Virus record (IMG/VR): IMGVR_UViG_3300033146_001875
Location: 1 to 63,733 of that record
Reading direction: 5' to 3' (one strand)
DNA length: 63,733 bases
Source of the DNA: a virus
Taxonomy: Duplodnaviria; Caudoviricetes
Below, piece by piece: positions 1-63,733 of the stretch. The stretch's first letter is position 1. The number at the start of each line of letters is the position of its first letter. The position numbers and the translations under genes were made by a program. Under the pieces are notes generated by a model. It saw only the letters and a program-made list of their open reading frames with translations. It was not told the origin of the DNA and made no database searches.

Positions 1-114
1 AAAGTAAAAAAAGTTTTGAAAATATTTTTTTTTATTTATTGAGGTAGTACTTACTATACCATAGTAACACTCATTGGGGGTTCCCCCCCCATCTACATAT
101 CTTAATGCAAAATT
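1..114. repeat. Terminal direct repeat or circular assembly overlap (left copy)
   Basis: Identical to 63620-63733. Confidence 0.95.
89..114 (+). promoter_or_regulatory. 26-bp repeat CCATCTACATATCTTAATGCAAAATT, copy 1; candidate early promoter/leader
   Basis: Exact copy at 333-358. Both copies lie just upstream of an AGGAG RBS and ATG of the first two genes. Confidence 0.55.
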
Positions 115-131
115 GAATCGAGGAGAAAAAT

Positions 132-269
132 ATGGAATATTTGTTCATTGTGATTGTGATAGCATTCGGTCCATTCATCGTAAAGATGTTGGACAGAACT
201 TATGTGGCAACTAAGTCTACCCACTTTGGGAAAGACTTAGCAGAGCTATTGGATTCAGAGGTTAAATAA
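132..269 (+). CDS. 45-aa early membrane peptide (MEYLFIVIVIAFGPFIVKML...), below the ORF-track cutoff
   Basis: AGGAG RBS at 121-125, hydrophobic N-terminus, followed by a terminator hairpin. Confidence 0.75.
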   Translation: MEYLFIVIVIAFGPFIVKMLDRTYVATKSTHFGKDLAELLDSEVK

Positions 270-290
270 ACCTCTGAATCTATATTTTTT
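252..290 (+). terminator. Rho-independent terminator
   Basis: GATTCAGAGGTT/AACCTCTGAATC inverted repeat followed by a T-rich run. Confidence 0.75.
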
Positions 291-332
291 CTAACACATA
301 AACACAAAAACACAACACCCTCGATAGAGACT

Positions 333-358
333 CCATCTACATATCTTAATGCAAAATT
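333..358 (+). promoter_or_regulatory. 26-bp repeat, copy 2
   Basis: Identical to 89-114; upstream of the AGGAG RBS of ORF 380. Confidence 0.55.
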
Positions 359-379
359 TTATTATATAGGAGTTATATT

Positions 380-580
380 ATGAATGATTGGTTAGAACTA
401 ATTTCTGAAGCGAAGATTGCCGAATGGCAGTCTCTGTATAAAAGCAATAAGGAGTTGTATCGTGAAATGATGAATTTCACGATACAGTTCCGAGATGGTA
501 GCAGAGCTACCATTTCAGAATTAATGAGTAACTACGACGATGGCTATCGAGCATCTGCGAAAAGCAGATGTTGTAGTTGA
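380..580 (+). CDS. Hypothetical early protein
   Basis: AGGAG RBS; hairpin 584-613 follows the stop. Confidence 0.75.
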   Translation: MNDWLELISEAKIAEWQSLYKSNKELYREMMNFTIQFRDGSRATISELMSNYDDGYRASAKSRCCS

Positions 581-729
581 ATCAGCTAATCCACTGTAAA
601 AAGTGGGTTAGTTAATTAACAATACATTAACAAGATAGAGCAGATAGAGTTCTGTCTTGTTAACAGAAGCATAACTATAAAGCTTAGTTATTAAATACCC
701 TATGAATATATAGGAAGAAAGGATATAGC

Positions 730-1197
730 ATGAAAGTTACAAATAAAAAATTATATAGTGAAATAAAAATAAAAAATTTAGTAATAACTTTTCCAGCTGT
801 ACAGCTGGGAGTAAGTCACAAATACATAGAAGAAAAGGAAGTGGAGTATTACTCCACTTTCAAACTGATCCACAAGTTAGTTGTGGATAATACTATATCT
901 CTTGTTTATAAGAGATATAACCTTATATTGAACGATGAGGGACCAATATGGTACCTCCCAAAGATGCATAAGACGAGACTGTCAGAACTAAAGACTGTGG
1001 AATTTGTAATTCCACAGTCCCTAATTGACCATGGAGGTCAATTAGAAATAAAAAATAAAAAATCTACATTAGATGGTGGTTTTCCAGACCGTCTAATGTA
1101 TGAGGGAAAACATATTAAATTCTCTCGCGAGAATTTCCAATGGGAAATTCAATATAGCTGCAATAGTTATAAACCTTTGGATGAATTTTATCCATAG
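730..1197 (+). CDS. Hypothetical early protein
   Basis: AAGGA RBS, 155 aa. Confidence 0.8.
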   Translation: MKVTNKKLYSEIKIKNLVITFPAVQLGVSHKYIEEKEVEYYSTFKLIHKLVVDNTISLVYKRYNLILNDEGPIWYLPKMHKTRLSELKTVEFVIPQSLIDHGGQLEIKNKKSTLDGGFPDRLMYEGKHIKFSRENFQWEIQYSCNSYKPLDEFYP

Positions 1198-1207
1198 GCT
1201 TATAACA

Positions 1208-1240
1208 AGTCTCATTTACCTAACTAGGGTAAATGAGACT
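1208..1240 (+). terminator. Stem-loop after ORF 730-1197 (terminator or 3' stabiliser)
   Basis: 13-bp perfect inverted repeat AGTCTCATTTACC/GGTAAATGAGACT; no strong U-tract. Confidence 0.55.
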
Positions 1241-1326
1241 GCTATACATTACATTTAGATAGAGCCGTTGTAAATAATGATTCTATCTAAGTGTAACAGC
1301 TTATAACAAAAATCAAAGGATATAAA

Positions 1327-1500
1327 ATGAAGAAAGAAAAAATAATGGTAGTAAACTACCCATTGAAGCTAAAAGAAGTTGAGTATGCACTAGAAGCATA
1401 CTACAAGAAATATGGGGTTGATGGTAGAGACCCTGAGTTCTACCATAAAAATATTTCTATCTCTAAAGAAGCATACAAGCTTCTTAATGACTCTCTTTAG
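1327..1500 (+). CDS. 57-aa hypothetical early protein (MKKEKIMVVNYPLK...)
   Basis: AAAGGA RBS; translated by hand; below the ORF-track cutoff. Confidence 0.7.
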   Translation: MKKEKIMVVNYPLKLKEVEYALEAYYKKYGVDGRDPEFYHKNISISKEAYKLLNDSL

Positions 1501-1610
1501 CAGATAGAGAGTCATTGTATATCGGCATTGGAAGTAAGACCGAACCACAGTAGAGTTGAATAGTCTAACAACAACAATAAAATATTATATACAAAATAGA
1601 GGAACACATC

Positions 1611-2201
1611 ATGAAAAACTTATCAATAAAAAAGCAAATAAAAAAAGCTAAGAAAGAGGCTATGAAAGCTGAAAAGGCTCGCATGGACATTTTACTGTTG
1701 GCGAAAGCCAATGCTAGAGTAAATAGAGCCAGTAAAGGACTAACTCCTCGACAGGAGCAGAGAGAGCTGGTTAAGATGTTAAATAACAAGTTGACTGACT
1801 TGATCAGTCTTGGTTACGATAAGAAAGGTTACTTTGGTTATGTAACTGTAACAAATATGGTCATATCTATCTGCAATACAATTCAATTTAATCCTCATGA
1901 AATGTATGAGGATGCATTAGCATTGACTGGTTTGTCAAAGTATACTATCGATGAGATAGTATCAGCACAAGGTTTAAGACCTCGTGTTAATCTTGAAAAT
2001 GAATGTGTTGAGTCTGGTATTCCAGCTCAAGTAGATGAGTTAAAGGATCTTATAGAAATGGCAGTTGAAGAAATGCAATTGCCATTTACTCCAGACCTGA
2101 ATAAAATGAGTCAGGAGCAGGCGAATAAAATTTATAAAGATAGCTATGCTTATATGAGTGAGCAATTAGCTATCTCTATCAAAGAAGCTTCGGCTTCATA
2201 G
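1611..2201 (+). CDS. Hypothetical early protein preceding RNAP
   Basis: GAGGA RBS, 196 aa, basic N-terminus and acidic C-terminus. Confidence 0.85.
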   Translation: MKNLSIKKQIKKAKKEAMKAEKARMDILLLAKANARVNRASKGLTPRQEQRELVKMLNNKLTDLISLGYDKKGYFGYVTVTNMVISICNTIQFNPHEMYEDALALTGLSKYTIDEIVSAQGLRPRVNLENECVESGIPAQVDELKDLIEMAVEEMQLPFTPDLNKMSQEQANKIYKDSYAYMSEQLAISIKEASAS

Positions 2202-2289
2202 AGTAGTACTAGAGTCTGATATACATACAAGAACTGAGAAGCTTGTATGTATATTTAATTATATAAAAACAAAATAGAGGAATGAGAAA

Positions 2290-4128
2290 ATGATGAATAT
2301 AAATGAGATAATAGATGGTGGTTCAGTAGAGCTATGTAGTGTTGTATTAAACAAGATAGCAGATAGAGAGATAGATTATGTTCAAGAACTAATGGATTCT
2401 CTGCTGCATAATTATCTAGTTAAAGGTACAGATGGTTCTACATCTTTAACATATTGGCAAACAGTAGCTAGCCAAAAAGGCATAGAACTAGATAGATTTA
2501 ATGAATTATTGGCCCTGTTAGATAGAGAGGGGTATGTTACAACATCTGTTGTGCCTGCTCGTAACTGGGCAGAAATAAAGCTAAATGCTAGTGAGCTAAA
2601 AGACATAGAGCTCAGAAAGGAGTTCTTAATATCTAAACATATCATGAGACTTGACAATAGTGAAGCTATTGTTAATTTATCTAAATGGGGAAATACATTT
2701 AAAGATACTGGTTTAGCAAGAAGAGGTAGTGCTAAGGCTAGCAAAAATGCATTTGGTTTAGATTTCTCTACAGTTGATTATAGTGCTATATCTATGGAGG
2801 TGCTAACTAAGAATTTAGTTAAATCTATGGATAAGATGTTAAGCAAGAACGACAAGCTTGTATTGAAAGAGATTAATTATAAAGATTTAGCTATATCTAT
2901 ATTGAATATCTATATGCTAAATGGTCCTAAGACTCTATATAACTCTGAACAAAATATGCATGATAGTCGTGGTAGAGCTATCAAAAAAGTTATGAAAAGA
3001 GTATTTAATTATATCTCAAATAAAGATGCTAGAGCTATGCTTGTTATTCCTCAAAAAAGAAGAAAGCCTATGACCAAAGATGGAAACAAAAGAAGATATT
3101 TAGCTATAGCTGAACTGCTTGGCTTAAAAGAACCAACTCTCAAAGAGAAAATTTCGGCAGGCTGGAAAGCTTACCAACAACGGAAATTATTGGATTTAAA
3201 TCCTCAAGATGAACATGATAGAAGTGAATGGCATGTTAATATTTGGTTAGAAAGAATATACAGAGATCTGTATAGCTATGAACAAAATAAAGACTATAAA
3301 GCAGAATGTCCCATTGAGATAGATTGTACTGCTAGTATGCTTCAGGTACAAGGTGCTTTGTTTAATCACAAACCTTTCATAAGAGGTACCAATATGAATG
3401 TTGGCAAGAAAGGCAAGCTTAGAGATATGTGGCATCACAAACATATTAAAAGAGAACCATTCAAAACTGCTATGACTCAGATGTTGTATGGTTCTTCTAA
3501 GGGTGTTACTAAAATATGGAATGAAAAAGGTTTCAAAGTTAAAGATAAACAAATTCTATATTTTAATCAAGAAATTAGAGCTGGAAAGATGGCACTAGCT
3601 AATGAGTTTAAAAACTTTATTATAAAGAATGTTAATCCATCTGTTGTAATGAATCCAGTTATAAACGGAGAATCCTTTGAGGTTCAATGTAATAAGTTTA
3701 AAGATACTGCTGAGTTCTTGAAGCTACATAAGCTTTATGACTCTAAGACTGGTCTTATCAAGACTATACAACAGTCTAAAACAAAGAAAGTCCCAGACTT
3801 AAAGCAGTTTAATAGATTCTTTGTAACTTTGTTTATTCACAATCTGGATAGTCAAGTAGCTGATTATGTGTGTGATAGTAACTACTGGGTATTAGATATA
3901 TATGATGCATTTATATGTAATGCTGAGGATGCTGAGCCACTAGCTCAAAGACTATGCGAGAAGCTGGATACAATAAAAGACAATGGTCCTCAAATCATTG
4001 AAGAATATCTGAAGTCCATCTCAATAGATATTAAAGAGCCACATATGGCTAGAAAATGGAAAAGAGTTACCAGCAAAATTGAAGATGCTGGCAATAATTG
4101 GAGATGTCAAACTACTGCACTTAAATAA
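2290..4128 (+). CDS. T7-like single-subunit DNA-directed RNA polymerase (N4 RNAPII equivalent, unsplit)
   Basis: Motifs HDSRGR (DxxGR), EIDCTASMLQ (A), REPFKTAMTQMLYG (B), HNLDS, IYDAF (C). Confidence 0.93.
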   Translation: MMNINEIIDGGSVELCSVVLNKIADREIDYVQELMDSLLHNYLVKGTDGSTSLTYWQTVASQKGIELDRFNELLALLDREGYVTTSVVPARNWAEIKLNASELKDIELRKEFLISKHIMRLDNSEAIVNLSKWGNTFKDTGLARRGSAKASKNAFGLDFSTVDYSAISMEVLTKNLVKSMDKMLSKNDKLVLKEINYKDLAISILNIYMLNGPKTLYNSEQNMHDSRGRAIKKVMKRVFNYISNKDARAMLVIPQKRRKPMTKDGNKRRYLAIAELLGLKEPTLKEKISAGWKAYQQRKLLDLNPQDEHDRSEWHVNIWLERIYRDLYSYEQNKDYKAECPIEIDCTASMLQVQGALFNHKPFIRGTNMNVGKKGKLRDMWHHKHIKREPFKTAMTQMLYGSSKGVTKIWNEKGFKVKDKQILYFNQEIRAGKMALANEFKNFIIKNVNPSVVMNPVINGESFEVQCNKFKDTAEFLKLHKLYDSKTGLIKTIQQSKTKKVPDLKQFNRFFVTLFIHNLDSQVADYVCDSNYWVLDIYDAFICNAEDAEPLAQRLCEKLDTIKDNGPQIIEEYLKSISIDIKEPHMARKWKRVTSKIEDAGNNWRCQTTALK

Positions 4129-4163
4129 AAGTGTGGTGGTTCTGCCATCTCTATCGTTCCTTT

Positions 4164-4239
<76 letters not shown>

Positions 4240-4292
4240 CTTTGTTTTTGTATACTTTGAAAAAGATAGTAAATATATATAAAGGAAAAAAT

Positions 4293-4466
4293 ATGACTAT
4301 ACATGAAAAGATAAATATCAGATATACTTTGAGGTATCAACTTGAAGCAAAAAAATATATGGCACTTCATAAATATCAGTTATTGCTTATGTATGAGTGG
4401 TTCAATAACGAATGGAAAAATAGGACTTCTGTTCTATTGAGATTTATAGAGAACCATCATACATAG
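4293..4466 (+). CDS. 57-aa hypothetical protein (likely true start of track ORF 4131-4466)
   Basis: AAAGGA RBS before ATG 4293; the upstream extension is only the poly-T. Confidence 0.65.
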   Translation: MTIHEKINIRYTLRYQLEAKKYMALHKYQLLLMYEWFNNEWKNRTSVLLRFIENHHT

Positions 4467-4998
4467 GTAGTTCTTTATATATATATTGTTTTTTATTCCA
4501 TCGTGGAACAAATGGCAATATATATACTTCTTATATTGTGAGAAATATGAAGATAACAATCTCTCAAAGTAATGCAAATGAATAAATCCCAGTCACTATA
4601 ATTCTACTGTCTCTCACAGATATGGTTCTACTTATCGACTAGACAATACAAGCACTCTGTTGCTTAGGTTATATACTTATTCGCATTATTTTGAGAGGTC
4701 GTTTCACACTGTGATTCCTCAACTGTTTATATATAAAAATATATTAAGACTTTTCATCTTATTTCCTCTATTTGTTCATTTTTATATACACAGTGTGGCG
4801 ACTCTCACAAAACTCAAATTAGTTATAACTCTCCTGTTTTACTGAGCAAATCTAGCAGGAGAGTTATGCTATTTTTATATAAGATAATATGTATATTGTT
4901 TTATATAAAAATAGGGTATAAAGCCAAGGAGAAAATCAGAGGAGACATTAAGGTCTGGATGTCTGATTTTACATTAAAACAACATTAGGAGAGAATAC

Positions 4999-5313
4999 AT
5001 GAAATACAACATAAAAGAGATAGAAAAGGCTTTGTCGTCAGATGATGCTAGAAAGCTCATAAGTTTCTTTAAAAGAAGAAATATATCTATGGAACAGAAA
5101 AATGCTTTTATATATAGCAGAGTGCTTAAAAAAGACACTCGTATGTTAATGAACCACTATGATTTAGATAGTGGCTTAGAAATAGCTAACAGGCTTATAA
5201 AAGAACATAGTGCTGTTATTGACAGTAACTTCTCTGCAAGAGTTGTGAAGTCTATGAAGAAATTTATAATTTCAATAAATAGAATAAAGGATTATTATGA
5301 AGAAAAAGCTTAG
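4999..5313 (+). CDS. Hypothetical protein
   Basis: AGGAG RBS. Confidence 0.8.
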   Translation: MKYNIKEIEKALSSDDARKLISFFKRRNISMEQKNAFIYSRVLKKDTRMLMNHYDLDSGLEIANRLIKEHSAVIDSNFSARVVKSMKKFIISINRIKDYYEEKA

Positions 5314-5566
5314 TATAGAAGTAGCTATGATGTTAGCTCCAGAGGAAAGGAGTAGGATAAATTTTAATACCATGATCAGTTTGATGGAAGATTTTATAGA
5401 TAGGCAACAGGCTTTTTTACATAAGAACTTAGATGAAAAAGATGTAAAAAATATGACTAGAAATTTAAGAAAAGCTATTTATATAAAAAAGCTATTTATA
5501 TCTAAATTTGAAAAAAATAGAGACTATTGGCTATACAAGAAGCTAATAGAGAACCATCGAATTTAA
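5297..5566 (+). CDS. Hypothetical protein
   Basis: AAGGA RBS, overlaps the upstream gene. Confidence 0.75.
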   Translation: MKKKLSIEVAMMLAPEERSRINFNTMISLMEDFIDRQQAFLHKNLDEKDVKNMTRNLRKAIYIKKLFISKFEKNRDYWLYKKLIENHRI

Positions 5567-5582
5567 AAAAAAAGGATATGTT

Positions 5583-5909
5583 ATGGAAACAATGAAAAGA
5601 ATTTGTGCAAAAGCACTTGAAGTATCTAAACTTAGTTTTAGAAACAAGCATAAGGGAGACTGGCATTATGAAGTAGAAGAAGAAACTCTGGATGTAGATG
5701 GGCACCCTATCAAAAGAGTTTATAACTTTATCAAAGTAGGTGGGTATGATGGAATGGATGACATTCAATATAATATTATGCCTGATGGCTCTATAGAATG
5801 TAATTATAGAGAACCATGTCGCATGTTCGACACACTCGAGGAAGCTTATATGTGTCATAATGAACTGTGGTTCTTACTAGAACAAGCTGAAAAGAATGGA
5901 GAATTATAA
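5583..5909 (+). CDS. Hypothetical protein
   Basis: A-tract plus AAGGA RBS. Confidence 0.75.
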   Translation: METMKRICAKALEVSKLSFRNKHKGDWHYEVEEETLDVDGHPIKRVYNFIKVGGYDGMDDIQYNIMPDGSIECNYREPCRMFDTLEEAYMCHNELWFLLEQAEKNGEL

Positions 5910-6073
5910 TGGGTCTTTATAGCCGTGCATACAAAGAGAAAAAAAAAGTTATATCTAAACTAAAAATAATGAGAATAGCAGATGATATTAGAGAGTTTTT
6001 TATAGAGAACCATACAGACTCTGAGAATTATAAAAAATTCTACAAATATGGGAGAATAAAAAATGCTAAGTGA
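5909..6073 (+). CDS. 54-aa basic hypothetical protein (MGLYSRAYKEKKK...)
   Basis: TAATG stop-start overlap, GGAG RBS; fills the gap between two genes. Confidence 0.65.
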   Translation: MGLYSRAYKEKKKVISKLKIMRIADDIREFFIENHTDSENYKKFYKYGRIKNAK

Positions 6074-6539
6074 CCATAGTGTAGAACACAATAAAGCCCT
6101 GATGGTAGGTTCTTTTATTGGATTCTTAGTTACTCTCGTGGACAAGAACGATAATAACAAAACACAAAGAATATTAAAGAAAGTATTGAAAAGAGGGTCA
6201 AGAGACCAAGCAAAACTTTCTAATGATATATGGACTAATTCATCTAGTGATTTAATTAGAGAGTTTACAAGGTTCTCTATAGAACCAACAGTTGTAATAG
6301 AGACTTTGTTTTATTCTCATGAAAAAATACTAAGAGATGCTTTTACATCTGATTTAGAAAACTCTTGTTTGAAGTTCTGTGAATTATATCAAATGGAACA
6401 ACTAGAAAATACTGAAACAGAGTTTGCAAAATCTTCTTATGTATTTGCCGATAAGCTAGCAAAAGAAACAGAGATTGCTTTATGGAGAGTGTTAAAGAAG
6501 AAAGAACAATATACTGTGAGAGAAGTGGAAGTTAAATAA
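6063..6539 (+). CDS. Hypothetical protein
   Basis: GGAG RBS, 158 aa. Confidence 0.8.
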   Translation: MLSDHSVEHNKALMVGSFIGFLVTLVDKNDNNKTQRILKKVLKRGSRDQAKLSNDIWTNSSSDLIREFTRFSIEPTVVIETLFYSHEKILRDAFTSDLENSCLKFCELYQMEQLENTETEFAKSSYVFADKLAKETEIALWRVLKKKEQYTVREVEVK

Positions 6540-6776
6540 TATATATTGGGTCCAGTTATCGACCCATAGACAAAAATGTAACTAACATGGACTGTAGCTC
6601 TACAGTTAAATATTGAGCATACCAAAAAAACTGCTTCTAGTCTTTTTTTTCCGTTGAGTGGAAAAACGAATTTTAATGTTACTGCCTAGGGATTTATTTC
6701 CCTAGGTATAGCAATATTGAATAAAGTAAATATTTATTATTTATTTTATTCAATATTGAAACAATAAGGAATAAAT

Positions 6777-6923
6777 ATGTTGGTTGAAAGACTTATGATA
6801 ACAGTACTGACTATCTGTTTTGTATATATGTTGGTTTTAAAGAAGCAATATGCTGAACAAAACTGTATAGAGTGCGAGAGAGTTGAGAGACAGCTCTTGT
6901 TAAAAAGGGGCATTTGTGATTGA
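6777..6923 (+). CDS. 48-aa membrane peptide with CxxC
   Basis: AAGGA RBS, N-terminal hydrophobic segment; translated by hand. Confidence 0.6.
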   Translation: MLVERLMITVLTICFVYMLVLKKQYAEQNCIECERVERQLLLKRGICD

Positions 6924-7167
6924 TTGGACCAAAACACTTGCTAATATTATGTACAAACATAATGAGAACAATATAAATTTCACTATAAAAGATGTAGAGG
7001 AAATACATAGTTATATCCTTGAGCTAAAAAGTGAAATAAAAGAACTTGAAAATTCCAAGAAGAGAGTACAAGCCAGTAAAGCTAAAGCTGAACAGGATTA
7101 TTTAAAGATAGTGCAGAAGCTTAAAACAGATAATCTGGATAACTACAAGATAGACAAAAAGGTATAA
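6916..7167 (+). CDS. Hypothetical coiled-coil protein
   Basis: GTG start, AGGGG RBS. Confidence 0.7.
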   Translation: MIDWTKTLANIMYKHNENNINFTIKDVEEIHSYILELKSEIKELENSKKRVQASKAKAEQDYLKIVQKLKTDNLDNYKIDKKV

Positions 7168-7171
7168 GACA

Positions 7172-7732
7172 ATGAAGATAAAAACAAAGTTTAGTGTTGA
7201 AGATACAGTATTTTTAATGCATGGAGGCTCTGCAAGAGAAGCGATGGTAGAAAGTATTAAAATAGAAGTTTATTGCAATGAAAGACATACTGCTTATCGT
7301 TGTGTAGCGACGAGTCAGGATTTTCGTTGTGAGAGAGGCGAAAAAGGCTTATATAAAAGCAGAAAAGCAGCTATAAAAGCTTGGGTGAAAGAACAGGAAG
7401 CTGAGCAAAATATCAATATATTGCATAAAGATATGTTGCTTCACAAAGCACATTATAAAAAAGAGAGAATAAGAAACATGAATGACACCTTTGATAATGC
7501 AGAAGAAGCAAAAAATAGTTTTTATGCAATAGAATGTTCAAAAGATGGCGAAATGCTTATAGACGAGATATATAGTGCATTTGATAATCGTAAATGCACT
7601 GATTGTCAATTCAGTGAAGTTTATACTGAAACTCAGTGTTATTGTACTGAGGGTGTTGGAAACGAGATAGAAGATGACAATTTTATCGTAGCGAAAGATT
7701 TTCATTGTAAATATTTTCTACGAAAGGGTTGA
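7172..7732 (+). CDS. Hypothetical protein with Cys-rich C-terminus
   Basis: 186 aa; CxxC..C..C near the C-terminus. Confidence 0.75.
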   Translation: MKIKTKFSVEDTVFLMHGGSAREAMVESIKIEVYCNERHTAYRCVATSQDFRCERGEKGLYKSRKAAIKAWVKEQEAEQNINILHKDMLLHKAHYKKERIRNMNDTFDNAEEAKNSFYAIECSKDGEMLIDEIYSAFDNRKCTDCQFSEVYTETQCYCTEGVGNEIEDDNFIVAKDFHCKYFLRKG

Positions 7733-7736
7733 ATAA

Positions 7737-8228
7737 ATGAATGAGAAATACTGGAGAGATGGAAAGTGTCCATATTGTGGTTCTGAAGGACTATTCGAGA
7801 TAAGTGTTGAGAAGATATATCTAACAGAATATCATGAGTATCTTTGCAGTAGTTGTAAAGGTAGGTATACAGATAATTATGAGCCAACTAGAGTGATGAA
7901 CCCAGATGCAGACGATGAAGAATATTTTGATGTAGAGACAGATTATGGATCTTGTAAGAATGGAGGTTTTCTTGAACGGGTTTTAGCTATGGCTAGAAAA
8001 GTGATTAAGTTTGAGGTAGAAAATGGTAAATATTATATTACTGACCAAGAAGCTGAAGAAGAAAATTTTAGAATAAAACTTCGTAAAATAAAGAAAGAAT
8101 TTGAAAATAGTCTTGAAGAAGATGATTGTGTAGTAAAATTAGTTTTAATAAAAGTAAGAGATATTTTTGGTCAACATTTAACTAAGAATACATTACAAAA
8201 AATAATCGAGGAGATTGAAAATGTGTGA
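7737..8228 (+). CDS. Zn-ribbon hypothetical protein
   Basis: CPYC...CSSC. Confidence 0.75.
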   Translation: MNEKYWRDGKCPYCGSEGLFEISVEKIYLTEYHEYLCSSCKGRYTDNYEPTRVMNPDADDEEYFDVETDYGSCKNGGFLERVLAMARKVIKFEVENGKYYITDQEAEEENFRIKLRKIKKEFENSLEEDDCVVKLVLIKVRDIFGQHLTKNTLQKIIEEIENV

Positions 8229-8613
8229 AAAAACAAATGATTGTAGTCATGTAGGTATGGAAATATGTCTATTTTGTGGTGAGCCTAAAAATATAATTAT
8301 ATCTGAACAATTGAAAAGTAAAATTCCAAAAAAATTTGTTGCAGATTCAGTGCCATGCGAAGAATGTATTAAAAGATTTGAAAAAGGTTTTACATTTTTT
8401 ATTGTTACTGAAGAAGAACCATCTCAGAAATATGCAGCAGATATGACAAGAATTGATAATATATCAGATAATTCGTTATACCTAACTGGTGGTTATATGG
8501 TTTTTGACCCAGAGGGGCTTCCTGAAGAACTTCGTAAAGAACCAGAACAGAAAATGTTTATTACTATGGAAGAAGCGATAGAAGTAGGTTTAATTCAAGA
8601 TAAAAAAGATTAA
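8221..8613 (+). CDS. Zn-finger hypothetical protein
   Basis: CLFC...CEEC; GAGGAG RBS favours ATG 8221. Confidence 0.75.
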   Translation: MCEKTNDCSHVGMEICLFCGEPKNIIISEQLKSKIPKKFVADSVPCEECIKRFEKGFTFFIVTEEEPSQKYAADMTRIDNISDNSLYLTGGYMVFDPEGLPEELRKEPEQKMFITMEEAIEVGLIQDKKD

Positions 8614-9218
8614 TTAATCTAATTAAGACGGGGTTGCATATTGTGGTTGTCAAACGGAATGCAGAAAGCCAATGACAGGTTATTAGTTGGCTATTAATTA
8701 CTCATTGAGGAGTAATTCAAGGTAATGCTTAGGGTGTGCAAAAATATTCAAACTGGACACCAATAATTCTTCTAGTGATGGAAGTAAAAAAAAATCAGCA
8801 ATAAGCTTATGAAGCACACTAATAAAATTATGGTTAGCTACCGTAGTAAAATGTGTGCTTTAGTAAGTTTATACTTGAGTTTAAAGATAGAGATAGTAAA
8901 AAACATACCAATAAGAATTAAATATTAAATAATTTTTATTGGTGTGTTGAATATATAGATTGTTGTATTTATTTTCCTATCCTTTATGAATACAACATCA
9001 TTATTTAACCGCCAAAAAAAATAAGCAACTTATTTTAATATGTCGTTTTGCAATTTCGCTATATAAAATAAGTTGTGATAAGAAAACTCCTTATAGATTC
9101 ATTCAAAAGCTATAGAACCATAATCTAACTATGTGTTCTATAGTATTTTATTATTATGAGTATTCTGTATAAAGCTAAGAATACTGATATAGATAAAATA
9201 CACGATGGAGATAACATA

Positions 9219-9425
9219 ATGATAGACATAGAGCAAGAAAAAAGAGAAGAAGCAGAATTAGAAGCTAAGATAGAAAAGGCTACGAGAGACGATTTGGACT
9301 TCTGCCTAGAGGCACTTGGTTTTTTTGAGCTTCAGACAGCGGTGGCTGATTTAGCTATAAATTTAAGTGAGTATGGTTATACCTTTTCATTTTCAGAATT
9401 ATTAGATGAGTTGAAGTACAGATGA
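9219..9425 (+). CDS. Acidic hypothetical protein
   Basis: GGAG RBS before ATG 9219 (track start is 9156). Confidence 0.65.
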   Translation: MIDIEQEKREEAELEAKIEKATRDDLDFCLEALGFFELQTAVADLAINLSEYGYTFSFSELLDELKYR

Positions 9426-9517
9426 TATGTCCAGAATGTGGTAAATATAATATATATGCTCAAGAGTATTGTACTGAATGTGGTGCTGAACTTAAAAATT
9501 ATAGGTGTTCAAAATGA
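9422..9517 (+). CDS. 31-aa zinc-ribbon microprotein (MICPECGKYNIYAQEYCTECGAELKNYRCSK)
   Basis: ATGA overlaps with both neighbours; CPEC and CTEC pairs. Confidence 0.75.
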   Translation: MICPECGKYNIYAQEYCTECGAELKNYRCSK

Positions 9518-9822
9518 GTCGCAGAAAACATACTAAAGCTGATAGATATTGGAGAATAGGAGTTATTCGTAGAGATAAAATATGCCAATGTTGTGGTTCT
9601 CGAAAAAACAGACAAGCTCATCATTTGAATTGTTATAGTTATTTTCCAGATGAAAGAACAGATATAGATAATGGCATAACACTCTGTAGAAGTTGTCATA
9701 CACAATTTCATACAAATTTCAAAAGAAGCTTTAAAACAAAATGTACTCGTTATGATTTTGAAAACTTCATGAGTTTATATTTATATGTAACTAAAAAAGC
9801 TTATGAGATTAACAATGATTAG
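9514..9822 (+). CDS. HNH endonuclease
   Basis: RDKICQCC...AHHL...NGITLCRSCHTQFH. Confidence 0.9.
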   Translation: MSRRKHTKADRYWRIGVIRRDKICQCCGSRKNRQAHHLNCYSYFPDERTDIDNGITLCRSCHTQFHTNFKRSFKTKCTRYDFENFMSLYLYVTKKAYEINND

Positions 9823-10174
9823 GAATAAATTTTGGAAAAAATATGAGGGATTATATATCTTCATAATAGGTGTTTTATTAATGTTGGTTCAAGCATTGGT
9901 ATTTAAAAAAATGCCAGATGATATGATGGCTTTGGTTTTAACATTCGTAATGTTTATGATGTTAACTAAACTGTTATATGAAGTTATACTTGGCTATGAA
10001 GCCCCAATTCAAATAAGATATGCTTTAGCATCGTTAGCTATAGAAGCTCTTATAGATGCTCGTATCGCTATGGTGAAACATCAATATGAAAATATGCTTA
10101 TATTGTTATTAGCAACATTTATAGTGCTTGTATTAAGACACTATGCAATTATTTCAACAAAGGAAACACGATGA
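9803..10174 (+). CDS. Multi-pass membrane protein
   Basis: Three to four hydrophobic segments. Confidence 0.75.
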   Translation: MRLTMIRNKFWKKYEGLYIFIIGVLLMLVQALVFKKMPDDMMALVLTFVMFMMLTKLLYEVILGYEAPIQIRYALASLAIEALIDARIAMVKHQYENMLILLLATFIVLVLRHYAIISTKETR

Positions 10175-10204
10175 TAAATATCAAAGCAAATAAAGAGCAT
10201 AGCG

Positions 10205-10417
10205 ATGTTCAATGATGGCGATGGAAATTTAGCTGCCTTAGCTAAACAAGAAGAAAAAATTGAAAAAGCAGAGAAAAACTATGCTATTGCTATGAATGAA
10301 GCTGAAAGTGAAATTGGTGATAAAGCAAGAGAAGTTATAGAAACAATAGAAAATATATCAAATAAATTTGATGTTGATTTAGATTACTTCAAAAAAGATT
10401 TTTTTGATAATTTATAA
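10205..10417 (+). CDS. Acidic hypothetical protein
   Basis: 70-aa ORF in operon context. Confidence 0.65.
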   Translation: MFNDGDGNLAALAKQEEKIEKAEKNYAIAMNEAESEIGDKAREVIETIENISNKFDVDLDYFKKDFFDNL

Positions 10418-10474
10418 ATAAATAAAAAAAAGGTTGGTTCTGATGACTATAATTGAAAAAGAGAGGTAAAGCAA

Positions 10475-11026
10475 ATGGAAAATAAATTACTTAAAGAAAT
10501 AACAAAAGAGACTCAAAATAAGTATTCTGCCAAAATATCAAGAACTGGTATTCACGGGTTAGAACACTGGACTAGAGTTTACAGTAATTCAATAAATCTT
10601 ATAAGAAAAATCTTAGCAAAAAAAGAAACTGTTAAATTTAAAAGATATTCTAAATTAGCAGCTTTGTTTGCTTTTTATCATGATATTGGAAGAAGAAATG
10701 ATGGTGTTTGTGAAATTCATGCTAGAGCAGGATATAAACTAATCTTAAAAGATAGTAAATATATTTGTGATGCTTATTCTGTAAGCAAAGAAGACATAGA
10801 AATAGTTGCTACTGCAATATTAATACATACTTCTTACATGCCGAATAAGAATGAGCAAAATTATTTAATTTCTAATTTCAAACTAGAAGATGCTGTTTTT
10901 ATTATGCTGTTGATAGATTCTGACAGATTGGATATTGATAGAGTTTTTCCAGAAATAAAACTTGAATATATAACATTAGATGCTTCAAAAAAAATTGCTG
11001 GACATAAAAATTCATTAAACAAATAG
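10475..11026 (+). CDS. HD-domain metal-dependent phosphohydrolase
   Basis: HGLEHWTRV...YHDIGR...H...H...DSDRLD. Confidence 0.88.
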   Translation: MENKLLKEITKETQNKYSAKISRTGIHGLEHWTRVYSNSINLIRKILAKKETVKFKRYSKLAALFAFYHDIGRRNDGVCEIHARAGYKLILKDSKYICDAYSVSKEDIEIVATAILIHTSYMPNKNEQNYLISNFKLEDAVFIMLLIDSDRLDIDRVFPEIKLEYITLDASKKIAGHKNSLNK

Positions 11027-11087
11027 GAGATAGATATGGGATTGAGAAGAGAGAATTGCGAACCAACTGATGAAATGAGAGAACTAA

Positions 11088-11603
11088 ATGAATAGTGCTA
11101 CTTTTCAAAATTTAATATCCAGAATTGTTCAAAAATATTCGTCAACAGAACCAAATGTATATTATGTATGGTTAGTCTTGTATATAGTTGGAGATAGATT
11201 AAAATCAGATAAATTACTGAAAACTTATTATCACAAAATAATGCAAACTGCTTTTAATAATATTGCAAAGTATGGTATTAAAGAAGAAACTGTATATAGA
11301 GGTTTCCTATTAGAACCATCGCAAATAGATACATTAAATGTGTGGAAATATAATCACAATAGCTTTACGACTGATAAAGAAGTTGCTATTGCATTTTCAA
11401 CTAATGATAGTGATTATGGAATAGTATTTCCAGACAATTATGTTGGTAAGATTTATGAGATAAAAATAAATTTAAAAGAACATTTTATATGGTTCGATTA
11501 TAGATGGGATTTACCAGAAGATATAAGATTATTTATAGACTACTGGAATCAAAAAGAGATTATTATTGGTAAGCTCGAAGATGTAATAGGAAATAGCAAA
11601 TGA
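11088..11603 (+). CDS. Putative ADP-ribosyltransferase-fold protein (R-S-E class)
   Basis: VYRG...NSFTTDKEVAIAF...QKEII spacing typical of the ART fold. Confidence 0.6.
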   Translation: MNSATFQNLISRIVQKYSSTEPNVYYVWLVLYIVGDRLKSDKLLKTYYHKIMQTAFNNIAKYGIKEETVYRGFLLEPSQIDTLNVWKYNHNSFTTDKEVAIAFSTNDSDYGIVFPDNYVGKIYEIKINLKEHFIWFDYRWDLPEDIRLFIDYWNQKEIIIGKLEDVIGNSK

Positions 11604-11815
11604 CTTGCATTATGATAAGAGAACACCTCTCAACCGTTAAAGAATTTCTTGAAAAGAATGATATTCTTTTCAGTGAATATACAATTGATGATGAAATTGA
11701 AATACGAGTTGATACTGATTTAATTTCAGATTCTGAATTAACTAAGTTATCAGATTCTATTGGTGAAAAAAACAATAAAATTAGAACTTATGATTATATT
11801 ATATTCTGGAGATAA
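11600..11815 (+). CDS. Hypothetical protein
   Basis: ATGA overlap with the upstream gene. Confidence 0.7.
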   Translation: MTCIMIREHLSTVKEFLEKNDILFSEYTIDDEIEIRVDTDLISDSELTKLSDSIGEKNNKIRTYDYIIFWR

Positions 11816-11818
11816 AAT

Positions 11819-12249
11819 ATGCCTAATTGGTCAAATACAACAATAGAGCTTATTTGAGATAAAAGAAAAATCGATAAGATAGCTCGTAGGTCCAAGACTA
11901 ATGGATTAAGTCAAGGTTCTATGCAAGAACCAGTCAAAAAAAAAAGAACCACAAGAAAAACAACAAGAATACAACTCTGTTATTGGAGTTTAATTCAGCT
12001 TGGGCTGGACCTTGTTGTTGGTTTACAACTATGTGTGAAAATTATAAACTTACTGGTGAATATTTTGATGTGGAATTTTTATTATCTAATTATGAGCATC
12101 TAGTAGATAATAAAGATTACTCACATTGGATTAGTCTAGTAAAGGATAATATTCAAATATTTAAAATGTTCAAATCTTATGGTTCAAAAAGACCTATATT
12201 TGACTTCTTAAAGACAGCATTTGTCGATATTGGTTATGGTCAAAAATAA
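11819..12249 (+). pseudogene. Disrupted MPNW...F.SAW family gene (DUF1281/YubB-like)
   Basis: MPNWSN start with GGAG RBS, in-frame TGA at 11855-11857, frameshift at A10 (11936-11945), continuing as EFNSAWAGPCCW. Confidence 0.7.
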
Positions 12250-12261
12250 AGTAAGAGACTC

Positions 12262-12576
12262 TTGGAAAGAGTACAAGGAGGCATCTTGGAAAGAAGTAGA
12301 ATAAAAGAAGCTTTGGACTACATTTGTGGGAACTTAGGGACAACAATAGAAGTTATCTTGTTGGAAAATAACAAGTATAAAATTGGTGATATTAAGATAT
12401 TTAATAAATTTCAATTTCAAGATTACATTCTTGAATTGTCAAATAAAAATGGCTCAATAAAAAGTGTCAATGGATACAACAGTCGTGAATTTTATATTAT
12501 TATGAAAAATGATACAGAGTATACAATACAAGTATCCGATATGGAAATATCGAAGAAGTTAGATTTTGAGGAGTAA
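12262..12576 (+). CDS. Hypothetical protein
   Basis: TTG start; the AGGAGG RBS favours TTG 12286. Confidence 0.7.
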   Translation: MERVQGGILERSRIKEALDYICGNLGTTIEVILLENNKYKIGDIKIFNKFQFQDYILELSNKNGSIKSVNGYNSREFYIIMKNDTEYTIQVSDMEISKKLDFEE

Positions 12577-12581
12577 GAAAA

Positions 12582-13073
12582 ATGGTAGAGACCAGTAAAT
12601 GTATTGAGTGTGAGTACCTTAGTTTTAACTTTAGCATAAATGAACATATCTGCATACAAAGAGTAAGAAAAGGTGAAATACTTAGATTACTTGATATGTG
12701 TCCAGAAATAGAAAAAAACAATGAGAGGGTTATGAAAATAATGAGTGAAAAAATACAATACCATAAAGATATAAATTATGAGTCTTTAGAAGAAGAGGAA
12801 AATAATTTTGATGGTGGTTCAAACAACTTCTATAAATTTCCAGCTAATGTAACTGATATTGACAGTCTTGCTAGATACTGGAAATTGTCATTTGCTGAGG
12901 GAAATATACTTAAATCTCTTGCTGCAAATCTTGGTTCTCGTCATGATGGAACTAATCCAAAAAGAGAGAAGAAAAAAGCTTTACACTATGCTGTTGATAG
13001 ACTTATAGAACATGGTATTTCTCGTAATGAAATTGAAAACCAAGTTATCACACAACTTGATAAGCAGTTCTAA
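12582..13073 (+). CDS. Cys-rich N-terminus fused to a DUF3310-like domain
   Basis: FAEGNILK...KKALHY resembles DUF3310; GAGGAG RBS. Confidence 0.6.
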   Translation: MVETSKCIECEYLSFNFSINEHICIQRVRKGEILRLLDMCPEIEKNNERVMKIMSEKIQYHKDINYESLEEEENNFDGGSNNFYKFPANVTDIDSLARYWKLSFAEGNILKSLAANLGSRHDGTNPKREKKKALHYAVDRLIEHGISRNEIENQVITQLDKQF

Positions 13074-13143
13074 GCCGAAATAGTAGTAAGAAATAATGCT
13101 ATCTATTTTCAACTTATAAAAAAAAAAAAAAAAGGAAAAAAGA

Positions 13144-14502
13144 ATGGAAAAAGAAAAACTGATATTAAAATCGTTGGCAGTTTCAGCACTACCTAGAAAA
13201 GTAGAAGATGGTTATGAAACATTTGTTTACACGGTTGAAAAATGGGGAAAGGAAAAAGATGATACATTAATATCGTCTTTTTCCAAAAGTAAAAAAGAAG
13301 ACGATGACGACACAGTTGTTGTTAGGGATAAGGACTTAGTAATGTTATCAGCTACAGACAAAGCTAACAATGGTGTATTCAGTGCATTGTATAGTGGAAT
13401 AGATGCATTGCATTCTTCTGTAGTTGCAGAGAGTCAAGATTTTATTTTATCTAAAATAAAATCTACTACAAAAGCTACAGCTGCAAAAGCTGTATTTACA
13501 GAAAGAGAGAAATATAAAAAGAAAATATTGGAAAAAAGCTGTTCTGGTATAGGACATCTGACAGAAAAGCAAGAACTTGCTTTAATGAAAGAAATTAAGA
13601 GAATGAATGCTTTATTTTCGGGATCTCTATCTAGTGATTCTGCTACTTCTGTTGATATTGATTTAATAGAGAGATATGCCTTTAGAAAAAACATAATGTT
13701 TTTAGGGCCAGCAGGTGTAGGTAAAACCTACATGTTGACAGAGTGGGCAGACAGTAGAGTTGCAGAAGATGGATATAAATATTACCATATAGATGGACAT
13801 GAGGGGTATGAAATATCTGATATGCTTGGTATGATGGTTCCTAATGAAACTAGTGGTATGTCATGGATAGATGGACCTTTGACACAAGCATTTAGAGATG
13901 CTTCTCGTGGTCACAAAACTATAATAATGATAGATGAAATATTAAGAATACCAGACAAGGAAAGAAGTATACTGATTGGGTCTCTAATTCCAAAAGCTGA
14001 CGGCATGTTATCTCTAAGAACCAACCGAATTAAAAGCTATGATGAAGACGGAGTTGGACAAACAGAAGAGATTAAATGTCTTCCTGAGAATCTATGGGTT
14101 GTAGCTGCTTCTAACATAGGTGTTGGTTATTCCGTAGAAGATATGGACACCGCTTTTCAAGATAGGTTCAGAGCTTTCAGAGTGGATGGAGGAGAGAAAT
14201 TAGCTAATTTAATATCTACTAAGATATGCAAAGAAAAAGGCTTCAGCAGCAATGTAACTAAGGCTATTGTTGAATTATTTAACAATTTTAATGAAATTAA
14301 ATTAAAAGGTAAATTTCAAAAGAATTTTTCCCCTCGTCACATATCTGAAGTATTAACATTGGCAGACACAGAACAAGAGATAGGATTGTATCTACAAGAC
14401 CTTACTTATACTTGCTTAAGCATAAACAGCTCAGGTGTAGTTAATGGCTCTGAACTTGAGATATGGGAGTCTTTAATAGAACCATTCACTGCTGAGGTGT
14501 AA
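13144..14502 (+). CDS. MoxR/CbbQ-type AAA+ ATPase
   Basis: Walker A GPAGVGKT, Walker B IMIDE, ASN, DRF, SPR. Confidence 0.92.
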   Translation: MEKEKLILKSLAVSALPRKVEDGYETFVYTVEKWGKEKDDTLISSFSKSKKEDDDDTVVVRDKDLVMLSATDKANNGVFSALYSGIDALHSSVVAESQDFILSKIKSTTKATAAKAVFTEREKYKKKILEKSCSGIGHLTEKQELALMKEIKRMNALFSGSLSSDSATSVDIDLIERYAFRKNIMFLGPAGVGKTYMLTEWADSRVAEDGYKYYHIDGHEGYEISDMLGMMVPNETSGMSWIDGPLTQAFRDASRGHKTIIMIDEILRIPDKERSILIGSLIPKADGMLSLRTNRIKSYDEDGVGQTEEIKCLPENLWVVAASNIGVGYSVEDMDTAFQDRFRAFRVDGGEKLANLISTKICKEKGFSSNVTKAIVELFNNFNEIKLKGKFQKNFSPRHISEVLTLADTEQEIGLYLQDLTYTCLSINSSGVVNGSELEIWESLIEPFTAEV

Positions 14503-14504
14503 TT

Positions 14505-15950
14505 ATGAAAAAAGAAAAAAAAATAGTTAAGAATTTTTTAGTAAAAAAGAAAGTAGTTGGACTGCTTGAGACTGATGGAATTTTCTTAAAATATGGCTCA
14601 ACTGGTCTTGGAGCAAATACAATGTTGTTTCAGGGCGATTCAGAACAGAATACACTATATAGAGGACATGACTCTGATAGTACGACATATTTTAGCTTGT
14701 CGGAAGAAGTGTTTGAGAAAGTAGATAAAAACACTTCTTCTGTACGAGATAATTTTGCTCACAAGAATATACTGTTTAATACCATGGTTGTAGCAAATCA
14801 TATTTTAGAAACAAGTATTTGTAAGGCATATTTTAAATACATAACAACTGATATATTATTGGTTCTAGTGCATAAAGAAGCTCCACAAATAGACTTTAGA
14901 AAAATAGACTATTTGTTAGAAGCTGGTAATCCAGTTCATGAATTTATTTCGTCGGATATATTATCTGACGAAATAAAAGAAATATATAGAATTATAGAAG
15001 ATATAAAGCACACTAGGGAGATTGACGAACCTGCTGGATATTCTGGTTGCGACTTCTTTAGTTATATTCCAGTTAAAAAAGGAGAAAAAACAGTAGCTAA
15101 AAGTAGCGAGTTGGCAGATTCGCTATCTAAACCTACTAGTGCAACAACAGATACTTCTGAAAAGGAAGATGATATAGAAACCATCTTAAGAGATACATTA
15201 GGGTCCATATCGACAAGCTATACAAACCCTAGTTATTCAGATGATAAAATGTGGTTTCGACATAAGAATACTTTGTCTAAAAAAGAGTATTTAAAAGTAG
15301 AACAGTATGCCAAGCAGATAGGTTCTAAGATGAAAGGTAGATTCGGTAAGGACAAAGTTTCATCACCCTCTAAGAAAATTCATACTAAGAATTTCATTAG
15401 AAGAGTACCTAATATATATGTAAAAAAAAGAGACATATCTAAGGGCAAGAAAATAAATTTGAATATTTTCATAGATGCCTCTGCTTCTATGAATGGAAAA
15501 CCTATGAAGAATGCAGTTTCTGTAGCACTGATATTTGAGATGATAGCTAACAAAGAAAAGACTATTACCGGAAACATAATATTGTCTGCTGGTGAGGGTT
15601 CCATGACTATAGAGTTTGGGAAAGGCAAGGAATCTCTATTAAACAAGCTTCAGGCTTTTAGTGGGGAAGAGGGCATTGAAAGAACCATCACTAACAATAT
15701 GAAAATTATGCAAAAAGCTGATTACAATATCTGTATTAGTGATGCAAACATAACCGATGACCCATTGAACAAAAAAAAATATGAAGCTAGAAATGTTTTT
15801 ATAGATGGTCTTTATATAAACAAAACAACATCTAGTAAAACAGAAAAAGAAAATACTGAACACATGGAAAAATATTTTTCGAGAGGTAAAGTTATAGATA
15901 CTTTAGAAAATGCCGTGGAATATATATCTAATGTTGTTTTGCAAAAATAA
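14505..15950 (+). CDS. VWA-domain protein (partner of the AAA ATPase)
   Basis: MIDAS motif IFIDASASM and downstream ISD; adjacent to a MoxR ATPase as in N4-like phages. Confidence 0.85.
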   Translation: MKKEKKIVKNFLVKKKVVGLLETDGIFLKYGSTGLGANTMLFQGDSEQNTLYRGHDSDSTTYFSLSEEVFEKVDKNTSSVRDNFAHKNILFNTMVVANHILETSICKAYFKYITTDILLVLVHKEAPQIDFRKIDYLLEAGNPVHEFISSDILSDEIKEIYRIIEDIKHTREIDEPAGYSGCDFFSYIPVKKGEKTVAKSSELADSLSKPTSATTDTSEKEDDIETILRDTLGSISTSYTNPSYSDDKMWFRHKNTLSKKEYLKVEQYAKQIGSKMKGRFGKDKVSSPSKKIHTKNFIRRVPNIYVKKRDISKGKKINLNIFIDASASMNGKPMKNAVSVALIFEMIANKEKTITGNIILSAGEGSMTIEFGKGKESLLNKLQAFSGEEGIERTITNNMKIMQKADYNICISDANITDDPLNKKKYEARNVFIDGLYINKTTSSKTEKENTEHMEKYFSRGKVIDTLENAVEYISNVVLQK

Positions 15951-16044
15951 TATCGAAATATTAGAAACAATAGCAATAGTTGGTAATTTTATATTACAAA
16001 GTTATTGGTTCTATTATACTCAACTTAAAGACAAGGATTAAAAA

Positions 16045-16842
16045 ATGGATTATAAAATAGTTCCCATAAAACCAATGAATGAAAATACTCGTGATGAATT
16101 AGATAGATATTTAGCTGATGTTTGTTTCGTGGTTCGGAATAAAGATATAAAGCACCCACATAGTCTTACGAAAAGACTACTGAAAGAAAGTTACGGAGAT
16201 AAGCCTAGTTCTGTTTTTTCGTTTGTGCCATGCACAGTAGATAAGGAAATAGCAGAATATCAAATTACAAAAAAAAGATTTATGTTTTGTTTTGGTTTTG
16301 CACACAATGCTAGTCATTATTATCGCACTAATTTGAGAGAGCTATTAAGTTGGGACTGGTCATTAGATGAGGCTTTGAAGCACATAGATTTTACTTATTA
16401 TAAGGCTTTTACGGCAGTAGCTCCATATATGACATATGGTCAAATAAGAACTCATTCGCAGATACAATTCCTATCTCATAGTGCTAGATATAGTGATGTT
16501 GACTATGGCTATTTTATGCCTAATGAAGTATTAGAACTGCTTACGAAAGTAAAACTATCTACCAACACAGAAGAAGCTCAAAATAGCTGGAATCAAAAAG
16601 TACAAAATGTATCTCCGAATGAACTGACTTCTTTTATGAAAGATTGTGGGATAAAGCGAAAAGAGATATATAATCGTGGTTCCGATAGCTTAAAGATAAG
16701 ACCTTTTAGTATTGGATTAAATATACTTAATCCTAATGCTAGTGAGCATTTTTTTAACCAAAGAAAGAAAGATGAACATACACAACTAGAAACAAGAATG
16801 TTTGCTGAAGAGCTATATAGAAAGGTTTATGAACATAAATAA
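16045..16842 (+). CDS. thyX: Flavin-dependent thymidylate synthase-like protein
   Basis: QIRTHSQIQFLSHSARY resembles the ThyX motif RHRx7SxRY; C-terminal FFNQR...HTQLETR. Confidence 0.72.
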   Translation: MDYKIVPIKPMNENTRDELDRYLADVCFVVRNKDIKHPHSLTKRLLKESYGDKPSSVFSFVPCTVDKEIAEYQITKKRFMFCFGFAHNASHYYRTNLRELLSWDWSLDEALKHIDFTYYKAFTAVAPYMTYGQIRTHSQIQFLSHSARYSDVDYGYFMPNEVLELLTKVKLSTNTEEAQNSWNQKVQNVSPNELTSFMKDCGIKRKEIYNRGSDSLKIRPFSIGLNILNPNASEHFFNQRKKDEHTQLETRMFAEELYRKVYEHK

Positions 16843-17089
16843 AGTATCAACAGTATCTATTGTTCAGCATTGGTAGCAGTGCGACGACTAGACCCCTATG
16901 ATGGTTTTATTACTATAGTAACTTCAGCTAATAAAGAATATTGATTCAGTGATGGAATATATCACTAAAGAATTTATATCAGTATTAAAAAAGCAAGTAA
17001 ATGCAATTACAGATTTTATACTACCTATGGTAGTATAAGCAAAAAAAGATACAAAAAAAAATCAAACAGTTTAAGAGAGGTTGTAAAAT

Positions 17090-17920
17090 ATGCAAGAAAA
17101 CAATAGAGATGACTATTATCCTGAGCTAGGCTATTATGGTGGCTCAGACCAGATACCAGAGGGCAACAGAAAAATAAGCCCATCTGGACTTTCTGGATTT
17201 TTTAACGATAGTGAAGAATGGTACAGAAGAAATATAGAAAAATCTGAAGTATTTAATGGCAATACCTCAACTGTATTAGGTACGGTGGTTCATCATATGG
17301 CTGAATGCTTTGAAAAAGGTATTGAATACCGAATTGAAAAGATAGAGGAATATTTAGATAGTTATGAGAGTAACATAGATGTGGATACAGAGCAAGTTCG
17401 TGCAGAATACAATGAAATGTATGAAGCACTTAAAAAAGAGTATCTAACGGCTCCTGCCACTAAAAAACCTATTGAGGTAGAACAGTTTATTCACTGCGAG
17501 CTGACGAAAGGTTATACAGTTGGTGGTTCTATAGATAGATTAGAACCACGAACTATTGTTGACTATAAGACTTGTTCTAAGAAACCGACTGGTATAAAAC
17601 CTTACAGACTACAGCTTTTAGTGTATGCTTGGATATACAGAAAAATAGGCTTAACCATAGACACTATCAAAGTAGTTGCAATTCAAAGAAGAACCAAAAC
17701 ACTTGAACCTAGAGTATGGATTATTGAAGACATTATAACTGATGAAGATATGCAAATGATTGAATATACGATGTTAATCATATCAAGATGTATTGATATT
17801 GTTCAGAATAACAATGAATATAAAGACCTTATATTTAGAGGTAATCCAATTGGTATGTTTAAGAAAGACAACACTAGAGTAGAGAGAGCTAATGACATCG
17901 GGTATTCAAACGGCTTTTAG
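17090..17920 (+). CDS. PD-(D/E)XK (Cas4/RecB-like) exonuclease, N4 gp42-like
   Basis: ISPSGL, GTVVH, GSIDRL, IVDYKT, QLLVYAW. Confidence 0.88.
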   Translation: MQENNRDDYYPELGYYGGSDQIPEGNRKISPSGLSGFFNDSEEWYRRNIEKSEVFNGNTSTVLGTVVHHMAECFEKGIEYRIEKIEEYLDSYESNIDVDTEQVRAEYNEMYEALKKEYLTAPATKKPIEVEQFIHCELTKGYTVGGSIDRLEPRTIVDYKTCSKKPTGIKPYRLQLLVYAWIYRKIGLTIDTIKVVAIQRRTKTLEPRVWIIEDIITDEDMQMIEYTMLIISRCIDIVQNNNEYKDLIFRGNPIGMFKKDNTRVERANDIGYSNGF

Positions 17921-18131
17921 CTATATAATAAATGTGAAAATAGGCAAAGAGGTTATGGTTGCTATATGGAACCATTGTAAACAAGATAATCATATTGTTA
18001 AATGCACTATAATTGGACATGAAGACAATATTTCTAGTAAAACAACTGATGTATTGGTTGAATACAAGAATGATGCTGGTGAGCATCGTAGGTGTATAAT
18101 AGAACCAATGAAAAAGGTGGTTGTTTTATAA
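17892..18131 (+). CDS. Hypothetical protein
   Basis: 79-aa ORF followed by a hairpin at about 18143-18185. Confidence 0.6.
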   Translation: MTSGIQTAFSYIINVKIGKEVMVAIWNHCKQDNHIVKCTIIGHEDNISSKTTDVLVEYKNDAGEHRRCIIEPMKKVVVL

Positions 18132-18323
18132 AAAGAATAACACAACCACTTACGAACCACCTTGGGGTGGATTCGCCGTGGTTGTTTAATGGAATGTGTA
18201 TTGAGGTATTATAAATGATATTTATAATATTTAAATATATTATTAAACGGAGTCGGGACCTACGACCGACAGTGGGGTAGGCTACTGAGCCAATGAACGG
18301 AGTGGAATTGGCGAGGTAGGTCT

Positions 18324-18407
18324 GTCTTTATTTATATAGTCTTTATTTACCTGCAGTCTATCACATGCAACCAGTTGCACCTCTACACCTGCAGCTAGTT
18401 GCACCTC
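18324..18407. promoter_or_regulatory. Iteron-like repeat array A (candidate replication origin or operator)
   Basis: 22-bp near-palindromic repeats at 18362-18383 and 18386-18407, a half copy at 18349-18356, and GTCTTTATTTA twice (18324-18334, 18339-18349). Confidence 0.7.
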
Positions 18408-18507
18408 AAAAAAGAAAAGAGAAAAGACTTAATAAAAAATCTATATTCAGTCAAGCTTCAAGAGAACAATGTTTTAATACAATTAAATAACACTAAAAGG
18501 TATATAA

Positions 18508-18912
18508 ATGGTAATTCACAACATTCGTCCAGATAGAAATTTCACACAATTAGATAACAATGTTTTAAGATTGAAGAATATTCATTCTGGTGTAAAAGTA
18601 TTGTATTGCTTTATTGCATCACTTAAAAATGGTCAACGAATATCGAGAGAATATTTGGCTAAGAGTCTGGGGGTAAGTGTAAGAACAATCTCCACACAAA
18701 TTGGAGAATTAGAAAAAAGAAATCTACTTTTAGTAGATAGAGTTTCTGCTAAAGAATATGACTGCTACATTGGTACAAGCAAGCTTCCAGCTAGCAAAAC
18801 AAAGGAATATTGGGTTGATATAGAGTCATTAACTGAAACGATAACCGATGAAGAGCTTTTGCAAATGCAAAAAGAATATATAGATAAAATAAATAAAATG
18901 GAGAACAAATGA
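18508..18912 (+). CDS. Winged-HTH protein resembling the N-terminal domain of phage replication initiators (paralog A)
   Basis: NFTQLDNNVLR...KVLYCFIAS...SREYLAKSLGVSVRTISTQIGELEKRNLL. Confidence 0.82.
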   Translation: MVIHNIRPDRNFTQLDNNVLRLKNIHSGVKVLYCFIASLKNGQRISREYLAKSLGVSVRTISTQIGELEKRNLLLVDRVSAKEYDCYIGTSKLPASKTKEYWVDIESLTETITDEELLQMQKEYIDKINKMENK

Positions 18913-20162
18913 CAGAACATCAACGAGAAAAGTTTGATAATATAATGAGTCACTCAGATAAGATAGTGGCCCTATTTGGAGAAGGTGGAACTGGTAAAAC
19001 AGTTTCAGTAAGTAAGTTTATTCAATCGCTTGATGAAAATCAGATAGTAGCTTTGACAACTACTACACACCAAAGTTTAAGTGTTCTTAGGGACATGGTT
19101 CCATCACATCATAAATGTGATATAACAACATCTACAATACATAAATTCTTAGGCTTTAGAGTCAAAGATAATCAAGGTAAATCTACATTGCAAAGAAATC
19201 CGAAGCATGAAATTAGCTTTGTGGACTATCTAATAATAGATGAATCATCTTATTTAACTAAGCAGTTATTAGACTTTATAAAAGGCTCAGAAGTTGGATT
19301 TAGAGTGCGAAAGAAAATTATATTGGTAGGCGACAAAATGCAACTAACTATAGATGATTTTCTAAACTTAGATTCTATTTTTAGTGAAGAACTAACAGAG
19401 AACATGAGACAGAGTCGTGACTCTGATTTATATACCTTTTGTCATAGTCTAAGACACAGAATAGAGAACAAATTAGGGGTAGTACCTATTCCAGCAAATG
19501 GTAAAGATATTATAATGACATCGAACCATACAGCTTTTGTTAGTGAATACAAAAAAAACACTTCTAATAAATGTATATTAGCTTTTCTCAACTCTACTGT
19601 TAAAAGCTATAACAACAATATAAAAAAGAAGATGTTGAAAGAAGATACATATAGTATTGGAGACACTCTTGTTGTGATGGAACCAACATTCAAGAAACTA
19701 GCTAATGGTAGTAATTCTATTATATACAACAACAGAGAGAGAGTAGAAATACTTGGAATAGTTCAGGAGACAGATAGTGATACATTATTACTTGTTAAAA
19801 ATTCAAAAGAAATAGAGGCACAATTACTAGTCCCTAAGTCTAAGGCAGAATACAATCGAACATTAAAAAACTATGTAGATAAAAAAGACTGGAAGAACTA
19901 TTATGATTACAAAGAAGCAAGAAATTTTGTACATCATTCTTATGCCCTCACAGTACACTCAGCACAAGGTTCTACATTTGATGATGTCTTTATCGACCTA
20001 AGTGATTTTAACCCTCCTAATGACCCTGTAAGTGACAAGTTACTAAGAATGGTATATGTAGCCTTAACAAGAGCTAGAAAGAGAGTTTTTATATATCTAG
20101 GAGATGGAAAAAGAGACTACCAAGCTTTTGGTAAGACGGTAAATCTATTGGATGAGATGTAG
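18909..20162 (+). CDS. SF1B (Dda/RecD-like) DNA helicase
   Basis: GEGGTGKT, IIDES, VGDKMQL, NMRQ, YALTVHSAQGSTFD, YVALTRA. Confidence 0.95.
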   Translation: MTEHQREKFDNIMSHSDKIVALFGEGGTGKTVSVSKFIQSLDENQIVALTTTTHQSLSVLRDMVPSHHKCDITTSTIHKFLGFRVKDNQGKSTLQRNPKHEISFVDYLIIDESSYLTKQLLDFIKGSEVGFRVRKKIILVGDKMQLTIDDFLNLDSIFSEELTENMRQSRDSDLYTFCHSLRHRIENKLGVVPIPANGKDIIMTSNHTAFVSEYKKNTSNKCILAFLNSTVKSYNNNIKKKMLKEDTYSIGDTLVVMEPTFKKLANGSNSIIYNNRERVEILGIVQETDSDTLLLVKNSKEIEAQLLVPKSKAEYNRTLKNYVDKKDWKNYYDYKEARNFVHHSYALTVHSAQGSTFDDVFIDLSDFNPPNDPVSDKLLRMVYVALTRARKRVFIYLGDGKRDYQAFGKTVNLLDEM

Positions 20163-20164
20163 AT

Positions 20165-20422
20165 ATGTATAGCAAAAAAAAAGACTCAACTATATTTGAT
20201 GATACTATGTTTCCAAGCCAGATAAGACAAGTAAGAAGCGATGGTTCTGTAAAGAGAGCTATTGAGTTACCTATGTCTAAAAAGGCTATTGATATGTATT
20301 CTGATAATTTAAAAAAAGACTTAGAGAATAATATGACATTTAAAAAGTTGAAAGAAGTGAAATTTATGAATAAAGCTTTGGATTTATTCGAACCAACTAA
20401 AATAACTATAACGGAGAATTAA
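20165..20422 (+). CDS. Hypothetical protein
   Basis: Only ORF between helicase and primase. Confidence 0.7.
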   Translation: MYSKKKDSTIFDDTMFPSQIRQVRSDGSVKRAIELPMSKKAIDMYSDNLKKDLENNMTFKKLKEVKFMNKALDLFEPTKITITEN

Positions 20423-20425
20423 ATT

Positions 20426-22648
20426 ATGTCTAAAATAAAACTAGATGACGACACGGAAGATATACCTATTGAATCCAAAGTGTCTGGAGAATTACATTAT
20501 ACTGATTTAGAGAATATGAAGTGGATGGATGTAATACTTAACATACTTAAAAATAAAGCTGGTTCTGAGCAAATGGACGACCATTTTTATGAAACACTTA
20601 TTAATAATAAAATAAGCCAAATAGCTACAAATATGAGAGTATGCTTTGAATTTTATGATGGTGGGATTATTCCAGCCAACATATATTCTTTTCTGCTAGC
20701 TACATCTGGCTCATCTAAAGGAAAGACTAACTCTACTTTGAAGAACTTGTTTTTCAAAGACTTTGAAGATAGTTTTATGACTATGCACCAAATAAGAGCC
20801 AAGCTCAATCTGGAACATATGGCAGAGGACAAATCAAGGCTAGAGGGTATGTCAGAAGAACAAGCATTAGACTATCTAACAAAAAGATTTAATTGCTTAC
20901 CTAACTTTATATTCACATATAATGATTCTACGGAGCCCGGATTTAAAGCCTTGAGAGAGAAGCTTACATTAAGTGGTTCAGGTGCCACAAATATAGAGCT
21001 TGATGAAATTGGCATTAATATGCATAAGATAAAAGAGTTTCTATCAGCAGTGCTTGAATGCTATGATGTTGGAGTCTTAAACCAAAAGCTAACCAAGACA
21101 GAATCTTCTAAGGATACAGCTAAAATACCAGCTACTTTCTTAGCTTTTGGCACTGGTTCTACATTGCTTGATGGTGGAGAGATGGAAAAAGATTTTATGA
21201 GCATTTTAAGACAAGGCTTAGCTAGGAGATGTACTTTTTCATATACTGAGAATATAAAAGATACTGAAGACGATGAAGAGTTTGACCCAATGAAAATATT
21301 ACTGAGAGCTAAGTCGTCTGAGGATTCAAAAGACTCTCTTAGAATAATGAATAAATTTAAACTACTATCAGAACCAAAACTGTTTGATAAAGTTATACTG
21401 GTTCCAGATGCCATATGGGCAAAAGTATTAGAATATCAAAGAGACTGCAATAAAGAAGTATCTAAGCTATCTGAGTTTGAAGATCTAGTTATGCTAAACA
21501 TAAAGCATTCTTACTGGACTTTATCTAAGATAATGTCAGTATATGCCTTTATGGATGGCAAAGATTATGTAGAACAGATACATTTTGATAGAGCATTAAA
21601 GTATGTAAAACATTCTATAATAGACTTCAAAAAGATGGTTCGTAGGAAATCTAATTTTGAAAGAGTTGCATTGTTTATATGTACAGCAAAAAGAGAATTA
21701 ACATTATTCGACTTTACGGAGTCTATGCCATTCTACAAAAATGCCACAAAGCAAAGCAAGATGGAAATGTTGGAATTAGCACAAGCTTATGCTGCCACAC
21801 ACAATATGCTTATACAGCATAAGATAAAGGAGGGTATTATATATTACACTGGTTCTATGCTAGAAGAAGTGGACTTAAATCAAATCAAGTTATCTATGTC
21901 ATCACATATAACTGAAAATTTTGTTCCTTTATCTGGAAAATGGGATGACTTGTATAATATTCCTTGTTCTAATACAAATTATTCTATTCATCATTTTATA
22001 GATAACTACAGAAAAGGTAGCAATGCTATTGCTGGGTTTAATATAGTTGTTTTAGATATAGATGATGGTACTGATTTAGATACAGCTAAGGCTATATTAA
22101 AAGAATCTAAGTATCTTATTACTACTACTCGAAATCACAATAAGGAGAAAAATGGCAAGATAAGAGATAGGTTTAGAATCTTTCTTCCAATGACAGTTGA
22201 ACTTAAACTGAATGAATTAGATTTTAAAGCTTTTATGACAAATGTTATGGAAGATTTTCCAATAGAAGTCGATGAAGCTTGTAAGGATATTGCAAGATTT
22301 TATTTCGGTCATGCTGGTGCAGATTATGCATATAATGATGGTTCTTTATTTGATCCAGCTGACTATATACCCAATACAGAACCGAATAAGAAGAGAATAA
22401 AATTCAATTCAGAACTTGGAGATATAGGCAGTTTGGAAAAATGGTTCTTAAAACGAATGGCAAGTGGAAACAGAAATGATATGCTTATTAAATTCGCTCT
22501 AGCTCTAGTTGATGCAGATAAAGAGTATGAAGAAATTGAATCTCGTTGTATGACATTAAATAGCAGGCTAGAAGATCCAATTTCTCAAAAAGAGATTTCA
22601 TCTACTATCTTATCTACGGTAAGAAAAAAACTATATGGAGGTAAATAA
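20426..22648 (+). CDS. N4 gp43-type DNA primase (N-terminal P-loop domain, C-terminal AEP and PriCT)
   Basis: ATSGSSKGKT; AEP motifs VLDIDDG, TTRNH, RFRIFLP, VDEACKD; PriCT GNRNDML. Confidence 0.88.
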   Translation: MSKIKLDDDTEDIPIESKVSGELHYTDLENMKWMDVILNILKNKAGSEQMDDHFYETLINNKISQIATNMRVCFEFYDGGIIPANIYSFLLATSGSSKGKTNSTLKNLFFKDFEDSFMTMHQIRAKLNLEHMAEDKSRLEGMSEEQALDYLTKRFNCLPNFIFTYNDSTEPGFKALREKLTLSGSGATNIELDEIGINMHKIKEFLSAVLECYDVGVLNQKLTKTESSKDTAKIPATFLAFGTGSTLLDGGEMEKDFMSILRQGLARRCTFSYTENIKDTEDDEEFDPMKILLRAKSSEDSKDSLRIMNKFKLLSEPKLFDKVILVPDAIWAKVLEYQRDCNKEVSKLSEFEDLVMLNIKHSYWTLSKIMSVYAFMDGKDYVEQIHFDRALKYVKHSIIDFKKMVRRKSNFERVALFICTAKRELTLFDFTESMPFYKNATKQSKMEMLELAQAYAATHNMLIQHKIKEGIIYYTGSMLEEVDLNQIKLSMSSHITENFVPLSGKWDDLYNIPCSNTNYSIHHFIDNYRKGSNAIAGFNIVVLDIDDGTDLDTAKAILKESKYLITTTRNHNKEKNGKIRDRFRIFLPMTVELKLNELDFKAFMTNVMEDFPIEVDEACKDIARFYFGHAGADYAYNDGSLFDPADYIPNTEPNKKRIKFNSELGDIGSLEKWFLKRMASGNRNDMLIKFALALVDADKEYEEIESRCMTLNSRLEDPISQKEISSTILSTVRKKLYGGK

Positions 22649-22650
22649 CT

Positions 22651-22908
22651 ATGTCTTTTAAAGACTTAAAAAGAGGTGACAAAGTTGAGATAAACTTTGA
22701 AGTTTGTGCTGAGAATGGATTTAACAACTTTAGTACATTTGACCTATCACAAGGTGTGGTAGTGTCTGAAAAAATAGAAATAAAATTCCATGGGCATAAA
22801 AATGAAGCGGCTGTCCACTTGAGGACTATTGCAGATAACAAAGATATATGTATATCTGAAAAAACTGGAATACTATATTCGTTTATTGAAGAAGAAATAA
22901 TTTTATAA
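22651..22908 (+). CDS. Hypothetical protein
   Basis: GGAGG RBS. Confidence 0.75.
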   Translation: MSFKDLKRGDKVEINFEVCAENGFNNFSTFDLSQGVVVSEKIEIKFHGHKNEAAVHLRTIADNKDICISEKTGILYSFIEEEIIL

Positions 22909-23016
22909 ATGAAAATCGTAGTTCAGAGAAGATGTTAAAGCTGCTTTTGCAATAACAGACAAAAAAAATTGCAATATAGTTATAGTGACCACTTAAAAAA
23001 AAACAAAAGGATAGAC

Positions 23017-23589
23017 ATGAACAAGAACACACCACAGACAATTAATGAAACGATGGATACATTTAAAATAGAACGCACACAAACTGCAATGGGTACACGA
23101 ATGACTCGTGGAGATTACAATGAATATAGAGGCTGGACATTACCTGATGGTGAGAATGGTGATGATAAGGGAGTGATGCTGGTTAATGGTGACCATGTGA
23201 GCTGGATACCTAAACCTGTATTTGAGAAAGAATGCTTATTGATTGAAGATAGACTTAATGGCAAGGAGCTTGACCCAGAAACAAGTATTCCAAAGAAAAC
23301 ACTTGGAAATACTTGTTCTAATAGAACAATAGAAAATGTTAGTGATGTTACATTCTGGGGTAATAGAGATACTTTTAAGTTAATTTCAAAAGCATCTTCA
23401 GAAAAAGAAGGTTGGATGAAATCTACTAAGGCTATGCAGTGTGGAAACTCAGTTGTTGTTCAGGTAACAACTCAACAAAGAAACCCTGATGGTAGTTATG
23501 CTGTAGCAGAAGCAGTGACGACAGTGCCAAATGCTGTAATTTCTAAGCACAAAGAAGATGGTAAAGTGATTTTTAGAACTATAGCTTAG
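23017..23589 (+). CDS. Two-domain protein; candidate anti-defence nucleotide sponge fusion
   Basis: N-domain MTRGDYNEYRGW...SWIPKPVFE; C-domain KASSEKEGWMKSTKAM...VQVTTQQ. AAGGA RBS favours ATG 23017. Confidence 0.6.
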   Translation: MNKNTPQTINETMDTFKIERTQTAMGTRMTRGDYNEYRGWTLPDGENGDDKGVMLVNGDHVSWIPKPVFEKECLLIEDRLNGKELDPETSIPKKTLGNTCSNRTIENVSDVTFWGNRDTFKLISKASSEKEGWMKSTKAMQCGNSVVVQVTTQQRNPDGSYAVAEAVTTVPNAVISKHKEDGKVIFRTIA

Positions 23590-23633
23590 TCTGCTTTTAA
23601 TGGAGACAGAGCAAAAAAAAATAAAGGTATACA

Positions 23634-24017
23634 ATGGTATCAATCAAAATCGAAAACTATAATGAGTTCGTACATGGACTGAAAAAGTCTGGTGAAAATA
23701 TCTTAGATAGTCTAAATCCAGAAAAATGTTCAATTATACATATGGCAATGGGTTTATCTGGCGAGTCAGGTGAGCTTCTTGATGCAATTAAAAAATACAC
23801 TATGTATGAAAAAGATATTGACCGTGAAAATATTGTGGAAGAGATGGGAGATATTGAGTTTTTTTTAGAGGGACTTCGTAGTGACCTAGGCATAATTAGA
23901 GAAGAAACTCTACAGCATAATATGGAAAAACTTATTTGTAGATACCCTGATGGTTTATTTACAAATGCTGATGCCCAAGAAAGAAAAGATAAGGAGGTAA
24001 AAATAAATGGCTCTTAA
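23634..24017 (+). CDS. MazG-like nucleotide pyrophosphohydrolase
   Basis: GLSGESGELLDAIKK...EEMGDI...NMEKLICRYP. Confidence 0.9.
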   Translation: MVSIKIENYNEFVHGLKKSGENILDSLNPEKCSIIHMAMGLSGESGELLDAIKKYTMYEKDIDRENIVEEMGDIEFFLEGLRSDLGIIREETLQHNMEKLICRYPDGLFTNADAQERKDKEVKINGS

Positions 24018-24693
24018 CATAAGACCAATAAAAGAAACTGTATCCGATAGTGGTGTAAAAATATTAGTATATGCTCAGTCTGGAACTGGAAAAACTAGCC
24101 TTGCTGGCACTTTTTCAGGAAGGACTCTTATACTAAATGCTGAGAATGGTACAGCGGTTATTAAAGATAGTAATTGCGATGTTATAGATACTCCGAATGA
24201 AGCTTCTATAATTGAAGTATATCAAGCTATTCTAAATGGTGAAATCAAGTATGACAATTATGTACTTGACTCCATTACTGAGATTGCAGAAAGCATGGCT
24301 CTAGCTTTAAAAGCTGACCCCTATTATGGTGACCCTAAAAATAGTTTTAAATTTTGGGATGAGCTAAAAAGAAAAATAGTAGTTATGATGAAAGCCTTTA
24401 GAGACCTTAAAAACTGCAATGTAATGTTCTGTGCATTAGAAGCAGATGTTGAAATTAATGCCCTACAAATACTGCATCCTATGGTGCCGGGCAAAAGCTC
24501 AATGAAGATACTACCATCCATATTTGATGAAGTATTAAGACTTACTTCTGATGCTGATGGTACTAGAAAGTTGCATACTTCAGGAAGAATGGACTATGTA
24601 GCTAAAACTCGTTATGGAATAGAGGATGGAACAACAGATGTTAATATAGCTAATCTATATCAAGAACATCTATATAGTTCTCAAACAAAATAA
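24007..24693 (+). CDS. Sak4-like AAA ATPase/recombinase (N4 gp44-like)
   Basis: YAQSGTGKT, VLDSITE, FDEV, AKTR; directly upstream of SSB. Confidence 0.88.
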   Translation: MALNIRPIKETVSDSGVKILVYAQSGTGKTSLAGTFSGRTLILNAENGTAVIKDSNCDVIDTPNEASIIEVYQAILNGEIKYDNYVLDSITEIAESMALALKADPYYGDPKNSFKFWDELKRKIVVMMKAFRDLKNCNVMFCALEADVEINALQILHPMVPGKSSMKILPSIFDEVLRLTSDADGTRKLHTSGRMDYVAKTRYGIEDGTTDVNIANLYQEHLYSSQTK

Positions 24694-24721
24694 TAATTAA
24701 AAAAAAACAAGGAAGAAAAAC

Positions 24722-25471
24722 ATGAGTCAATTTGATAATTTATTCGAGGGTACAGAAGAAGAGATTTTAGGACAAGACGAATTTAAAGGTTCGGGTATTA
24801 CTAAGTCATGTGTGGTTGTAGCTAAAATAACTATGGCTAAACAAAAAGACAGTGGTTCTAGTAACTCAAAAGCATTTGTTATTGAAATGGAAACCGAAAG
24901 TGGTGCTAAACTATTTCACGACTTTGGATGGTATATAAATAAGACTGGTAAGCATACAGACAAAAATGGTAAGATATTACCAGCTACAGCTGGTTTAGTT
25001 AGATTTAATGCTTTAATAAACAATGAGAGAGATTTACCTAAATTAGATTTAGCTGCAATAAAAGAATATGATTGGGAATCTAAATCAGAAGTATCTGTTC
25101 AAAAAATGATAGCTCGTTCCCTTATTGGTAAAATGGTACAGGTTCAAGTGGTTCGCATTAAAACAAACAAGCAAGTTGATTCAGGTGGAAAAACTCCAGA
25201 GGGCTATGCTATTTGGGTAGATGGTCCAGACGAGAAGTTCACCAATGAATGTAAAAGGTTTTATGATGCTATGACTGGTCAAACAATAGGTGAGAAACAG
25301 CTAGGAAAAGAAGCTGAGAAAATCAAAACAGATATTCAATATTGTGAAGAAAATCCAGTATTAGATAAATTCAAAGCAGTAGCTGCTATAACTGCCTCAC
25401 AAGCTCCATCAACAGCTACTCAAGGCTTTGGTGCACCAGCACAATCTACTCAAGGCTTTGGTGCTCAATAG
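24722..25471 (+). CDS. N4-type single-stranded DNA-binding protein (gp45-like)
   Basis: Position after the AAA ATPase, size, KIKEYDW-like and NE...FY...G.T..E patterns, low-complexity tail. Confidence 0.75.
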   Translation: MSQFDNLFEGTEEEILGQDEFKGSGITKSCVVVAKITMAKQKDSGSSNSKAFVIEMETESGAKLFHDFGWYINKTGKHTDKNGKILPATAGLVRFNALINNERDLPKLDLAAIKEYDWESKSEVSVQKMIARSLIGKMVQVQVVRIKTNKQVDSGGKTPEGYAIWVDGPDEKFTNECKRFYDAMTGQTIGEKQLGKEAEKIKTDIQYCEENPVLDKFKAVAAITASQAPSTATQGFGAPAQSTQGFGAQ

Positions 25472-25473
25472 CC

Positions 25474-25950
25474 ATGCTAATTAATATCAAGCTAGATAGT
25501 TGTATTCCAGAAGATAAAAAGCTTCTGGAATATATACTCAATGGAAATATAATTAGCACTGACGAACTGATTATAAAGGATGAACCATCTATTGTAGAGC
25601 CTATTGAAGAAAAACTAGAAGAGTCTAGTTTTGATATAAGAAAAGAAGCCTCTACAGAAAAAGAAGATGGTTCTAATGATTTTTTAAAAGCTGTTGACGA
25701 AAGAGAGATAGAAGAAGTCAAAAGTCTTACAAGACAAGATATAGTAGATATATTCGATAGTAATAAGAGGCTTACTTCAAACTTTTTTACCAAACTACAG
25801 ACTGGATTCTACGGTCATGAAAATGTACTAATAGAAGATATAAGATTCGTAGGTAGAAAGCCATTTAGATATACAGATGAGAATTGTATATTTAAAGTCA
25901 GAAGAGCATTACTTAAGTTGAAATCAGCTCCAAGAAGAATATCGGAATAA
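25474..25950 (+). CDS. Hypothetical protein
   Basis: 158-aa ORF in operon context. Confidence 0.7.
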   Translation: MLINIKLDSCIPEDKKLLEYILNGNIISTDELIIKDEPSIVEPIEEKLEESSFDIRKEASTEKEDGSNDFLKAVDEREIEEVKSLTRQDIVDIFDSNKRLTSNFFTKLQTGFYGHENVLIEDIRFVGRKPFRYTDENCIFKVRRALLKLKSAPRRISE

Positions 25951-25953
25951 TGT

Positions 25954-26217
25954 ATGTTTCTTAGAAGCATAGAAGACTGCTATAAAATACCAGCTTCAGC
26001 TCCGACTATGGATAAAGTAAAAAAGAGCAAATCAAAGAAGCTTATGAAGCTTGATGATATGTATTTTTTTATAGCTGAAACAAAAGAGATAACCAGAATA
26101 TATTCAGTTAATCTAGGCATTCAGGTATTAGCTGCATATCCTCGTTCTCATGCACTCAATATGCTAATAAAACGACTACATCATATCAAAGGTTTAGTTC
26201 ATGAAAAAAACTCGTAA
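25954..26217 (+). CDS. Hypothetical basic protein
   Basis: 87-aa ORF in operon context. Confidence 0.7.
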   Translation: MFLRSIEDCYKIPASAPTMDKVKKSKSKKLMKLDDMYFFIAETKEITRIYSVNLGIQVLAAYPRSHALNMLIKRLHHIKGLVHEKNS

Positions 26218-26800
26218 AGAGCAAGTATACGGCATTGATATAGGGCTTAGTGGAGGAATTAGTAATGGTTCTTCCGAAATAGCTATGCCCATATATAGTG
26301 TTATGATTAAAGAACCAGTTATGGTACAAGCTAAAGACAGTAAAGGCAAAAAGCAATATTACAAAAGTGGACCTAAGCAAGGTGAAGTAAAGATGAGAAT
26401 CAAAGCTGGAGCTAAGTTTAAAAAATACCTTGATATTAGCTACATATATAAGTCTTTCTTGAATGCAACAGTTGTGGTTCTTGAAGATATGGGAACTAGT
26501 GTCGGCAATACTGCACAAGCCACTAGAACCACAGCCTCTAATTTAGGAAAGCTTTTAGCTGCTGCTGAATTAGCAGGTTGTAAAGTACATCTAATAGCTG
26601 CTAATAAATGGAAGAAAGATTTGGGATTATCTTCTGACAAATTAGAATCGGTTATTATGGCTGAAGAATTAACTGGACGAGTGTTTAGAACAGATAAAGG
26701 AGCCTTATTAGATGGCGAAGCAGAGGCATTTCTAATATGGCATTGGTATTCACTGTATGGTGAAGAATATTTTAAAACAAAAAAACAAGGAATAAAATGA
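26201..26800 (+). CDS. RuvC-like Holliday junction resolvase
   Basis: YGIDIGLSGG, VVVLED, WKK, DGEAEAFLI. Confidence 0.85.
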   Translation: MKKTRKEQVYGIDIGLSGGISNGSSEIAMPIYSVMIKEPVMVQAKDSKGKKQYYKSGPKQGEVKMRIKAGAKFKKYLDISYIYKSFLNATVVVLEDMGTSVGNTAQATRTTASNLGKLLAAAELAGCKVHLIAANKWKKDLGLSSDKLESVIMAEELTGRVFRTDKGALLDGEAEAFLIWHWYSLYGEEYFKTKKQGIK

Positions 26801-27168
26801 AAGAACAAATCAAAATAGTTAATACAGAGACTGGAGAAATTCAGACAATCGGCTCTTTAGATGCAAATACAGCAGCGGATATTACATGTGTTTTGAAGAC
26901 AATTAACAATTCGCTAAAAGACATAGCGGATAGCAAAACAGAATGCTGTTTAGTTGATATTATCGAGTTACTAGATGTAGTCGATAAAACACTTGTTGGC
27001 AATATGTCACCACAAGAGATGGGAATTAAAGTGAAAGAAATTACAAAGTCAGAAGCTGAAGAACCACTATTTGATTTAGATGGAATCCCAAACAATGTAT
27101 TGAAAGATATTCAAGAACAAATTAACTCTATTTTAGAGAAAAATAAAAATGATAAAAAAACTAACTAG
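26797..27168 (+). CDS. Hypothetical protein
   Basis: AAGGA RBS, ATGA overlap. Confidence 0.75.
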   Translation: MKEQIKIVNTETGEIQTIGSLDANTAADITCVLKTINNSLKDIADSKTECCLVDIIELLDVVDKTLVGNMSPQEMGIKVKEITKSEAEEPLFDLDGIPNNVLKDIQEQINSILEKNKNDKKTN

Positions 27169-27451
27169 AGGTAGATACAAGATGAAGATTATATTCGATA
27201 GAAATGAAGTAGAAGAAGCTATTAAATGCAAGTTGGACAAAATGGGTCTTAAATATGAAGATTGTAAAATTACATTAAGTCAATCAACTGCCACAGTTCA
27301 GATAGGTAATGTAGCAGACATTGAAGCTGAATCAAATGAGACCACAGAGAATGCAGAAGACAATTTTTCAGAAGTAAGTATGGAGGATGAAGAACCACAA
27401 CCAGCTGTTATTGGATTTATTAAAAATAATTTACATGCTAGACAAAGCTAA
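27149..27451 (+). CDS. Hypothetical acidic protein
   Basis: Likely start at 27182 (GAGG RBS). Confidence 0.7.
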   Translation: MIKKLTRGRYKMKIIFDRNEVEEAIKCKLDKMGLKYEDCKITLSQSTATVQIGNVADIEAESNETTENAEDNFSEVSMEDEEPQPAVIGFIKNNLHARQS

Positions 27452-27665
27452 AAATATAGCCTTATCTATATTATCAGTTCTAGGACTGATAATTATAGTT
27501 GTAGTCGGACTGATAACATCCTATATGATTTCAGCTTTATTAGCTGTATCTATATTTTTTTATATAATATATAAAATATATTCTCATGCAGAACCAACGA
27601 AAAAAAAGCAAAAAAAGAATGAAATTAAATATTCTATTGATGCTGATTACAGAAGTGTATATTAA
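27387..27665 (+). CDS. Membrane protein, last gene of the + arm
   Basis: Two hydrophobic segments; its stop overlaps the vRNAP stop (TTAA). Confidence 0.7.
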   Translation: MKNHNQLLLDLLKIIYMLDKAKNIALSILSVLGLIIIVVVGLITSYMISALLAVSIFFYIIYKIYSHAEPTKKKQKKNEIKYSIDADYRSVY

Positions 27666-30600
27666 TACACTTCTGTTATATGTGGCACTATTAGTGTTTC
27701 AGCCATATCTAATGGCCCAAATACTCTATTAAAGAAACCACCAACTATACCATTATCATCATATGTATCAAATTGGTCAACACCTCTTGTGTTTACTAAT
27801 GTTTTGTAAGCAATGACAGACGACGGGTTAGCTATTAACATTCTTGCAACAACTCCCATATTCTTTAGGAAGAATTGCATAAAAAGAACCAACGATAAAT
27901 TCTCCATAGTCGTGAAAGCCTGTGCTTTCAAAGTGTTATACATAACAAAAGCTTGAGCAACTACCCTTGCAGATTGCTTAGCAGGCATACCAGATTTTCT
28001 TAAATGCTTATCTAGCGAATATCTAGCAGAAGCATCCCCAGCCTGATTAAGAGTAAGCAATACTTCAAACAATTTGGTATCTGAAGTTACATACATATTC
28101 TTGATTATTTCATGCAATACTTTTATGCCTCTGACACCAGACTTATTCATAGCTATATCTACTATCTTGTTTATATCATTCTTTGATGTCATGCTATCCC
28201 TATTTACATCCTCTACAACAGACGAAATTAAACCTTTTTTATACAGTCCGTACAATGGATTATCTTCAACAAGAGACTGAAGTTGCTTCAACTCTTTCTC
28301 TACTTTATCTCCTTGAACCTTTCTTATTTCAAGCTCTCTTATGTCATCTAATTGATGTCTTAATTCCCATAAATATTTAAACCCTTGAACCATATCTTTA
28401 CTAGCTGTTATTGGATCCACCCCTCTCATCACTAATGATATGTAGTTAGATTTAATATTACCCCATATAACACCCGTGTTAACAACTGCAACCAATGGTT
28501 TAAATAACTTAACCAATGAACGAAGAAAGCTTTCAACTATTTGTAACCCTTTGTAGAATTTAGGCTTGGTTCTTTTTAAACTAGATTTAGCCTCTGCAAA
28601 ACTAAAGTTTTTATAACCAAAAAAGTCACTCAGTAATTCAGGTCTAATATAAAATTCTTTAACACCATTTTCTTTTAATACTCTTTTAGTGTATTCAGGT
28701 AGCTTATTCCACTGGTCTTTAGTTCTAGGATTATATGGACTTATTTGAATGAAATTCTCTTTATCGGAAGCATCTTTATATTCATTTAAAGCCCACTCTA
28801 TAAACATATTATTGCTTTCTTCACCAGTTATCTTAGCAGATGAAGAAACGATAGTAGCCGCTATTCTCTCAACTACATCTTTATTTTCTCTCAGTAGATT
28901 CTCTTTCAAGCTAGTTGACATAGTGTATCTATAGTCAGTTATCTTAGCTCTCTTACCCTCTATGCTAATCAAAGGAACAGGTTCAGAACCTGTGAATGGA
29001 TCTGCTTCCAAGTCGAATTTTTCATTAGTTATATCATCTATCATTCCTTGAATTTCATGAGTTCCTATATGCTCACTATCTTCATGAAACTCTTTCATAG
29101 AAGTACCTTTGTGTCTAAGGTTTGTTATCTCTATAACACCTTTACTATATGGGGCACTGTAGTCATGCTTAGTAACAAGAACTCTATCCATATCTATATC
29201 ATCATGGTCATTAACTTTAATATCATAATCTATAAACTTCCAGCCTTGCTCAACATACATATCTAAGTCCGCTAGTCTGATTACTTTCACTTCCATATTT
29301 TCATCGGTAACCATCTTAGTATAGCCCTTTTGCTTATATACTTTCTGAGAACCTGCGAAAGATTTTCTATCGTTATCTCTAGTCATTTCTTTAAAAAAAG
29401 TAAGCATTTTGTTTACAGCTCTAAAGTCTTTAGATAGGTTTACATTATTTTCTTCTTTCGCCATTCTGAGTGCATACAAACTAACAAGCTTATTTAGGTT
29501 TATGTTAATACCTTTTATTCTATCTATCTTACTGAGCTCGTCACTATTTAAGAATAGTCCATTAGATATATTATGGGTATTTAACATCTGTCTTTTGATA
29601 CCAGTTTTACCATGAACCATAAACTGTGCAAGACCTTTTGCTTGTAGCATTACCATTTTACTGAATCTTCTCTGTCTTCTATTTGTAACCTTGTCACTGA
29701 TAGAATTTTCAAGAGTCTTAATAAGAGTGTTTAAATGCTTGTCATCATTCAGTAAGCTATGTATCTCTTTAGAGTCAGTGGTTACAGCCATTATATCAGT
29801 CTCTATAAGAAGCTTTTGTAATTTAATTCTATCCTCTTTATTAAAAGCTTTTAGTTGCTTAGTAAGCACTCTAACTATACTAGATTTAGTATGCTCTTTA
29901 TCATCCTCTTGTATCTTTTTAGCCTTGTTTAGCATGTCATAGAATGTATTATATCTGTCGTCGTAAGCAGTATCTGTAACTATCATATGGTTCACTTCAA
30001 CAAAGAACTTAGCTAAAGCTTGAGTCTTGCTATTTGAAGCTCTTATATAAGCAGAAGCTAATAGATTATTCATGCCTTGTGGGAATGCTTGTTTTGCTTT
30101 AATTGCAAATTCCAATTTAAGTTGTCTTAGCTTAGTGGCAAGAGGCTTATTTATCTTTTTGTGAAATGTATTATAGATATTATCCGTATCGCCTCTTTTG
30201 AGTTTAATAGTCATTTCTTGTGCTTTATTTTTTATTTGAATAAGCTCTGCTCCAACAGTGTTTCTGCCAAGTCTTTTTTCTGCTGCTTTGTTTATAACAC
30301 GAACAATAAAATTGAACATTCTAATAAACAAACCTTTTATCTTGCCATCAGATAACTTAAGCTCTCTGAGTAATCTGTTATCTACCTCAAACTCATGTTC
30401 ATTGTCTTGAATATATTTAAATAGAGTTGGGTCTGTTAAAGCATAGGTAAAAAATTCATTAGCTTTTTTATCAAAGAATATATATTTGAAGAGAGCTTTA
30501 GAAAGCTCTTGTTGCTCAACAGAACCATCTTTAGCAAATATAAGTTCTGGATTATCTAAATTTTTTACCATATGATTATATACAGCCATCTTAAGTCTGT

Positions 30601-33600
30601 TTAATCTAAGCATTATTTTCTTATCGTAGTTAAGTGCTGCTTGTGTAGATATGTGAAACATCTCGTGAGAGAACACACTCTTTCTGCTTTGTCCAATAAA
30701 TCTTGTACTACCAGTTAATCTAACTTTATTGTTAAATGTATCTGCTTGACCATAAGTGGGTTCGTTTTCTGTTTCGAATAATTGAACATCTACACTGTCA
30801 GTGAAGTCAAATACTGTATCTAATGTCTCTTCAAGTAACATATCTAAGTCGGCTGTATAATCATCATCGAAAGAACCATCTAACTCTTTATCTTCTTCTA
30901 TTAGCTCACCAACAAAGCTTCTTACATTTTCTCTAGTAACCTGTTTAGATGATATGTATTCACTTTCTGTATCCGTAGTGTTTGAAGAGAATGACCAGCC
31001 GTTTCCAAAATCAATAGCATGTCTTTCAACACTTTCATTATTAAACACATTTCTAAATCTTTCTAACAACTCTAAATTTGACTCAGTAGCAACGAACAAC
31101 TCTTTAGTTTTTTCATTCATAATATACAAACCACTTGGTTTGCCCGTTTTAGCATCTGCTGGAAAGCTTACAAGTTTAGCATCTTCATCTGCATCTAATA
31201 CCTGTTTAACGACACGAACAATATCGCTATCACTTGCTGTTTCAAGGATAGTAAATACATTGCTCTTGTCGTCTTTTCCAGCAATAAATCCTGCATGTTT
31301 CTCTTCTGTGTTTTCATCAGCTGGTTCTTCTATCTGATTTTCTTCATTTTCTTGAGTATCATACTGTTTATCAAGATAAGCTGCTCTTGAGTCTAAGAAC
31401 TCTTTGCTTTCTGGAAACAATATTCCAATCACAGCTAATCTAAACAGCTCTGCATTATTTTTATATTCTTTAATTGGAATCCTCTTTCCAATATTGTCTT
31501 TTATGCTATCTAATACATCTTTAGTTAATTTGCTTTTATCTATTTGGAATATACTACTAATTATTGTTTTTAATTGAGTTCCAGATTTAAAACTATCTAA
31601 TGAAGCTTGAACACTAGCTGTATCTGGTATGGTCTGCTCTTCACTAACTGTATCTGTAGTGGTTCCAATGCCATTTGTATCCTTTTCCTTGAGTTTTGTG
31701 TTGGGTTGTCTTCTTAAGTCTTTGTTCTCTAGTTTAATTAATGTGTAAGTAACATTTTCTAAATCTAGGTCTTTGGGTTTTTTAGCTACAGCTTTTAGCT
31801 TCTCCTGAATAACATTAACAAAAGTATCGTTTGAGCCGTCTACTTCCTCAAGTAATTGGTTAGCCGTAACTGTTTCCACAACATATTTCTCTGTAGTCGT
31901 GCTATCGTTATTATAGCTTTCTACAAACTCTATAATCCTTCTTAAAGTCTCTCCCTCCCCTGACTTGTTGTATGGTGTATTCGCATTTGTTTCGTTATCT
32001 AACACGATAGAAGAACCATCGTCTAAAATATTTTGAATTGTACCGCCAATAAATGCATTTATCTTTTCAATATTGCTATTTTTCCAATATCCATTTTCAC
32101 CACCATTAGTAGATATAAATACTATAGACTTATTTTCCATTCCGTGTTCTTTTGTATTCTCTATATCTCTTCTATAAGCTGCTTCTGTATCATTTTCAAT
32201 ACTCTCGTAGAAACTCTCATATTTAGCTGTACTTGAATACTGACTATTCTTTCCACCAGCTAGCCCTATAAAATGTGTAGATACATATAATTTTATTAAG
32301 TCTTTATTTACAAATGGTATTTTATTACTACCGAAACTATCAAATAGTTTAGAAATATATTGAAGACCCATAGTTACCCTGTGTTGGTTCTCTTTGTCGT
32401 ATTCATCACTAACAACATGTCTAATTTCTTGTCCTACATTTTTAAAATTCTCATTAGCTGTTTCAGTATCTTCAGTATCTTCAAGAATGGTAAAGCCATA
32501 TTCTTTTTTATCTGCATCCAATTTATTTGTTACTTCTGTATAAGATAAATTCTCTTTTTCAGATAAACTATCTGAAGCATAACTATGATTGGATACGATA
32601 GTTTCTTCAGACATTTTTTGTTTATTCTTTTTTATTTCTTTTATATTCTCAATAGTATCTTCAAGGGATAAAGCATCTTCATTAGCTTTACCCAATATAT
32701 ATTCTAATCCAGAATAGCTAGTTAGCTTTTGAAGAGATATTTCTAAATTCTCTTTAGCGAACTTAAGTTGAGAGTCTAATATAGCATCAGCATCCACACC
32801 AATACTTTCAAGATAAGCTATTTGTTTGACAATAGACTCTATATGCTCATTAGAAGCACTGTAATTCATTGGCACATGAATAGTCTCTCTATTATATGCT
32901 TGCTGAGTCTCTGTAATGCTGTTTTTATCCATTCCATATACTTTGGCATCGAATACATCTATTACATTACCATCTCTACCAACTACTTGAATAGTATAAC
33001 TATCTTGCTGTAATGTTGACGAAACAGATGTGGCAGATATATTTTGTACCATGGTTCTCTCATTAGCATTTGTGCTTTGGTTAACTGTCTTTCCGTTGCT
33101 ACTTTTGAATTTATTTTTAATAAGGTTATTTTGGTCTGGATTTTTTTCATCCGTATAATATGACAACTGTTCCTTATGCTCTGGGTCTGGAGATTTTATA
33201 CTATATAGTACACCAGCTTCTATAAGCTTCTTGAAGACATCTTTATACTGTTTCTCTGTCAATACACCATTATTCTCTTCCGTGGCTTTCTGCAAGCTCT
33301 GAGTGATAATTTCTCTAGTATTAGAAAACAATATACCATTAAGTAATTTAAGTCTATTTCTGTTTTCGTGTATAGGCTGATATAACTCTTGTACGGTGTC
33401 CCAAATAACCCTGCCGAATGTCCTATTAGAGTGCTCCTCCAACTTAGCTTCTGTGGCTTTAGAATATATAAATTTATTAGCTTTTGTGTTATATACAAGA
33501 TGAGCTAATAAAACTCTTCTAAACATTTCATTACTTGCTTCGTCTATTTTCTCATTTCCTCTTGAAGCTTCAAAAATATTTATATCTTTTGATAAAGCTG

Positions 33601-36600
33601 CATAGTCTTTTGGAGTTATTTTCATTCCATTTTCACCACCTACAGCAAACTCTATATCTCGTCTAAGTGCTTCATTTAATATATTTATTTTAACTGGGTT
33701 ATCACCATCCCAATCAACACTAAAATCTTTTACATCTTCTTTTTTTGCATTAGTTATAAAAAGGCTGTTAATTGTCTCTACAGAACCAACTGTTTCTTCT
33801 TCTTCGTCAGTTATCCATAGTCTAAGATTACCACTCATGGCTGATGTTTCTACATCGTCTTTATAAAATAATGGAATATCTTCTTTTTCTTGTATAAGAA
33901 GCTTCGTGGTTTTCGTTTCATCAAGTTCACTTATGTTTTCATACATCTTAGGAAGCACTACTTCATAGAATGCATTTCTCATTGTTGAAACAACACCTTG
34001 ACCATACACGGCAGACATAGTACCAGTCTTAGCTTGATTTCTTGATAATTCATCTCCTACCTCTTTTACAAGAGCCAACTGTTCATCTAATTCTAAAACA
34101 TATCTATGTTCTGCACCTAACTTCTTAACAAGTTTTTTTCTTCTGGCTTTTATGCTTTCAATAAGTTCTTTAAGGGCTATAGTAGTCTTAGTTGCAACAT
34201 CTTCATAGTAATCTTCTAATCCAGCATATTCTTTCAGAAAACCATGTGTAAGAGAACCATCTTTTAAAGACTTTCTTATATGTTTTTTAGTAGCTTCAAT
34301 AACTTGCTCATTAGTAGAACCATCATCTAATTTTAGGAATTTTTTTAGTCTGTCTATATCTAAATTCTCTCCATTATTTTTATCTATACTGCTTAGAAAA
34401 GCTTCGATCCCCTCTTCTGTATAAATTCCACCCTTTACTAATAATTCTGGAACACTATATATTTGAATGCCGTCTTCATCTCTTTTCACATTAGCACCTA
34501 AACCAATAAGAGCCAATGTCATACCTGATGTTATACCATCATATTCCAATGTCATATCTGATTTGAACTTAGTATCTCCATTGTTTATAGCTTTTTGTAT
34601 ATTAACTAATTCTGCTATAGCTAACAATGTATGAGATTGTTCTCTACTCGCACTGTATGAAGCAGCTCCTTTCAGGGCTGCTTCATCCGTGCTGTCTTCA
34701 GCTAAGGCTAAAACTATTCTTTTTAGTGTGCTGTCTACTATATCAAGCTTTCCATCTTTTATAGTAAGAGTATCATCAAGTTGAGATAATGCACTTAAGT
34801 CCGTCATCTTATCCACACCTATTTTAAAAGCTTGTGCTAGTCCTAATCTGAATATCGTTAAACCAGTATTGTCTCCAGAAAAATCTATCTCGTGCCTCAT
34901 ATGAGAACCATAAAACAAGTGTCTGTGTATTTTATTACCAGATAAATCTATTACACTTTTTTGTATGGTTCTTAATACTTTAGAAGCTACATAAGGTATT
35001 TTAAAACCTCCCCATAACATTTCTGTTCTGTCATCAGGAAGTCTATCTAGCACCTTGTCTACTTTTTCTTTAATACCAATGTTCTTACCTACTTGACCAG
35101 CTCTTTTTAAAACATCCATCTTATCCATAGATTTTTTATCTTCAAAACCCATGGCTTCATATGCGGTATCTCTGTCCATATTAAACAACAATTCAGCAGC
35201 ACTATTTGGATGATATATAATATTGCTTCTGTCTTCTAAGAACTGTTGTTTATCATTGCCTATTTCAAATTCAGAATGAAGCTGCTTTTTTGGAACAAAA
35301 ACATACTTAGTTGTATTGTACTGTGGTTCCAATACAGATGGTTCTTTGTTAAATAATAAATCAGTAGTATATACATAATTTTGTAAAACTATTTTATCTA
35401 TATTATAAAGAACACTGTCTTTAGTAGGTAAATAAAAGTAAGGTGTCTTGCCTTGATATTCTGGTCCAGCTTTTTGTGTTACTAGGAATTTACCACTTTC
35501 ATCTCTTGTGGACAGCACAAGGGCTTTAACAAGGTTTCCTAGTTCAGTCTCATATCTAGCTTTAGTTCCATGTTCTGCCTCGTCGCTAACCGTTATACCT
35601 AATGCTTTCATTATGTTAGCACCAGCATCAGGAAACATTACATTTAATGGAGAACCACCGCTTTTTCTTATATTGTTTATTATATTTAAGAATTTAGGGT
35701 CTGTGATCTCATGTTCATTTTTAATTCCATAGGCATTTGCTATCTGGTCATTAGTTTGCATTTTAAAATTTTTCGCAACAAATAATATTTTAAGGACTTC
35801 TATTTTTACTTGTTCTTGAACCACTCTAGGTAAAACTAGTCTTGAGCCTACTGTCGTGCCTAATATATTAAGAATGCTATCTTCTTCTTTTTGTGGGACT
35901 AATATTCTTGTTATATCAAATAAACTAGATATTTTCATAACATCTTTGTTGGCAAGTATTTCTACTGTCTCATCAATATCTTTACCATTTAATATATTTT
36001 TATGATTTTCAAAATAGGCTTTCAGATTTTTTTTGCTCGATAAAGCAACTTTATAGAATTTATATATATTAGATGGAGTATGCAGTTTGATAAATTTGCT
36101 AATATCATCTTTGCCTACCATGGCATTAAAAATAGGTATAATAGCTTCAGAAAGCTTATTTTTAATAGTCTCACTAACTTTTTTTCTGAGTGATTTCAGT
36201 TTTTCTTTAAGGGCTTTCGTCTCTTTTTTTCTTACTGATTTGCTCAGATGTTTTTGTTTATTTTTTTTATCTATTTCAGATTCTTTTTCTTTAATCTGTT
36301 TCTCTAGTTCAAGTTGGTTCTCAATGTCCTCTTTTGTTAATATCTGTTCAAACTCACTAGTATCCTCTAGCTCGTCCATAACTTCTTTCTCTTTATCTAT
36401 GTCTCTGGTATCTTCAGTACTCTTGCTGCCATTTTTACTGCTGATATTGTTTTTGTCTTGATTAGAAGAACTTTCTCCATTATTGTTTAATGGGTTACTT
36501 TCAGAAGTAGTAGTAAATGTTTTTTTATTTTTCTTCTTGTTAAGTGGAACTATTTCAATAAGCTCGTCATGAACTTCTTGAAAGCTTTTATCAAACATAT

Positions 36601-39600
36601 CTTCTATCTTTATATCAAATGTATCTTCTAGTAATGTCTTCTCTTTTCCTATGCTATAGCTATGCACACTCATAGTAGTATCTTGTTCCAGCTTGATACC
36701 ATAGGCATTTTTTGAGTCTTCATTAATAGAGAATATTAAAGTGCCTTTTTTTTCTGGGTATTTTTTCTGTGCTATTCTTGTTAATGTGTAGATAGCACTT
36801 ACACTGTTGAGCTTATTCTGTTGAAAATGACTCGGCTGTATCTTCTTTTCATTTTTATCATTTAGATACACTGGAATTTCAGTGATAAAGTAGTCTTTGC
36901 CGTCACTGTAGGCATATACGAGATGTTCTATATTTCTACCATTCTTATCTTCTTTTGTGTAAGAACCAATATATAAACCTTTTTTATCTGCATTTTTTTC
37001 TAGTTGACCATAAGCTATATTTCTTATGAAAGTAGCAATACTCTTTGCTTTTTCTAATTGCTTGTTGGGTTTAATATTTTTCTTGGATTTAGGTCTACGA
37101 GCATTTTTTGGGACTTCTGTATTTTGCATTTCGTCACCATTCAGTTCGTCTTCTGTTTTATCTATGAAGTCATTTAGTAAGTTGGCATCTGCATTATTCA
37201 TTACAAATGTTGCATTTTTTGCTTCTGCTTCATTGAACTTTTTCATAATCTTTTTCGCCATAGCTTGTAGTGCTATATTCTCAAAAGTTACCATCTCTAT
37301 AAGAGAAGCAGAACCTCTTTCGTAACCTACTCCAGCTAAATTTTTATTATATCTACTTCTAACAAATGTGCTAAATTCCTTTATAACCTCAGATATATCT
37401 TCTTTGGTCTTAGCATTATCAAGGTCTCTTGTGTACGAAACTATAGACTTCTTACTGTCACCATCCTTGAACTCACCTGTTAGAATTTCATCAGATACAG
37501 CAGCCATAGATTTGCTAACTTGTTTAACAAGCTTTATTCGTTCAGTTACATTATTGGTTTCACTAGCTTTTTTAAGCTTTTCTATAATTCCACCTAGGAA
37601 TACTTTTTGCACATCTTCAAGAGAACCATTCTTTATAATGTTTTGCATCATTTTAATGTCGTCAGGGTCTATATATCCAAAAGAACCATCGTCATTTGAA
37701 GAAGAACCGTGAACAGTATCTTCATCTTTATTGTTATCTAGTTCAGCTTTTACCATATCCGATATTCTTTCTTTAACAACTTTATACACTCTATCTGGAA
37801 CTTTATCCATAAGTCTCCTGATTTCAACATCAGTCGACTTAGTTATCATATCTATAAGTTTCAGTGCTTTTTTATTCTCTAAATTGTCTATACCAACAAT
37901 AACAATAGAAGCTTTAATTGTTGCTATGTCGTCTTTGTTTTCATCGTCTTTGTTTTTATTAGCATGAGCCTTAGCTAATAAATCTATACTCTCTGCAAAT
38001 TCTTTCTCAATAAACTCTTCTACTTTAGTGAATTTTTCAAAAAAGTTCTTAATACTGGTAACAGTTTCTTTATCTTTATATATTTTCTCTGTAAACTTAT
38101 CCTTTAAGCCTACAGAATTTTCTTCTGCTATTCTTTGAACTTCTATATTTCTATCTTTTTTATATTTGGTTCTATTGAAGTTATCTAAAAAAGAAGACAT
38201 TATTTTCTTTTGTATACTTTCATCTGAATTAACTATATCTGTAATTTTTTGTTTGTATAATGGAAAGAATTTTCTAGCTTTTTCAACACCATCTTTATAC
38301 TTAGCAAATATAGTTTTTTGCTCATCTGTAGCTTTTTTGAAAGCTTCAGTTTTCTCAAACTTAGTAAGTTTTTCAAGTGTGGTTTCAGATGAAGCTAAAG
38401 CTTTCTCACCTAATGTTAGACCCATCTCTTTTAGAGATCCTAAATAATATTTGTCATCAGATCGAATAATATCGCTTAAGTCGGATGTTCCATATATGCT
38501 GGCTCTTTCGTCTTTCAACTCTTCAATAGCTCTTCTTTTAATAGAATTAGCTAATGCTTTATCTCCAGTCTCTCTCAGAGCTTTGTCGCCATCCTCCACA
38601 GCTTTAAATTCACCTTTTTTGTAGGACTCTGCTAAATCTACTTCAGACTGTAAGTTGTCTTTTAATTCTAATTCAGTCTCAGTAGTCTTTTTGTATGTAT
38701 TCTTACCAGTGGCCATAGCTGTAGCTAGAGCTTTCTTATATGATACTTCCTCATTAAATACTTCCCTAGTGTCTTTCATAGCTTTAGGGGCTTTCATAGC
38801 AGCACCAAGTATACCACCTGTAACTATCTGGTTGTATAACTCCCATTTATGTTTTCCAAGAATGTCAATCATGTCACCCTCTTCGTTTCTATACTTTGTA
38901 CTCAATGTATCAACTACACCGTCGATACCCTCAGCAAACCCCTCAGCTACAGCACCCTCGGCAGTCTTTAAAGCTCCAGAAAAAGCTCTTAAAGCAATTA
39001 GACCAGTCAAATTATCATAAGCTTGTATAGTAGGTTTATCTAGTCTAAATATAGCTTTACCACCAGCTACTAATTCGTACATACCTTTTTCAAATACAAA
39101 TTCCAATGCACCTTTTTGTAAATACTCATTTGCTAATGAAGCAGTCAAAACAATAGATTTGTGACCAATTGGCATATCCACACCAGTTTCATCCTCCCAT
39201 TTATCAACTCTTTCCTGACCAGCACCTAAAGCTTTTATAGCCATAATACCAAAACCTACTCCATAACTTGCTATACCAGCAGCTATATAAGCAACTATAT
39301 CAGCAGCACTGTGAGCTAAGAACTCAGGAAAAGCAGCACCTGCCTTAAATAGTTCTTTAGCTCCACCCAAAATGTCAGTATCTTCATCTTTGAACCACTT
39401 AGCTAAGAAGTTATCTATATGTTTACTAGCTATTTCTGTACTGTGTCCCTTATATCCAGCAACAGCATTTGAATCATCTCTCCAATTCTGTAATGATTTA
39501 GTAAATGCCGAATAGTCTTGATATGTTGGCCCGCTAGATAAAGCTTCTGCTCCTATGTCTTCAACTGATTTAGCTAGACCAGCTAGTGATTGACCTAATA

Positions 39601-40249
39601 AATGTCTAGCAGAAGCTTTACCTGCATCCACTATCTCTCCAACAAATCCATCGTCTTCAGTATTATCCATTTGTATTTTAGCTATAGCTCCACGAACTAT
39701 CTGAGCAGCTTTGATATAGTCTCTATTTCCGCGAGCTTCATCCTCTTTAGGAATGGCCATTTGTTCACTATAAAATCCAGTTGGTCTAACAGCTTCTTTT
39801 TGTAGTAAGCTTATAGAATTATCTATAGCATCTGAGTCTATATTATCGTCGTTAGAGGCTTTTTCCTTGAGAGTCAACAGTTCATCTATGTCGTTCTGTA
39901 CTCGTGCTTTATAAGAGTTTATAGTAGCCAATTCTTGTTGGTTGCCATAAAAGCTATTTTGTTTATCCAGATTTGATATTCGTTCATCTATAGAAGTAAG
40001 TTTGCTTGGTTCTGTATCATATTTAATATCACCATTCTCATCTTGCTTAACAAACACACCACTACCAAGATTAACATTAGCTTTGGTTCTATCTGCATAT
40101 TCATTTATCATACCAGTAGTTCTATCATATTCAGCAGATATTTTTTTTGTTGTTTCTTCTGAAAATGCTTCTAAGGCATCACTATAGTTATCTTCTCTTG
40201 CTTTTTCTGCATAATGCTTCTTAAGCATATCGTCTAAAATTGTATTCAT
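27662..40249 (-). CDS. Virion-encapsidated RNA polymerase (N4 gp50 homolog), 4195 aa
   Basis: EYDGITSG (A), RNQAKTGTMSAVYG (B), VFDA (C); no Cys seen; HEMFH motif; N4 synteny. Confidence 0.93.
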   Translation of the reverse strand: MNTILDDMLKKHYAEKAREDNYSDALEAFSEETTKKISAEYDRTTGMINEYADRTKANVNLGSGVFVKQDENGDIKYDTEPSKLTSIDERISNLDKQNSFYGNQQELATINSYKARVQNDIDELLTLKEKASNDDNIDSDAIDNSISLLQKEAVRPTGFYSEQMAIPKEDEARGNRDYIKAAQIVRGAIAKIQMDNTEDDGFVGEIVDAGKASARHLLGQSLAGLAKSVEDIGAEALSSGPTYQDYSAFTKSLQNWRDDSNAVAGYKGHSTEIASKHIDNFLAKWFKDEDTDILGGAKELFKAGAAFPEFLAHSAADIVAYIAAGIASYGVGFGIMAIKALGAGQERVDKWEDETGVDMPIGHKSIVLTASLANEYLQKGALEFVFEKGMYELVAGGKAIFRLDKPTIQAYDNLTGLIALRAFSGALKTAEGAVAEGFAEGIDGVVDTLSTKYRNEEGDMIDILGKHKWELYNQIVTGGILGAAMKAPKAMKDTREVFNEEVSYKKALATAMATGKNTYKKTTETELELKDNLQSEVDLAESYKKGEFKAVEDGDKALRETGDKALANSIKRRAIEELKDERASIYGTSDLSDIIRSDDKYYLGSLKEMGLTLGEKALASSETTLEKLTKFEKTEAFKKATDEQKTIFAKYKDGVEKARKFFPLYKQKITDIVNSDESIQKKIMSSFLDNFNRTKYKKDRNIEVQRIAEENSVGLKDKFTEKIYKDKETVTSIKNFFEKFTKVEEFIEKEFAESIDLLAKAHANKNKDDENKDDIATIKASIVIVGIDNLENKKALKLIDMITKSTDVEIRRLMDKVPDRVYKVVKERISDMVKAELDNNKDEDTVHGSSSNDDGSFGYIDPDDIKMMQNIIKNGSLEDVQKVFLGGIIEKLKKASETNNVTERIKLVKQVSKSMAAVSDEILTGEFKDGDSKKSIVSYTRDLDNAKTKEDISEVIKEFSTFVRSRYNKNLAGVGYERGSASLIEMVTFENIALQAMAKKIMKKFNEAEAKNATFVMNNADANLLNDFIDKTEDELNGDEMQNTEVPKNARRPKSKKNIKPNKQLEKAKSIATFIRNIAYGQLEKNADKKGLYIGSYTKEDKNGRNIEHLVYAYSDGKDYFITEIPVYLNDKNEKKIQPSHFQQNKLNSVSAIYTLTRIAQKKYPEKKGTLIFSINEDSKNAYGIKLEQDTTMSVHSYSIGKEKTLLEDTFDIKIEDMFDKSFQEVHDELIEIVPLNKKKNKKTFTTTSESNPLNNNGESSSNQDKNNISSKNGSKSTEDTRDIDKEKEVMDELEDTSEFEQILTKEDIENQLELEKQIKEKESEIDKKNKQKHLSKSVRKKETKALKEKLKSLRKKVSETIKNKLSEAIIPIFNAMVGKDDISKFIKLHTPSNIYKFYKVALSSKKNLKAYFENHKNILNGKDIDETVEILANKDVMKISSLFDITRILVPQKEEDSILNILGTTVGSRLVLPRVVQEQVKIEVLKILFVAKNFKMQTNDQIANAYGIKNEHEITDPKFLNIINNIRKSGGSPLNVMFPDAGANIMKALGITVSDEAEHGTKARYETELGNLVKALVLSTRDESGKFLVTQKAGPEYQGKTPYFYLPTKDSVLYNIDKIVLQNYVYTTDLLFNKEPSVLEPQYNTTKYVFVPKKQLHSEFEIGNDKQQFLEDRSNIIYHPNSAAELLFNMDRDTAYEAMGFEDKKSMDKMDVLKRAGQVGKNIGIKEKVDKVLDRLPDDRTEMLWGGFKIPYVASKVLRTIQKSVIDLSGNKIHRHLFYGSHMRHEIDFSGDNTGLTIFRLGLAQAFKIGVDKMTDLSALSQLDDTLTIKDGKLDIVDSTLKRIVLALAEDSTDEAALKGAASYSASREQSHTLLAIAELVNIQKAINNGDTKFKSDMTLEYDGITSGMTLALIGLGANVKRDEDGIQIYSVPELLVKGGIYTEEGIEAFLSSIDKNNGENLDIDRLKKFLKLDDGSTNEQVIEATKKHIRKSLKDGSLTHGFLKEYAGLEDYYEDVATKTTIALKELIESIKARRKKLVKKLGAEHRYVLELDEQLALVKEVGDELSRNQAKTGTMSAVYGQGVVSTMRNAFYEVVLPKMYENISELDETKTTKLLIQEKEDIPLFYKDDVETSAMSGNLRLWITDEEEETVGSVETINSLFITNAKKEDVKDFSVDWDGDNPVKINILNEALRRDIEFAVGGENGMKITPKDYAALSKDINIFEASRGNEKIDEASNEMFRRVLLAHLVYNTKANKFIYSKATEAKLEEHSNRTFGRVIWDTVQELYQPIHENRNRLKLLNGILFSNTREIITQSLQKATEENNGVLTEKQYKDVFKKLIEAGVLYSIKSPDPEHKEQLSYYTDEKNPDQNNLIKNKFKSSNGKTVNQSTNANERTMVQNISATSVSSTLQQDSYTIQVVGRDGNVIDVFDAKVYGMDKNSITETQQAYNRETIHVPMNYSASNEHIESIVKQIAYLESIGVDADAILDSQLKFAKENLEISLQKLTSYSGLEYILGKANEDALSLEDTIENIKEIKKNKQKMSEETIVSNHSYASDSLSEKENLSYTEVTNKLDADKKEYGFTILEDTEDTETANENFKNVGQEIRHVVSDEYDKENQHRVTMGLQYISKLFDSFGSNKIPFVNKDLIKLYVSTHFIGLAGGKNSQYSSTAKYESFYESIENDTEAAYRRDIENTKEHGMENKSIVFISTNGGENGYWKNSNIEKINAFIGGTIQNILDDGSSIVLDNETNANTPYNKSGEGETLRRIIEFVESYNNDSTTTEKYVVETVTANQLLEEVDGSNDTFVNVIQEKLKAVAKKPKDLDLENVTYTLIKLENKDLRRQPNTKLKEKDTNGIGTTTDTVSEEQTIPDTASVQASLDSFKSGTQLKTIISSIFQIDKSKLTKDVLDSIKDNIGKRIPIKEYKNNAELFRLAVIGILFPESKEFLDSRAAYLDKQYDTQENEENQIEEPADENTEEKHAGFIAGKDDKSNVFTILETASDSDIVRVVKQVLDADEDAKLVSFPADAKTGKPSGLYIMNEKTKELFVATESNLELLERFRNVFNNESVERHAIDFGNGWSFSSNTTDTESEYISSKQVTRENVRSFVGELIEEDKELDGSFDDDYTADLDMLLEETLDTVFDFTDSVDVQLFETENEPTYGQADTFNNKVRLTGSTRFIGQSRKSVFSHEMFHISTQAALNYDKKIMLRLNRLKMAVYNHMVKNLDNPELIFAKDGSVEQQELSKALFKYIFFDKKANEFFTYALTDPTLFKYIQDNEHEFEVDNRLLRELKLSDGKIKGLFIRMFNFIVRVINKAAEKRLGRNTVGAELIQIKNKAQEMTIKLKRGDTDNIYNTFHKKINKPLATKLRQLKLEFAIKAKQAFPQGMNNLLASAYIRASNSKTQALAKFFVEVNHMIVTDTAYDDRYNTFYDMLNKAKKIQEDDKEHTKSSIVRVLTKQLKAFNKEDRIKLQKLLIETDIMAVTTDSKEIHSLLNDDKHLNTLIKTLENSISDKVTNRRQRRFSKMVMLQAKGLAQFMVHGKTGIKRQMLNTHNISNGLFLNSDELSKIDRIKGININLNKLVSLYALRMAKEENNVNLSKDFRAVNKMLTFFKEMTRDNDRKSFAGSQKVYKQKGYTKMVTDENMEVKVIRLADLDMYVEQGWKFIDYDIKVNDHDDIDMDRVLVTKHDYSAPYSKGVIEITNLRHKGTSMKEFHEDSEHIGTHEIQGMIDDITNEKFDLEADPFTGSEPVPLISIEGKRAKITDYRYTMSTSLKENLLRENKDVVERIAATIVSSSAKITGEESNNMFIEWALNEYKDASDKENFIQISPYNPRTKDQWNKLPEYTKRVLKENGVKEFYIRPELLSDFFGYKNFSFAEAKSSLKRTKPKFYKGLQIVESFLRSLVKLFKPLVAVVNTGVIWGNIKSNYISLVMRGVDPITASKDMVQGFKYLWELRHQLDDIRELEIRKVQGDKVEKELKQLQSLVEDNPLYGLYKKGLISSVVEDVNRDSMTSKNDINKIVDIAMNKSGVRGIKVLHEIIKNMYVTSDTKLFEVLLTLNQAGDASARYSLDKHLRKSGMPAKQSARVVAQAFVMYNTLKAQAFTTMENLSLVLFMQFFLKNMGVVARMLIANPSSVIAYKTLVNTRGVDQFDTYDDNGIVGGFFNRVFGPLDMAETLIVPHITEVY

Positions 40250-40278
40250 TTTTTTTGTTCCTTTTTTTTTATTGTTTT

Positions 40279-42669
40279 TTATTTTGAACTGAATGTCTTA
40301 TTAGCAGCACTCTTTAAGTCTTTCATAAACTTCTCATCTACTTTTATTGAAGTAGTGTATTTGTCTAGCTTATACATGTCTCCAGACATATTGTTCCAAA
40401 TTCTCTTTCCTTTTTCTGCTAAGGTATCACCAAAATATCCAGTGTCTGTTGCTTTTTCATTTAACTGAGGCATATATTTAGCAACCATTTTAGCTATGTT
40501 TTCAAAATTCTTTTCACTGGCAGGAATCTTCATAGTAGCGGTATGAGTCTTTTTGTCTAGAACAACATCAGGACTAAGTGCAGAAATTTCTTTTATTGCA
40601 TTAAAAGACTTAACTTCCTTGACGGCTTTATTGAAAATAGATTCCGATACATCTGGTTTCAAATTTGTGTTTTTATAAAAAAGCTTTTTTATACTATTTT
40701 GCAGTTTATTCTTATTCGTTTCGCGGAACGAATAGGTTTTCATCAATAAATCTACTACCTTGTCTGTAACTCTTTTGGTCTGTTCATTAATACTATCTTT
40801 ATCTTGAACACTATCTGGAAAAGAAAAATCCTTAGAACTAATTTTCATATTTTTTATTTTAGAAAGAATCTTATTAACATTCTTAAACTCACTATCTTTC
40901 ACTAAAGAACTATCAAAGCTTGGTTTATAGTTTTTTAAATACCAATTCAAGAGCTTGTTCTTATTTTCTCGTAGGACATAATTGAAACCACCTTCTCTTG
41001 TCTCAATTAGATTAGATTTTTTTAATAAGCTCAACATGTATTTATTTTTTGTATCTATTTTATACATGTTGCCAGTACCATGCACACCTCTGTAAACAGA
41101 ATGCATATTTTTGGATATGATTTTTTTAAATCTCTCCTTAGTAGGCTTATTCTTTTCAATGAAATCTCTATTTTTTTCTAACTGTTTTTCATTATCTTCT
41201 TTCAGATTCTTTACCAAATCAACAATATCAGTAGATTTAGTAGTTGTGTCTTCTTTTGTAAATCGTGAAGTTAGCTTACTGCTTTTTATATATTGCTTAT
41301 AGTTATTAGTATTCTTGAGAGTAGTCAAGATCGCAGTTTCTTTTGGGCTTCCAGCAAATTTTGTTTCCAGTCTGGTCATTATTTGTCTTATCTTGGTTGG
41401 GCTAGAATCGTCAGCAGTTATTAAATTAACTAATGTTGAATAATCACCGCCCATGTTTTTTTTCACTTTATCTAATTCAATATTTTTCACATCTGAGTCA
41501 ATCTCAAGGTTGTATATTTTTGCATATTTTTTATACCTTTTATCTTGTTTGAACTCGTTTAAAATAGATTTTATTTCACTGTCGTTTTTATATCTCTTTT
41601 CTAAAGTAGTTATCATGTCATACATAGCTTGACCACTTGTATTATCGCTTACTAAACTATCATAAGCATTAGACTCCATTGTTTTAAAATGTTCTGTTCT
41701 CTCTTTGAAGTTATCGCTATTTATCTTGTCTATTATTCTTGTTGTTTTAATATTATTCTTGTTACTTTCATTAGTTACAGCTTCTTGATACCCACTATGC
41801 TCTTTAAATCTAGTTTCAAGAACACCTATAGCTTTTAAAGCTTTTTTATTGTCTGCATATTTAGCTTTTAAGTTTGATATGCCTTTTAATATATTAGAAC
41901 CATCTGTTGTATTATTATTTGTTATTTGTTTATCTATTGCCTCATAACCACTTATACTATCAACAATATCTTTCTTAGCTTGAGTATCGTTGCCGATATA
42001 AGCATTTATAGCTCTTGTTCCAGCCATATTGTTTGTAGAAGCAAATTCTTGTTTTAGTTCAGCTAACTTATTTAATTTAGGTTGACCAGTTAAATTTTCC
42101 AATTTGTTTTTTACTTCAAGAGTCATATTTTTAGCTTCTTGTCTGTTCAACTCTTCTTGTTCCTGTGGTGTATACTTCATATTTTGGAACCACTTAGTAG
42201 CTTTCAACTTTTCTTCACTAGACATATTGGCTGTTTCCATGAAATTTCGAAAGCCTTTATCTCTCTTGTCTTTAGAACCATATTTTGTTTCATCTAAGAA
42301 AGTTAATATTTTAGCTTTAGTATTTGTTTGGAAAGTTTTATCATATATAGAGTCTGCTTCTTTGTGTTGAAGTAGAACTAATTTCTTAGCAGTGTCTGTA
42401 TCACCACTACTTGTATATTGCTGTATCATGTCTTTATATAGACTCAATACAGCATTCTTTTTCTCTTCTGGAGTCTTACTTTTGTCGGCAGTTATTTGAG
42501 CCATATTATCTTCAAGATGAATCATACCTTTTAGGCGATTCTTTTCTTTCTCTGTATTCTGGTATCTCTCTAACTCTTTCTGCAGTCCACTAAAAGGGTT
42601 TTCAACATCAACTACAGAAGCTTGTTGAGTATTACTTGTCTCTAAGGTCTGGTATTTCATTTGTTCCAT
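40279..42669 (-). CDS. Internal virion/ejection protein (N4 gp51 position)
   Basis: 796 aa, Cys-free, helical, adjacent to vRNAP. Confidence 0.7.
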   Translation of the reverse strand: MEQMKYQTLETSNTQQASVVDVENPFSGLQKELERYQNTEKEKNRLKGMIHLEDNMAQITADKSKTPEEKKNAVLSLYKDMIQQYTSSGDTDTAKKLVLLQHKEADSIYDKTFQTNTKAKILTFLDETKYGSKDKRDKGFRNFMETANMSSEEKLKATKWFQNMKYTPQEQEELNRQEAKNMTLEVKNKLENLTGQPKLNKLAELKQEFASTNNMAGTRAINAYIGNDTQAKKDIVDSISGYEAIDKQITNNNTTDGSNILKGISNLKAKYADNKKALKAIGVLETRFKEHSGYQEAVTNESNKNNIKTTRIIDKINSDNFKERTEHFKTMESNAYDSLVSDNTSGQAMYDMITTLEKRYKNDSEIKSILNEFKQDKRYKKYAKIYNLEIDSDVKNIELDKVKKNMGGDYSTLVNLITADDSSPTKIRQIMTRLETKFAGSPKETAILTTLKNTNNYKQYIKSSKLTSRFTKEDTTTKSTDIVDLVKNLKEDNEKQLEKNRDFIEKNKPTKERFKKIISKNMHSVYRGVHGTGNMYKIDTKNKYMLSLLKKSNLIETREGGFNYVLRENKNKLLNWYLKNYKPSFDSSLVKDSEFKNVNKILSKIKNMKISSKDFSFPDSVQDKDSINEQTKRVTDKVVDLLMKTYSFRETNKNKLQNSIKKLFYKNTNLKPDVSESIFNKAVKEVKSFNAIKEISALSPDVVLDKKTHTATMKIPASEKNFENIAKMVAKYMPQLNEKATDTGYFGDTLAEKGKRIWNNMSGDMYKLDKYTTSIKVDEKFMKDLKSAANKTFSSK

Positions 42670-42708
42670 AAATATAATCCTTACTATAGTTTTACTTCGA
42701 TTATGTAA

Positions 42709-42716
42709 ATTATAGC
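42709..42716 (-). promoter_or_regulatory. Sigma70-type -10 box (late promoter)
   Basis: GCTATAAT 40 nt upstream of ATG 42669. Confidence 0.45.
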
Positions 42717-42738
42717 TGATTATACTTACGAGTTCAAT

Positions 42739-43290
42739 TTATCCAAATTGAGCATTTAGTTTTTTAGAGGCATCTAACCTTGATTGTCTGTCTTCTTTAG
42801 CTAACATGAAAGACTCTTCAGCTCTCTTCATAGCTTGGTTAGCAGCTCTTCTGTTGGTTCTATTAGCTTTATGTGAATCAGAAGCTTTTACTATACCTGC
42901 ACCTAAGCTAAGTCCACCGAGAACACCCTCAGCTATAGCAGAACCATTCTTGCTCATAAAATCAGTAAAGTCGTTTTCACCAAATAGGTCTTTCCACATA
43001 GAATCTAATTTTAGATCTTTTGGGTCAGGTGGTTTATCTGATCCAGTTAAAACAGTATTTTTTAATAAGCCATCTTCAGCCATCTTCGTTACTTTTTCAG
43101 CATTGCTTGGGTCATTTAAAGCATCTGGGATATTTTTGTTAGTATTGTTTATATCCAGCTCACTTCTGATCTGAATTAAATTATTTTTTTTTGCAAGCTG
43201 TCGTGTTTGGGCTTGGTTAATAAGTAATTTTGTTTTAGCTTCAGAAACTAGTCGTTCCACTTCTGCTTTCGTGTATTTTTTTTCTGACAT
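42739..43290 (-). CDS. Small ejection protein (N4 gp52 position)
   Basis: Gly/Ala-rich hydrophobic segment followed by a coiled coil; Cys-free. Confidence 0.65.
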   Translation of the reverse strand: MSEKKYTKAEVERLVSEAKTKLLINQAQTRQLAKKNNLIQIRSELDINNTNKNIPDALNDPSNAEKVTKMAEDGLLKNTVLTGSDKPPDPKDLKLDSMWKDLFGENDFTDFMSKNGSAIAEGVLGGLSLGAGIVKASDSHKANRTNRRAANQAMKRAEESFMLAKEDRQSRLDASKKLNAQFG

Positions 43291-43357
43291 TCTGTTTATC
43301 TCCTCTTGTTTTTATATTTTAATATCTTACAAGAAACCTCTTCTTCTTGTAAAAGGT

Positions 43358-43789
43358 CTAATCTAAATACTGTACATTATATTTAGGTCTCATACTTGGA
43401 GTATCCATAGTTCCAAGTGTAGGATGGGATGATGTTTCCCAACCTTGAAATGTATCTGATTTCAAGTTATTTATTACACTCACTGGCAACATCATCGGAG
43501 TATTAAACTTAATAAAATAGTCTTTAGAACCATACATATTTGTTATAGATAGATTCAAATCCTTTGAAGCAGTGTCTTCTGGATTAAGCTTAGTTATAAT
43601 AACCTTTCTAATATTCCTACTACTAGTAACAACTTTTTTCTTATTGTCGCTAAAAGTTTCTTTAGCAGAGCGATTATCTTTTATCTTAGCTTTAAGAATT
43701 TCCATTGTGTCAGTCTTATCCATTGCTACATTAGCTTTTTTAGCAACAGCTTTCAATTCATTAAAGCTTAGTTCTTCTAAATTTTCCAT
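43358..43789 (-). CDS. N4 gp55-like virion-associated protein
   Basis: ELKAVAKK...ILKAKI, RKVIITKLNPED, PKYNVQYL; directly downstream of MCP. Confidence 0.7.
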   Translation of the reverse strand: MENLEELSFNELKAVAKKANVAMDKTDTMEILKAKIKDNRSAKETFSDNKKKVVTSSRNIRKVIITKLNPEDTASKDLNLSITNMYGSKDYFIKFNTPMMLPVSVINNLKSDTFQGWETSSHPTLGTMDTPSMRPKYNVQYLD

Positions 43790-43835
43790 ACAAAATCCTT
43801 TGTTAATTTTATTGTGTTCTTGTTTTGTAGCGATT

Positions 43836-43844
43836 ATTATAACA
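43836..43844 (-). promoter_or_regulatory. Extended -10 promoter TGTTATAAT
   Basis: Consensus TGnTATAAT upstream of ATG 43789. Confidence 0.55.
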
Positions 43845-43861
43845 TAAATGAGGAATATGGA

Positions 43862-43896
43862 GAAAATAGGTAATATCTATATAAGATATTACCTAT
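43862..43896 (-). terminator. Terminator after the major capsid gene
   Basis: 13-bp perfect inverted repeat ATAGGTAATATCT/AGATATTACCTAT followed by Ts on the - strand. Confidence 0.7.
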
Positions 43897-43920
43897 GAAG
43901 TTTTATAGCTTTATAAAGGG

Positions 43921-45168
43921 CTATGCACCTTGTGGAAGTGGACAAGTAACTCTAATTACACACAAGTGGTCAGGTCTTGTAATAATAGTTGCATATCTAA
44001 ATTTAAATGCAACATAACCTCTTTCACCAATAGGATTACCACTATCAATAACATCTGGAAATCTAGTATAAATTTGGTGTTTTGCTTTACCTTGTAAACC
44101 AACAGTTGAGATAGCATCTTTTGACATTACTACAGCTGGAAAAGAATCATATTTCCAACCATTAGAACCGCCAGTGTCTGTTGAATAACAAGTAGTAGAT
44201 TCAGCTGAACCATCTCCAACTAAAGCACCAAGAGCTGGCTCGTTCATCATAGTTTCAGCATAACAAATACGGAATCTACCAAGACGACCAATTTCCTCAA
44301 TACCATCCATTTTGAGGATATTGCTTGGGTCTGGATATTCTTCAACTGATGTGAAGTCAGGGAATAAACCTTTGTTGATAAGGGCAGTATATAAAGAGTG
44401 ACCAACGATAATATAAAATGCTTGTGGAATTGGTTTAGTGCCAATTCTGTTTTGACCAGCAATAATTTTGCTCATCGGGTTAGCTTTAGCAGCTACAAGT
44501 CTACTGAATACAGCAACAGATAATCCTTCTGATAAAGAATAGCTACTAGATAAAGAATCGTCTTCATTACCTTCTTTATTTCCGAGTTCACCAATAGCAG
44601 TTGCAGTACCACCAAAAGCTTTGTTACTAGAACTCAGAATATCTTTTAACATAAGAGTATTATAAGTGTCGTTCATCTGCATAGTAACATCTTCAACAGT
44701 CAATGCTCTCATAGCATCCTCTGAATATGCTTCACTATCTTCTGTCAATGCCACAATACCAGCATATTTTTTCATACTAACCGATGTAGTAACCTTGCGA
44801 AAAGTTTTAAGTTCAGCTATATCGCCGAAAGAATAATTCGTTTCATTACCAGCACCAACACCGATTTCCTTACCATTTGCAGAAGTCGTCTCAGTTGCTA
44901 AACTTCTTTCTGTAATATAACCATTTTGAGAGGTATTTGCATTGTAAGAACCATCATCATTTAAAACATCTCTATAGATAGACCAAAAGTATTGTGTTAC
45001 TTTAAACTCCGTACCTTTGCCTTGATTCATCATTTCTCTTGCATTAGCAAATTTAGAAAAGTTAAATTTTTGGTCAAGAGTTCTTCTAGCTATGCGGCTA
45101 AAAAAATTGTTTACCTGACTACCTTGTGTTTGGGTAGAACCATCGTTGTTTCCATAAACATAAACCAT
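43921..45168 (-). CDS. Major capsid protein (N4 gp56 family)
   Basis: FTSVEEY...EIGRLGRFRI, KYDSFPAVV, TVGLQG, NPIGERGYVAFKF; AAGGAG RBS at 45175-45180. Confidence 0.92.
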   Translation of the reverse strand: MVYVYGNNDGSTQTQGSQVNNFFSRIARRTLDQKFNFSKFANAREMMNQGKGTEFKVTQYFWSIYRDVLNDDGSYNANTSQNGYITERSLATETTSANGKEIGVGAGNETNYSFGDIAELKTFRKVTTSVSMKKYAGIVALTEDSEAYSEDAMRALTVEDVTMQMNDTYNTLMLKDILSSSNKAFGGTATAIGELGNKEGNEDDSLSSSYSLSEGLSVAVFSRLVAAKANPMSKIIAGQNRIGTKPIPQAFYIIVGHSLYTALINKGLFPDFTSVEEYPDPSNILKMDGIEEIGRLGRFRICYAETMMNEPALGALVGDGSAESTTCYSTDTGGSNGWKYDSFPAVVMSKDAISTVGLQGKAKHQIYTRFPDVIDSGNPIGERGYVAFKFRYATIITRPDHLCVIRVTCPLPQGA

Positions 45169-45270
45169 TATAGGCTCCTTTAAATTTTGTATCATATAAA
45201 TATATTTGTACACAAGACAACCTTATGTATCTTGTGTATCAATATATTTAACAGAGTGAGTAGAAGAGTC

Positions 45271-46317
45271 TTAGAACTCTCCTACTATAGATTTATAATA
45301 CTTTTCAAATTCAGTATCACTCATGTCTTCTACATTTTTCTTTTTACCACGAGGTGTTCTTTTACGAGACCCATCACTAACTTTTTTTCTTTTAGTAGCT
45401 TTGTCCTTAGATTTATCTTCTATTTGTTCCTTGTGGTTCTTTCTAGTATTCTCAGAACTTTCTTTAAGCTCTTTAGAATACTCATCGTAGGCAGATATAT
45501 AAGCTTCTATAGAGTTAGATTTACCAAGTAATTTATTCTTCATATAGTTAGGTGCTATCTTTTCAAACAGACCAGCTTTTATAGTCTCTCCAACAAATTC
45601 AAGAATCTTAGGATTTTCAAATACTTCTTTGCGAGAAGCCTCATCAAAATCTTTTAGTAATAAATTCTCAAACTGATTGTATACACTCTCATCAGATTGT
45701 AAATCAGTTAGTATAGCTTTTGTTTCTATATAGTTTGGGTCTGCCTTATATTCAGATGGTTTATATCCAGTTGGGTCAGTATCGTCTATATCGTCTATAT
45801 CTACACCACTGTCACTAATTAGTTTGGCTAAAGCTTGTTTATTGCCTTTTTTTGCCTCTACAAGTAAATATAGATCTTCATCAGATACACCCTCCTCTTT
45901 TATACCCTCTAATACAGCAATGCTATCTTTGTGTTGTTTATATTTAGTATCACCCTTAATAGCACTCTTAGTAACTTCTTGTAATTCATCAATGTCTTTC
46001 AGCTTAATATCTGAACCATTTATATTAACTATAATAGAACCATCATTATCTAACCCGTTTTCTTCATCTTCTTCGTCATCATTTTTTTCATCATCGTCAT
46101 CAGATTTAGAATCCTGATTATAATCTTCTGACTCATCGTCTTCGTAGTCTGGTTCATTGTCGTCAAAGTTATCCATACTAATAGAACCATCATCTTGATT
46201 TGCCTCATCATCTTCTTTATTTTCATCAAAATAAACATTATCATCTAAATCATCAAGACCGTCTAACTTTTTGTTAGACTGGTCGTTGCTATTGTTATCA
46301 TCAAATATGTCGCCCAT
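45271..46317 (-). CDS. Scaffold-like protein (N4 gp57 family)
   Basis: Very acidic N-terminus, GNKQALAKLI, C-terminal MSDTEFEK; upstream of MCP. Confidence 0.8.
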   Translation of the reverse strand: MGDIFDDNNSNDQSNKKLDGLDDLDDNVYFDENKEDDEANQDDGSISMDNFDDNEPDYEDDESEDYNQDSKSDDDDEKNDDEEDEENGLDNDGSIIVNINGSDIKLKDIDELQEVTKSAIKGDTKYKQHKDSIAVLEGIKEEGVSDEDLYLLVEAKKGNKQALAKLISDSGVDIDDIDDTDPTGYKPSEYKADPNYIETKAILTDLQSDESVYNQFENLLLKDFDEASRKEVFENPKILEFVGETIKAGLFEKIAPNYMKNKLLGKSNSIEAYISAYDEYSKELKESSENTRKNHKEQIEDKSKDKATKRKKVSDGSRKRTPRGKKKNVEDMSDTEFEKYYKSIVGEF

Positions 46318-46321
46318 ACTC

Positions 46322-46603
46322 TTAACCTCTATTTGGTGTTCTTGCTAGCAAGTCTTCAATATATATTTTAAAGGCATTGCTATTAATAACACCCTCAAAC
46401 ATTTCGTGTCTATGGTCTGGTGCCATAGTGGCTTTCATGGATTCGTCCAAAACTTTCTCTACTGTATAATGATTATATATAAGTTTAAAATCTTCATTTT
46501 GCATTAGAGCTACAGCAGCAGCATTCAGCTTTTTTTCTTGCTCAACAGCTTGTTCTATCTCTTCTTCTTTGTAGCCACCTACAAATTTGTTTAAATTTTC
46601 CAT
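46322..46603 (-). CDS. N4 gp58-like protein
   Basis: LMQNEDFKLI; between portal and scaffold. Confidence 0.65.
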   Translation of the reverse strand: MENLNKFVGGYKEEEIEQAVEQEKKLNAAAVALMQNEDFKLIYNHYTVEKVLDESMKATMAPDHRHEMFEGVINSNAFKIYIEDLLARTPNRG

Positions 46604-46670
46604 ATTCTTTTAGTCCTTAAAATAAATTTCAATACATTTTACACGAATATATTTACAAAGTCAAACCAGA

Positions 46671-48647
46671 CTACAAAGTTTCACTTTCAGTAGCTGGTTC
46701 TTGCAACCTTTGCTTTATACCCATGTTGTTTGGTATAACTCCAGAAGACTTAAGTCTTTTTTGTTCTCTTATTTTATCTAGCTCAAGTTGATGTTTCGTA
46801 TTAAGTTCTTGAATTTTTTGATTAAAGCTAACACCATATTTAGTCTGTACTGATGACTGATTAATGCTATCTGCCTTAGCATCTGACTCTTTTGCTTTAG
46901 CTTGTTTTAGAGCTATGTCAACATCTGCTTCTCTTCCTAGTAGCTGTAGTTCTAGCTGAGCTTTTTGTAATGATATTTGTTTCATTTGTTGCTCATATGG
47001 ATCTGACTGAGGCTTATAGTTTTTAGTAGCTTCTGATAACTCTTTCATACCTTTCAATCTAGCTATCTCGCTCATTAATAACTGTGTCATTTCAAATGGA
47101 ATACTGTTACCTAGTGTTTGCAATAGAAAAGCTAGTTCACTAGCTTTAACATCATCTGTATGCTGTGTAGAAATATCTATAATGAAGTCTCTATAAAATG
47201 ATGGGTCTTTTTCATTAAGGGGTTCTACAAAAGTATATCCAGTTATAGCCTCTATGTCAGATGGGTCTAGTAAGTCATATATGTAACTTACCCAATGACG
47301 AATCATAGGTTTTATTATGTTATCTGCTATATTGATAACCATGTCAAGTTCTCTCAACATCATACTATTAGTTTGACCAGCCTTGCTAGCTTGAGAACCA
47401 TATATAGCTTGTGTTCCTCCACCACCTTGGAAAGGTACTACACCAGTAGTGGACTGAATGTCTGCTTGTACATCTTGAACCACCTTGAATACTTCTGCTG
47501 GTATTCTGTTGTATTGACCTTGATAGAAAGCATTTGGAGATATATTAAATTCAAAATCTTTGCCCTGCTCTTTTCTTTTGAAATTAACAGAATCTAAATT
47601 ACCTTTTTGGACACCTATTTGTCTATTGTTAGATTGTGCTATATCATCAAATATGCCTCTCATCATACCAGTCATAACCTCTTGCTGGTTCTTAACTAAT
47701 TCGACATAGCTTTTACCATATATGCTAAATGGTTGCTTTATACAAGGAGCCACGATATAAGGTATCTTCTTATCTGGAAATGGATTTTCTTCAAGTCTAA
47801 TAACTCTATCGCCTACCCAACTACAAACAATAGGCTTAGTTATACCAGAACCATCAATATCATATTCGCCCCAGTATTCATACATAAACATCTTTCTTCT
47901 AGCTGTGTCCTCTAAATTCGCATAATCATCTGATGTAGTATCCCTACTGTATTGAGCCATATATATATTATTATCATCTGATTCATCTATAGATTTTTCT
48001 ATATAGTCTAAATCTTCTTTTTTATATAATCCAGATTTTCTAAGTCCAGATAATCTAACTTCTCTTTTATGAATAAGAAATTGTATGTCAGAAGATTCAT
48101 AAGCTGTTGGGTCTATAAATACATCTTCTGGACGAACCACAGAGGCAGTTGGTCTGTTTACTATAGCTACCTCTTCCTCTACAGTAACTTCATCGACAAG
48201 CTGACCGTCTATTGATAATATTTGCTCTATTCGTTCTACAACTTCGCCACTATATTCCCAACCAGTCCTTACTATTACTGTACCCTCAATCAATAGAACA
48301 TTTATCATATCTGTTGTGAAGTTATATCTATTAAATTCTTTTGTATAGAAGAAGTTAATTGCTTCTTCTGTCTGTTTTGAAAAAGCTCCACTATTAGCTT
48401 TGCTTTCTGCAAACCTAACTATAGTATCATTCGATATGAACGGATTTTTTAATTGAGATTTAACCCATTCTATTTGCTTGAAAGCATCTCTGCTAACATA
48501 GTTGCTACCTTTTGACTCTTCAGATATTACAATACCCTCGTATGTATTTCTCATTTCGCTTACATAAGATATAATATCTTCAGTCACTCTCTTAGCTTCT
48601 CTTAAATCTGATTTCAAATTAGCTAGTATCTTTTTTTTATTAATCAT
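46671..48647 (-). CDS. Portal protein (N4 gp59 family)
   Basis: EGTVIVRTGW, FIDPT, YEYWGEYDIDGSG, IRLEENPFPDKKIP, MMRGIFD. Confidence 0.93.
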   Translation of the reverse strand: MINKKKILANLKSDLREAKRVTEDIISYVSEMRNTYEGIVISEESKGSNYVSRDAFKQIEWVKSQLKNPFISNDTIVRFAESKANSGAFSKQTEEAINFFYTKEFNRYNFTTDMINVLLIEGTVIVRTGWEYSGEVVERIEQILSIDGQLVDEVTVEEEVAIVNRPTASVVRPEDVFIDPTAYESSDIQFLIHKREVRLSGLRKSGLYKKEDLDYIEKSIDESDDNNIYMAQYSRDTTSDDYANLEDTARRKMFMYEYWGEYDIDGSGITKPIVCSWVGDRVIRLEENPFPDKKIPYIVAPCIKQPFSIYGKSYVELVKNQQEVMTGMMRGIFDDIAQSNNRQIGVQKGNLDSVNFKRKEQGKDFEFNISPNAFYQGQYNRIPAEVFKVVQDVQADIQSTTGVVPFQGGGGTQAIYGSQASKAGQTNSMMLRELDMVINIADNIIKPMIRHWVSYIYDLLDPSDIEAITGYTFVEPLNEKDPSFYRDFIIDISTQHTDDVKASELAFLLQTLGNSIPFEMTQLLMSEIARLKGMKELSEATKNYKPQSDPYEQQMKQISLQKAQLELQLLGREADVDIALKQAKAKESDAKADSINQSSVQTKYGVSFNQKIQELNTKHQLELDKIREQKRLKSSGVIPNNMGIKQRLQEPATESETL

Positions 48648-48661
48648 ATTGTTAATACTCC

Positions 48662-50647
48662 TTATACTGGTCTTATTAGTGAGGCTATATCATACACACT
48701 ATTATCTGCTTCCATCTGTCTATATGGAAGTTTATATGCATAATCAAAACTGTCTTGTATCCCATTGAAAAAATTATATGGTCTATTATACAATGATTTA
48801 GATTCTCTGGCCATCTTCTCCATTTCAGAATTATAATAATCTGTTGCTGTATTATAATTTTCTATATCTTTTTTTGCAAGATGATTATCTATTGCAGTTA
48901 CAGCTTGTATTACTACTCCACCATAGAACACTATGTTCTGAACAGTGGTGTGTTCTGCTGTCTTAATAGATACACTGCTTACTGCACTAGGTGCAGTTGT
49001 AGCCGTAGTTGCTACACCGGTTTTAAGAGCTGTTTCTTTAACTACAAGGTCATACCTATATGTTAAAATAGCTACAACTATTGTCAGTGCTATTGTTTGC
49101 TCTTCATTTAGACCCAATACTTGTGCGAAACTATTGGTAACAGTTCCAGTTAATATAGCTACACCATATGCAGATGTTGGAGGAAATGCTAACATAACTA
49201 CAGCTGCTATAATCATTAGCCCTTGAAATAAGCCAGTGCTATACCATTTAACATATTGTGTTTGCTCTGCAAAATAAAACAGATTTAGCATATCTGGAAG
49301 ACAATCATAAAATTCTTTAATCGTCATTTTCTTGATTACTTCAGCTGGTACTAAATACATATCAAGTTGGTCGTCAGTTAATGTAACAGTATGTGCATTA
49401 TTACTTACCGTATAACCAGAATTTCCAGTAGAGTTTTTGCCAGAATCAGTAGTGGTTCCACTTGGTAATACTACATCTGGTCCCGAATAAATATTGACCA
49501 TATTTCTAGTTTCGGAGTGGGTCTCATTAGTGTATTCGTCAGATATATTATATGTTTCTTGATCATATGATATACTCAGACTGTTTTTGTCTACTACAAA
49601 TTTTTGTTGATGTTTACTAGAACCATACACTCGTTTTAAATATTTTCCAATAACCTTATGGTTCATATTAGAACTTAGAACAAGTGCTACATCTTTAACT
49701 TCATCATTCTCTATAAGACTGTCAGAAAACCTAGGAATACCCATCATTCTATGGAATAGACTAGACCTTTTATCTATCTTGTTTACACCATTGTCTTTTA
49801 TTGTGGACATCATAAAACTTAGATTATTTTCGTTACCAGCAACATCAGAATCTTTCATTACAATAAGTCTATATGTAGGGTTTTGTCTCGACCTATAGAG
49901 AGCTACAGTATAGAGAATCCTGTTGCTAAGAGTGCTGTATATAATAGAACCATCGTTTATATTTTCTAACTTTATCTTTATATTTCCATCGTCACTATCA
50001 CAGTCTAGTCTATACAATCCGTGTTCGTGTATAATAACTGGCTTATACCATTCAGCACCACTCTTATATGTTTTATAATCTATTTGGTAGCTTGTATCAA
50101 AGACATTATATTCTATAGACTGATTATGATTCTCATCACTTTTTGATTCAAAATTATCTTCAAGATAACGATATGCTGCATATTCGTTATTATTAAATGA
50201 AACAAACGAATTATCTCTAAGTGATGGTTCTGAATTTAGATACCTCGCAGTAAATCCATTGTGGTCTATGCTTTCACCAAGATATATATCTTTCTCTATC
50301 TTCTTAGTAGAACTCAATCTATATATGTATATAGTTTCGCCATAAATATTCTCTTTTATGTCTATTTCTGTTTCATGTGTACTATTAGATATAAAAGAAG
50401 ATATTGCTGATATAGTAACTCGTTCTACACCAGTAGAATCAGCAAGGAAGCCCATTCTTTTCAAAGCTTTCCTAGAACTCATTAAACCCTTAAAAGTAGC
50501 CATAAAAGATATAGAATTAAGTGCAGAATTACCTGCACTCATATTAGACAACATAGCTTTAACGAAAGAACCTTTTTCGTCCGATAAATGAATTATATCT
50601 GCATCTATAAAGGTTTTGTATCTTCCATGTATTCCAAGAAAGCTCAT
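48662..50647 (-). CDS. Virion structural protein, N4 gp53-like
   Basis: VKWYSTGLF followed by hydrophobic helices; start reassigned to MSFLG. Confidence 0.65.
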   Translation of the reverse strand: MSFLGIHGRYKTFIDADIIHLSDEKGSFVKAMLSNMSAGNSALNSISFMATFKGLMSSRKALKRMGFLADSTGVERVTISAISSFISNSTHETEIDIKENIYGETIYIYRLSSTKKIEKDIYLGESIDHNGFTARYLNSEPSLRDNSFVSFNNNEYAAYRYLEDNFESKSDENHNQSIEYNVFDTSYQIDYKTYKSGAEWYKPVIIHEHGLYRLDCDSDDGNIKIKLENINDGSIIYSTLSNRILYTVALYRSRQNPTYRLIVMKDSDVAGNENNLSFMMSTIKDNGVNKIDKRSSLFHRMMGIPRFSDSLIENDEVKDVALVLSSNMNHKVIGKYLKRVYGSSKHQQKFVVDKNSLSISYDQETYNISDEYTNETHSETRNMVNIYSGPDVVLPSGTTTDSGKNSTGNSGYTVSNNAHTVTLTDDQLDMYLVPAEVIKKMTIKEFYDCLPDMLNLFYFAEQTQYVKWYSTGLFQGLMIIAAVVMLAFPPTSAYGVAILTGTVTNSFAQVLGLNEEQTIALTIVVAILTYRYDLVVKETALKTGVATTATTAPSAVSSVSIKTAEHTTVQNIVFYGGVVIQAVTAIDNHLAKKDIENYNTATDYYNSEMEKMARESKSLYNRPYNFFNGIQDSFDYAYKLPYRQMEADNSVYDIASLIRPV

Positions 50648-50660
50648 ATTATATTGTCCA

Positions 50661-51062
50661 TTATTTGTTGCTTGATACCATAGATTGATATAAGTCTGAT
50701 ATTTCATCATTAGCAATAATGTCTGGTGCTTTCTCCAGCATACCAGAAGAGAACATAACACCCCAAGCATTTAGTTGTGTTTTAAACAGCTCTATGTTTG
50801 TGTGGTCGTTAAAGCCCTCTTTCTGTCTAACCAACATAGCTGCATGAGCTATATCAACTTCTTTAGCAGATTTCAGCTTGTTCTCTTGTGCTATATTCAC
50901 ATCTGCTTGAGCAGCAGATTGCAATATAACAGACATCAAAGAAGAATATACTGTAGCATAATCAGTACCCTTGATTCTTCCTTTTGTAGCTTGTTCGTCT
51001 AAATCAGTTTTTACCTTAGCTGACAAAACATCATACAGTTGAGTTATATTATCTATATTCAT
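50661..51062 (-). CDS. Short N4 gp54-like tail protein
   Basis: KGRIKGTDYATVY and RQKEGF...AW patterns. Confidence 0.6.
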   Translation of the reverse strand: MNIDNITQLYDVLSAKVKTDLDEQATKGRIKGTDYATVYSSLMSVILQSAAQADVNIAQENKLKSAKEVDIAHAAMLVRQKEGFNDHTNIELFKTQLNAWGVMFSSGMLEKAPDIIANDEISDLYQSMVSSNK

Positions 51063-51075
51063 ATTATCGTATCCT

Positions 51076-51927
51076 CTATTTTAATACCAGTATTTTAGAC
51101 TGAGTATATAATGTTGAGTTATCTAACTCCGAACTAAATGTTTTTATATGACCGATAGAATATTCCATCTTTTTTTCTAATTCGTTTAGTGTACTCATCC
51201 TGTCTATATCTGATGGTTCAAAGCTTGTATCAGCTTTTAATAATGTAGTTGAAAAATCTATATACCTAGCTGGAGAATCATTTGATTCATCAACCTCTAT
51301 ACAATTAAGTGTTATAGTAGTATCTGTATCATATTTAAATCCTATTCTTATAGTAAGCATATCTAATGTATAGCTATACTCTATATGGTGTTCTGTTCCA
51401 GTAGCTAGTTCAGTCATAGTTATATCATCATCAGTCTTTCCATATTGATATGAAGCAACCCTAAAACTATGTTTAGCAACACCAGTAGAGCCATCTATTG
51501 TTCGTCTATAGTATACACCTATAGTTTTAAAGTCATAAGCATTTGTTGGGTCTTGTTCATATATAGAACCAAACAACATCATACCATTTTCATTAGCCTC
51601 TTTAACTATCGTTTTATATAGTGGAAAAGCAAACAAAGCTGAACATTCGTTTGAAGCTTTTAAGCTTTCATCTAATCTAATATAGTCAAGAGAATTAGCA
51701 AGCAATGGAAGCACATAATTGTTATTTCTATATGAAACAGTTTTATAGTTTTCAATAACACTGTCTATAGTAGCAACCATATCTTCATCATACTTTACGA
51801 TATGAATAGACTCTCCATTGTTGTTATACATATATGGATAGCTTCCGTCTTTTTCAAAAGACCCTACATTTATTATATGTTCATCTAAGCCATCATATAA
51901 TGGTTCTAGTCCTGATTTTAACCCCAT
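51076..51927 (-). CDS. Hypothetical virion-region protein
   Basis: GAGGAG RBS, 283 aa. Confidence 0.75.
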   Translation of the reverse strand: MGLKSGLEPLYDGLDEHIINVGSFEKDGSYPYMYNNNGESIHIVKYDEDMVATIDSVIENYKTVSYRNNNYVLPLLANSLDYIRLDESLKASNECSALFAFPLYKTIVKEANENGMMLFGSIYEQDPTNAYDFKTIGVYYRRTIDGSTGVAKHSFRVASYQYGKTDDDITMTELATGTEHHIEYSYTLDMLTIRIGFKYDTDTTITLNCIEVDESNDSPARYIDFSTTLLKADTSFEPSDIDRMSTLNELEKKMEYSIGHIKTFSSELDNSTLYTQSKILVLK

Positions 51928-52307
51928 TATTTCACTCCTCTATTGTCCCATCGAAATGCTTTCTCTTGTCTATCATCAACATGGATAAAAGTGTTATATA
52001 TACCTATACCTAAAGAGAATGGATATTTCTTTTCTAAGTAGTTATATATAGTCTCAAGTGGAACATCTGCTATCTTAAAATCTATAGCCCTACAAGCTCT
52101 GTGCTTACTACACAGATGTTTTGAGTTTTGCTTTCCACCTACTTCTTTATTGTGCTTCATACAACGACAAGCACTATTTATGATAACAGGTTTGCCATAT
52201 CTGTTTCTTAGCTGTTGAACCACATCTAATACAGCTGGACTAATATTACTTAGTCCACATCCACATTTGCATTCGATTTCTCGTTTCGATATATTTTGTC
52301 TCATCAT
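51927..52307 (-). CDS. Endolysin, peptidase M15 family
   Basis: CKCGCG, INSACRC..HN..VGG...SKH, AID, GIGIY..FIHVD. Confidence 0.92.
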   Translation of the reverse strand: MMRQNISKREIECKCGCGLSNISPAVLDVVQQLRNRYGKPVIINSACRCMKHNKEVGGKQNSKHLCSKHRACRAIDFKIADVPLETIYNYLEKKYPFSLGIGIYNTFIHVDDRQEKAFRWDNRGVK

Positions 52308-52654
52308 ATTTTCTTCCTATTTGTAAAACTTTCTATAACACCACCAGTAAAATAAAAAGATATTATAGCCAACATAATCCATCCTATTTCAAATGAATTT
52401 ATTAGCTTTAGAAAACCATCTAGCTCATCAGGAGATACTAAATATATTGATATACCCATCCATAGTGTTGCTATAAAGTTTAATGCAAACAATACAGCTA
52501 AAAATCTCTGAGCCAACTTAAAAGGTTTTAAACTACGAGCTAATTCCAACTTTAATTTAGCTTTCTCTTCATCTGTATATATAAGCATATCACCACTATC
52601 TATCACGGCTTTCATTGCAGAACCACTAAAGAGATTACTTATTATATTACTCAT
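52304..52654 (-). CDS. Holin
   Basis: Two clear TM segments ending FYFTGG; coupled to the endolysin. Confidence 0.75.
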   Translation of the reverse strand: MSNIISNLFSGSAMKAVIDSGDMLIYTDEEKAKLKLELARSLKPFKLAQRFLAVLFALNFIATLWMGISIYLVSPDELDGFLKLINSFEIGWIMLAIISFYFTGGVIESFTNRKKI

Positions 52655-52656
52655 AC

Positions 52657-52869
52657 TTATCCTCCAGATACTTGTATAGACACATCAAGAAACTTACTTA
52701 GAAATAAGAGAAGCGATATGGACCCAGCCATAAACCATAGCTTTGTTTCTATATTTAATAGTCTGTTTCCAAATTTTTCTTCATATTCTTTATTATCTTC
52801 TATGTGCTTCTTTAAATCATTTGATATAGAAGACAATTTTGTCTCTAATCCTTTTACATATTCAGTCAT
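52657..52869 (-). CDS. Small coiled-coil protein with C-terminal TM (holin/XhlA-like lysis accessory)
   Basis: ATGA overlap with the upstream receiver gene; C-terminal hydrophobic helix. Confidence 0.65.
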   Translation of the reverse strand: MTEYVKGLETKLSSISNDLKKHIEDNKEYEEKFGNRLLNIETKLWFMAGSISLLLFLSKFLDVSIQVSGG

Positions 52870-53249
52870 GAACACAACTTTATTTTTTTTATTTTACTAC
52901 AGTCTTTTAGGAAGTTGCAACAAAGCCTGATGAATTTTTCTTTATTTATGGGCTTTAGTATAATTCCATCAAACAAAGAATTTATATCTGGAATCACATC
53001 CTCTATGTTTTGCAATGTTGTATAACATAGGAATGGAACATCTACATGTTCTTCTCTCATTTTTTTTATCACAGAAAAGTCTTTTAATGAAAAAAGCATT
53101 GGTTCATATAAAATCAGAGTTAATTCACACTTTGGTATATTTTCTATCTTGTTGACAATAATAATTTCACCACCGATGAATTTATGCAGGGAGTCAGCTA
53201 TCGCTTCCCCTGCATAAATATCATCCACTATTAGAACTGTGCATTCCAT
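52866..53249 (-). CDS. Stand-alone CheY-like response-regulator receiver domain
   Basis: VLIVDD, LILYEPML, PFLCYTT, DGIILKP. Confidence 0.85.
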   Translation of the reverse strand: MECTVLIVDDIYAGEAIADSLHKFIGGEIIIVNKIENIPKCELTLILYEPMLFSLKDFSVIKKMREEHVDVPFLCYTTLQNIEDVIPDINSLFDGIILKPINKEKFIRLCCNFLKDCSKIKKIKLCS

Positions 53250-53262
53250 AATACTCTCACTT

Positions 53263-53667
53263 TTATTGTGGAGCTGTGCCAGAAGCTGTAACCATATCTT
53301 TTTCGAGAATCTTGACTATTTTATTTTGTCTATCTAGCATTCTATCAACAAAAGTATAGTCTTTATTTTCAATATATACATTCATTATGGTTCTTGTATC
53401 ATCAAACTTTTTAAAGCTTGCATTGAGCATTTCTCTAAGCTCTTTCGGTATTTTTCTCTTATCGGCTATTTCATATAATGCCTCCAATGTAGATACCATC
53501 ATAAAGCTTATCTTGTACAAATCTGCAATAAGAGTGTCTCTATCACCCACCTCTTTGCTTATCTCTTTTCTAATTTTACCTTTTCGTAAGCCTATTTCTT
53601 CCGTTGTCTCTTCATAAAAGTATCTTGTTCTCATACCTTTAGTTTTGCTTTTTAATTTGTATCCCAT
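53263..53667 (-). CDS. Hypothetical tail-associated protein
   Basis: Follows a fibre-like gene. Confidence 0.7.
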   Translation of the reverse strand: MGYKLKSKTKGMRTRYFYEETTEEIGLRKGKIRKEISKEVGDRDTLIADLYKISFMMVSTLEALYEIADKRKIPKELREMLNASFKKFDDTRTIMNVYIENKDYTFVDRMLDRQNKIVKILEKDMVTASGTAPQ

Positions 53668-55608
53668 TTAAGAATCCTTCCACATTAAACTTTTTAAATA
53701 AGTTATGTTTGCTTCTTCATCACCTATAACTTTTCTTTGAAAAATATCTCCACTATAATCAGATACTTTTTCGTAAGTATTATTTTTTATATCTAAAGCA
53801 TCATCTATAGTCCAGCTTTCTAAATTTTCGGTATTAAAATCATCATCTACTGGGTCACCTGAAGTAAGTGCTGTTTTTATAGTTATGTTTTTTTCTATAA
53901 AATAAGCCGTTGTTGGAGCATTGTCTAAATTATTTGATGATATATCTGCTGAATACAATTTACCTATCTGCTCATACAGCTTATCAACTTCATCTTTACT
54001 AATATTTTTATCGTAAATTTCCACATGGTCAACAAGACCATCTAGCCAATATTTTTCGCCGCCAGAATAGCTACCATAACCAATTCGTAGTTCACCTGCA
54101 TTTTCTGGTGCTTCTATGGTTGCAGAGTTCAGTTGTGTCTTATCGAGATAAGCAGTTATAGTATCTACTCCATCGAACATAATAACTAAATGATGCCATT
54201 CACCATCATTTACAATTTCATCGTTGTCTAAAAGATAACTTGATCCATCATAGTACCTTACATCAAGTCCACGACTACCACCGTGTCTAATGATGAAGCC
54301 GTCATCTGGGTCACTATATCTATATGTTTCTATTAGCATTTGATCATGGTCAGTCGATGTGGTCTTAAACCAAAAAGATATAGAGTGAGCATTGTTGAAA
54401 AAATCTCCAAAATCTTTGTTGTAAATTTTTCCATTAGTTGCATCAAATTTCATACAAGAGTCCCACTTACCATTCGCCTCTTCTACTACACCATCATTTT
54501 CTACTGTTGCATTATAATTCCCACACAAGTCATCACCATTACCATTTAGCTGATATTTAGCCTTTAAACTACCATCGCCTAGTGGGTCAGTACTATCTAC
54601 GATATTGCCGTCTGTTTCTGTAACATCACCAATATCTATCTCAATTCCATCACTGAAATCATCATTTAAAATATAGCATTTGTTTATATTTTCTATATCA
54701 CTAGCACCCGTAACGAGGGTGTCTTTGTCTGTGCTGTCAGCTACAAACATCTCCACTAAATCAATCTTACAAGATGTTTGATAACTTGACCAGTCAGCCT
54801 CATCATCACCTTGCAGAGTTACAACTTCTGTATACTTTCCACCATCAGCAGTGAATGTTATATCTTCGTTTGTGACAGTCACACTAGAAGAGCTATCTTC
54901 ATTATCACTAAATTCATCGTTGATAATAGAATCGTCTTCATCTTCTGGTGAATCATTAATTGTCACTGTGATAGCATTACTCCAGCCACTGGATATATAC
55001 CCATCTTTAGTCGCTCTAAATCTAAACTCTACCTCTGTGTCTTCATCCACTGAAGCCATGTAGACTTTAAAAATATTACTAGATTTATATACTATTCTAT
55101 TAACTAGCTCATTATCAACAAAATATGAAGCTTCGTCGTCATAGTTGTCTATTTCAATTTCTATGTAATCTCTTTCATTAACTGTATCTGAACTCTGATT
55201 ACTTAAAACTGGTACCTCATTTATATATTCCCCTAGTAAGCCTTTTAAACTTACTGCACTCAATATAGTAGCAACCCAGTCATCATTTGATGACGAATAT
55301 TGAAAGTTAAATGTAGTTCCGTTTATGTTACATATATAGTCATTACTAGAACCATTTATGCTGTGACCATTGCCATCAACAGTTATACTATTGTCTGAAA
55401 AATTACCATTGTAGTTATGCACTTGAACCAAATCGTTATCCGATGGTGTTTCTGGTAGTGTTATAGTAAAAGAATCTGATGATACATCACATAGATACAG
55501 ACTTCCATTCTCTGCTGTAGTATTAGAATCTATATCCACGAAAGCTAATGACCCTCCTCCTGAGCCACCTCCTCCTGAGCCAGAACTGTTTGTTAAATCT
55601 ATATCCAT
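53668..55608 (-). CDS. Acidic tail/fibre protein with LamG (concanavalin-like) domain
   Basis: FTITLP...NGHSING fibre module; SISFWFKT, NDGEWHHLV, GLVDHVEIYD. Confidence 0.82.
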   Translation of the reverse strand: MDIDLTNSSGSGGGGSGGGSLAFVDIDSNTTAENGSLYLCDVSSDSFTITLPETPSDNDLVQVHNYNGNFSDNSITVDGNGHSINGSSNDYICNINGTTFNFQYSSSNDDWVATILSAVSLKGLLGEYINEVPVLSNQSSDTVNERDYIEIEIDNYDDEASYFVDNELVNRIVYKSSNIFKVYMASVDEDTEVEFRFRATKDGYISSGWSNAITVTINDSPEDEDDSIINDEFSDNEDSSSSVTVTNEDITFTADGGKYTEVVTLQGDDEADWSSYQTSCKIDLVEMFVADSTDKDTLVTGASDIENINKCYILNDDFSDGIEIDIGDVTETDGNIVDSTDPLGDGSLKAKYQLNGNGDDLCGNYNATVENDGVVEEANGKWDSCMKFDATNGKIYNKDFGDFFNNAHSISFWFKTTSTDHDQMLIETYRYSDPDDGFIIRHGGSRGLDVRYYDGSSYLLDNDEIVNDGEWHHLVIMFDGVDTITAYLDKTQLNSATIEAPENAGELRIGYGSYSGGEKYWLDGLVDHVEIYDKNISKDEVDKLYEQIGKLYSADISSNNLDNAPTTAYFIEKNITIKTALTSGDPVDDDFNTENLESWTIDDALDIKNNTYEKVSDYSGDIFQRKVIGDEEANITYLKSLMWKDS

Positions 55609-55611
55609 AGC

Positions 55612-55872
55612 CTAATCCTTTATAATAGTTACTAAAGCAGATAAGCTACTCTTGTATCCAGTGGCTTCTACTTTTTTAACATATATTTTCTCTGGAGACT
55701 TGAATGTGTTCACACCTATTGGAATATCTACACCAATAGATGTTGAGCCATTTCCAACTCTTACTTGAATATCATTATGTCTTACTTGTGTTATCAAGAC
55801 ATAGGTTGTACCTATGTCTATTTCTTTCCATCCATCACTTGTGCTTATTTTTACATCTTCTGTTGTCATCAC
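55612..55872 (-). CDS. Small beta-rich virion protein
   Basis: AAGGA RBS. Confidence 0.7.
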   Translation of the reverse strand: MMTTEDVKISTSDGWKEIDIGTTYVLITQVRHNDIQVRVGNGSTSIGVDIPIGVNTFKSPEKIYVKKVEATGYKSSLSALVTIIKD

Positions 55873-55896
55873 TCGTTCCTTTATATTGCTTAAAAT

Positions 55897-57927
55897 CTAT
55901 TGGCTTATTTTAAGAGTGCCACTATCGTTCCATACTGCACCAACAACACTAGGGTCGGATGTAGGCAATGTATTTAAAATCAAATTACCACCATTTGTAT
56001 TATCTATAAACATTTTTATTGAGAATGGTATTGAAGCATGATTTTCGTCATACAGATTTATTCCAGCTCCGTGGCCATTTGAGTCTTTTGCTCTAAGCTC
56101 AAGAATGTTTCCATTTCTATTTAACACTCTATTCGAATTGGTGCCGTCATAGTCAAGGCTTATTGAATTTTTTATATGAAGATTACCTTGGTCCGAAAGC
56201 TTAGCCAAGTCTATTGGTGTGTCTTCTGCCGTTTTGAATTTAAAGTCAGAACCATAGAGATACATATCTGGACCATGAGTACCAGATCCAGAGTCATCAT
56301 TACGACCATATAGATTTATTCCAGCACCATCGGCAAGGGATTTTTTCCAGCCTCTTATCTGCAAGAACTCTCTGTTTGCATCAGTGCTGTAAGACAGTGG
56401 TTTAAAAGCATCGTGTGCCGTATCAGTTGCCTTCATAGCAAGATATGACCCTTTATATTGAGCATTTCCAGATGATGTTACATTGCTTACAAAGGTTGAC
56501 TCTTCGGTAACTGGGTCCCATGTTCTAATAGAATATGCTTCGCCATCCCTTATCGCAACATCCGTAGCAGACGAACTATATGTCGTAGATGGAGATAAAT
56601 TCTCACTATTAGTAGAATGAGCAGTGTCACCTATCCCGTATCTGTATAGATAGCCTTTGTAAGCAGTTGTTCCTCCAACTATTTTTTTAACATTTATGCC
56701 ACCACATAGAAAAGGCACACCATTAAATTTAGCTATAGTTAACCCCTCTGGCTCAACAACACTATTCCATTGAGAGTCAACACTTGGCACTGAGAAATCT
56801 ACAGTCTTTCTAACATTGCCTGACGGAGATACAATTATCATTTTTTTTGGTCTAGCTACAGAGCTATCTCCAAATAGCAGGAATGTGTCACCATTATATA
56901 GAGTAACACCTTGAAATGCCAATTCGCCAGTAGGAACTACATCATGTACTCTTAGTGTAATTTCTTTAAAATGTGATACCACAGCAGTTTCATCACCAGC
57001 TAAAATATCAGATAGGTTGTAGTATCTTATCATCTTTCTAGGACTGTATAATCCATCTGAAAACACAATAGCTACAACATTTGTTTCTGTATCAAGTGTA
57101 GGTACGGCATGATACCACTTAGTATTAAGAGTGTCTCCAGAGTCGTAGTCAGCCATAACTCTAATTCTAGTGCTGGTACCAGAACCCCAATTGTATATAG
57201 AAATTTTCTTACCAGCATTCATATACTTTGATACAACAACTCCACTATATTCAGTTATGTTCTCAACTGTTTGACCATCATCGGTACCACCAGAACCAAG
57301 GAAACATAATTCATCTGAGCTATTTAAAAAAGATTCAAAACCTTGATGACCAAACTTTGAAATTTCTTTGACAATTGGGCTAGATAGTGTCCCACCAGTT
57401 CCTAAGTCATATCTATATATCTTACCGCTCTCACTAGGAGCATAAGAGCCATCTCCATCTTTTACATTCTTATGTACATACAGCTTGTTATCGTGTATAG
57501 TAAGCCCCTGTAAATTACCCGTATTAGGTGTTTGACTTAAATCAAATGTAGCATATTTTTCCATATACTCTAGGTTGTCAGTTAACTCATCAAAAATATC
57601 ATTTTTTTTAGTTACACCATACCATGAAGCAGACTTTCTACCTTGGTATTGTCTTGCCCAACCATCAAATATAACTCCACCATCATTTTCAGTGGTTCTA
57701 GTGCTATCGTAAATAAATGCACCACCTCTTTTTAAGTCTCTTACCAACACAGCTAATCCGTCGTATTTATTAACTAAGCTTGTCATGTCTGATATTGTAT
57801 CTACAGAGATAGTTATATCAGAGGCATATATAGCTCTACCTACCGAACTGTTTTTATGTTCGATACTGAAGTCATGTTCAGTGTTATTTTCTAACCTTAA
57901 TGTAGCACCCATTATCTTATTCTCCAA
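55897..57927 (-). CDS. Tail spike / receptor-binding protein with probable beta-propeller
   Basis: N-terminal RGGAFIYD...DGG...GWARQ spike module; blade-like LQGL, GHQG, FQGV, EPEGL; C-terminal LPTSDP...WND. Confidence 0.75.
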   Translation of the reverse strand: MENKIMGATLRLENNTEHDFSIEHKNSSVGRAIYASDITISVDTISDMTSLVNKYDGLAVLVRDLKRGGAFIYDSTRTTENDGGVIFDGWARQYQGRKSASWYGVTKKNDIFDELTDNLEYMEKYATFDLSQTPNTGNLQGLTIHDNKLYVHKNVKDGDGSYAPSESGKIYRYDLGTGGTLSSPIVKEISKFGHQGFESFLNSSDELCFLGSGGTDDGQTVENITEYSGVVVSKYMNAGKKISIYNWGSGTSTRIRVMADYDSGDTLNTKWYHAVPTLDTETNVVAIVFSDGLYSPRKMIRYYNLSDILAGDETAVVSHFKEITLRVHDVVPTGELAFQGVTLYNGDTFLLFGDSSVARPKKMIIVSPSGNVRKTVDFSVPSVDSQWNSVVEPEGLTIAKFNGVPFLCGGINVKKIVGGTTAYKGYLYRYGIGDTAHSTNSENLSPSTTYSSSATDVAIRDGEAYSIRTWDPVTEESTFVSNVTSSGNAQYKGSYLAMKATDTAHDAFKPLSYSTDANREFLQIRGWKKSLADGAGINLYGRNDDSGSGTHGPDMYLYGSDFKFKTAEDTPIDLAKLSDQGNLHIKNSISLDYDGTNSNRVLNRNGNILELRAKDSNGHGAGINLYDENHASIPFSIKMFIDNTNGGNLILNTLPTSDPSVVGAVWNDSGTLKISQ

Positions 57928-58310
57928 GTTGAATTATTTTTTGTAGTCACTGTAACACCATTTTTGATAGTAATATCTCCAAAGCTGACAGCATTCATAT
58001 TTTCTGGTATAGTAACATCTTCACCAACAGCTGAGCCATGAAATTCTATAGCTGGTGCTATAGTTACATGAAGAGCATCTGCTACAGCGGAAATATCGGT
58101 TGTATTCCCTACAACAGTTTCTATATCGTCTTTAAGCACAATAACTGTGTTGATATTATCTTCCATTCCAGCAACAGTTGAGATATTATCTATATTGTTT
58201 CCGACTTCTTTTACCTTATGCAAAGTGAAGAGCGACTCTAAACTAGGCTTTATTCCAGTAAGCTTAACATCTATATAAGTCTTCACTTTATCCCAATTTT
58301 CTAATAACAT
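57912..58310 (-). CDS. Tail appendage/fibre-associated protein
   Basis: I..VA heptad repeats and TIP..NA...G.ITI..GVTVT C-terminus. Confidence 0.7.
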   Translation of the reverse strand: MLLENWDKVKTYIDVKLTGIKPSLESLFTLHKVKEVGNNIDNISTVAGMEDNINTVIVLKDDIETVVGNTTDISAVADALHVTIAPAIEFHGSAVGEDVTIPENMNAVSFGDITIKNGVTVTTKNNSTWRIR

Positions 58311-58345
58311 ATTGTTACACCTCCTATGTTTAATTTAACAAAACC

Positions 58346-58353
58346 ATTATAGC
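58346..58353 (-). promoter_or_regulatory. Sigma70-type -10 box (late promoter)
   Basis: GCTATAAT upstream of the AGGAGG RBS of ORF 58310. Confidence 0.45.
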
Positions 58354-58362
58354 TAATCAGAA

Positions 58363-59133
58363 CTATTTATTCCATGAGCTATGGTTCGTATTGTCTACTG
58401 ATACATTGTTTGGATAGTCATTCATGAGCTGTTTTTTTCTTACATAGAATCTTCTATATAGAACATCACTAACTTGTTCGTTTGCCATATTCATATACAT
58501 ATCACTTACATAATATTTTAATCCAGCTATTATGGCTGGTCTTAGAACCATCTCCATATCTTCGTCTATATCATTAAGCTGAGGTACTATAATAGCTACT
58601 CCTATAACTGGTATTGAATATGTGTCTCCATATCCAAATCGTCTCATATAACTACTGTTGAGTATATATGTATCTCCATTTAACCAACTTAAAAATTTAC
58701 CTATCGAACTTGTTGGTTCTGTATTTGAACCACTCTTTGAAACACTAGTAGTGATAACATCCAATAGGTGAACATAGTTATTAAACTTGCCATTTATGGT
58801 TGTGGTTTCTTCACCTACAGTGAGTCCACTCAAATTACATACTTTATCATTACTTGTTATTTGGTTTATCAAATTAATAACCGACTCTTCATTGAACACT
58901 GGTTCTGATAAAGAAATAGATGTTATAGAGTCTTCTTTGACTGACGAATATATGTTAAATAGGTTTTTCATATTATATTCTTCTGTGCAGTTGCTCACAG
59001 TGAATCCAAATACCTCTTTGAATATTTTAGTATCTCTAGCTATTTCATTTATTACATCTTGCATAACAGATGTTAAATCATCATCAGTTATAGACACATC
59101 CCTTACATATTTTTTATAATTATCTATATCCAT
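58363..59133 (-). CDS. Head-tail adaptor (N4 gp67 position)
   Basis: Directly downstream of TerL; start reassigned to MDIDNY (GAGGA RBS). Confidence 0.65.
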   Translation of the reverse strand: MDIDNYKKYVRDVSITDDDLTSVMQDVINEIARDTKIFKEVFGFTVSNCTEEYNMKNLFNIYSSVKEDSITSISLSEPVFNEESVINLINQITSNDKVCNLSGLTVGEETTTINGKFNNYVHLLDVITTSVSKSGSNTEPTSSIGKFLSWLNGDTYILNSSYMRRFGYGDTYSIPVIGVAIIVPQLNDIDEDMEMVLRPAIIAGLKYYVSDMYMNMANEQVSDVLYRRFYVRKKQLMNDYPNNVSVDNTNHSSWNK

Positions 59134-59134
59134 T

Positions 59135-61798
59135 TTAAAAATCCTCTGAAAATATATCTCTTGCATTGTCATCTGCATTAGAACCAAATACTATATTATC
59201 ATATCTAGTTGGTTCTGTCACATCAAATAATCCATCGACTGGATAAACTATATCTAAATCTATTAAACAGCTTATGGTGTCTATAACATCATCATGACGA
59301 GATGTTATCTTCTTGGAAGTTATACTAGATAGTTCATCTTTCGTCTCTTCCTTAAACACCTTATCTAAGCTATTGCTAAATGCTATTCTGTTTAATTTAA
59401 ATTCAGGTAACACATCCAGAAACCTACCAAATTTTTTATTCGTTGGTCTTATCTCTTGTATAGCAAAGTAAATAGATTCTTCAATCTTTCTCTCTTTAAT
59501 CCAACTAACAAAACCTTTCTGTTGTCCAGTCACTTCTATAGTCACAGTGAATGGTTTGTATTTTTTCACCAATGAAAACAAGTCTTTTATATTTTCTGAC
59601 ATTAGTTGCTTCTTACATATGCCATCTACTAATATCTTCTTTCTATCTTTATCTACAGCCCATACACTTATTACTGAGAAGTCAGCAGTAGCTTTCTCAC
59701 TTGTTGCAAAGTCTGTGCATATATAATAATTGTATTCTTTTCTTTTACCTTGTTCAAAATCAAGAAATACAATCTCATCAGCTTTAAGTAGCCTGTCATC
59801 TTCTGAAGCAATTTGTAGCATCATCTCTTGATAAAAAGAATCTAGTTTACCAGTCTTTTTAGCTTTTATGTACTGCTTAATTACAAAGTCATAACCAAAT
59901 CTATCTTCCCAAGAACCACGGAACTCTTCTTTTCTGCATGGAAATTTCTCACATACTGGAAATACATTTGCATACCATGCTCCAGATTCAACAGCTTTGT
60001 ATAAGGGGTCGCTAGCATTAAATGGAGTTCCCGACCATATAGTTTTTCTTCTGGTTGGATGCAAAGCATAGTCTATAGCTTTATATACTGTGTCTTCAAC
60101 CGACGAGATGACGGTATCAGATCTGGCATCTTCATCAGATATTAAATCATCAAGTATGGCTAGATATGGTCTTTGACCCATCTCTTTAGCACCACGAACA
60201 CCAGTATTGTGTGTTCTAAAATATTCATTTGATATAAATTGATGCTCATCATTATCAACAGCAATACACTGACTAGGTTCTGCCTCTATCTTATCTATAC
60301 TAACAATAGCCACAAGCTCTTTGGTTCTCTTCTTAAACCTAGCAGCTTTTCTTTTGAGTTTGAATGGATTATAGTTTATCCAAAGTTCTACCCTAAATAC
60401 TTTCTTGTTCATATTCTGCTTCTTTGCTGTTCCACCAAGGCTTCTTGTCAAACTAGATACATCATCAATAAGTCCCTTAGAGTTTGAAATAAACGATATT
60501 CTACCTCGCTTACTAGTAGTACCATTAATATCAAGTAAGCCAGATAGCAAATCAAGCCTTTGCTTTATTGAACCAAACATATATATATTTGGTATTCTTT
60601 TAAGGTCTCTATGTTTGACAATATCTAAGTCTCTAGCTATTTGTGAGATTTTTTTAATGCTTATTGATTCTGCAGTTCCATTTCTTTTATCTATATACGG
60701 AGTGCCTAGCTGATATGGAATCTTAGTTTTATAGAAAGCCATATCATCTATATGGGCATTAAGTACACAACTATCGTTTTTCTTCATAGAACCATCTCCT
60801 AGAAGCAATCCAAGAGTGTATGGGTCTAGTGGAAACTCTTTCTTAGAATAGACTAAAGGCTTGCAATTTTCAATAAACAGTAACCTATCGTTAGATACAC
60901 AATCAGGTCTATCCTGCTGTTCTCTTATTGTTGTGTGGAAGAGTTTTTCTTTTACTAGCTCATGTGTATAGAGGTCTCTTTTGACATATTTTGCCTTGTT
61001 GTTATAATCGACTTTTTGAACAACACTGTTGATATGTTCATCACTAACTTTGAGTTCTCTTCCATCTTCTAATACTATTTTGTACATATCTCTATGAAAT
61101 ACTTCACTCTTCTTAGTGATGGTAGTTAGTTTTCCGTCTGCACCAAATATTTTATCGCCGATACTACATTCTTCTATTGTGGTTATGCCGTCTTGTGTAT
61201 AGAGTATACTATCTAAACTAAGAGCTTTTGCTCCATACCCTTTGAATACAGTCGTCACTCCATTGAGGTTTACAAACTCCCATCTAGTATCAGTGAATCT
61301 AGCTTTAGGTACATATTTTTTTAAAAAGTCTGAATTGTTCCATCTAAATTCAAGATTCTTTCTCATATTTTTAACACCATTTTCAATACTGTCTGAAACA
61401 TATATCCCTAATGGTATCTTGCCAAAGCCTGATATTTTGTTATAGAGAGCTAGATACAATATTAAATATTCTCCAAACACAGCAGTCTTTGCTCCACCAC
61501 GATGAACCATATTTACTATATTCTCTTTAGAGCCATCTATCTTGTCCAACATCTTATAATGAAGAGAGGGAGTCTTATGTTCTTCTCCAGTAGAACCATT
61601 GACAAGCTTTATAAATACAACAAATTCCATAGCAAATTCAGATGGGGTGTATGTTGGGTCATTTGTATATTTAACCTCTCTTAACCATTCTTCAACAGTC
61701 TTTTTCTCTGCACTTGCTACACCTCTCGATCTATCAAGAGCCTTTATGTAGTCTTCTAAGTAATCATCTAGTTCACTTTGGATTATAGTATCACTCAT
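59135..61798 (-). CDS. terL: Terminase large subunit (N4 gp68 family) with intein
   Basis: HRGGAKT, GVRG...RPYLAILDDL, GTPFNASDPLY, TDFATSE...DFS, HDDVID. Confidence 0.95.
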   Translation of the reverse strand: MSDTIIQSELDDYLEDYIKALDRSRGVASAEKKTVEEWLREVKYTNDPTYTPSEFAMEFVVFIKLVNGSTGEEHKTPSLHYKMLDKIDGSKENIVNMVHRGGAKTAVFGEYLILYLALYNKISGFGKIPLGIYVSDSIENGVKNMRKNLEFRWNNSDFLKKYVPKARFTDTRWEFVNLNGVTTVFKGYGAKALSLDSILYTQDGITTIEECSIGDKIFGADGKLTTITKKSEVFHRDMYKIVLEDGRELKVSDEHINSVVQKVDYNNKAKYVKRDLYTHELVKEKLFHTTIREQQDRPDCVSNDRLLFIENCKPLVYSKKEFPLDPYTLGLLLGDGSMKKNDSCVLNAHIDDMAFYKTKIPYQLGTPYIDKRNGTAESISIKKISQIARDLDIVKHRDLKRIPNIYMFGSIKQRLDLLSGLLDINGTTSKRGRISFISNSKGLIDDVSSLTRSLGGTAKKQNMNKKVFRVELWINYNPFKLKRKAARFKKRTKELVAIVSIDKIEAEPSQCIAVDNDEHQFISNEYFRTHNTGVRGAKEMGQRPYLAILDDLISDEDARSDTVISSVEDTVYKAIDYALHPTRRKTIWSGTPFNASDPLYKAVESGAWYANVFPVCEKFPCRKEEFRGSWEDRFGYDFVIKQYIKAKKTGKLDSFYQEMMLQIASEDDRLLKADEIVFLDFEQGKRKEYNYYICTDFATSEKATADFSVISVWAVDKDRKKILVDGICKKQLMSENIKDLFSLVKKYKPFTVTIEVTGQQKGFVSWIKERKIEESIYFAIQEIRPTNKKFGRFLDVLPEFKLNRIAFSNSLDKVFKEETKDELSSITSKKITSRHDDVIDTISCLIDLDIVYPVDGLFDVTEPTRYDNIVFGSNADDNARDIFSEDF
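60206..61225 (-). mobile_element. 340-aa intein with LAGLIDADG homing endonuclease
   Basis: Starts ALSLDS, ends QCIAVD...RTHN before Thr+1; LGLLLGDG and LSGLLDING; removal restores GYGAK-TGVRG. Confidence 0.93.
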
Positions 61799-62489
61799 CT
61801 TCTATCTCAGCTTCTATAAATAGCTTCTTTTCTGCTATATCTTTTAGTGTTATACCACTCTCTAAAGCTTTCATTTCTGCTTGAACCAAGTCCGTTGTAG
61901 CTCTTCTTAAATCCTGTATCATATCAATGGAGCTTTCAGACATTTCATGTTGTAAAACTATCTTATTTTCATTTGGGTCTTTTAAGTGAGTCAATATCAT
62001 ATTTGCACTTTCCATATTAACTCTATGTCCAGCTGACACATCTGTTGACTTGTCTATGAGCACATTGAGTGCATCCACTTTAGCTTTGTTAAATAAGAGT
62101 CTTAATGGTATTTCAGACTGTGTTATTATATTTTGTACTAGCTTGTTTCTGTGATACAACACACTAGCTGACTGCATTGTACTCTCTGCTTTGCCCTCAG
62201 ATAATCTTCTCGCTAGTATCTCTGGAAATGTTTTCTCATAAGCATTTTGCACTGTATCACCAGCAGATAAGTATGTTACAAATTTAACCGCACTTAGATA
62301 TTGTTTCATCGTGTATCTACCATTAGCTAATACAGAACCATAATGTATAAAGTTATCTATAAATTCACCAGAATGAAAACTATCTGAGCCATCTATTTCA
62401 TTTATAACATCTACAAGTTCTTGTGTTATCATTTTCTTTCTCTTGCTAGGCATTAAGTTAGCAAGTTCATCTCTTGTTATGTTCGACAT
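61791..62489 (-). CDS. N4 gp69-like protein (putative terminase small subunit)
   Basis: YLSAVKFVTY, AYEKTFP, NKLVQNI, LTHLKDP; upstream of TerL. Confidence 0.8.
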   Translation of the reverse strand: MSNITRDELANLMPSKRKKMITQELVDVINEIDGSDSFHSGEFIDNFIHYGSVLANGRYTMKQYLSAVKFVTYLSAGDTVQNAYEKTFPEILARRLSEGKAESTMQSASVLYHRNKLVQNIITQSEIPLRLLFNKAKVDALNVLIDKSTDVSAGHRVNMESANMILTHLKDPNENKIVLQHEMSESSIDMIQDLRRATTDLVQAEMKALESGITLKDIAEKKLFIEAEIEDE

Positions 62490-62506
62490 ATCATCACACT
62501 CCTATT

Positions 62507-62695
62507 TTATATTATTTCCATAGCTTCTATGCTTGGAGCTGGTCTATAAAAGAAACTCTCTACTACTTCTGTTTCAATAGCATATATATCTTCAGTCCAA
62601 TACATAGCTGCTTCTTTTATGATGTCTATTTCTTCTTCACAATAACACCAATTAGGAAGCCAAGCTTCCTCTACTATAGTATTTTTTATTAATAT
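62507..62695 (-). CDS. Possible 62-aa acidic protein with ATA start
   Basis: AAGGA RBS and an open frame (LIKNTIVEEAWLPNW...) filling the gap; non-canonical start. Confidence 0.4.
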   Translation of the reverse strand: MLIKNTIVEEAWLPNWCYCEEEIDIIKEAAMYWTEDIYAIETEVVESFFYRPAPSIEAMEII

Positions 62696-62881
62696 GTGTT
62701 ATCCTTTCATGTGAGGAAGCCATAGTTTAATAATTTTTTTCCAATATAAAATTACTATTTTTTATTATTTTGTTTTTTTTCAATATGCCATAATTGATTT
62801 TTTCTTTAATGAGGTGTTCTTTTTCCTTAAGGTTTCAAAACGAACCGACATTTATTTTTTCTTATGGCTTCCTCTACTTAT

Positions 62882-63217
62882 CTACTGCTCAACTCTTTCT
62901 AAATCATCCCAATGCTTTTTTACTTCAGAAGCTTTAAAAGAACTGTTCCCTATATATAAAAAATAAGTTGAACGATCTATTTTCTCAACAAGTAATAAAC
63001 CAGCTTCTATTAAGTCTCTTTTAGCTCTAGCAACCTTGTCTCTTTGCCAACCTAAACAAGTAGCTACATATTCGTCATTTAGCTGAAATCCATTTTTGTA
63101 TCCAGCTACAAAACAATAATATCTAAAGCTGTAGTCTTTTATTTCCTTATTCCTTGCAACATTATTGTCTATCTTACTATACTTTGAATTAGCAAGAACC
63201 TTTCTTAAAATAGCCAT
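62882..63217 (-). CDS. Winged-HTH protein, paralog B of 18508-18912
   Basis: Aligns end to end with paralog A (DNNV.R, YCF.A..KNG, EY.A..LG, LLLV, YIG.S...AS..K..W); AGGGG RBS; TGGTACAAT at 63247-63255. Confidence 0.85.
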   Translation of the reverse strand: MAILRKVLANSKYSKIDNNVARNKEIKDYSFRYYCFVAGYKNGFQLNDEYVATCLGWQRDKVARAKRDLIEAGLLLVEKIDRSTYFLYIGNSSFKASEVKKHWDDLERVEQ

Positions 63218-63305
63218 TATAACCCCTATATTAAATTTATTCGCATATTGTACCACAAAACAGAACCATGTCAATAATATATATACCAAACCCCTAAAAG
63301 ACTGA

Positions 63306-63395
63306 GTGTATGAAATATACGACATATAGATGTACTAAAAATACGACATTGGGTGTATGAAATATACGACACTAATAAAGACACTTATATATTAA
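63306..63395. promoter_or_regulatory. Iteron-like repeat array B (candidate origin or operator)
   Basis: GTGTATGAAATATACGACA at 63306-63324 and 63353-63371, a degenerate copy at 63330-63348, then AATAAAGAC and an AT-rich run. Confidence 0.7.
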
Positions 63396-63619
63396 TGACG
63401 GAACCCCCGTAAAACCCGTGTTCTCTGAACTCCCCCTAACCAGTCCCTCGGCACAGGTGCCTTCGGTCTGTATTCGGCATTTTAAGCATACTACAAGACC
63501 TTAATATATTTCACTAAGGTATTTTATCGTTTTAGATATTTAAAGAGCTTCTATGTGCTTCAAAATGAGTATTGTATAAAGATGGGGGAATATATGTTTA
63601 TAAATGAAGTGAAAGTGAA

Positions 63620-63733
63620 AAAGTAAAAAAAGTTTTGAAAATATTTTTTTTTATTTATTGAGGTAGTACTTACTATACCATAGTAACACTCATTGGGGGT
63701 TCCCCCCCCATCTACATATCTTAATGCAAAATT
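63620..63733. repeat. Terminal direct repeat or overlap (right copy)
   Basis: Identical to 1-114. Confidence 0.95.

What the first reader, a model, noticed from the sequence alone, without database searches (positions are those of the whole stretch)
17090..26800. Complete N4-like genome with no DNA polymerase gene
Seen: exonuclease, helicase, primase, Sak4-like ATPase, SSB and resolvase are present, but only an 85-aa ORF lies between helicase and primase. No ORF shows family A, B or C DNA polymerase motifs, and the repeated ends argue that nothing is missing. Known: a family A polymerase (gp39) is a core N4-like gene. Inference: this lineage uses the host replisome, or relies on its AEP enzyme as a primase-polymerase, as Nitratiruptor phage NrS-1 does with a different domain layout.
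Basis: partly seen in the sequence, partly recalled or inferred. Interest (0 to 1): 0.85.

Follow-up and report, generated by a model that had tools for sequence, protein, structure and literature searches.

The report
N4-like phage without DNA polymerase gene
This apparently complete 64-kb relative of coliphage N4 keeps that family's helicase-primase, single-strand-binding and nuclease genes but has no recognisable DNA polymerase gene, so it probably copies its DNA with the host's polymerase, which is unusual for this family.

Summary
The window is a divergent N4-like genome: a 4195-aa virion RNA polymerase, two transcription arms and an exact 114-nt repeat at both ends. Only an 85-aa ORF lies between helicase and primase.

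No DNA polymerase was found. Pfam-A hit no polymerase family in 154 of 154 open frames of 70 aa or more, all six frames. tblastn with G7C gp39 gave best E 0.71. A three-polymerase profile against 800 frames of 30 aa or more gave best E 1.3. The largest stretch without an ORF is 542 nt. The same Pfam model finds the polymerase in 3 of 3 named relatives and in 11 of 11 near-complete IMG/VR relatives.

The large unassigned ORFs are not polymerases for DNA: the 612-aa one is a T7-like RNA polymerase and the 481-aa one is VWA-like. The "primase" is the N4 dns/gp43 type, an MCM-like helicase joined to an AEP primase (PMC4889955).

Host-polymerase recruitment is the likeliest mechanism but is inferred only. 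Close relatives and reads could not be reached. I class it as a new variant of a known kind.

The parts
1..114 (.). Left copy of the exact 114-nt terminal direct repeat (right copy 63620-63733). It argues for a closed, complete assembly.
   Evidence: the repeat finder, 100% identity, spacing 63619
2290..4128 (+). Single-chain T7-like RNA polymerase of 612 aa, the counterpart of N4 RNAPII gp15+gp16. Excluded as the missing DNA polymerase.
   Evidence: Family consensus carries SDSRGRAI, IDATAS, RxxxKKAxTPxLYGSS and IHDAF (the naming of these motifs is recalled). AF2 mean pLDDT 91.5. All listed Foldseek PDB hits are mitochondrial or T7 RNA polymerases, best E 1.2e-13.
13144..14502 (+). AAA+ ATPase, gp24-like
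   Evidence: PF07728 AAA_5 E 1.7e-11
14505..15950 (+). VWA/CobT-like protein of 481 aa, gp25-like. Excluded as a polymerase.
   Evidence: No Pfam or PHROG hit. ESM Atlas nearest clusters are VWA/CobT_C, score 0.96 (a lead only).
17090..17920 (+). PD-(D/E)XK exonuclease, same function as gp42
   Evidence: PF12705 E 2.4e-12; phrog_1218 E 2.5e-15
18362..18407 (.). Two 22-nt direct repeats at a 24-nt period, preceded by GTCTTTATTTA x2 (18324-18349). Candidate iterons or operator about 100 nt upstream of the wHTH gene.
   Evidence: the repeat finder D1 and D4; sequence read
18508..18912 (+). Winged-HTH protein of 134 aa, initiator-like. Its stop overlaps the helicase start.
   Evidence: PF13730 HTH_36 E 5.3e-10. 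phrog_678 'replication initiation O-like' E 1.2e-7 and phrog_186 'DnaD-like helicase loader' E 1e-5.
18909..20162 (+). SF1 Dda/RecD-like helicase, gp37 homologue
   Evidence: phrog_325 E 4.5e-70; phmmer with G7C gp37 E 8.7e-31
20165..20422 (+). 85-aa ORF of unknown function, the only gene between the helicase and the primase
   Evidence: No hit in Pfam, PHROGs or NCBIfam
20426..22648 (+). N4 dns/gp43-type protein: N-terminal MCM-like AAA+ (SF6) helicase domain with Walker A S94-G95-K98 and D193-E194, then a C-terminal AEP primase (D544, D546, D616) and PriCT-1
   Evidence: phrog_2135 E 7.4e-176, and phrog_695 'DNA polymerase/primase' on residues 518-736. PriCT_1 on 674-734. Invariant columns over 82 sequences. 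AF2 mean pLDDT 91.4. All listed Foldseek hits are MCM chains, best E 8.3e-6. PMC4889955 on N4 dns.
22969..23589 (+). 206-aa ORF of unknown function; weak Tad2-like/Lockin-like lead; not a polymerase
   Evidence: phrog_872 (unknown function) E 1.8e-5. Atlas score 0.75, TM 0.47.
23634..24017 (+). MazG-like pyrophosphatase, same function as gp36
   Evidence: PF03819 E 7.5e-7; phrog_229 E 2.8e-33
24007..24693 (+). Sak4-like ATPase, same function as gp44
   Evidence: PF13479 E 6.4e-24; phrog_124 E 2.3e-39
24722..25471 (+). N4-type single-strand DNA-binding protein, gp45 homologue
   Evidence: phrog_743 E 2.9e-16; phmmer with G7C gp45 E 2.3e-5
26201..26800 (+). Holliday-junction resolvase
   Evidence: phrog_1770 E 2e-8
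27662..40249 (-). Virion RNA polymerase of 4195 aa, the N4 hallmark gene
   Evidence: phrog_2206 E 8.6e-121
62882..63325 (-). Second wHTH protein, paralogue of 18508-18912. Three 22-nt repeats (63303-63371) lie at its 5' end.
   Evidence: BLASTP 32% identity, E 2e-20; phrog_186 E 7.3e-6; repeats

Best explanation
The window is a complete, natural genome of a deeply diverged N4-like podophage that has lost the family A DNA polymerase gene (gp39), which its relatives carry beside the helicase. It keeps the rest of the N4 fork machinery: the dns/gp43-type MCM-like helicase joined to an AEP primase, the SF1 helicase, the N4-type SSB, the Sak4-like ATPase, an exonuclease and a resolvase. The most likely mechanism is as follows. 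The phage helicase-primase unwinds and primes phage DNA, possibly after origin recognition by the wHTH protein encoded just upstream of the SF1 helicase. The host's replicative polymerase then does the bulk synthesis. Shown: the gene content and the absence of any recognisable polymerase. Inferred: every step involving the host enzyme and the origin.
For: Absence of a polymerase:
- 0 of 154 open frames of >=70 aa hit a Pfam polymerase family.
- tblastn with G7C gp39 gave best E 0.71.
- A three-polymerase profile gave best E 1.3 over 800 frames of >=30 aa.
- No uncovered stretch exceeds 542 nt.

Positive controls: PF00476 finds the polymerase in G7C (4.4e-41), AD45-P1 (6.3e-35) and PT15-A5 (1.2e-38). 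It also finds it in 14 of 16 IMG/VR relatives, including 11 of 11 that are >=90% complete.

Completeness and natural junctions:
- The terminal repeat is an exact 114 nt.
- Helicase, the 85-aa ORF and primase follow each other with 2-3 nt spacers.
- GC is even at 0.32-0.34 across 16-28 kb.
- Gene order differs from G7C in several places: the exonuclease lies before the helicase and MazG after the primase. That speaks for old divergence, not a fresh deletion.

Large unassigned ORFs are explained. The 612-aa ORF is a T7-like RNA polymerase by motifs and fold. The 481-aa ORF is VWA-like.

The general rule fits. Viruses that encode a replicative helicase may lack a polymerase and likely rely on the host's, and viral helicases are proposed as the hub for recruiting missing replisome parts (PMC4889955, discussion passages).

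An initiator-like wHTH gene with direct repeats sits where relatives carry gp38-gp39.
Against: - No experiment and no reads. The host is unknown, and no host-polymerase-binding element was identified. A simple regular-expression look for clamp-binding-like pentapeptides in the 16 replication-arm proteins found none, which is weak evidence either way.
- Only one genome was examined. The closest primase relatives (55-58% identity, P0002-P0007) lie on contigs I could not fetch, so conservation of the polymerase-less state is unknown.
- An MCM-like helicase is not the natural partner of a bacterial Pol III, which normally couples to DnaB (recalled knowledge), so recruitment would need an unknown adaptor.
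- The wHTH is not specific to the polymerase-less state. Its only phage-database homologue is in Alteromonas phage PT15-A5 (Schitoviridae), which has a polymerase.
Confidence: 0.5

Rival explanations
1. The dns/gp43-type protein is itself the replicase. Its C-terminal AEP domain would act as a primase-polymerase that extends its own primers with dNTPs. Together with its MCM-like helicase domain it would make a one-protein replisome core, as described for NrS-1 polymerase.
For: AEP catalytic acidic residues D544, D546 and D616 are kept, and the protein is fused to a helicase domain. phrog_695, named 'DNA polymerase/primase', matches residues 518-736. No other polymerase is present. AEP PrimPols are replicases of some phages and mobile elements (abstracts of PMC7102993, PMC8718748 and PMC11724360 in the listing).
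Against: The same protein with the same invariant residues co-occurs with a family A polymerase in other N4-like phages. In the phage collection, 478 records hold the primase and 469 hold an N4-type polymerase, with identical counts for the ten commonest genera. The window's protein shows no extra domain: it is 740 aa against a usual 700-730. I found no clade-specific change. I could not search the AEP fold alone, because all listed whole-model Foldseek hits were MCM chains. Processive copying of 64 kb by an AEP enzyme is not documented in anything I read.
Confidence: 0.12
2. Assembly or sampling artefact. The true phage has a polymerase gene, and the contig is either a chimera or collapse that skipped it, or a defective deletion variant that grows only with a helper.
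For: It is a single contig of unknown read support. No sequencing run could be listed. The genome (63.6 kb without the second repeat copy) is shorter than the 66-77 kb of the single-length IMG/VR relatives rated >=90% complete.
Against: The end repeat is exact. Open frames are intact and tightly packed across the whole replication arm, with no truncated ORF or remnant of gp39 down to 30-aa frames. Composition is uniform. Gene order differs from G7C at several points, which a single skipped segment would not produce.
Confidence: 0.18
3. A polymerase of an undescribed family is hidden among the unassigned ORFs. Candidates are the 796-aa and 702-aa proteins of the virion arm, or a set of small replication-arm proteins.
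For: 40279-42669 (796 aa) has no hit in Pfam, PHROGs or NCBIfam. 48662-50770 (702 aa) has only one PHROG of unknown function.
Against: Both lie in the late, virion-protein arm. The first follows the vRNAP gene and the second follows the portal gene, where G7C has structural or lysis genes. Every unassigned ORF in the replication arm is 206 aa or shorter. I did not model either large protein.
Confidence: 0.05

Closest known systems
Schitoviridae (N4-like phages), e.g. Escherichia phage G7C (NC_015933) and N4
   Same: Giant virion RNA polymerase, T7-like middle RNA polymerase and two divergent transcription arms. gp37-type helicase, dns/gp43 helicase-primase, gp44-type ATPase and gp45-type SSB. 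gp56 capsid, gp57, gp59 portal, gp68 terminase and gp69.
   Different: No gp39 family A polymerase and no gp38, gp40 or gp41 match. Gene order in the replication block is rearranged. RNAPII is one 612-aa chain instead of gp15 plus gp16. The primase is only about 32% identical to any isolate's. A wHTH gene with direct repeats lies next to the helicase.
Phages and satellites with their own helicase and primase but no polymerase (general class in PMC4889955; coliphage P4 alpha protein is a recalled example, not checked in any call)
   Same: Own replicative helicase and primase, own origin-binding candidate, no polymerase gene.
   Different: Here the arrangement arose inside a family whose members otherwise always carry a polymerase. 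The helicase is an SF6 MCM-like type with the AEP at the C-terminus. Host dependence is untested.
NrS-1 polymerase and other AEP primase-polymerase replicases (PMC7102993, PMC8718748, abstracts only)
   Same: AEP domain fused to a helicase domain in a phage without a classical polymerase.
   Different: Domain order is reversed: the helicase is N-terminal here, whereas Prim/Pol is N-terminal in NrS-1. The helicase type differs. No polymerase activity is known for the N4 dns family, whose other members coexist with a family A polymerase.

Membership tests
Schitoviridae / N4-like phages | Giant virion-packaged RNA polymerase (gp50) | tested here: met
   4195-aa ORF, phrog_2206 'virion RNA polymerase' E 8.6e-121. 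Packaging itself was not tested.
Schitoviridae / N4-like phages | T7-like middle RNA polymerase (gp15/gp16) | tested here: met
   The 612-aa single chain has RNAP motifs. All listed fold hits are mitochondrial or T7 RNAP, best E 1.2e-13. It is fused rather than split.
Schitoviridae / N4-like phages | Family A DNA polymerase gp39, one of 17 conserved proteins (PMC7650795) | tested here: not met
   0 of 154 frames of >=70 aa hit a polymerase family. tblastn best E 0.71. Profile best E 1.3. Controls were positive.
Schitoviridae / N4-like phages | gp43 primase, gp44, gp56 capsid, gp57, gp59 portal, gp68 terminase, gp69 | tested here: met
   phmmer with G7C proteins: gp43 1.5e-119, gp56 2.6e-16, gp57 2.2e-7, gp59 3.2e-77, gp68 2.3e-142, gp69 1.5e-35. 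gp44 was matched only at family level (PF13479, phrog_124).
Schitoviridae / N4-like phages | gp24, gp25, gp42, gp52, gp54, gp67 (the remaining conserved proteins) | tested here: inconclusive
   phmmer with G7C gp24, gp25, gp42, gp52, gp54 and gp67 gave no hit at E <= 0.01. Counterparts by function exist for gp24 (AAA_5), gp25 (VWA lead) and gp42 (PD-(D/E)XK). gp52, gp54 and gp67 were not identified.
Host-polymerase-dependent phage replicons | No phage polymerase, but own helicase and/or primase | tested here: met
Host-polymerase-dependent phage replicons | Replication requires the host replicative polymerase | not testable with these tools
   Needs the host and infection experiments.
Host-polymerase-dependent phage replicons | Origin with iterons bound by a phage initiator | tested here: inconclusive
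   There are only two 22-nt repeats upstream of the wHTH gene, and three at its paralogue. The HTH_36 and initiator-like PHROG matches are modest. These could equally be operators.
AEP primase-polymerase replicases (NrS-1 type) | AEP catalytic residues intact | tested here: met
   D544 and D546 are kept in >=90% of 82 sequences, and D616 is invariant. All three are present in the window's protein. Assigning these residues to AEP motifs I and III is my reading, not a tool result.
AEP primase-polymerase replicases (NrS-1 type) | Template-directed DNA polymerase activity sufficient for genome replication | not testable with these tools
   Biochemistry is needed.
AEP primase-polymerase replicases (NrS-1 type) | N-terminal Prim/Pol followed by a helicase domain | tested here: not met
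   The order is reversed. The MCM-like ATPase lies roughly within residues 30-460, and the AEP plus PriCT-1 within 518-740 (PMC4889955).

The most novel reading that the evidence does not exclude
In this lineage the N4 dns-type protein (MCM-like helicase + AEP + PriCT-1) has taken over as a self-contained helicase-primase-polymerase. It would replicate a 64-kb lytic phage genome with no classical DNA polymerase, phage or host. That would be the largest genome known to me to be copied by an AEP enzyme.
Probability: 0.1. Interest if true: 0.85.

Novelty: new variant of a known kind. Interest (0 to 1): 0.55.

Why it matters
The family A polymerase is treated as a hallmark of N4-like phages. It is one of 17 conserved proteins (PMC7650795) and was present in every near-complete relative tested here. 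A member that lost it while keeping the family's helicase-primase, SSB and accessory genes would show that even a large, strictly lytic phage with its own transcription machinery can hand DNA synthesis back to the host. It would also give a natural system for asking how an MCM-like phage helicase couples to a bacterial polymerase, or whether an AEP domain can replace one. In addition, it is a caution for tools that use the polymerase as a marker or in completeness estimates for this family. The weight of the finding is limited: it rests on one uncultured contig with unknown read support, an unknown host and no reachable close relatives.

Tried and rejected
Searches for close relatives, to test whether the polymerase-less state is a lineage trait:
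- The search for related loci with the primase, or with its 7-sequence alignment A1, found nothing in viral contigs, metagenome contigs or genome contigs.
- P0015, a homologue of the RNA polymerase, found nothing in viral contigs.
- The 33-sequence alignment A3 was too divergent for that tool.
The 20-kb and 11.5-kb contigs that carry the closest primases (P0002, P0003) therefore could not be read.
- A terminase-based scan gave 65 IMG/VR loci. None of the 48 smaller records held a primase more than 32% identical to the window's; 3 of 48 had any match.

A possible second case, rejected. Record G007 (57,961 nt, rated 77% complete) has a gp43-type primase but no PF00476 match. It also lacks any match to the SF1 helicase. 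Its replication block ends about 6 kb before the contig end and is followed by genes on the other strand. I read it as a fragment, not as evidence.

Read support. One search for sequencing runs was made and none was listed.

The phage-collection tally. There are 478 records with a primase match and 469 with an N4-type polymerase at E <= 1e-40, which leaves 9 records unexplained. AD45-P1 has a distant primase (E 8e-17) and its own 616-aa family A polymerase. Its four sister records may account for more of the gap, but I did not check them or the remaining four.

Other checks that led nowhere:
- The PDB sequence searches with the 612-aa protein and with the primase profile gave no hit.
- The 481-aa ORF had no tblastn match in phages.
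- NCBIfam gave nothing useful on 10 ORFs. The one weak beta-lactamase-family match (19.5 bits against a cut-off of 600) is noise.
- The clamp-motif regular expression found nothing.

Literature. Four searches for an N4-like phage reported without a DNA polymerase found none. These cover open-access PMC and bioRxiv only, and supplements were not seen. A search meant to document the P4 alpha example returned nothing, so that example is recalled.

The genome search 'own' holds no genome for this window.

Full report
What the window is. The 63,733-nt window has about 32% G+C throughout. A rightward arm (1-27,665) holds early and replication genes. A leftward arm (27,662-63,325) starts with a 4195-aa ORF that matches the PHROG of N4 virion RNA polymerases (E 8.6e-121). 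Capsid, portal, tail and terminase genes follow it. Its first and last 114 nt are identical. phmmer with proteins of coliphage G7C (Schitoviridae) finds the helicase gp37, primase gp43, SSB gp45, capsid gp56, gp57, portal gp59, terminase gp68 and gp69. The window's primase is only about 32% identical to any primase in 50,697 phage records. So this is an N4-like phage, but a deep branch.

The observation. The helicase (18909-20162), an 85-aa ORF (20165-20422) and the primase (20426-22648) follow each other with 2-3 nt between them. In G7C the order is MazG gp36, helicase gp37, gp38, polymerase gp39, gp40, gp41, exonuclease gp42, primase gp43, gp44, SSB gp45. Here the exonuclease comes before the helicase and MazG comes after the primase. 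A winged-HTH gene overlaps the helicase start.

Is a polymerase really absent?
- All 154 stop-to-stop frames of 70 aa or more, in six frames, were scanned against Pfam-A at E <= 0.01. Thirty were scanned as ORFs and 124 in one batch.
None is a DNA polymerase of any family, a Prim-Pol or a reverse transcriptase.
- tblastn with G7C gp39 gave best E 0.71, inside the virion RNA polymerase gene.
- phmmer with gp39 found nothing among 800 frames of 30 aa or more.
- A profile built from the polymerases of G7C, PT15-A5 and AD45-P1, run without filters, gave best E 1.3.
- ORFs on the transcribed strands cover 92% of the window, and the longest uncovered stretch is 542 nt. There is no room for an uncalled gene.

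Controls. The same Pfam model, in six frames, finds the polymerase in G7C (4.4e-41), AD45-P1 (6.3e-35) and PT15-A5 (1.2e-38). Through the terminase I fetched 65 N4-like loci from IMG/VR and asked for the 17 largest records. Sixteen were held, and 14 of those 16 have the polymerase. That includes 11 of 11 rated at least 90% complete. The two without it are rated 77% and 36% complete. The first also lacks the SF1 helicase and breaks off near the replication block, so it is a fragment.

In the phage collection, 478 records hold a gp43-type primase and 469 hold an N4-type polymerase at E <= 1e-40. The ten commonest host genera have identical counts in the two searches. I did not resolve the 9 remaining records. 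Wittmann et al. list gp39 among 17 proteins conserved in the proposed family (PMC7650795, passages read).

Could a large unassigned ORF be the polymerase?
- The 612-aa early ORF belongs to a family with no Pfam domain. Its consensus carries the single-subunit RNA polymerase motifs (motif names are recalled). Its model (pLDDT 91.5) matches only mitochondrial and T7 RNA polymerases among the listed hits.
- The 481-aa ORF follows an AAA_5 ATPase, as gp25 follows gp24 in G7C. Its nearest Atlas clusters are VWA/CobT-like (a lead, not a proof).
- Two large proteins of the virion arm (796 aa and 702 aa) have no informative match. I did not model them. Their position argues for structural roles.

What the 'primase' is. 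A profile search found 310 representatives at E <= 1e-30. Over 82 aligned sequences, the invariant or nearly invariant residues are a Walker A (S94, G95, K98), D193-E194, R267-R268 and, in the C-terminal part, D544, D546, T568, R584 and D616. All are present in the window's protein. The model is confident (pLDDT 91.4). All its listed structural neighbours are MCM helicase subunits (best E 8.3e-6, TM about 0.3 over the whole chain). The C-terminal 220 residues match PriCT_1 and a PHROG named 'DNA polymerase/primase'. This agrees with Kazlauskas et al., who describe the N4 dns protein as an essential SF6 (MCM-like, DUF3987) helicase with an unusually placed C-terminal AEP domain (PMC4889955). 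So the architecture is already known. It is shared with polymerase-bearing relatives.

Mechanism. The phage retains a replicative helicase-primase, a second helicase, an SSB, an annealing-type ATPase, an exonuclease and a resolvase. It lacks only the enzyme that makes DNA. [quoted passage not shown] They concluded that helicase-bearing viruses without a polymerase likely rely on the host's enzyme. I therefore rank host-polymerase recruitment first (0.5).

A 134-aa wHTH protein with initiator-like matches is translationally coupled to the SF1 helicase. It is preceded by two 22-nt repeats. A paralogue (32% identity, E 2e-20) with three repeats lies near the right end. These may mark origins, but they could be operators. 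The only database homologue is in a Schitoviridae phage that has a polymerase, so they do not explain the loss.

The rival readings rank as follows. The AEP-as-replicase reading (0.12) is possible in principle (abstracts), but nothing in the sequence singles this protein out from its relatives. An artefact or defective variant (0.18) cannot be excluded without reads. However, intact tight junctions, the exact end repeat, the absence of any gp39 remnant and several independent rearrangements all speak against it. A hidden new polymerase family gets 0.05.

Novelty and score. Phages that carry a helicase and primase but no polymerase are common. What is new is finding this state inside a family defined in part by its polymerase. 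Four literature searches found no such report (open-access text only, supplements not seen). I rate it a new variant of a known kind, with interest 0.55. The absence is solid and would surprise people who work on this family. But it is a missing gene in a single uncultured contig, and neither mechanism, host, read support nor lineage conservation has been established.

Noticed in passing
window 59135-61798 (-): The large terminase is 887 aa against 534 aa in G7C. G7C residues 2-173 and 173-507 align to window residues 23-192 and 532-857, so about 339 aa are inserted. The insert has a LAGLIDADG_3 match at residues 415-465 and ends in ...HN followed by T. It is probably an intein with a homing endonuclease.
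   Followed up: partly
protein P0005 (a homologue of window 20426-22648): This 1049-aa primase relative carries an insert of about 310 aa exactly inside the Walker A motif. The insert starts with C and is followed by SGKG. It is probably an intein in the ATPase site of the helicase domain.
   Followed up: no
window 2290-4128 (+); L002 2980-4880: The middle RNA polymerase is one 612-aa chain here. In the phage collection its only matches are the Alteromonas AD45 phages, where the homologous region is annotated as three separate hypothetical genes, with a GIY-YIG nuclease gene just downstream. The 2013 paper on those phages states that they lack an extra RNA polymerase, which this match calls into question.
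   Followed up: partly
window 22969-23589 (+): The 206-aa replication-arm ORF has weak Atlas leads to Tad2-like, Sequestin and Lockin families (feature score 0.75, TM 0.47). It may be an anti-defence signal sponge. The evidence is too weak to call.
   Followed up: no
window 27662-40249 (-): The virion RNA polymerase is 4195 aa, about 450 aa longer than G7C gp50 (3748 aa). Pfam finds no domain in it. The best-scoring stretch of its PHROG match is the last 1100 residues (two stretches matched). I did not examine the extra length.
   Followed up: no
window 18362-18407 and 63303-63371: Two paralogous wHTH genes each have 22-nt direct repeats at a 23-24 nt period at their 5' side, two copies and three copies respectively. 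The repeat sequences differ between the two sites.
   Followed up: partly
IMG/VR record G007 (L055, L076, L077): This 58-kb N4-like contig has a gp43-type primase but no family A polymerase match and no SF1 helicase match. Its replication block is followed by genes on the opposite strand. I read it as a fragment, but its layout differs from G7C.
   Followed up: partly

Follow-up and report, generated by a model that had tools for sequence, protein, structure and literature searches.

A gene for a small winged-helix protein lies near the right end of the genome of an N4-type phage, directly preceded by three repeats, and a relative of this gene with repeats of its own stands immediately ahead of the helicase and primase genes of the same phage. 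What role could such a pair of units have, and how did they come to share one genome? The first-pass annotation of this locus had proposed a duplicated cassette whose protein and site had diverged together, giving two orthogonal origins or switches, and had connected it with the lack of a DNA polymerase gene. The analysis described here indicates that the two units, called modules A and B, belong to a real and conserved cis/trans cassette of N4-like phages, which is present twice with orthogonal sites and is apparently undescribed. A limited literature search found no description of replication start or origin sites in N4-like phages, nor of the protein family itself.

The window, that is the whole stretch of 63,733 bases that was analysed, corresponds to a whole genome of the N4 type. 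Its bases 1-114 are repeated at 63620-63733, a terminal redundancy that leaves a unique length of 63,619 bases. The G+C content is about 32% (i.e. 68% A+T), and the genes are on the plus strand up to approximately 27.6 kb and on the minus strand thereafter. With a giant virion RNA polymerase, an N4-type primase, an SSB, TerS/TerL and a portal protein in the N4 gene order, the phage is N4-like (Schitoviridae). An ORF of 4195 aa matched the virion RNA polymerase of the Alteromonas phage vB_AemP_PT15-A5 (OP481051.1; hereafter PT15-A5) with an E value of 3e-32, and the portal protein matched that of the same phage (E 5e-76). The large terminase (59135..61798, minus strand), which contains an insertion of about 320 aa, was 47.7% identical to those of Vibrio N4-like phages. 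Downstream of gene B is encoded a TerS-like protein of the N4 gp69 type (61791..62489, minus strand; phrog_2109), which matches the same stretches in related loci as the annotated TerS of PT15-A5. The replication genes comprise a Dda-like SF1 helicase (18909..20162, plus strand; phrog_325, E 4.5e-70), an N4-type primase with PriCT_1 at its C-terminus (20426..22648, plus strand; phrog_2135, E 7e-176; Pfam PriCT_1), an SSB (phrog_743) and Sak4. No tRNA was found, an Rfam search over the whole window gave no match at the gathering score, and the three DnaA boxes of the window (4.8 expected) include none near module A or B. The background on N4 transcription is taken from PMC4496689 and PMC7145618.

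A DNA search of a phage collection with positions 62700-63733 gave no match, close relatives in IMG/VR were found neither with the TerS-like protein alone nor with the alignment of protein B, and the same alignment found nothing among GTDB genome contigs. In public sequencing data one DNA run shared 5% of the sampled words and no RNA run was listed; the DNA run matched the window in short pieces of 36-84 nt, mostly less than 90% alike, none of them covering module B.

Protein B is a stand-alone winged-helix protein of 111 aa encoded on the minus strand (62885..63217, stop codon 62882-62884). The ORF listed for it (62882-63325, minus strand) has 147 aa, a longer form that is unsupported: because all 23 of 23 relatives begin with MAI, the internal MAI was taken as the start. 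These relatives are 59-69% identical to B, with 29 invariant columns and the ORF intact. Protein A, the second family member, has 134 aa (18508..18912 including the stop, coding 18508-18909, plus strand) and only one close relative, with 68% identity. Its stop codon overlaps the start of the helicase gene (ATGA), a layout that allows translational coupling. The assertion of the first-pass annotation that the two proteins align throughout held in the pairwise alignment that it had asked for, which extends over 109 residues without a gap at 32% identity (E 2e-21). The segments WQRDKVARAKRDL and VSVRTISTQIGEL, claimed to be the differing recognition helices, do align with each other and fall within the HTH_36 part of A (residues 27-74).

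Which protein family is this? The Pfam domain HTH_36 (PF13730) matched A with an E value of 5e-10 and 39.4 bits, against a gathering cut-off of 25. Protein B had no Pfam match at E 0.01, and a precomputed PF13730 match exists for two of its orthologs, P0019 and P0024. Among the PHROGs, B matched phrog_186 (E 4.6e-6) and phrog_270 (E 4.7e-4), its PHROG matches being to the N-terminal portions of a DnaD-like loader and of a replication initiation protein, and A matched O-like and replication-initiation families; the similarity is at the level of the domain only. No second, helicase-recruiting domain was found in either protein (111-134 aa). Sequence comparison with solved structures gave nothing significant, the best matches being MarR-type regulators (E 0.012), followed by RepA_N initiators (E 0.065-0.094).

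The repeats upstream of gene B are located at 63303-63324, 63327-63348 and 63350-63371, as first noticed, with a spacing of 24 and 23. Numbered towards the gene, and all on the minus strand, site 1 (core 63353..63371) is the furthest from gene B, site 2 (63330..63348) is a degenerate middle copy with 73% identity over 22 nt, and site 3 (63306..63324) is the nearest. The 19-nt cores of sites 1 and 3 are identical; for such an exact 19-mer the expected number of chance matches is 0. Two nucleotides from site 1 follows a conserved A/T-rich motif, GTCTTTATT (63374..63382, minus strand), which reads AATAAAGAC on the plus strand and is succeeded by TATATA, again in agreement with the first-pass annotation. 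Its composition is unexceptional in a genome with 68% A+T. The motif has six matches in the window, compared with 1.72 expected, three of them in the two modules and three inside genes. On the gene side of the array, 31 nt separate the sites from the -35 element of a predicted sigma70-type promoter, TTGACA-16-TACAAT with an upstream TG (63247..63274, minus strand), which agrees with the consensus at 11 of 12 positions. Between the ATG (63217) and the nearest repeat there are 86-89 nt in module B and 100 nt in module A, about as had been estimated.

Module A possesses two 22-nt repeats on the plus strand (18362-18383 and 18386-18407), 24 bp apart and each with a palindromic core, and a half-site at 18349-18356. 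Two copies of GTCTTTATT precede them (18324-18332 and 18339-18347, plus strand). The geometry of the two modules is the same, as claimed, in the motif and the distance from ATG to repeats; the number of sites differs, A having two full copies and a half-site rather than three full copies. The modules are inverted relative to each other and approximately 18.6 kb apart on the circular map obtained by joining the repeat 1-114 with 63620-63733, as described at first. The sequences of the A and B sites are unrelated, and each type is confined within the window to its own module, so that there is no regulon.

Both modules also contain a GC-rich block beyond the motif, at 63396..63482 in B and at 18246..18325 in A. 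These blocks had been described as GC-rich hairpins. The first part of this description stands (53-62% G+C in 40-nt windows versus about 32% for the genome), but in predicted folding the blocks did not surpass their dinucleotide-shuffled versions, with z scores of +0.19 and +0.61 in module B and of -1.77 and -0.74 in module A. The blocks of A and B are not similar to one another, and the B block has no similar sequence in the DNA examined. For structured RNA, the two intergenic regions gave two chance-level rows (B) and none (A) in Rfam at E 1. The only strong hairpin (z -4.0) is located at 18132-18195, just past the gene upstream of module A.

The family is large. A profile search of 1.84 billion representatives yielded at least 359 clusters at 50% identity, 94 of them at E 1e-10 or better. 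Close members are nearly all stand-alone proteins of 105-170 aa, and none of the PHROG families is dedicated to them. The relatives of B led to five metagenome loci, and sub-alignments of the family to 11 loci in IMG/VR. The only cultured phage in which a family member was found is PT15-A5.

The architecture of module B is conserved in these relatives. Upstream of the gene, loci L001 to L004 show a CTTTATTAG-type motif, three dyad-symmetric sites of about 19 nt at a spacing of 27 and 24-25, and then a promoter-like element, which in L002 is TTGACA-17-TATAAT. The motif itself, GTCTTTATT, abuts site 1 in L001, L002, L004, L006 and L063, and L003 has the variant TATATAGG. Three pseudo-palindromic sites of about 19 nt, spaced by 23-27 bp, are present in the window, in L001-L004 and in L056, and in five of these six loci (all except L003) the outer sites are identical to one another. 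The site sequences, on the other hand, are different in every phage. The junction between array and motif is fixed at 0-2 nt, whereas array and promoter are separated by anything between about 0-8 and 31 nt; it is thus the motif, and not the promoter, to which the sites are tied. In PT15-A5, GTCTTTATTA occurs twice upstream of the family genes, followed by repeats 25 bp apart, and these are its only two occurrences in the genome of 75 kb. A general phage promoter was considered as an explanation of the motif and rejected, on account of the intragenic location of the GTCTTTATT copies outside the modules of the window and the restriction of GTCTTTATTA to the module in PT15-A5.

Where in the genome is the cassette usually found? 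In PT15-A5, two tandem family genes, gp87 and gp88, stand at the end of the record, divergent from the early genes, and TerS/TerL at its start come just after them. In 9 of the 11 IMG/VR loci (seven when each of the near-identical pairs L054/L055 and L060/L061 is taken as one locus), TerS/TerL are located downstream on the same strand, between about 3 nt and 7 kb away, with the winged-helix gene within about 30 nt of TerS in L058 and L059. Of the other two loci, L053 has TerS/TerL on the opposite strand and the contig of L056 ends before TerS/TerL would be reached. At 7 of the 11 (L053, L054, L055, L057, L060, L061 and L062) the gene lies within an operon, and the upstream DNA examined contains neither motif nor repeats; where sites are present, the transcription unit starts with the winged-helix gene. 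The right-end 8 kb of coliphage N4 hold no family member, and neither does the DNA around the primase gene at any of 45 N4-like primase loci. Module B is thus no unusual extra copy: ahead of TerS/TerL, and pointing away from the early genes, it occupies the usual position of the family in N4-like phages. The unusual copy is A, ahead of the helicase-primase genes.

A similar arrangement was seen in L001, in which an exonuclease gene and a small ORF are followed by three sites, the winged-helix gene and the genes for helicase, primase, Sak4 and SSB, the Dda-like helicase gene being interrupted by an HNH gene. In this locus the slot of A is filled by a B-type protein, 63% identical to B, and its stop overlaps the helicase start as in module A. 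The primases of L001 and the window are only 35% identical, compared with 63% for the winged-helix proteins, which indicates that the cassette is better conserved than its surroundings or is exchanged between phages. Related phages carry it at different genome positions, as expected of a position-independent unit.

It might be supposed that A and B arose from one another within this genome, as implied by the notion that a cassette was duplicated and its protein and site then diverged together. This part of the early proposal did not survive the comparison: B shares 59-69% identity with proteins from other phages, while the 32% identity between A and B is about the family average. In a tree of 116 rows A grouped with P0026 and P0051, and B with 13 close relatives in a different large clade, though the tree comes from a quick search on a short alignment and has many unresolved forks. 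Forcing A and B to be sisters cost 112 log-likelihood units (AU p 0.005), a value to be read as supporting evidence rather than as a formal test because the clade was named after the tree had been seen. On these comparisons A and B appear not to be the products of a local or recent duplication. What remains of the proposal is that there are two self-contained units of site array and winged-helix gene, with unrelated sites.

The proposed connection with a missing polymerase has to be revised as well. A tblastn search with the PT15-A5 enzyme (E limit 1e-3) found no DNA polymerase in the window, nor was one seen among 30 scanned ORFs, a result compatible with a very divergent form; RNAPII was likewise found neither by tblastn with RNAP1 and RNAP2 of PT15-A5 (E limit 0.01) nor among the 30 ORFs. 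The same polymerase query matched 18 IMG/VR loci, and neither the window nor L001 was among them. However, the module and an N4-type DNA polymerase occur together in PT15-A5 and in two IMG/VR contigs, those of L009/L062 and of L051/L056. Because they coexist there, the module as such is no substitute for a polymerase. The first-pass annotation had named as an argument against itself that relatives might retain the modules together with a normal DNA polymerase while replication starts elsewhere; the first half of this is what we observed. A copy in the replication operon, by contrast, is limited to the two loci lacking the polymerase, the window and L001, and is found at none of the 45 other primase loci, but two loci are too few for a conclusion.

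What, then, might the cassette do? We tentatively read it as a replication-origin recognition unit, and put the probability of this reading at a little less than even. It is based on the homology to initiator domains, on the overlap of the winged-helix stop with the helicase start, with primase nearby, in two loci, and on the fixed junction between array and motif. The family, of which 110 members were scanned, matches almost exclusively the N-terminal domain of phage replication initiators and DnaD-like loaders (phrog_186 in 71 of the 110, phrog_4221 in 54, phrog_270 in 43, phrog_428 in 24 and the O-like phrog_678 in 14). Among ten longer relatives, a DnaB_2 domain was added in two and a weak Phage_rep_O match was present in one. 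Origin recognition in viruses often involves winged-helix domains attached to helicases, according to Kazlauskas et al. (PMC4889955). Compared with a typical iteron origin, the winged-helix domain is related to those of known initiators by domain-level similarity only; module B has the three or more direct repeats at about two helical turns that would be expected, and its relatives have three copies with a spacing of 24-27. For helicase loading, the overlap between the stop of A and the helicase start is the only hint. Several observations count against origin recognition. In N4-like contigs the gene mostly heads, or is part of, the late operon of TerS/TerL; the proteins are small and have no recruiting domain; and motif and repeats are lacking upstream at the seven IMG/VR loci named above, while no DnaA box is nearby. 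The absence of the family from the right end of N4 and from all 45 primase loci shows in addition that it is not a general requirement of N4-type replication.

Some of the same facts would suit a transcription factor at the head of an operon. Bound to the three sites next to its promoter, it would control its own gene as well as those that follow, TerS/TerL in the case of B and helicase-primase in the case of A, and the cassette would amount to a portable combination of promoter, operator and regulator. We consider this possible, though on the unlikely side. In both B and L002 a near-consensus sigma70-type promoter does follow directly on the sites, the gene comes first in its transcription unit wherever sites are present, and the protein is a small stand-alone winged helix like many regulators, with MarR-type repressors as its best, albeit non-significant, PDB sequence matches; moreover 9 of the 110 members match phrog_19047, which is named a transcriptional regulator. 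Yet the -35 and -10 elements are free of sites, so that an operator overlapping the promoter is not seen and a simple repressor is unlikely, and with promoters already near consensus the need for an activator is not obvious. It is the distance to the motif and not that to the promoter which is conserved, and the homology points to initiator domains. The strong divergence of specificity among close relatives, too, is typical of self-recognition in replication or packaging and less expected of a private autoregulator.

Packaging itself provides another explanation, in which the protein on its three sites would hand the DNA to TerS/TerL in the manner of lambda cosB/Nu1; close to the genome end, the sites would adjoin a conserved motif that serves for cutting or recognition. 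Adjacency to the terminase genes and to a presumed genome end is seen for B, which lies upstream of TerS/TerL on the same strand and within about 250-350 bp of the terminal redundancy of the contig. TerS/TerL are similarly placed for gp87/gp88 of PT15-A5 and for most of the N4-like loci, most closely in L058 and L059, and a conserved motif combined with variable sites would suit a conserved nuclease with a variable adaptor. Module A and the B-type module of L001 do not share this adjacency; they are in the replication operon with the stop over the helicase start, and two cut sites would split one genome. Furthermore, no match to terminase small-subunit or Nu1 families was obtained in Pfam or PHROG, and TerS/TerL of L053 are on the opposite strand. 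We regard a role in packaging as improbable. That module B is a degenerating or functionless remnant, with repeats due to chance or recent slippage, is hardly credible: the ORF is intact and has 29 columns invariant among its 23 relatives, the exact 19-mer pair has no expected chance counterpart, and the three-site layout recurs in five other loci with differing sequences, frequently with identical outer copies.

If the cassette recognises origins, it could work as follows. Each module would be self-contained, with a small winged-helix protein of the dimer type and its own array of candidate sites just upstream, two identical outer ones and a weaker one in the middle, about 24 bp apart and abutting the conserved A/T-rich motif. 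By filling the three sites the protein would form a bent nucleoprotein complex, and the adjacent motif might be the place where the DNA opens or to which the Dda-like helicase and the primase are brought. We infer binding of the proteins to the repeats, opening of the DNA at the motif and the start of replication there from the arrangement of the sequences. Module B would be the normal right-end copy of N4-like phages, ahead of TerS/TerL, and module A a second copy of unrelated specificity directly in front of helicase and primase, so that one phage might have two orthogonal initiation sites.

A more far-reaching version of origin recognition takes the polymerase into account, and we think it unlikely as a whole, if worth stating. 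According to it, the lineage of the window and L001 would have placed a cassette of initiator and sites before the helicase and primase genes, and the initiator, its stop codon on the helicase start, would form a site-specific complex that recruits the host replisome. The phage of the window would also have retained the ancestral right-end cassette, giving either two orthogonal origins or one origin plus, in line with a proposal for oriR of SPP1, a fork barrier or terminus-proximal site. The conserved GTCTTTATTAG-type motif would be shared as the site of loading or priming and be recognised by a conserved phage protein.

The cassette offers a concrete and testable origin candidate, in which a defined protein family goes with a fixed arrangement in cis and of which PT15-A5, grown on Alteromonas, is a cultured carrier. 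If it is an origin unit, it would mark the origins in many uncultured N4-like genomes and would mean that orthogonal pairs of initiator and site are exchanged between lytic phages. If it turns out to be a regulator or a packaging adaptor, it would still represent a new conserved control element at the junction of late and early genes.

Judged by its sequence organisation, the cassette appears to be a variation of the initiator-plus-iteron theme, and comparison with known systems shows in which respects. Lambda O contains a winged-helix origin-binding domain, and ori-lambda consists of four dyad sites of about 19 nt inside the O gene with an A/T-rich stretch adjacent. The modules resemble this system in having dyad sites of about 19 nt with a period of slightly more than two turns, an A/T-rich neighbour and a specificity that differs between related phages. 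Unlike lambda O, the proteins described here (111-134 aa) correspond to the DNA-binding domain alone, without the C-terminal recruiting domain, and there are three sites instead of four, upstream of the gene and not inside it; the matches are weak and at the domain level only (E 1e-5 to 1e-7 for A and B).

In phage SPP1 the replication region and the late region each contain a binding region for an origin-binding protein, and the phage has its own helicase and uses host polymerases. The window likewise has two separate regions for a putative origin-binding protein, with candidate sites in the replication region and in the late region. In contrast to SPP1, where one protein serves both regions, here there are two proteins, 32% identical and each with its own unrelated sites. 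The origin-binding protein of this Bacillus phage is G38P and its two binding regions are oriL and oriR (PMC3485210).

Iteron plasmids encode a Rep protein with iterons upstream of rep, and a multi-replicon plasmid can carry two orthogonal cassettes side by side. Such plasmids and the modules have in common the succession of A/T-rich element, direct repeats at about 22-24 bp, promoter and gene. The modules differ from them in that no overlap between sites and promoter was seen, that there are only three sites, that their carrier is a lytic phage and that similarity to Rep proteins is not significant, the staphylococcal RepA_N structures reaching only E 0.065-0.094.

Lambda Nu1/cosB has three sites directly before the gene of the winged-helix protein that binds them, followed by the terminase genes. 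Module B shares with it the three sites, the winged-helix gene and a terminase near the presumed genome end, as well as a specificity that diverges between relatives, but no homology was detected, and module A and the module of L001 are away from the terminase. The nearest counterpart is found in PT15-A5, whose gp87 and gp88 are annotated as 'HTH DNA binding domain protein' and are 37.5% identical to B and 41.8% identical to A in tblastn, with the position of B matched. PT15-A5 differs from the window in having an N4-type DNA polymerase and the RNAPII subunits, and in carrying its two genes in tandem at one place, whereas the window has two separated modules.

The gene for B, the 111-aa winged-helix protein, is separated from the TerS-like gene downstream by a gap of about 395 bases (window 62490-62884). 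No minus-strand ORF of at least 40 aa was found in this interval, which does contain a terminator-like hairpin at 62670-62654. Because the gap is free of such ORFs and carries this hairpin, the sequence suggests that B may form a transcription unit of its own. On the plus strand a strong hairpin at 18132-18195 (z -4.0 against shuffles) directly follows an ORF ending at 18131 and probably acts as a terminator between the exonuclease unit and module A, the paralogous winged-helix gene with its own upstream repeats.

The distance from TTGACA to the -10-like hexamer is 16-17 nt in window B and in the metagenome locus L002. In L001, another metagenome locus with a B relative, TTGACA at 2516-2536 is followed by TACAAT or TATAAT after just 7-9 nt, as it is in the IMG/VR locus L056 (about 7920-7945); this spacing does not fit a sigma70 promoter. 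At L001 2894-4518, an HNH endonuclease ORF (3791-4300) breaks into the Dda-like helicase, and a 74-aa ORF (4294-4518) comes after it. The cultured Alteromonas phage vB_AemP_PT15-A5 possesses two tandem, overlapping genes of the winged-helix family, gp87 and gp88 (L006 6001-6655; OP481051.1 73130-73784). Of these, gp88 is very divergent and forms a long branch in the family tree.

Neither an N4-type DNA polymerase nor a homologue of RNAPII (gp15/gp16-type), the two-subunit phage RNA polymerase, was detected in the window by tblastn with the PT15-A5 proteins or among 30 scanned ORFs. Two large ORFs lack an informative family: one of 612 aa (2290-4128) matched only PHROGs of unknown function and one of 481 aa (14505-15950) had no family match at all. 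The large terminase (59135-61798, minus strand; 887 aa) carries an insertion of about 320 aa, since its alignment with relatives is confined to residues about 32-191 and 515-853. By eye the boundary residues are intein-like; a Pfam scan gave Terminase_6C as the sole match and no intein or homing-endonuclease domain.

Positions 1-114 of the window are identical to 63620-63733. This 114-base terminal redundancy may be a direct terminal repeat, or else the map is circular or concatemeric and the redundancy is an overlap left by assembly. An exact 26-mer occurs in two plus-strand copies (89-114, preceded by a G5TTC8 run, and 333-358), each lying a short distance upstream of a small ORF where the early region begins. 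These copies are candidate early promoters of the virion RNAP, the giant virion RNA polymerase; the early promoters of N4 itself are described in PMC4496689.
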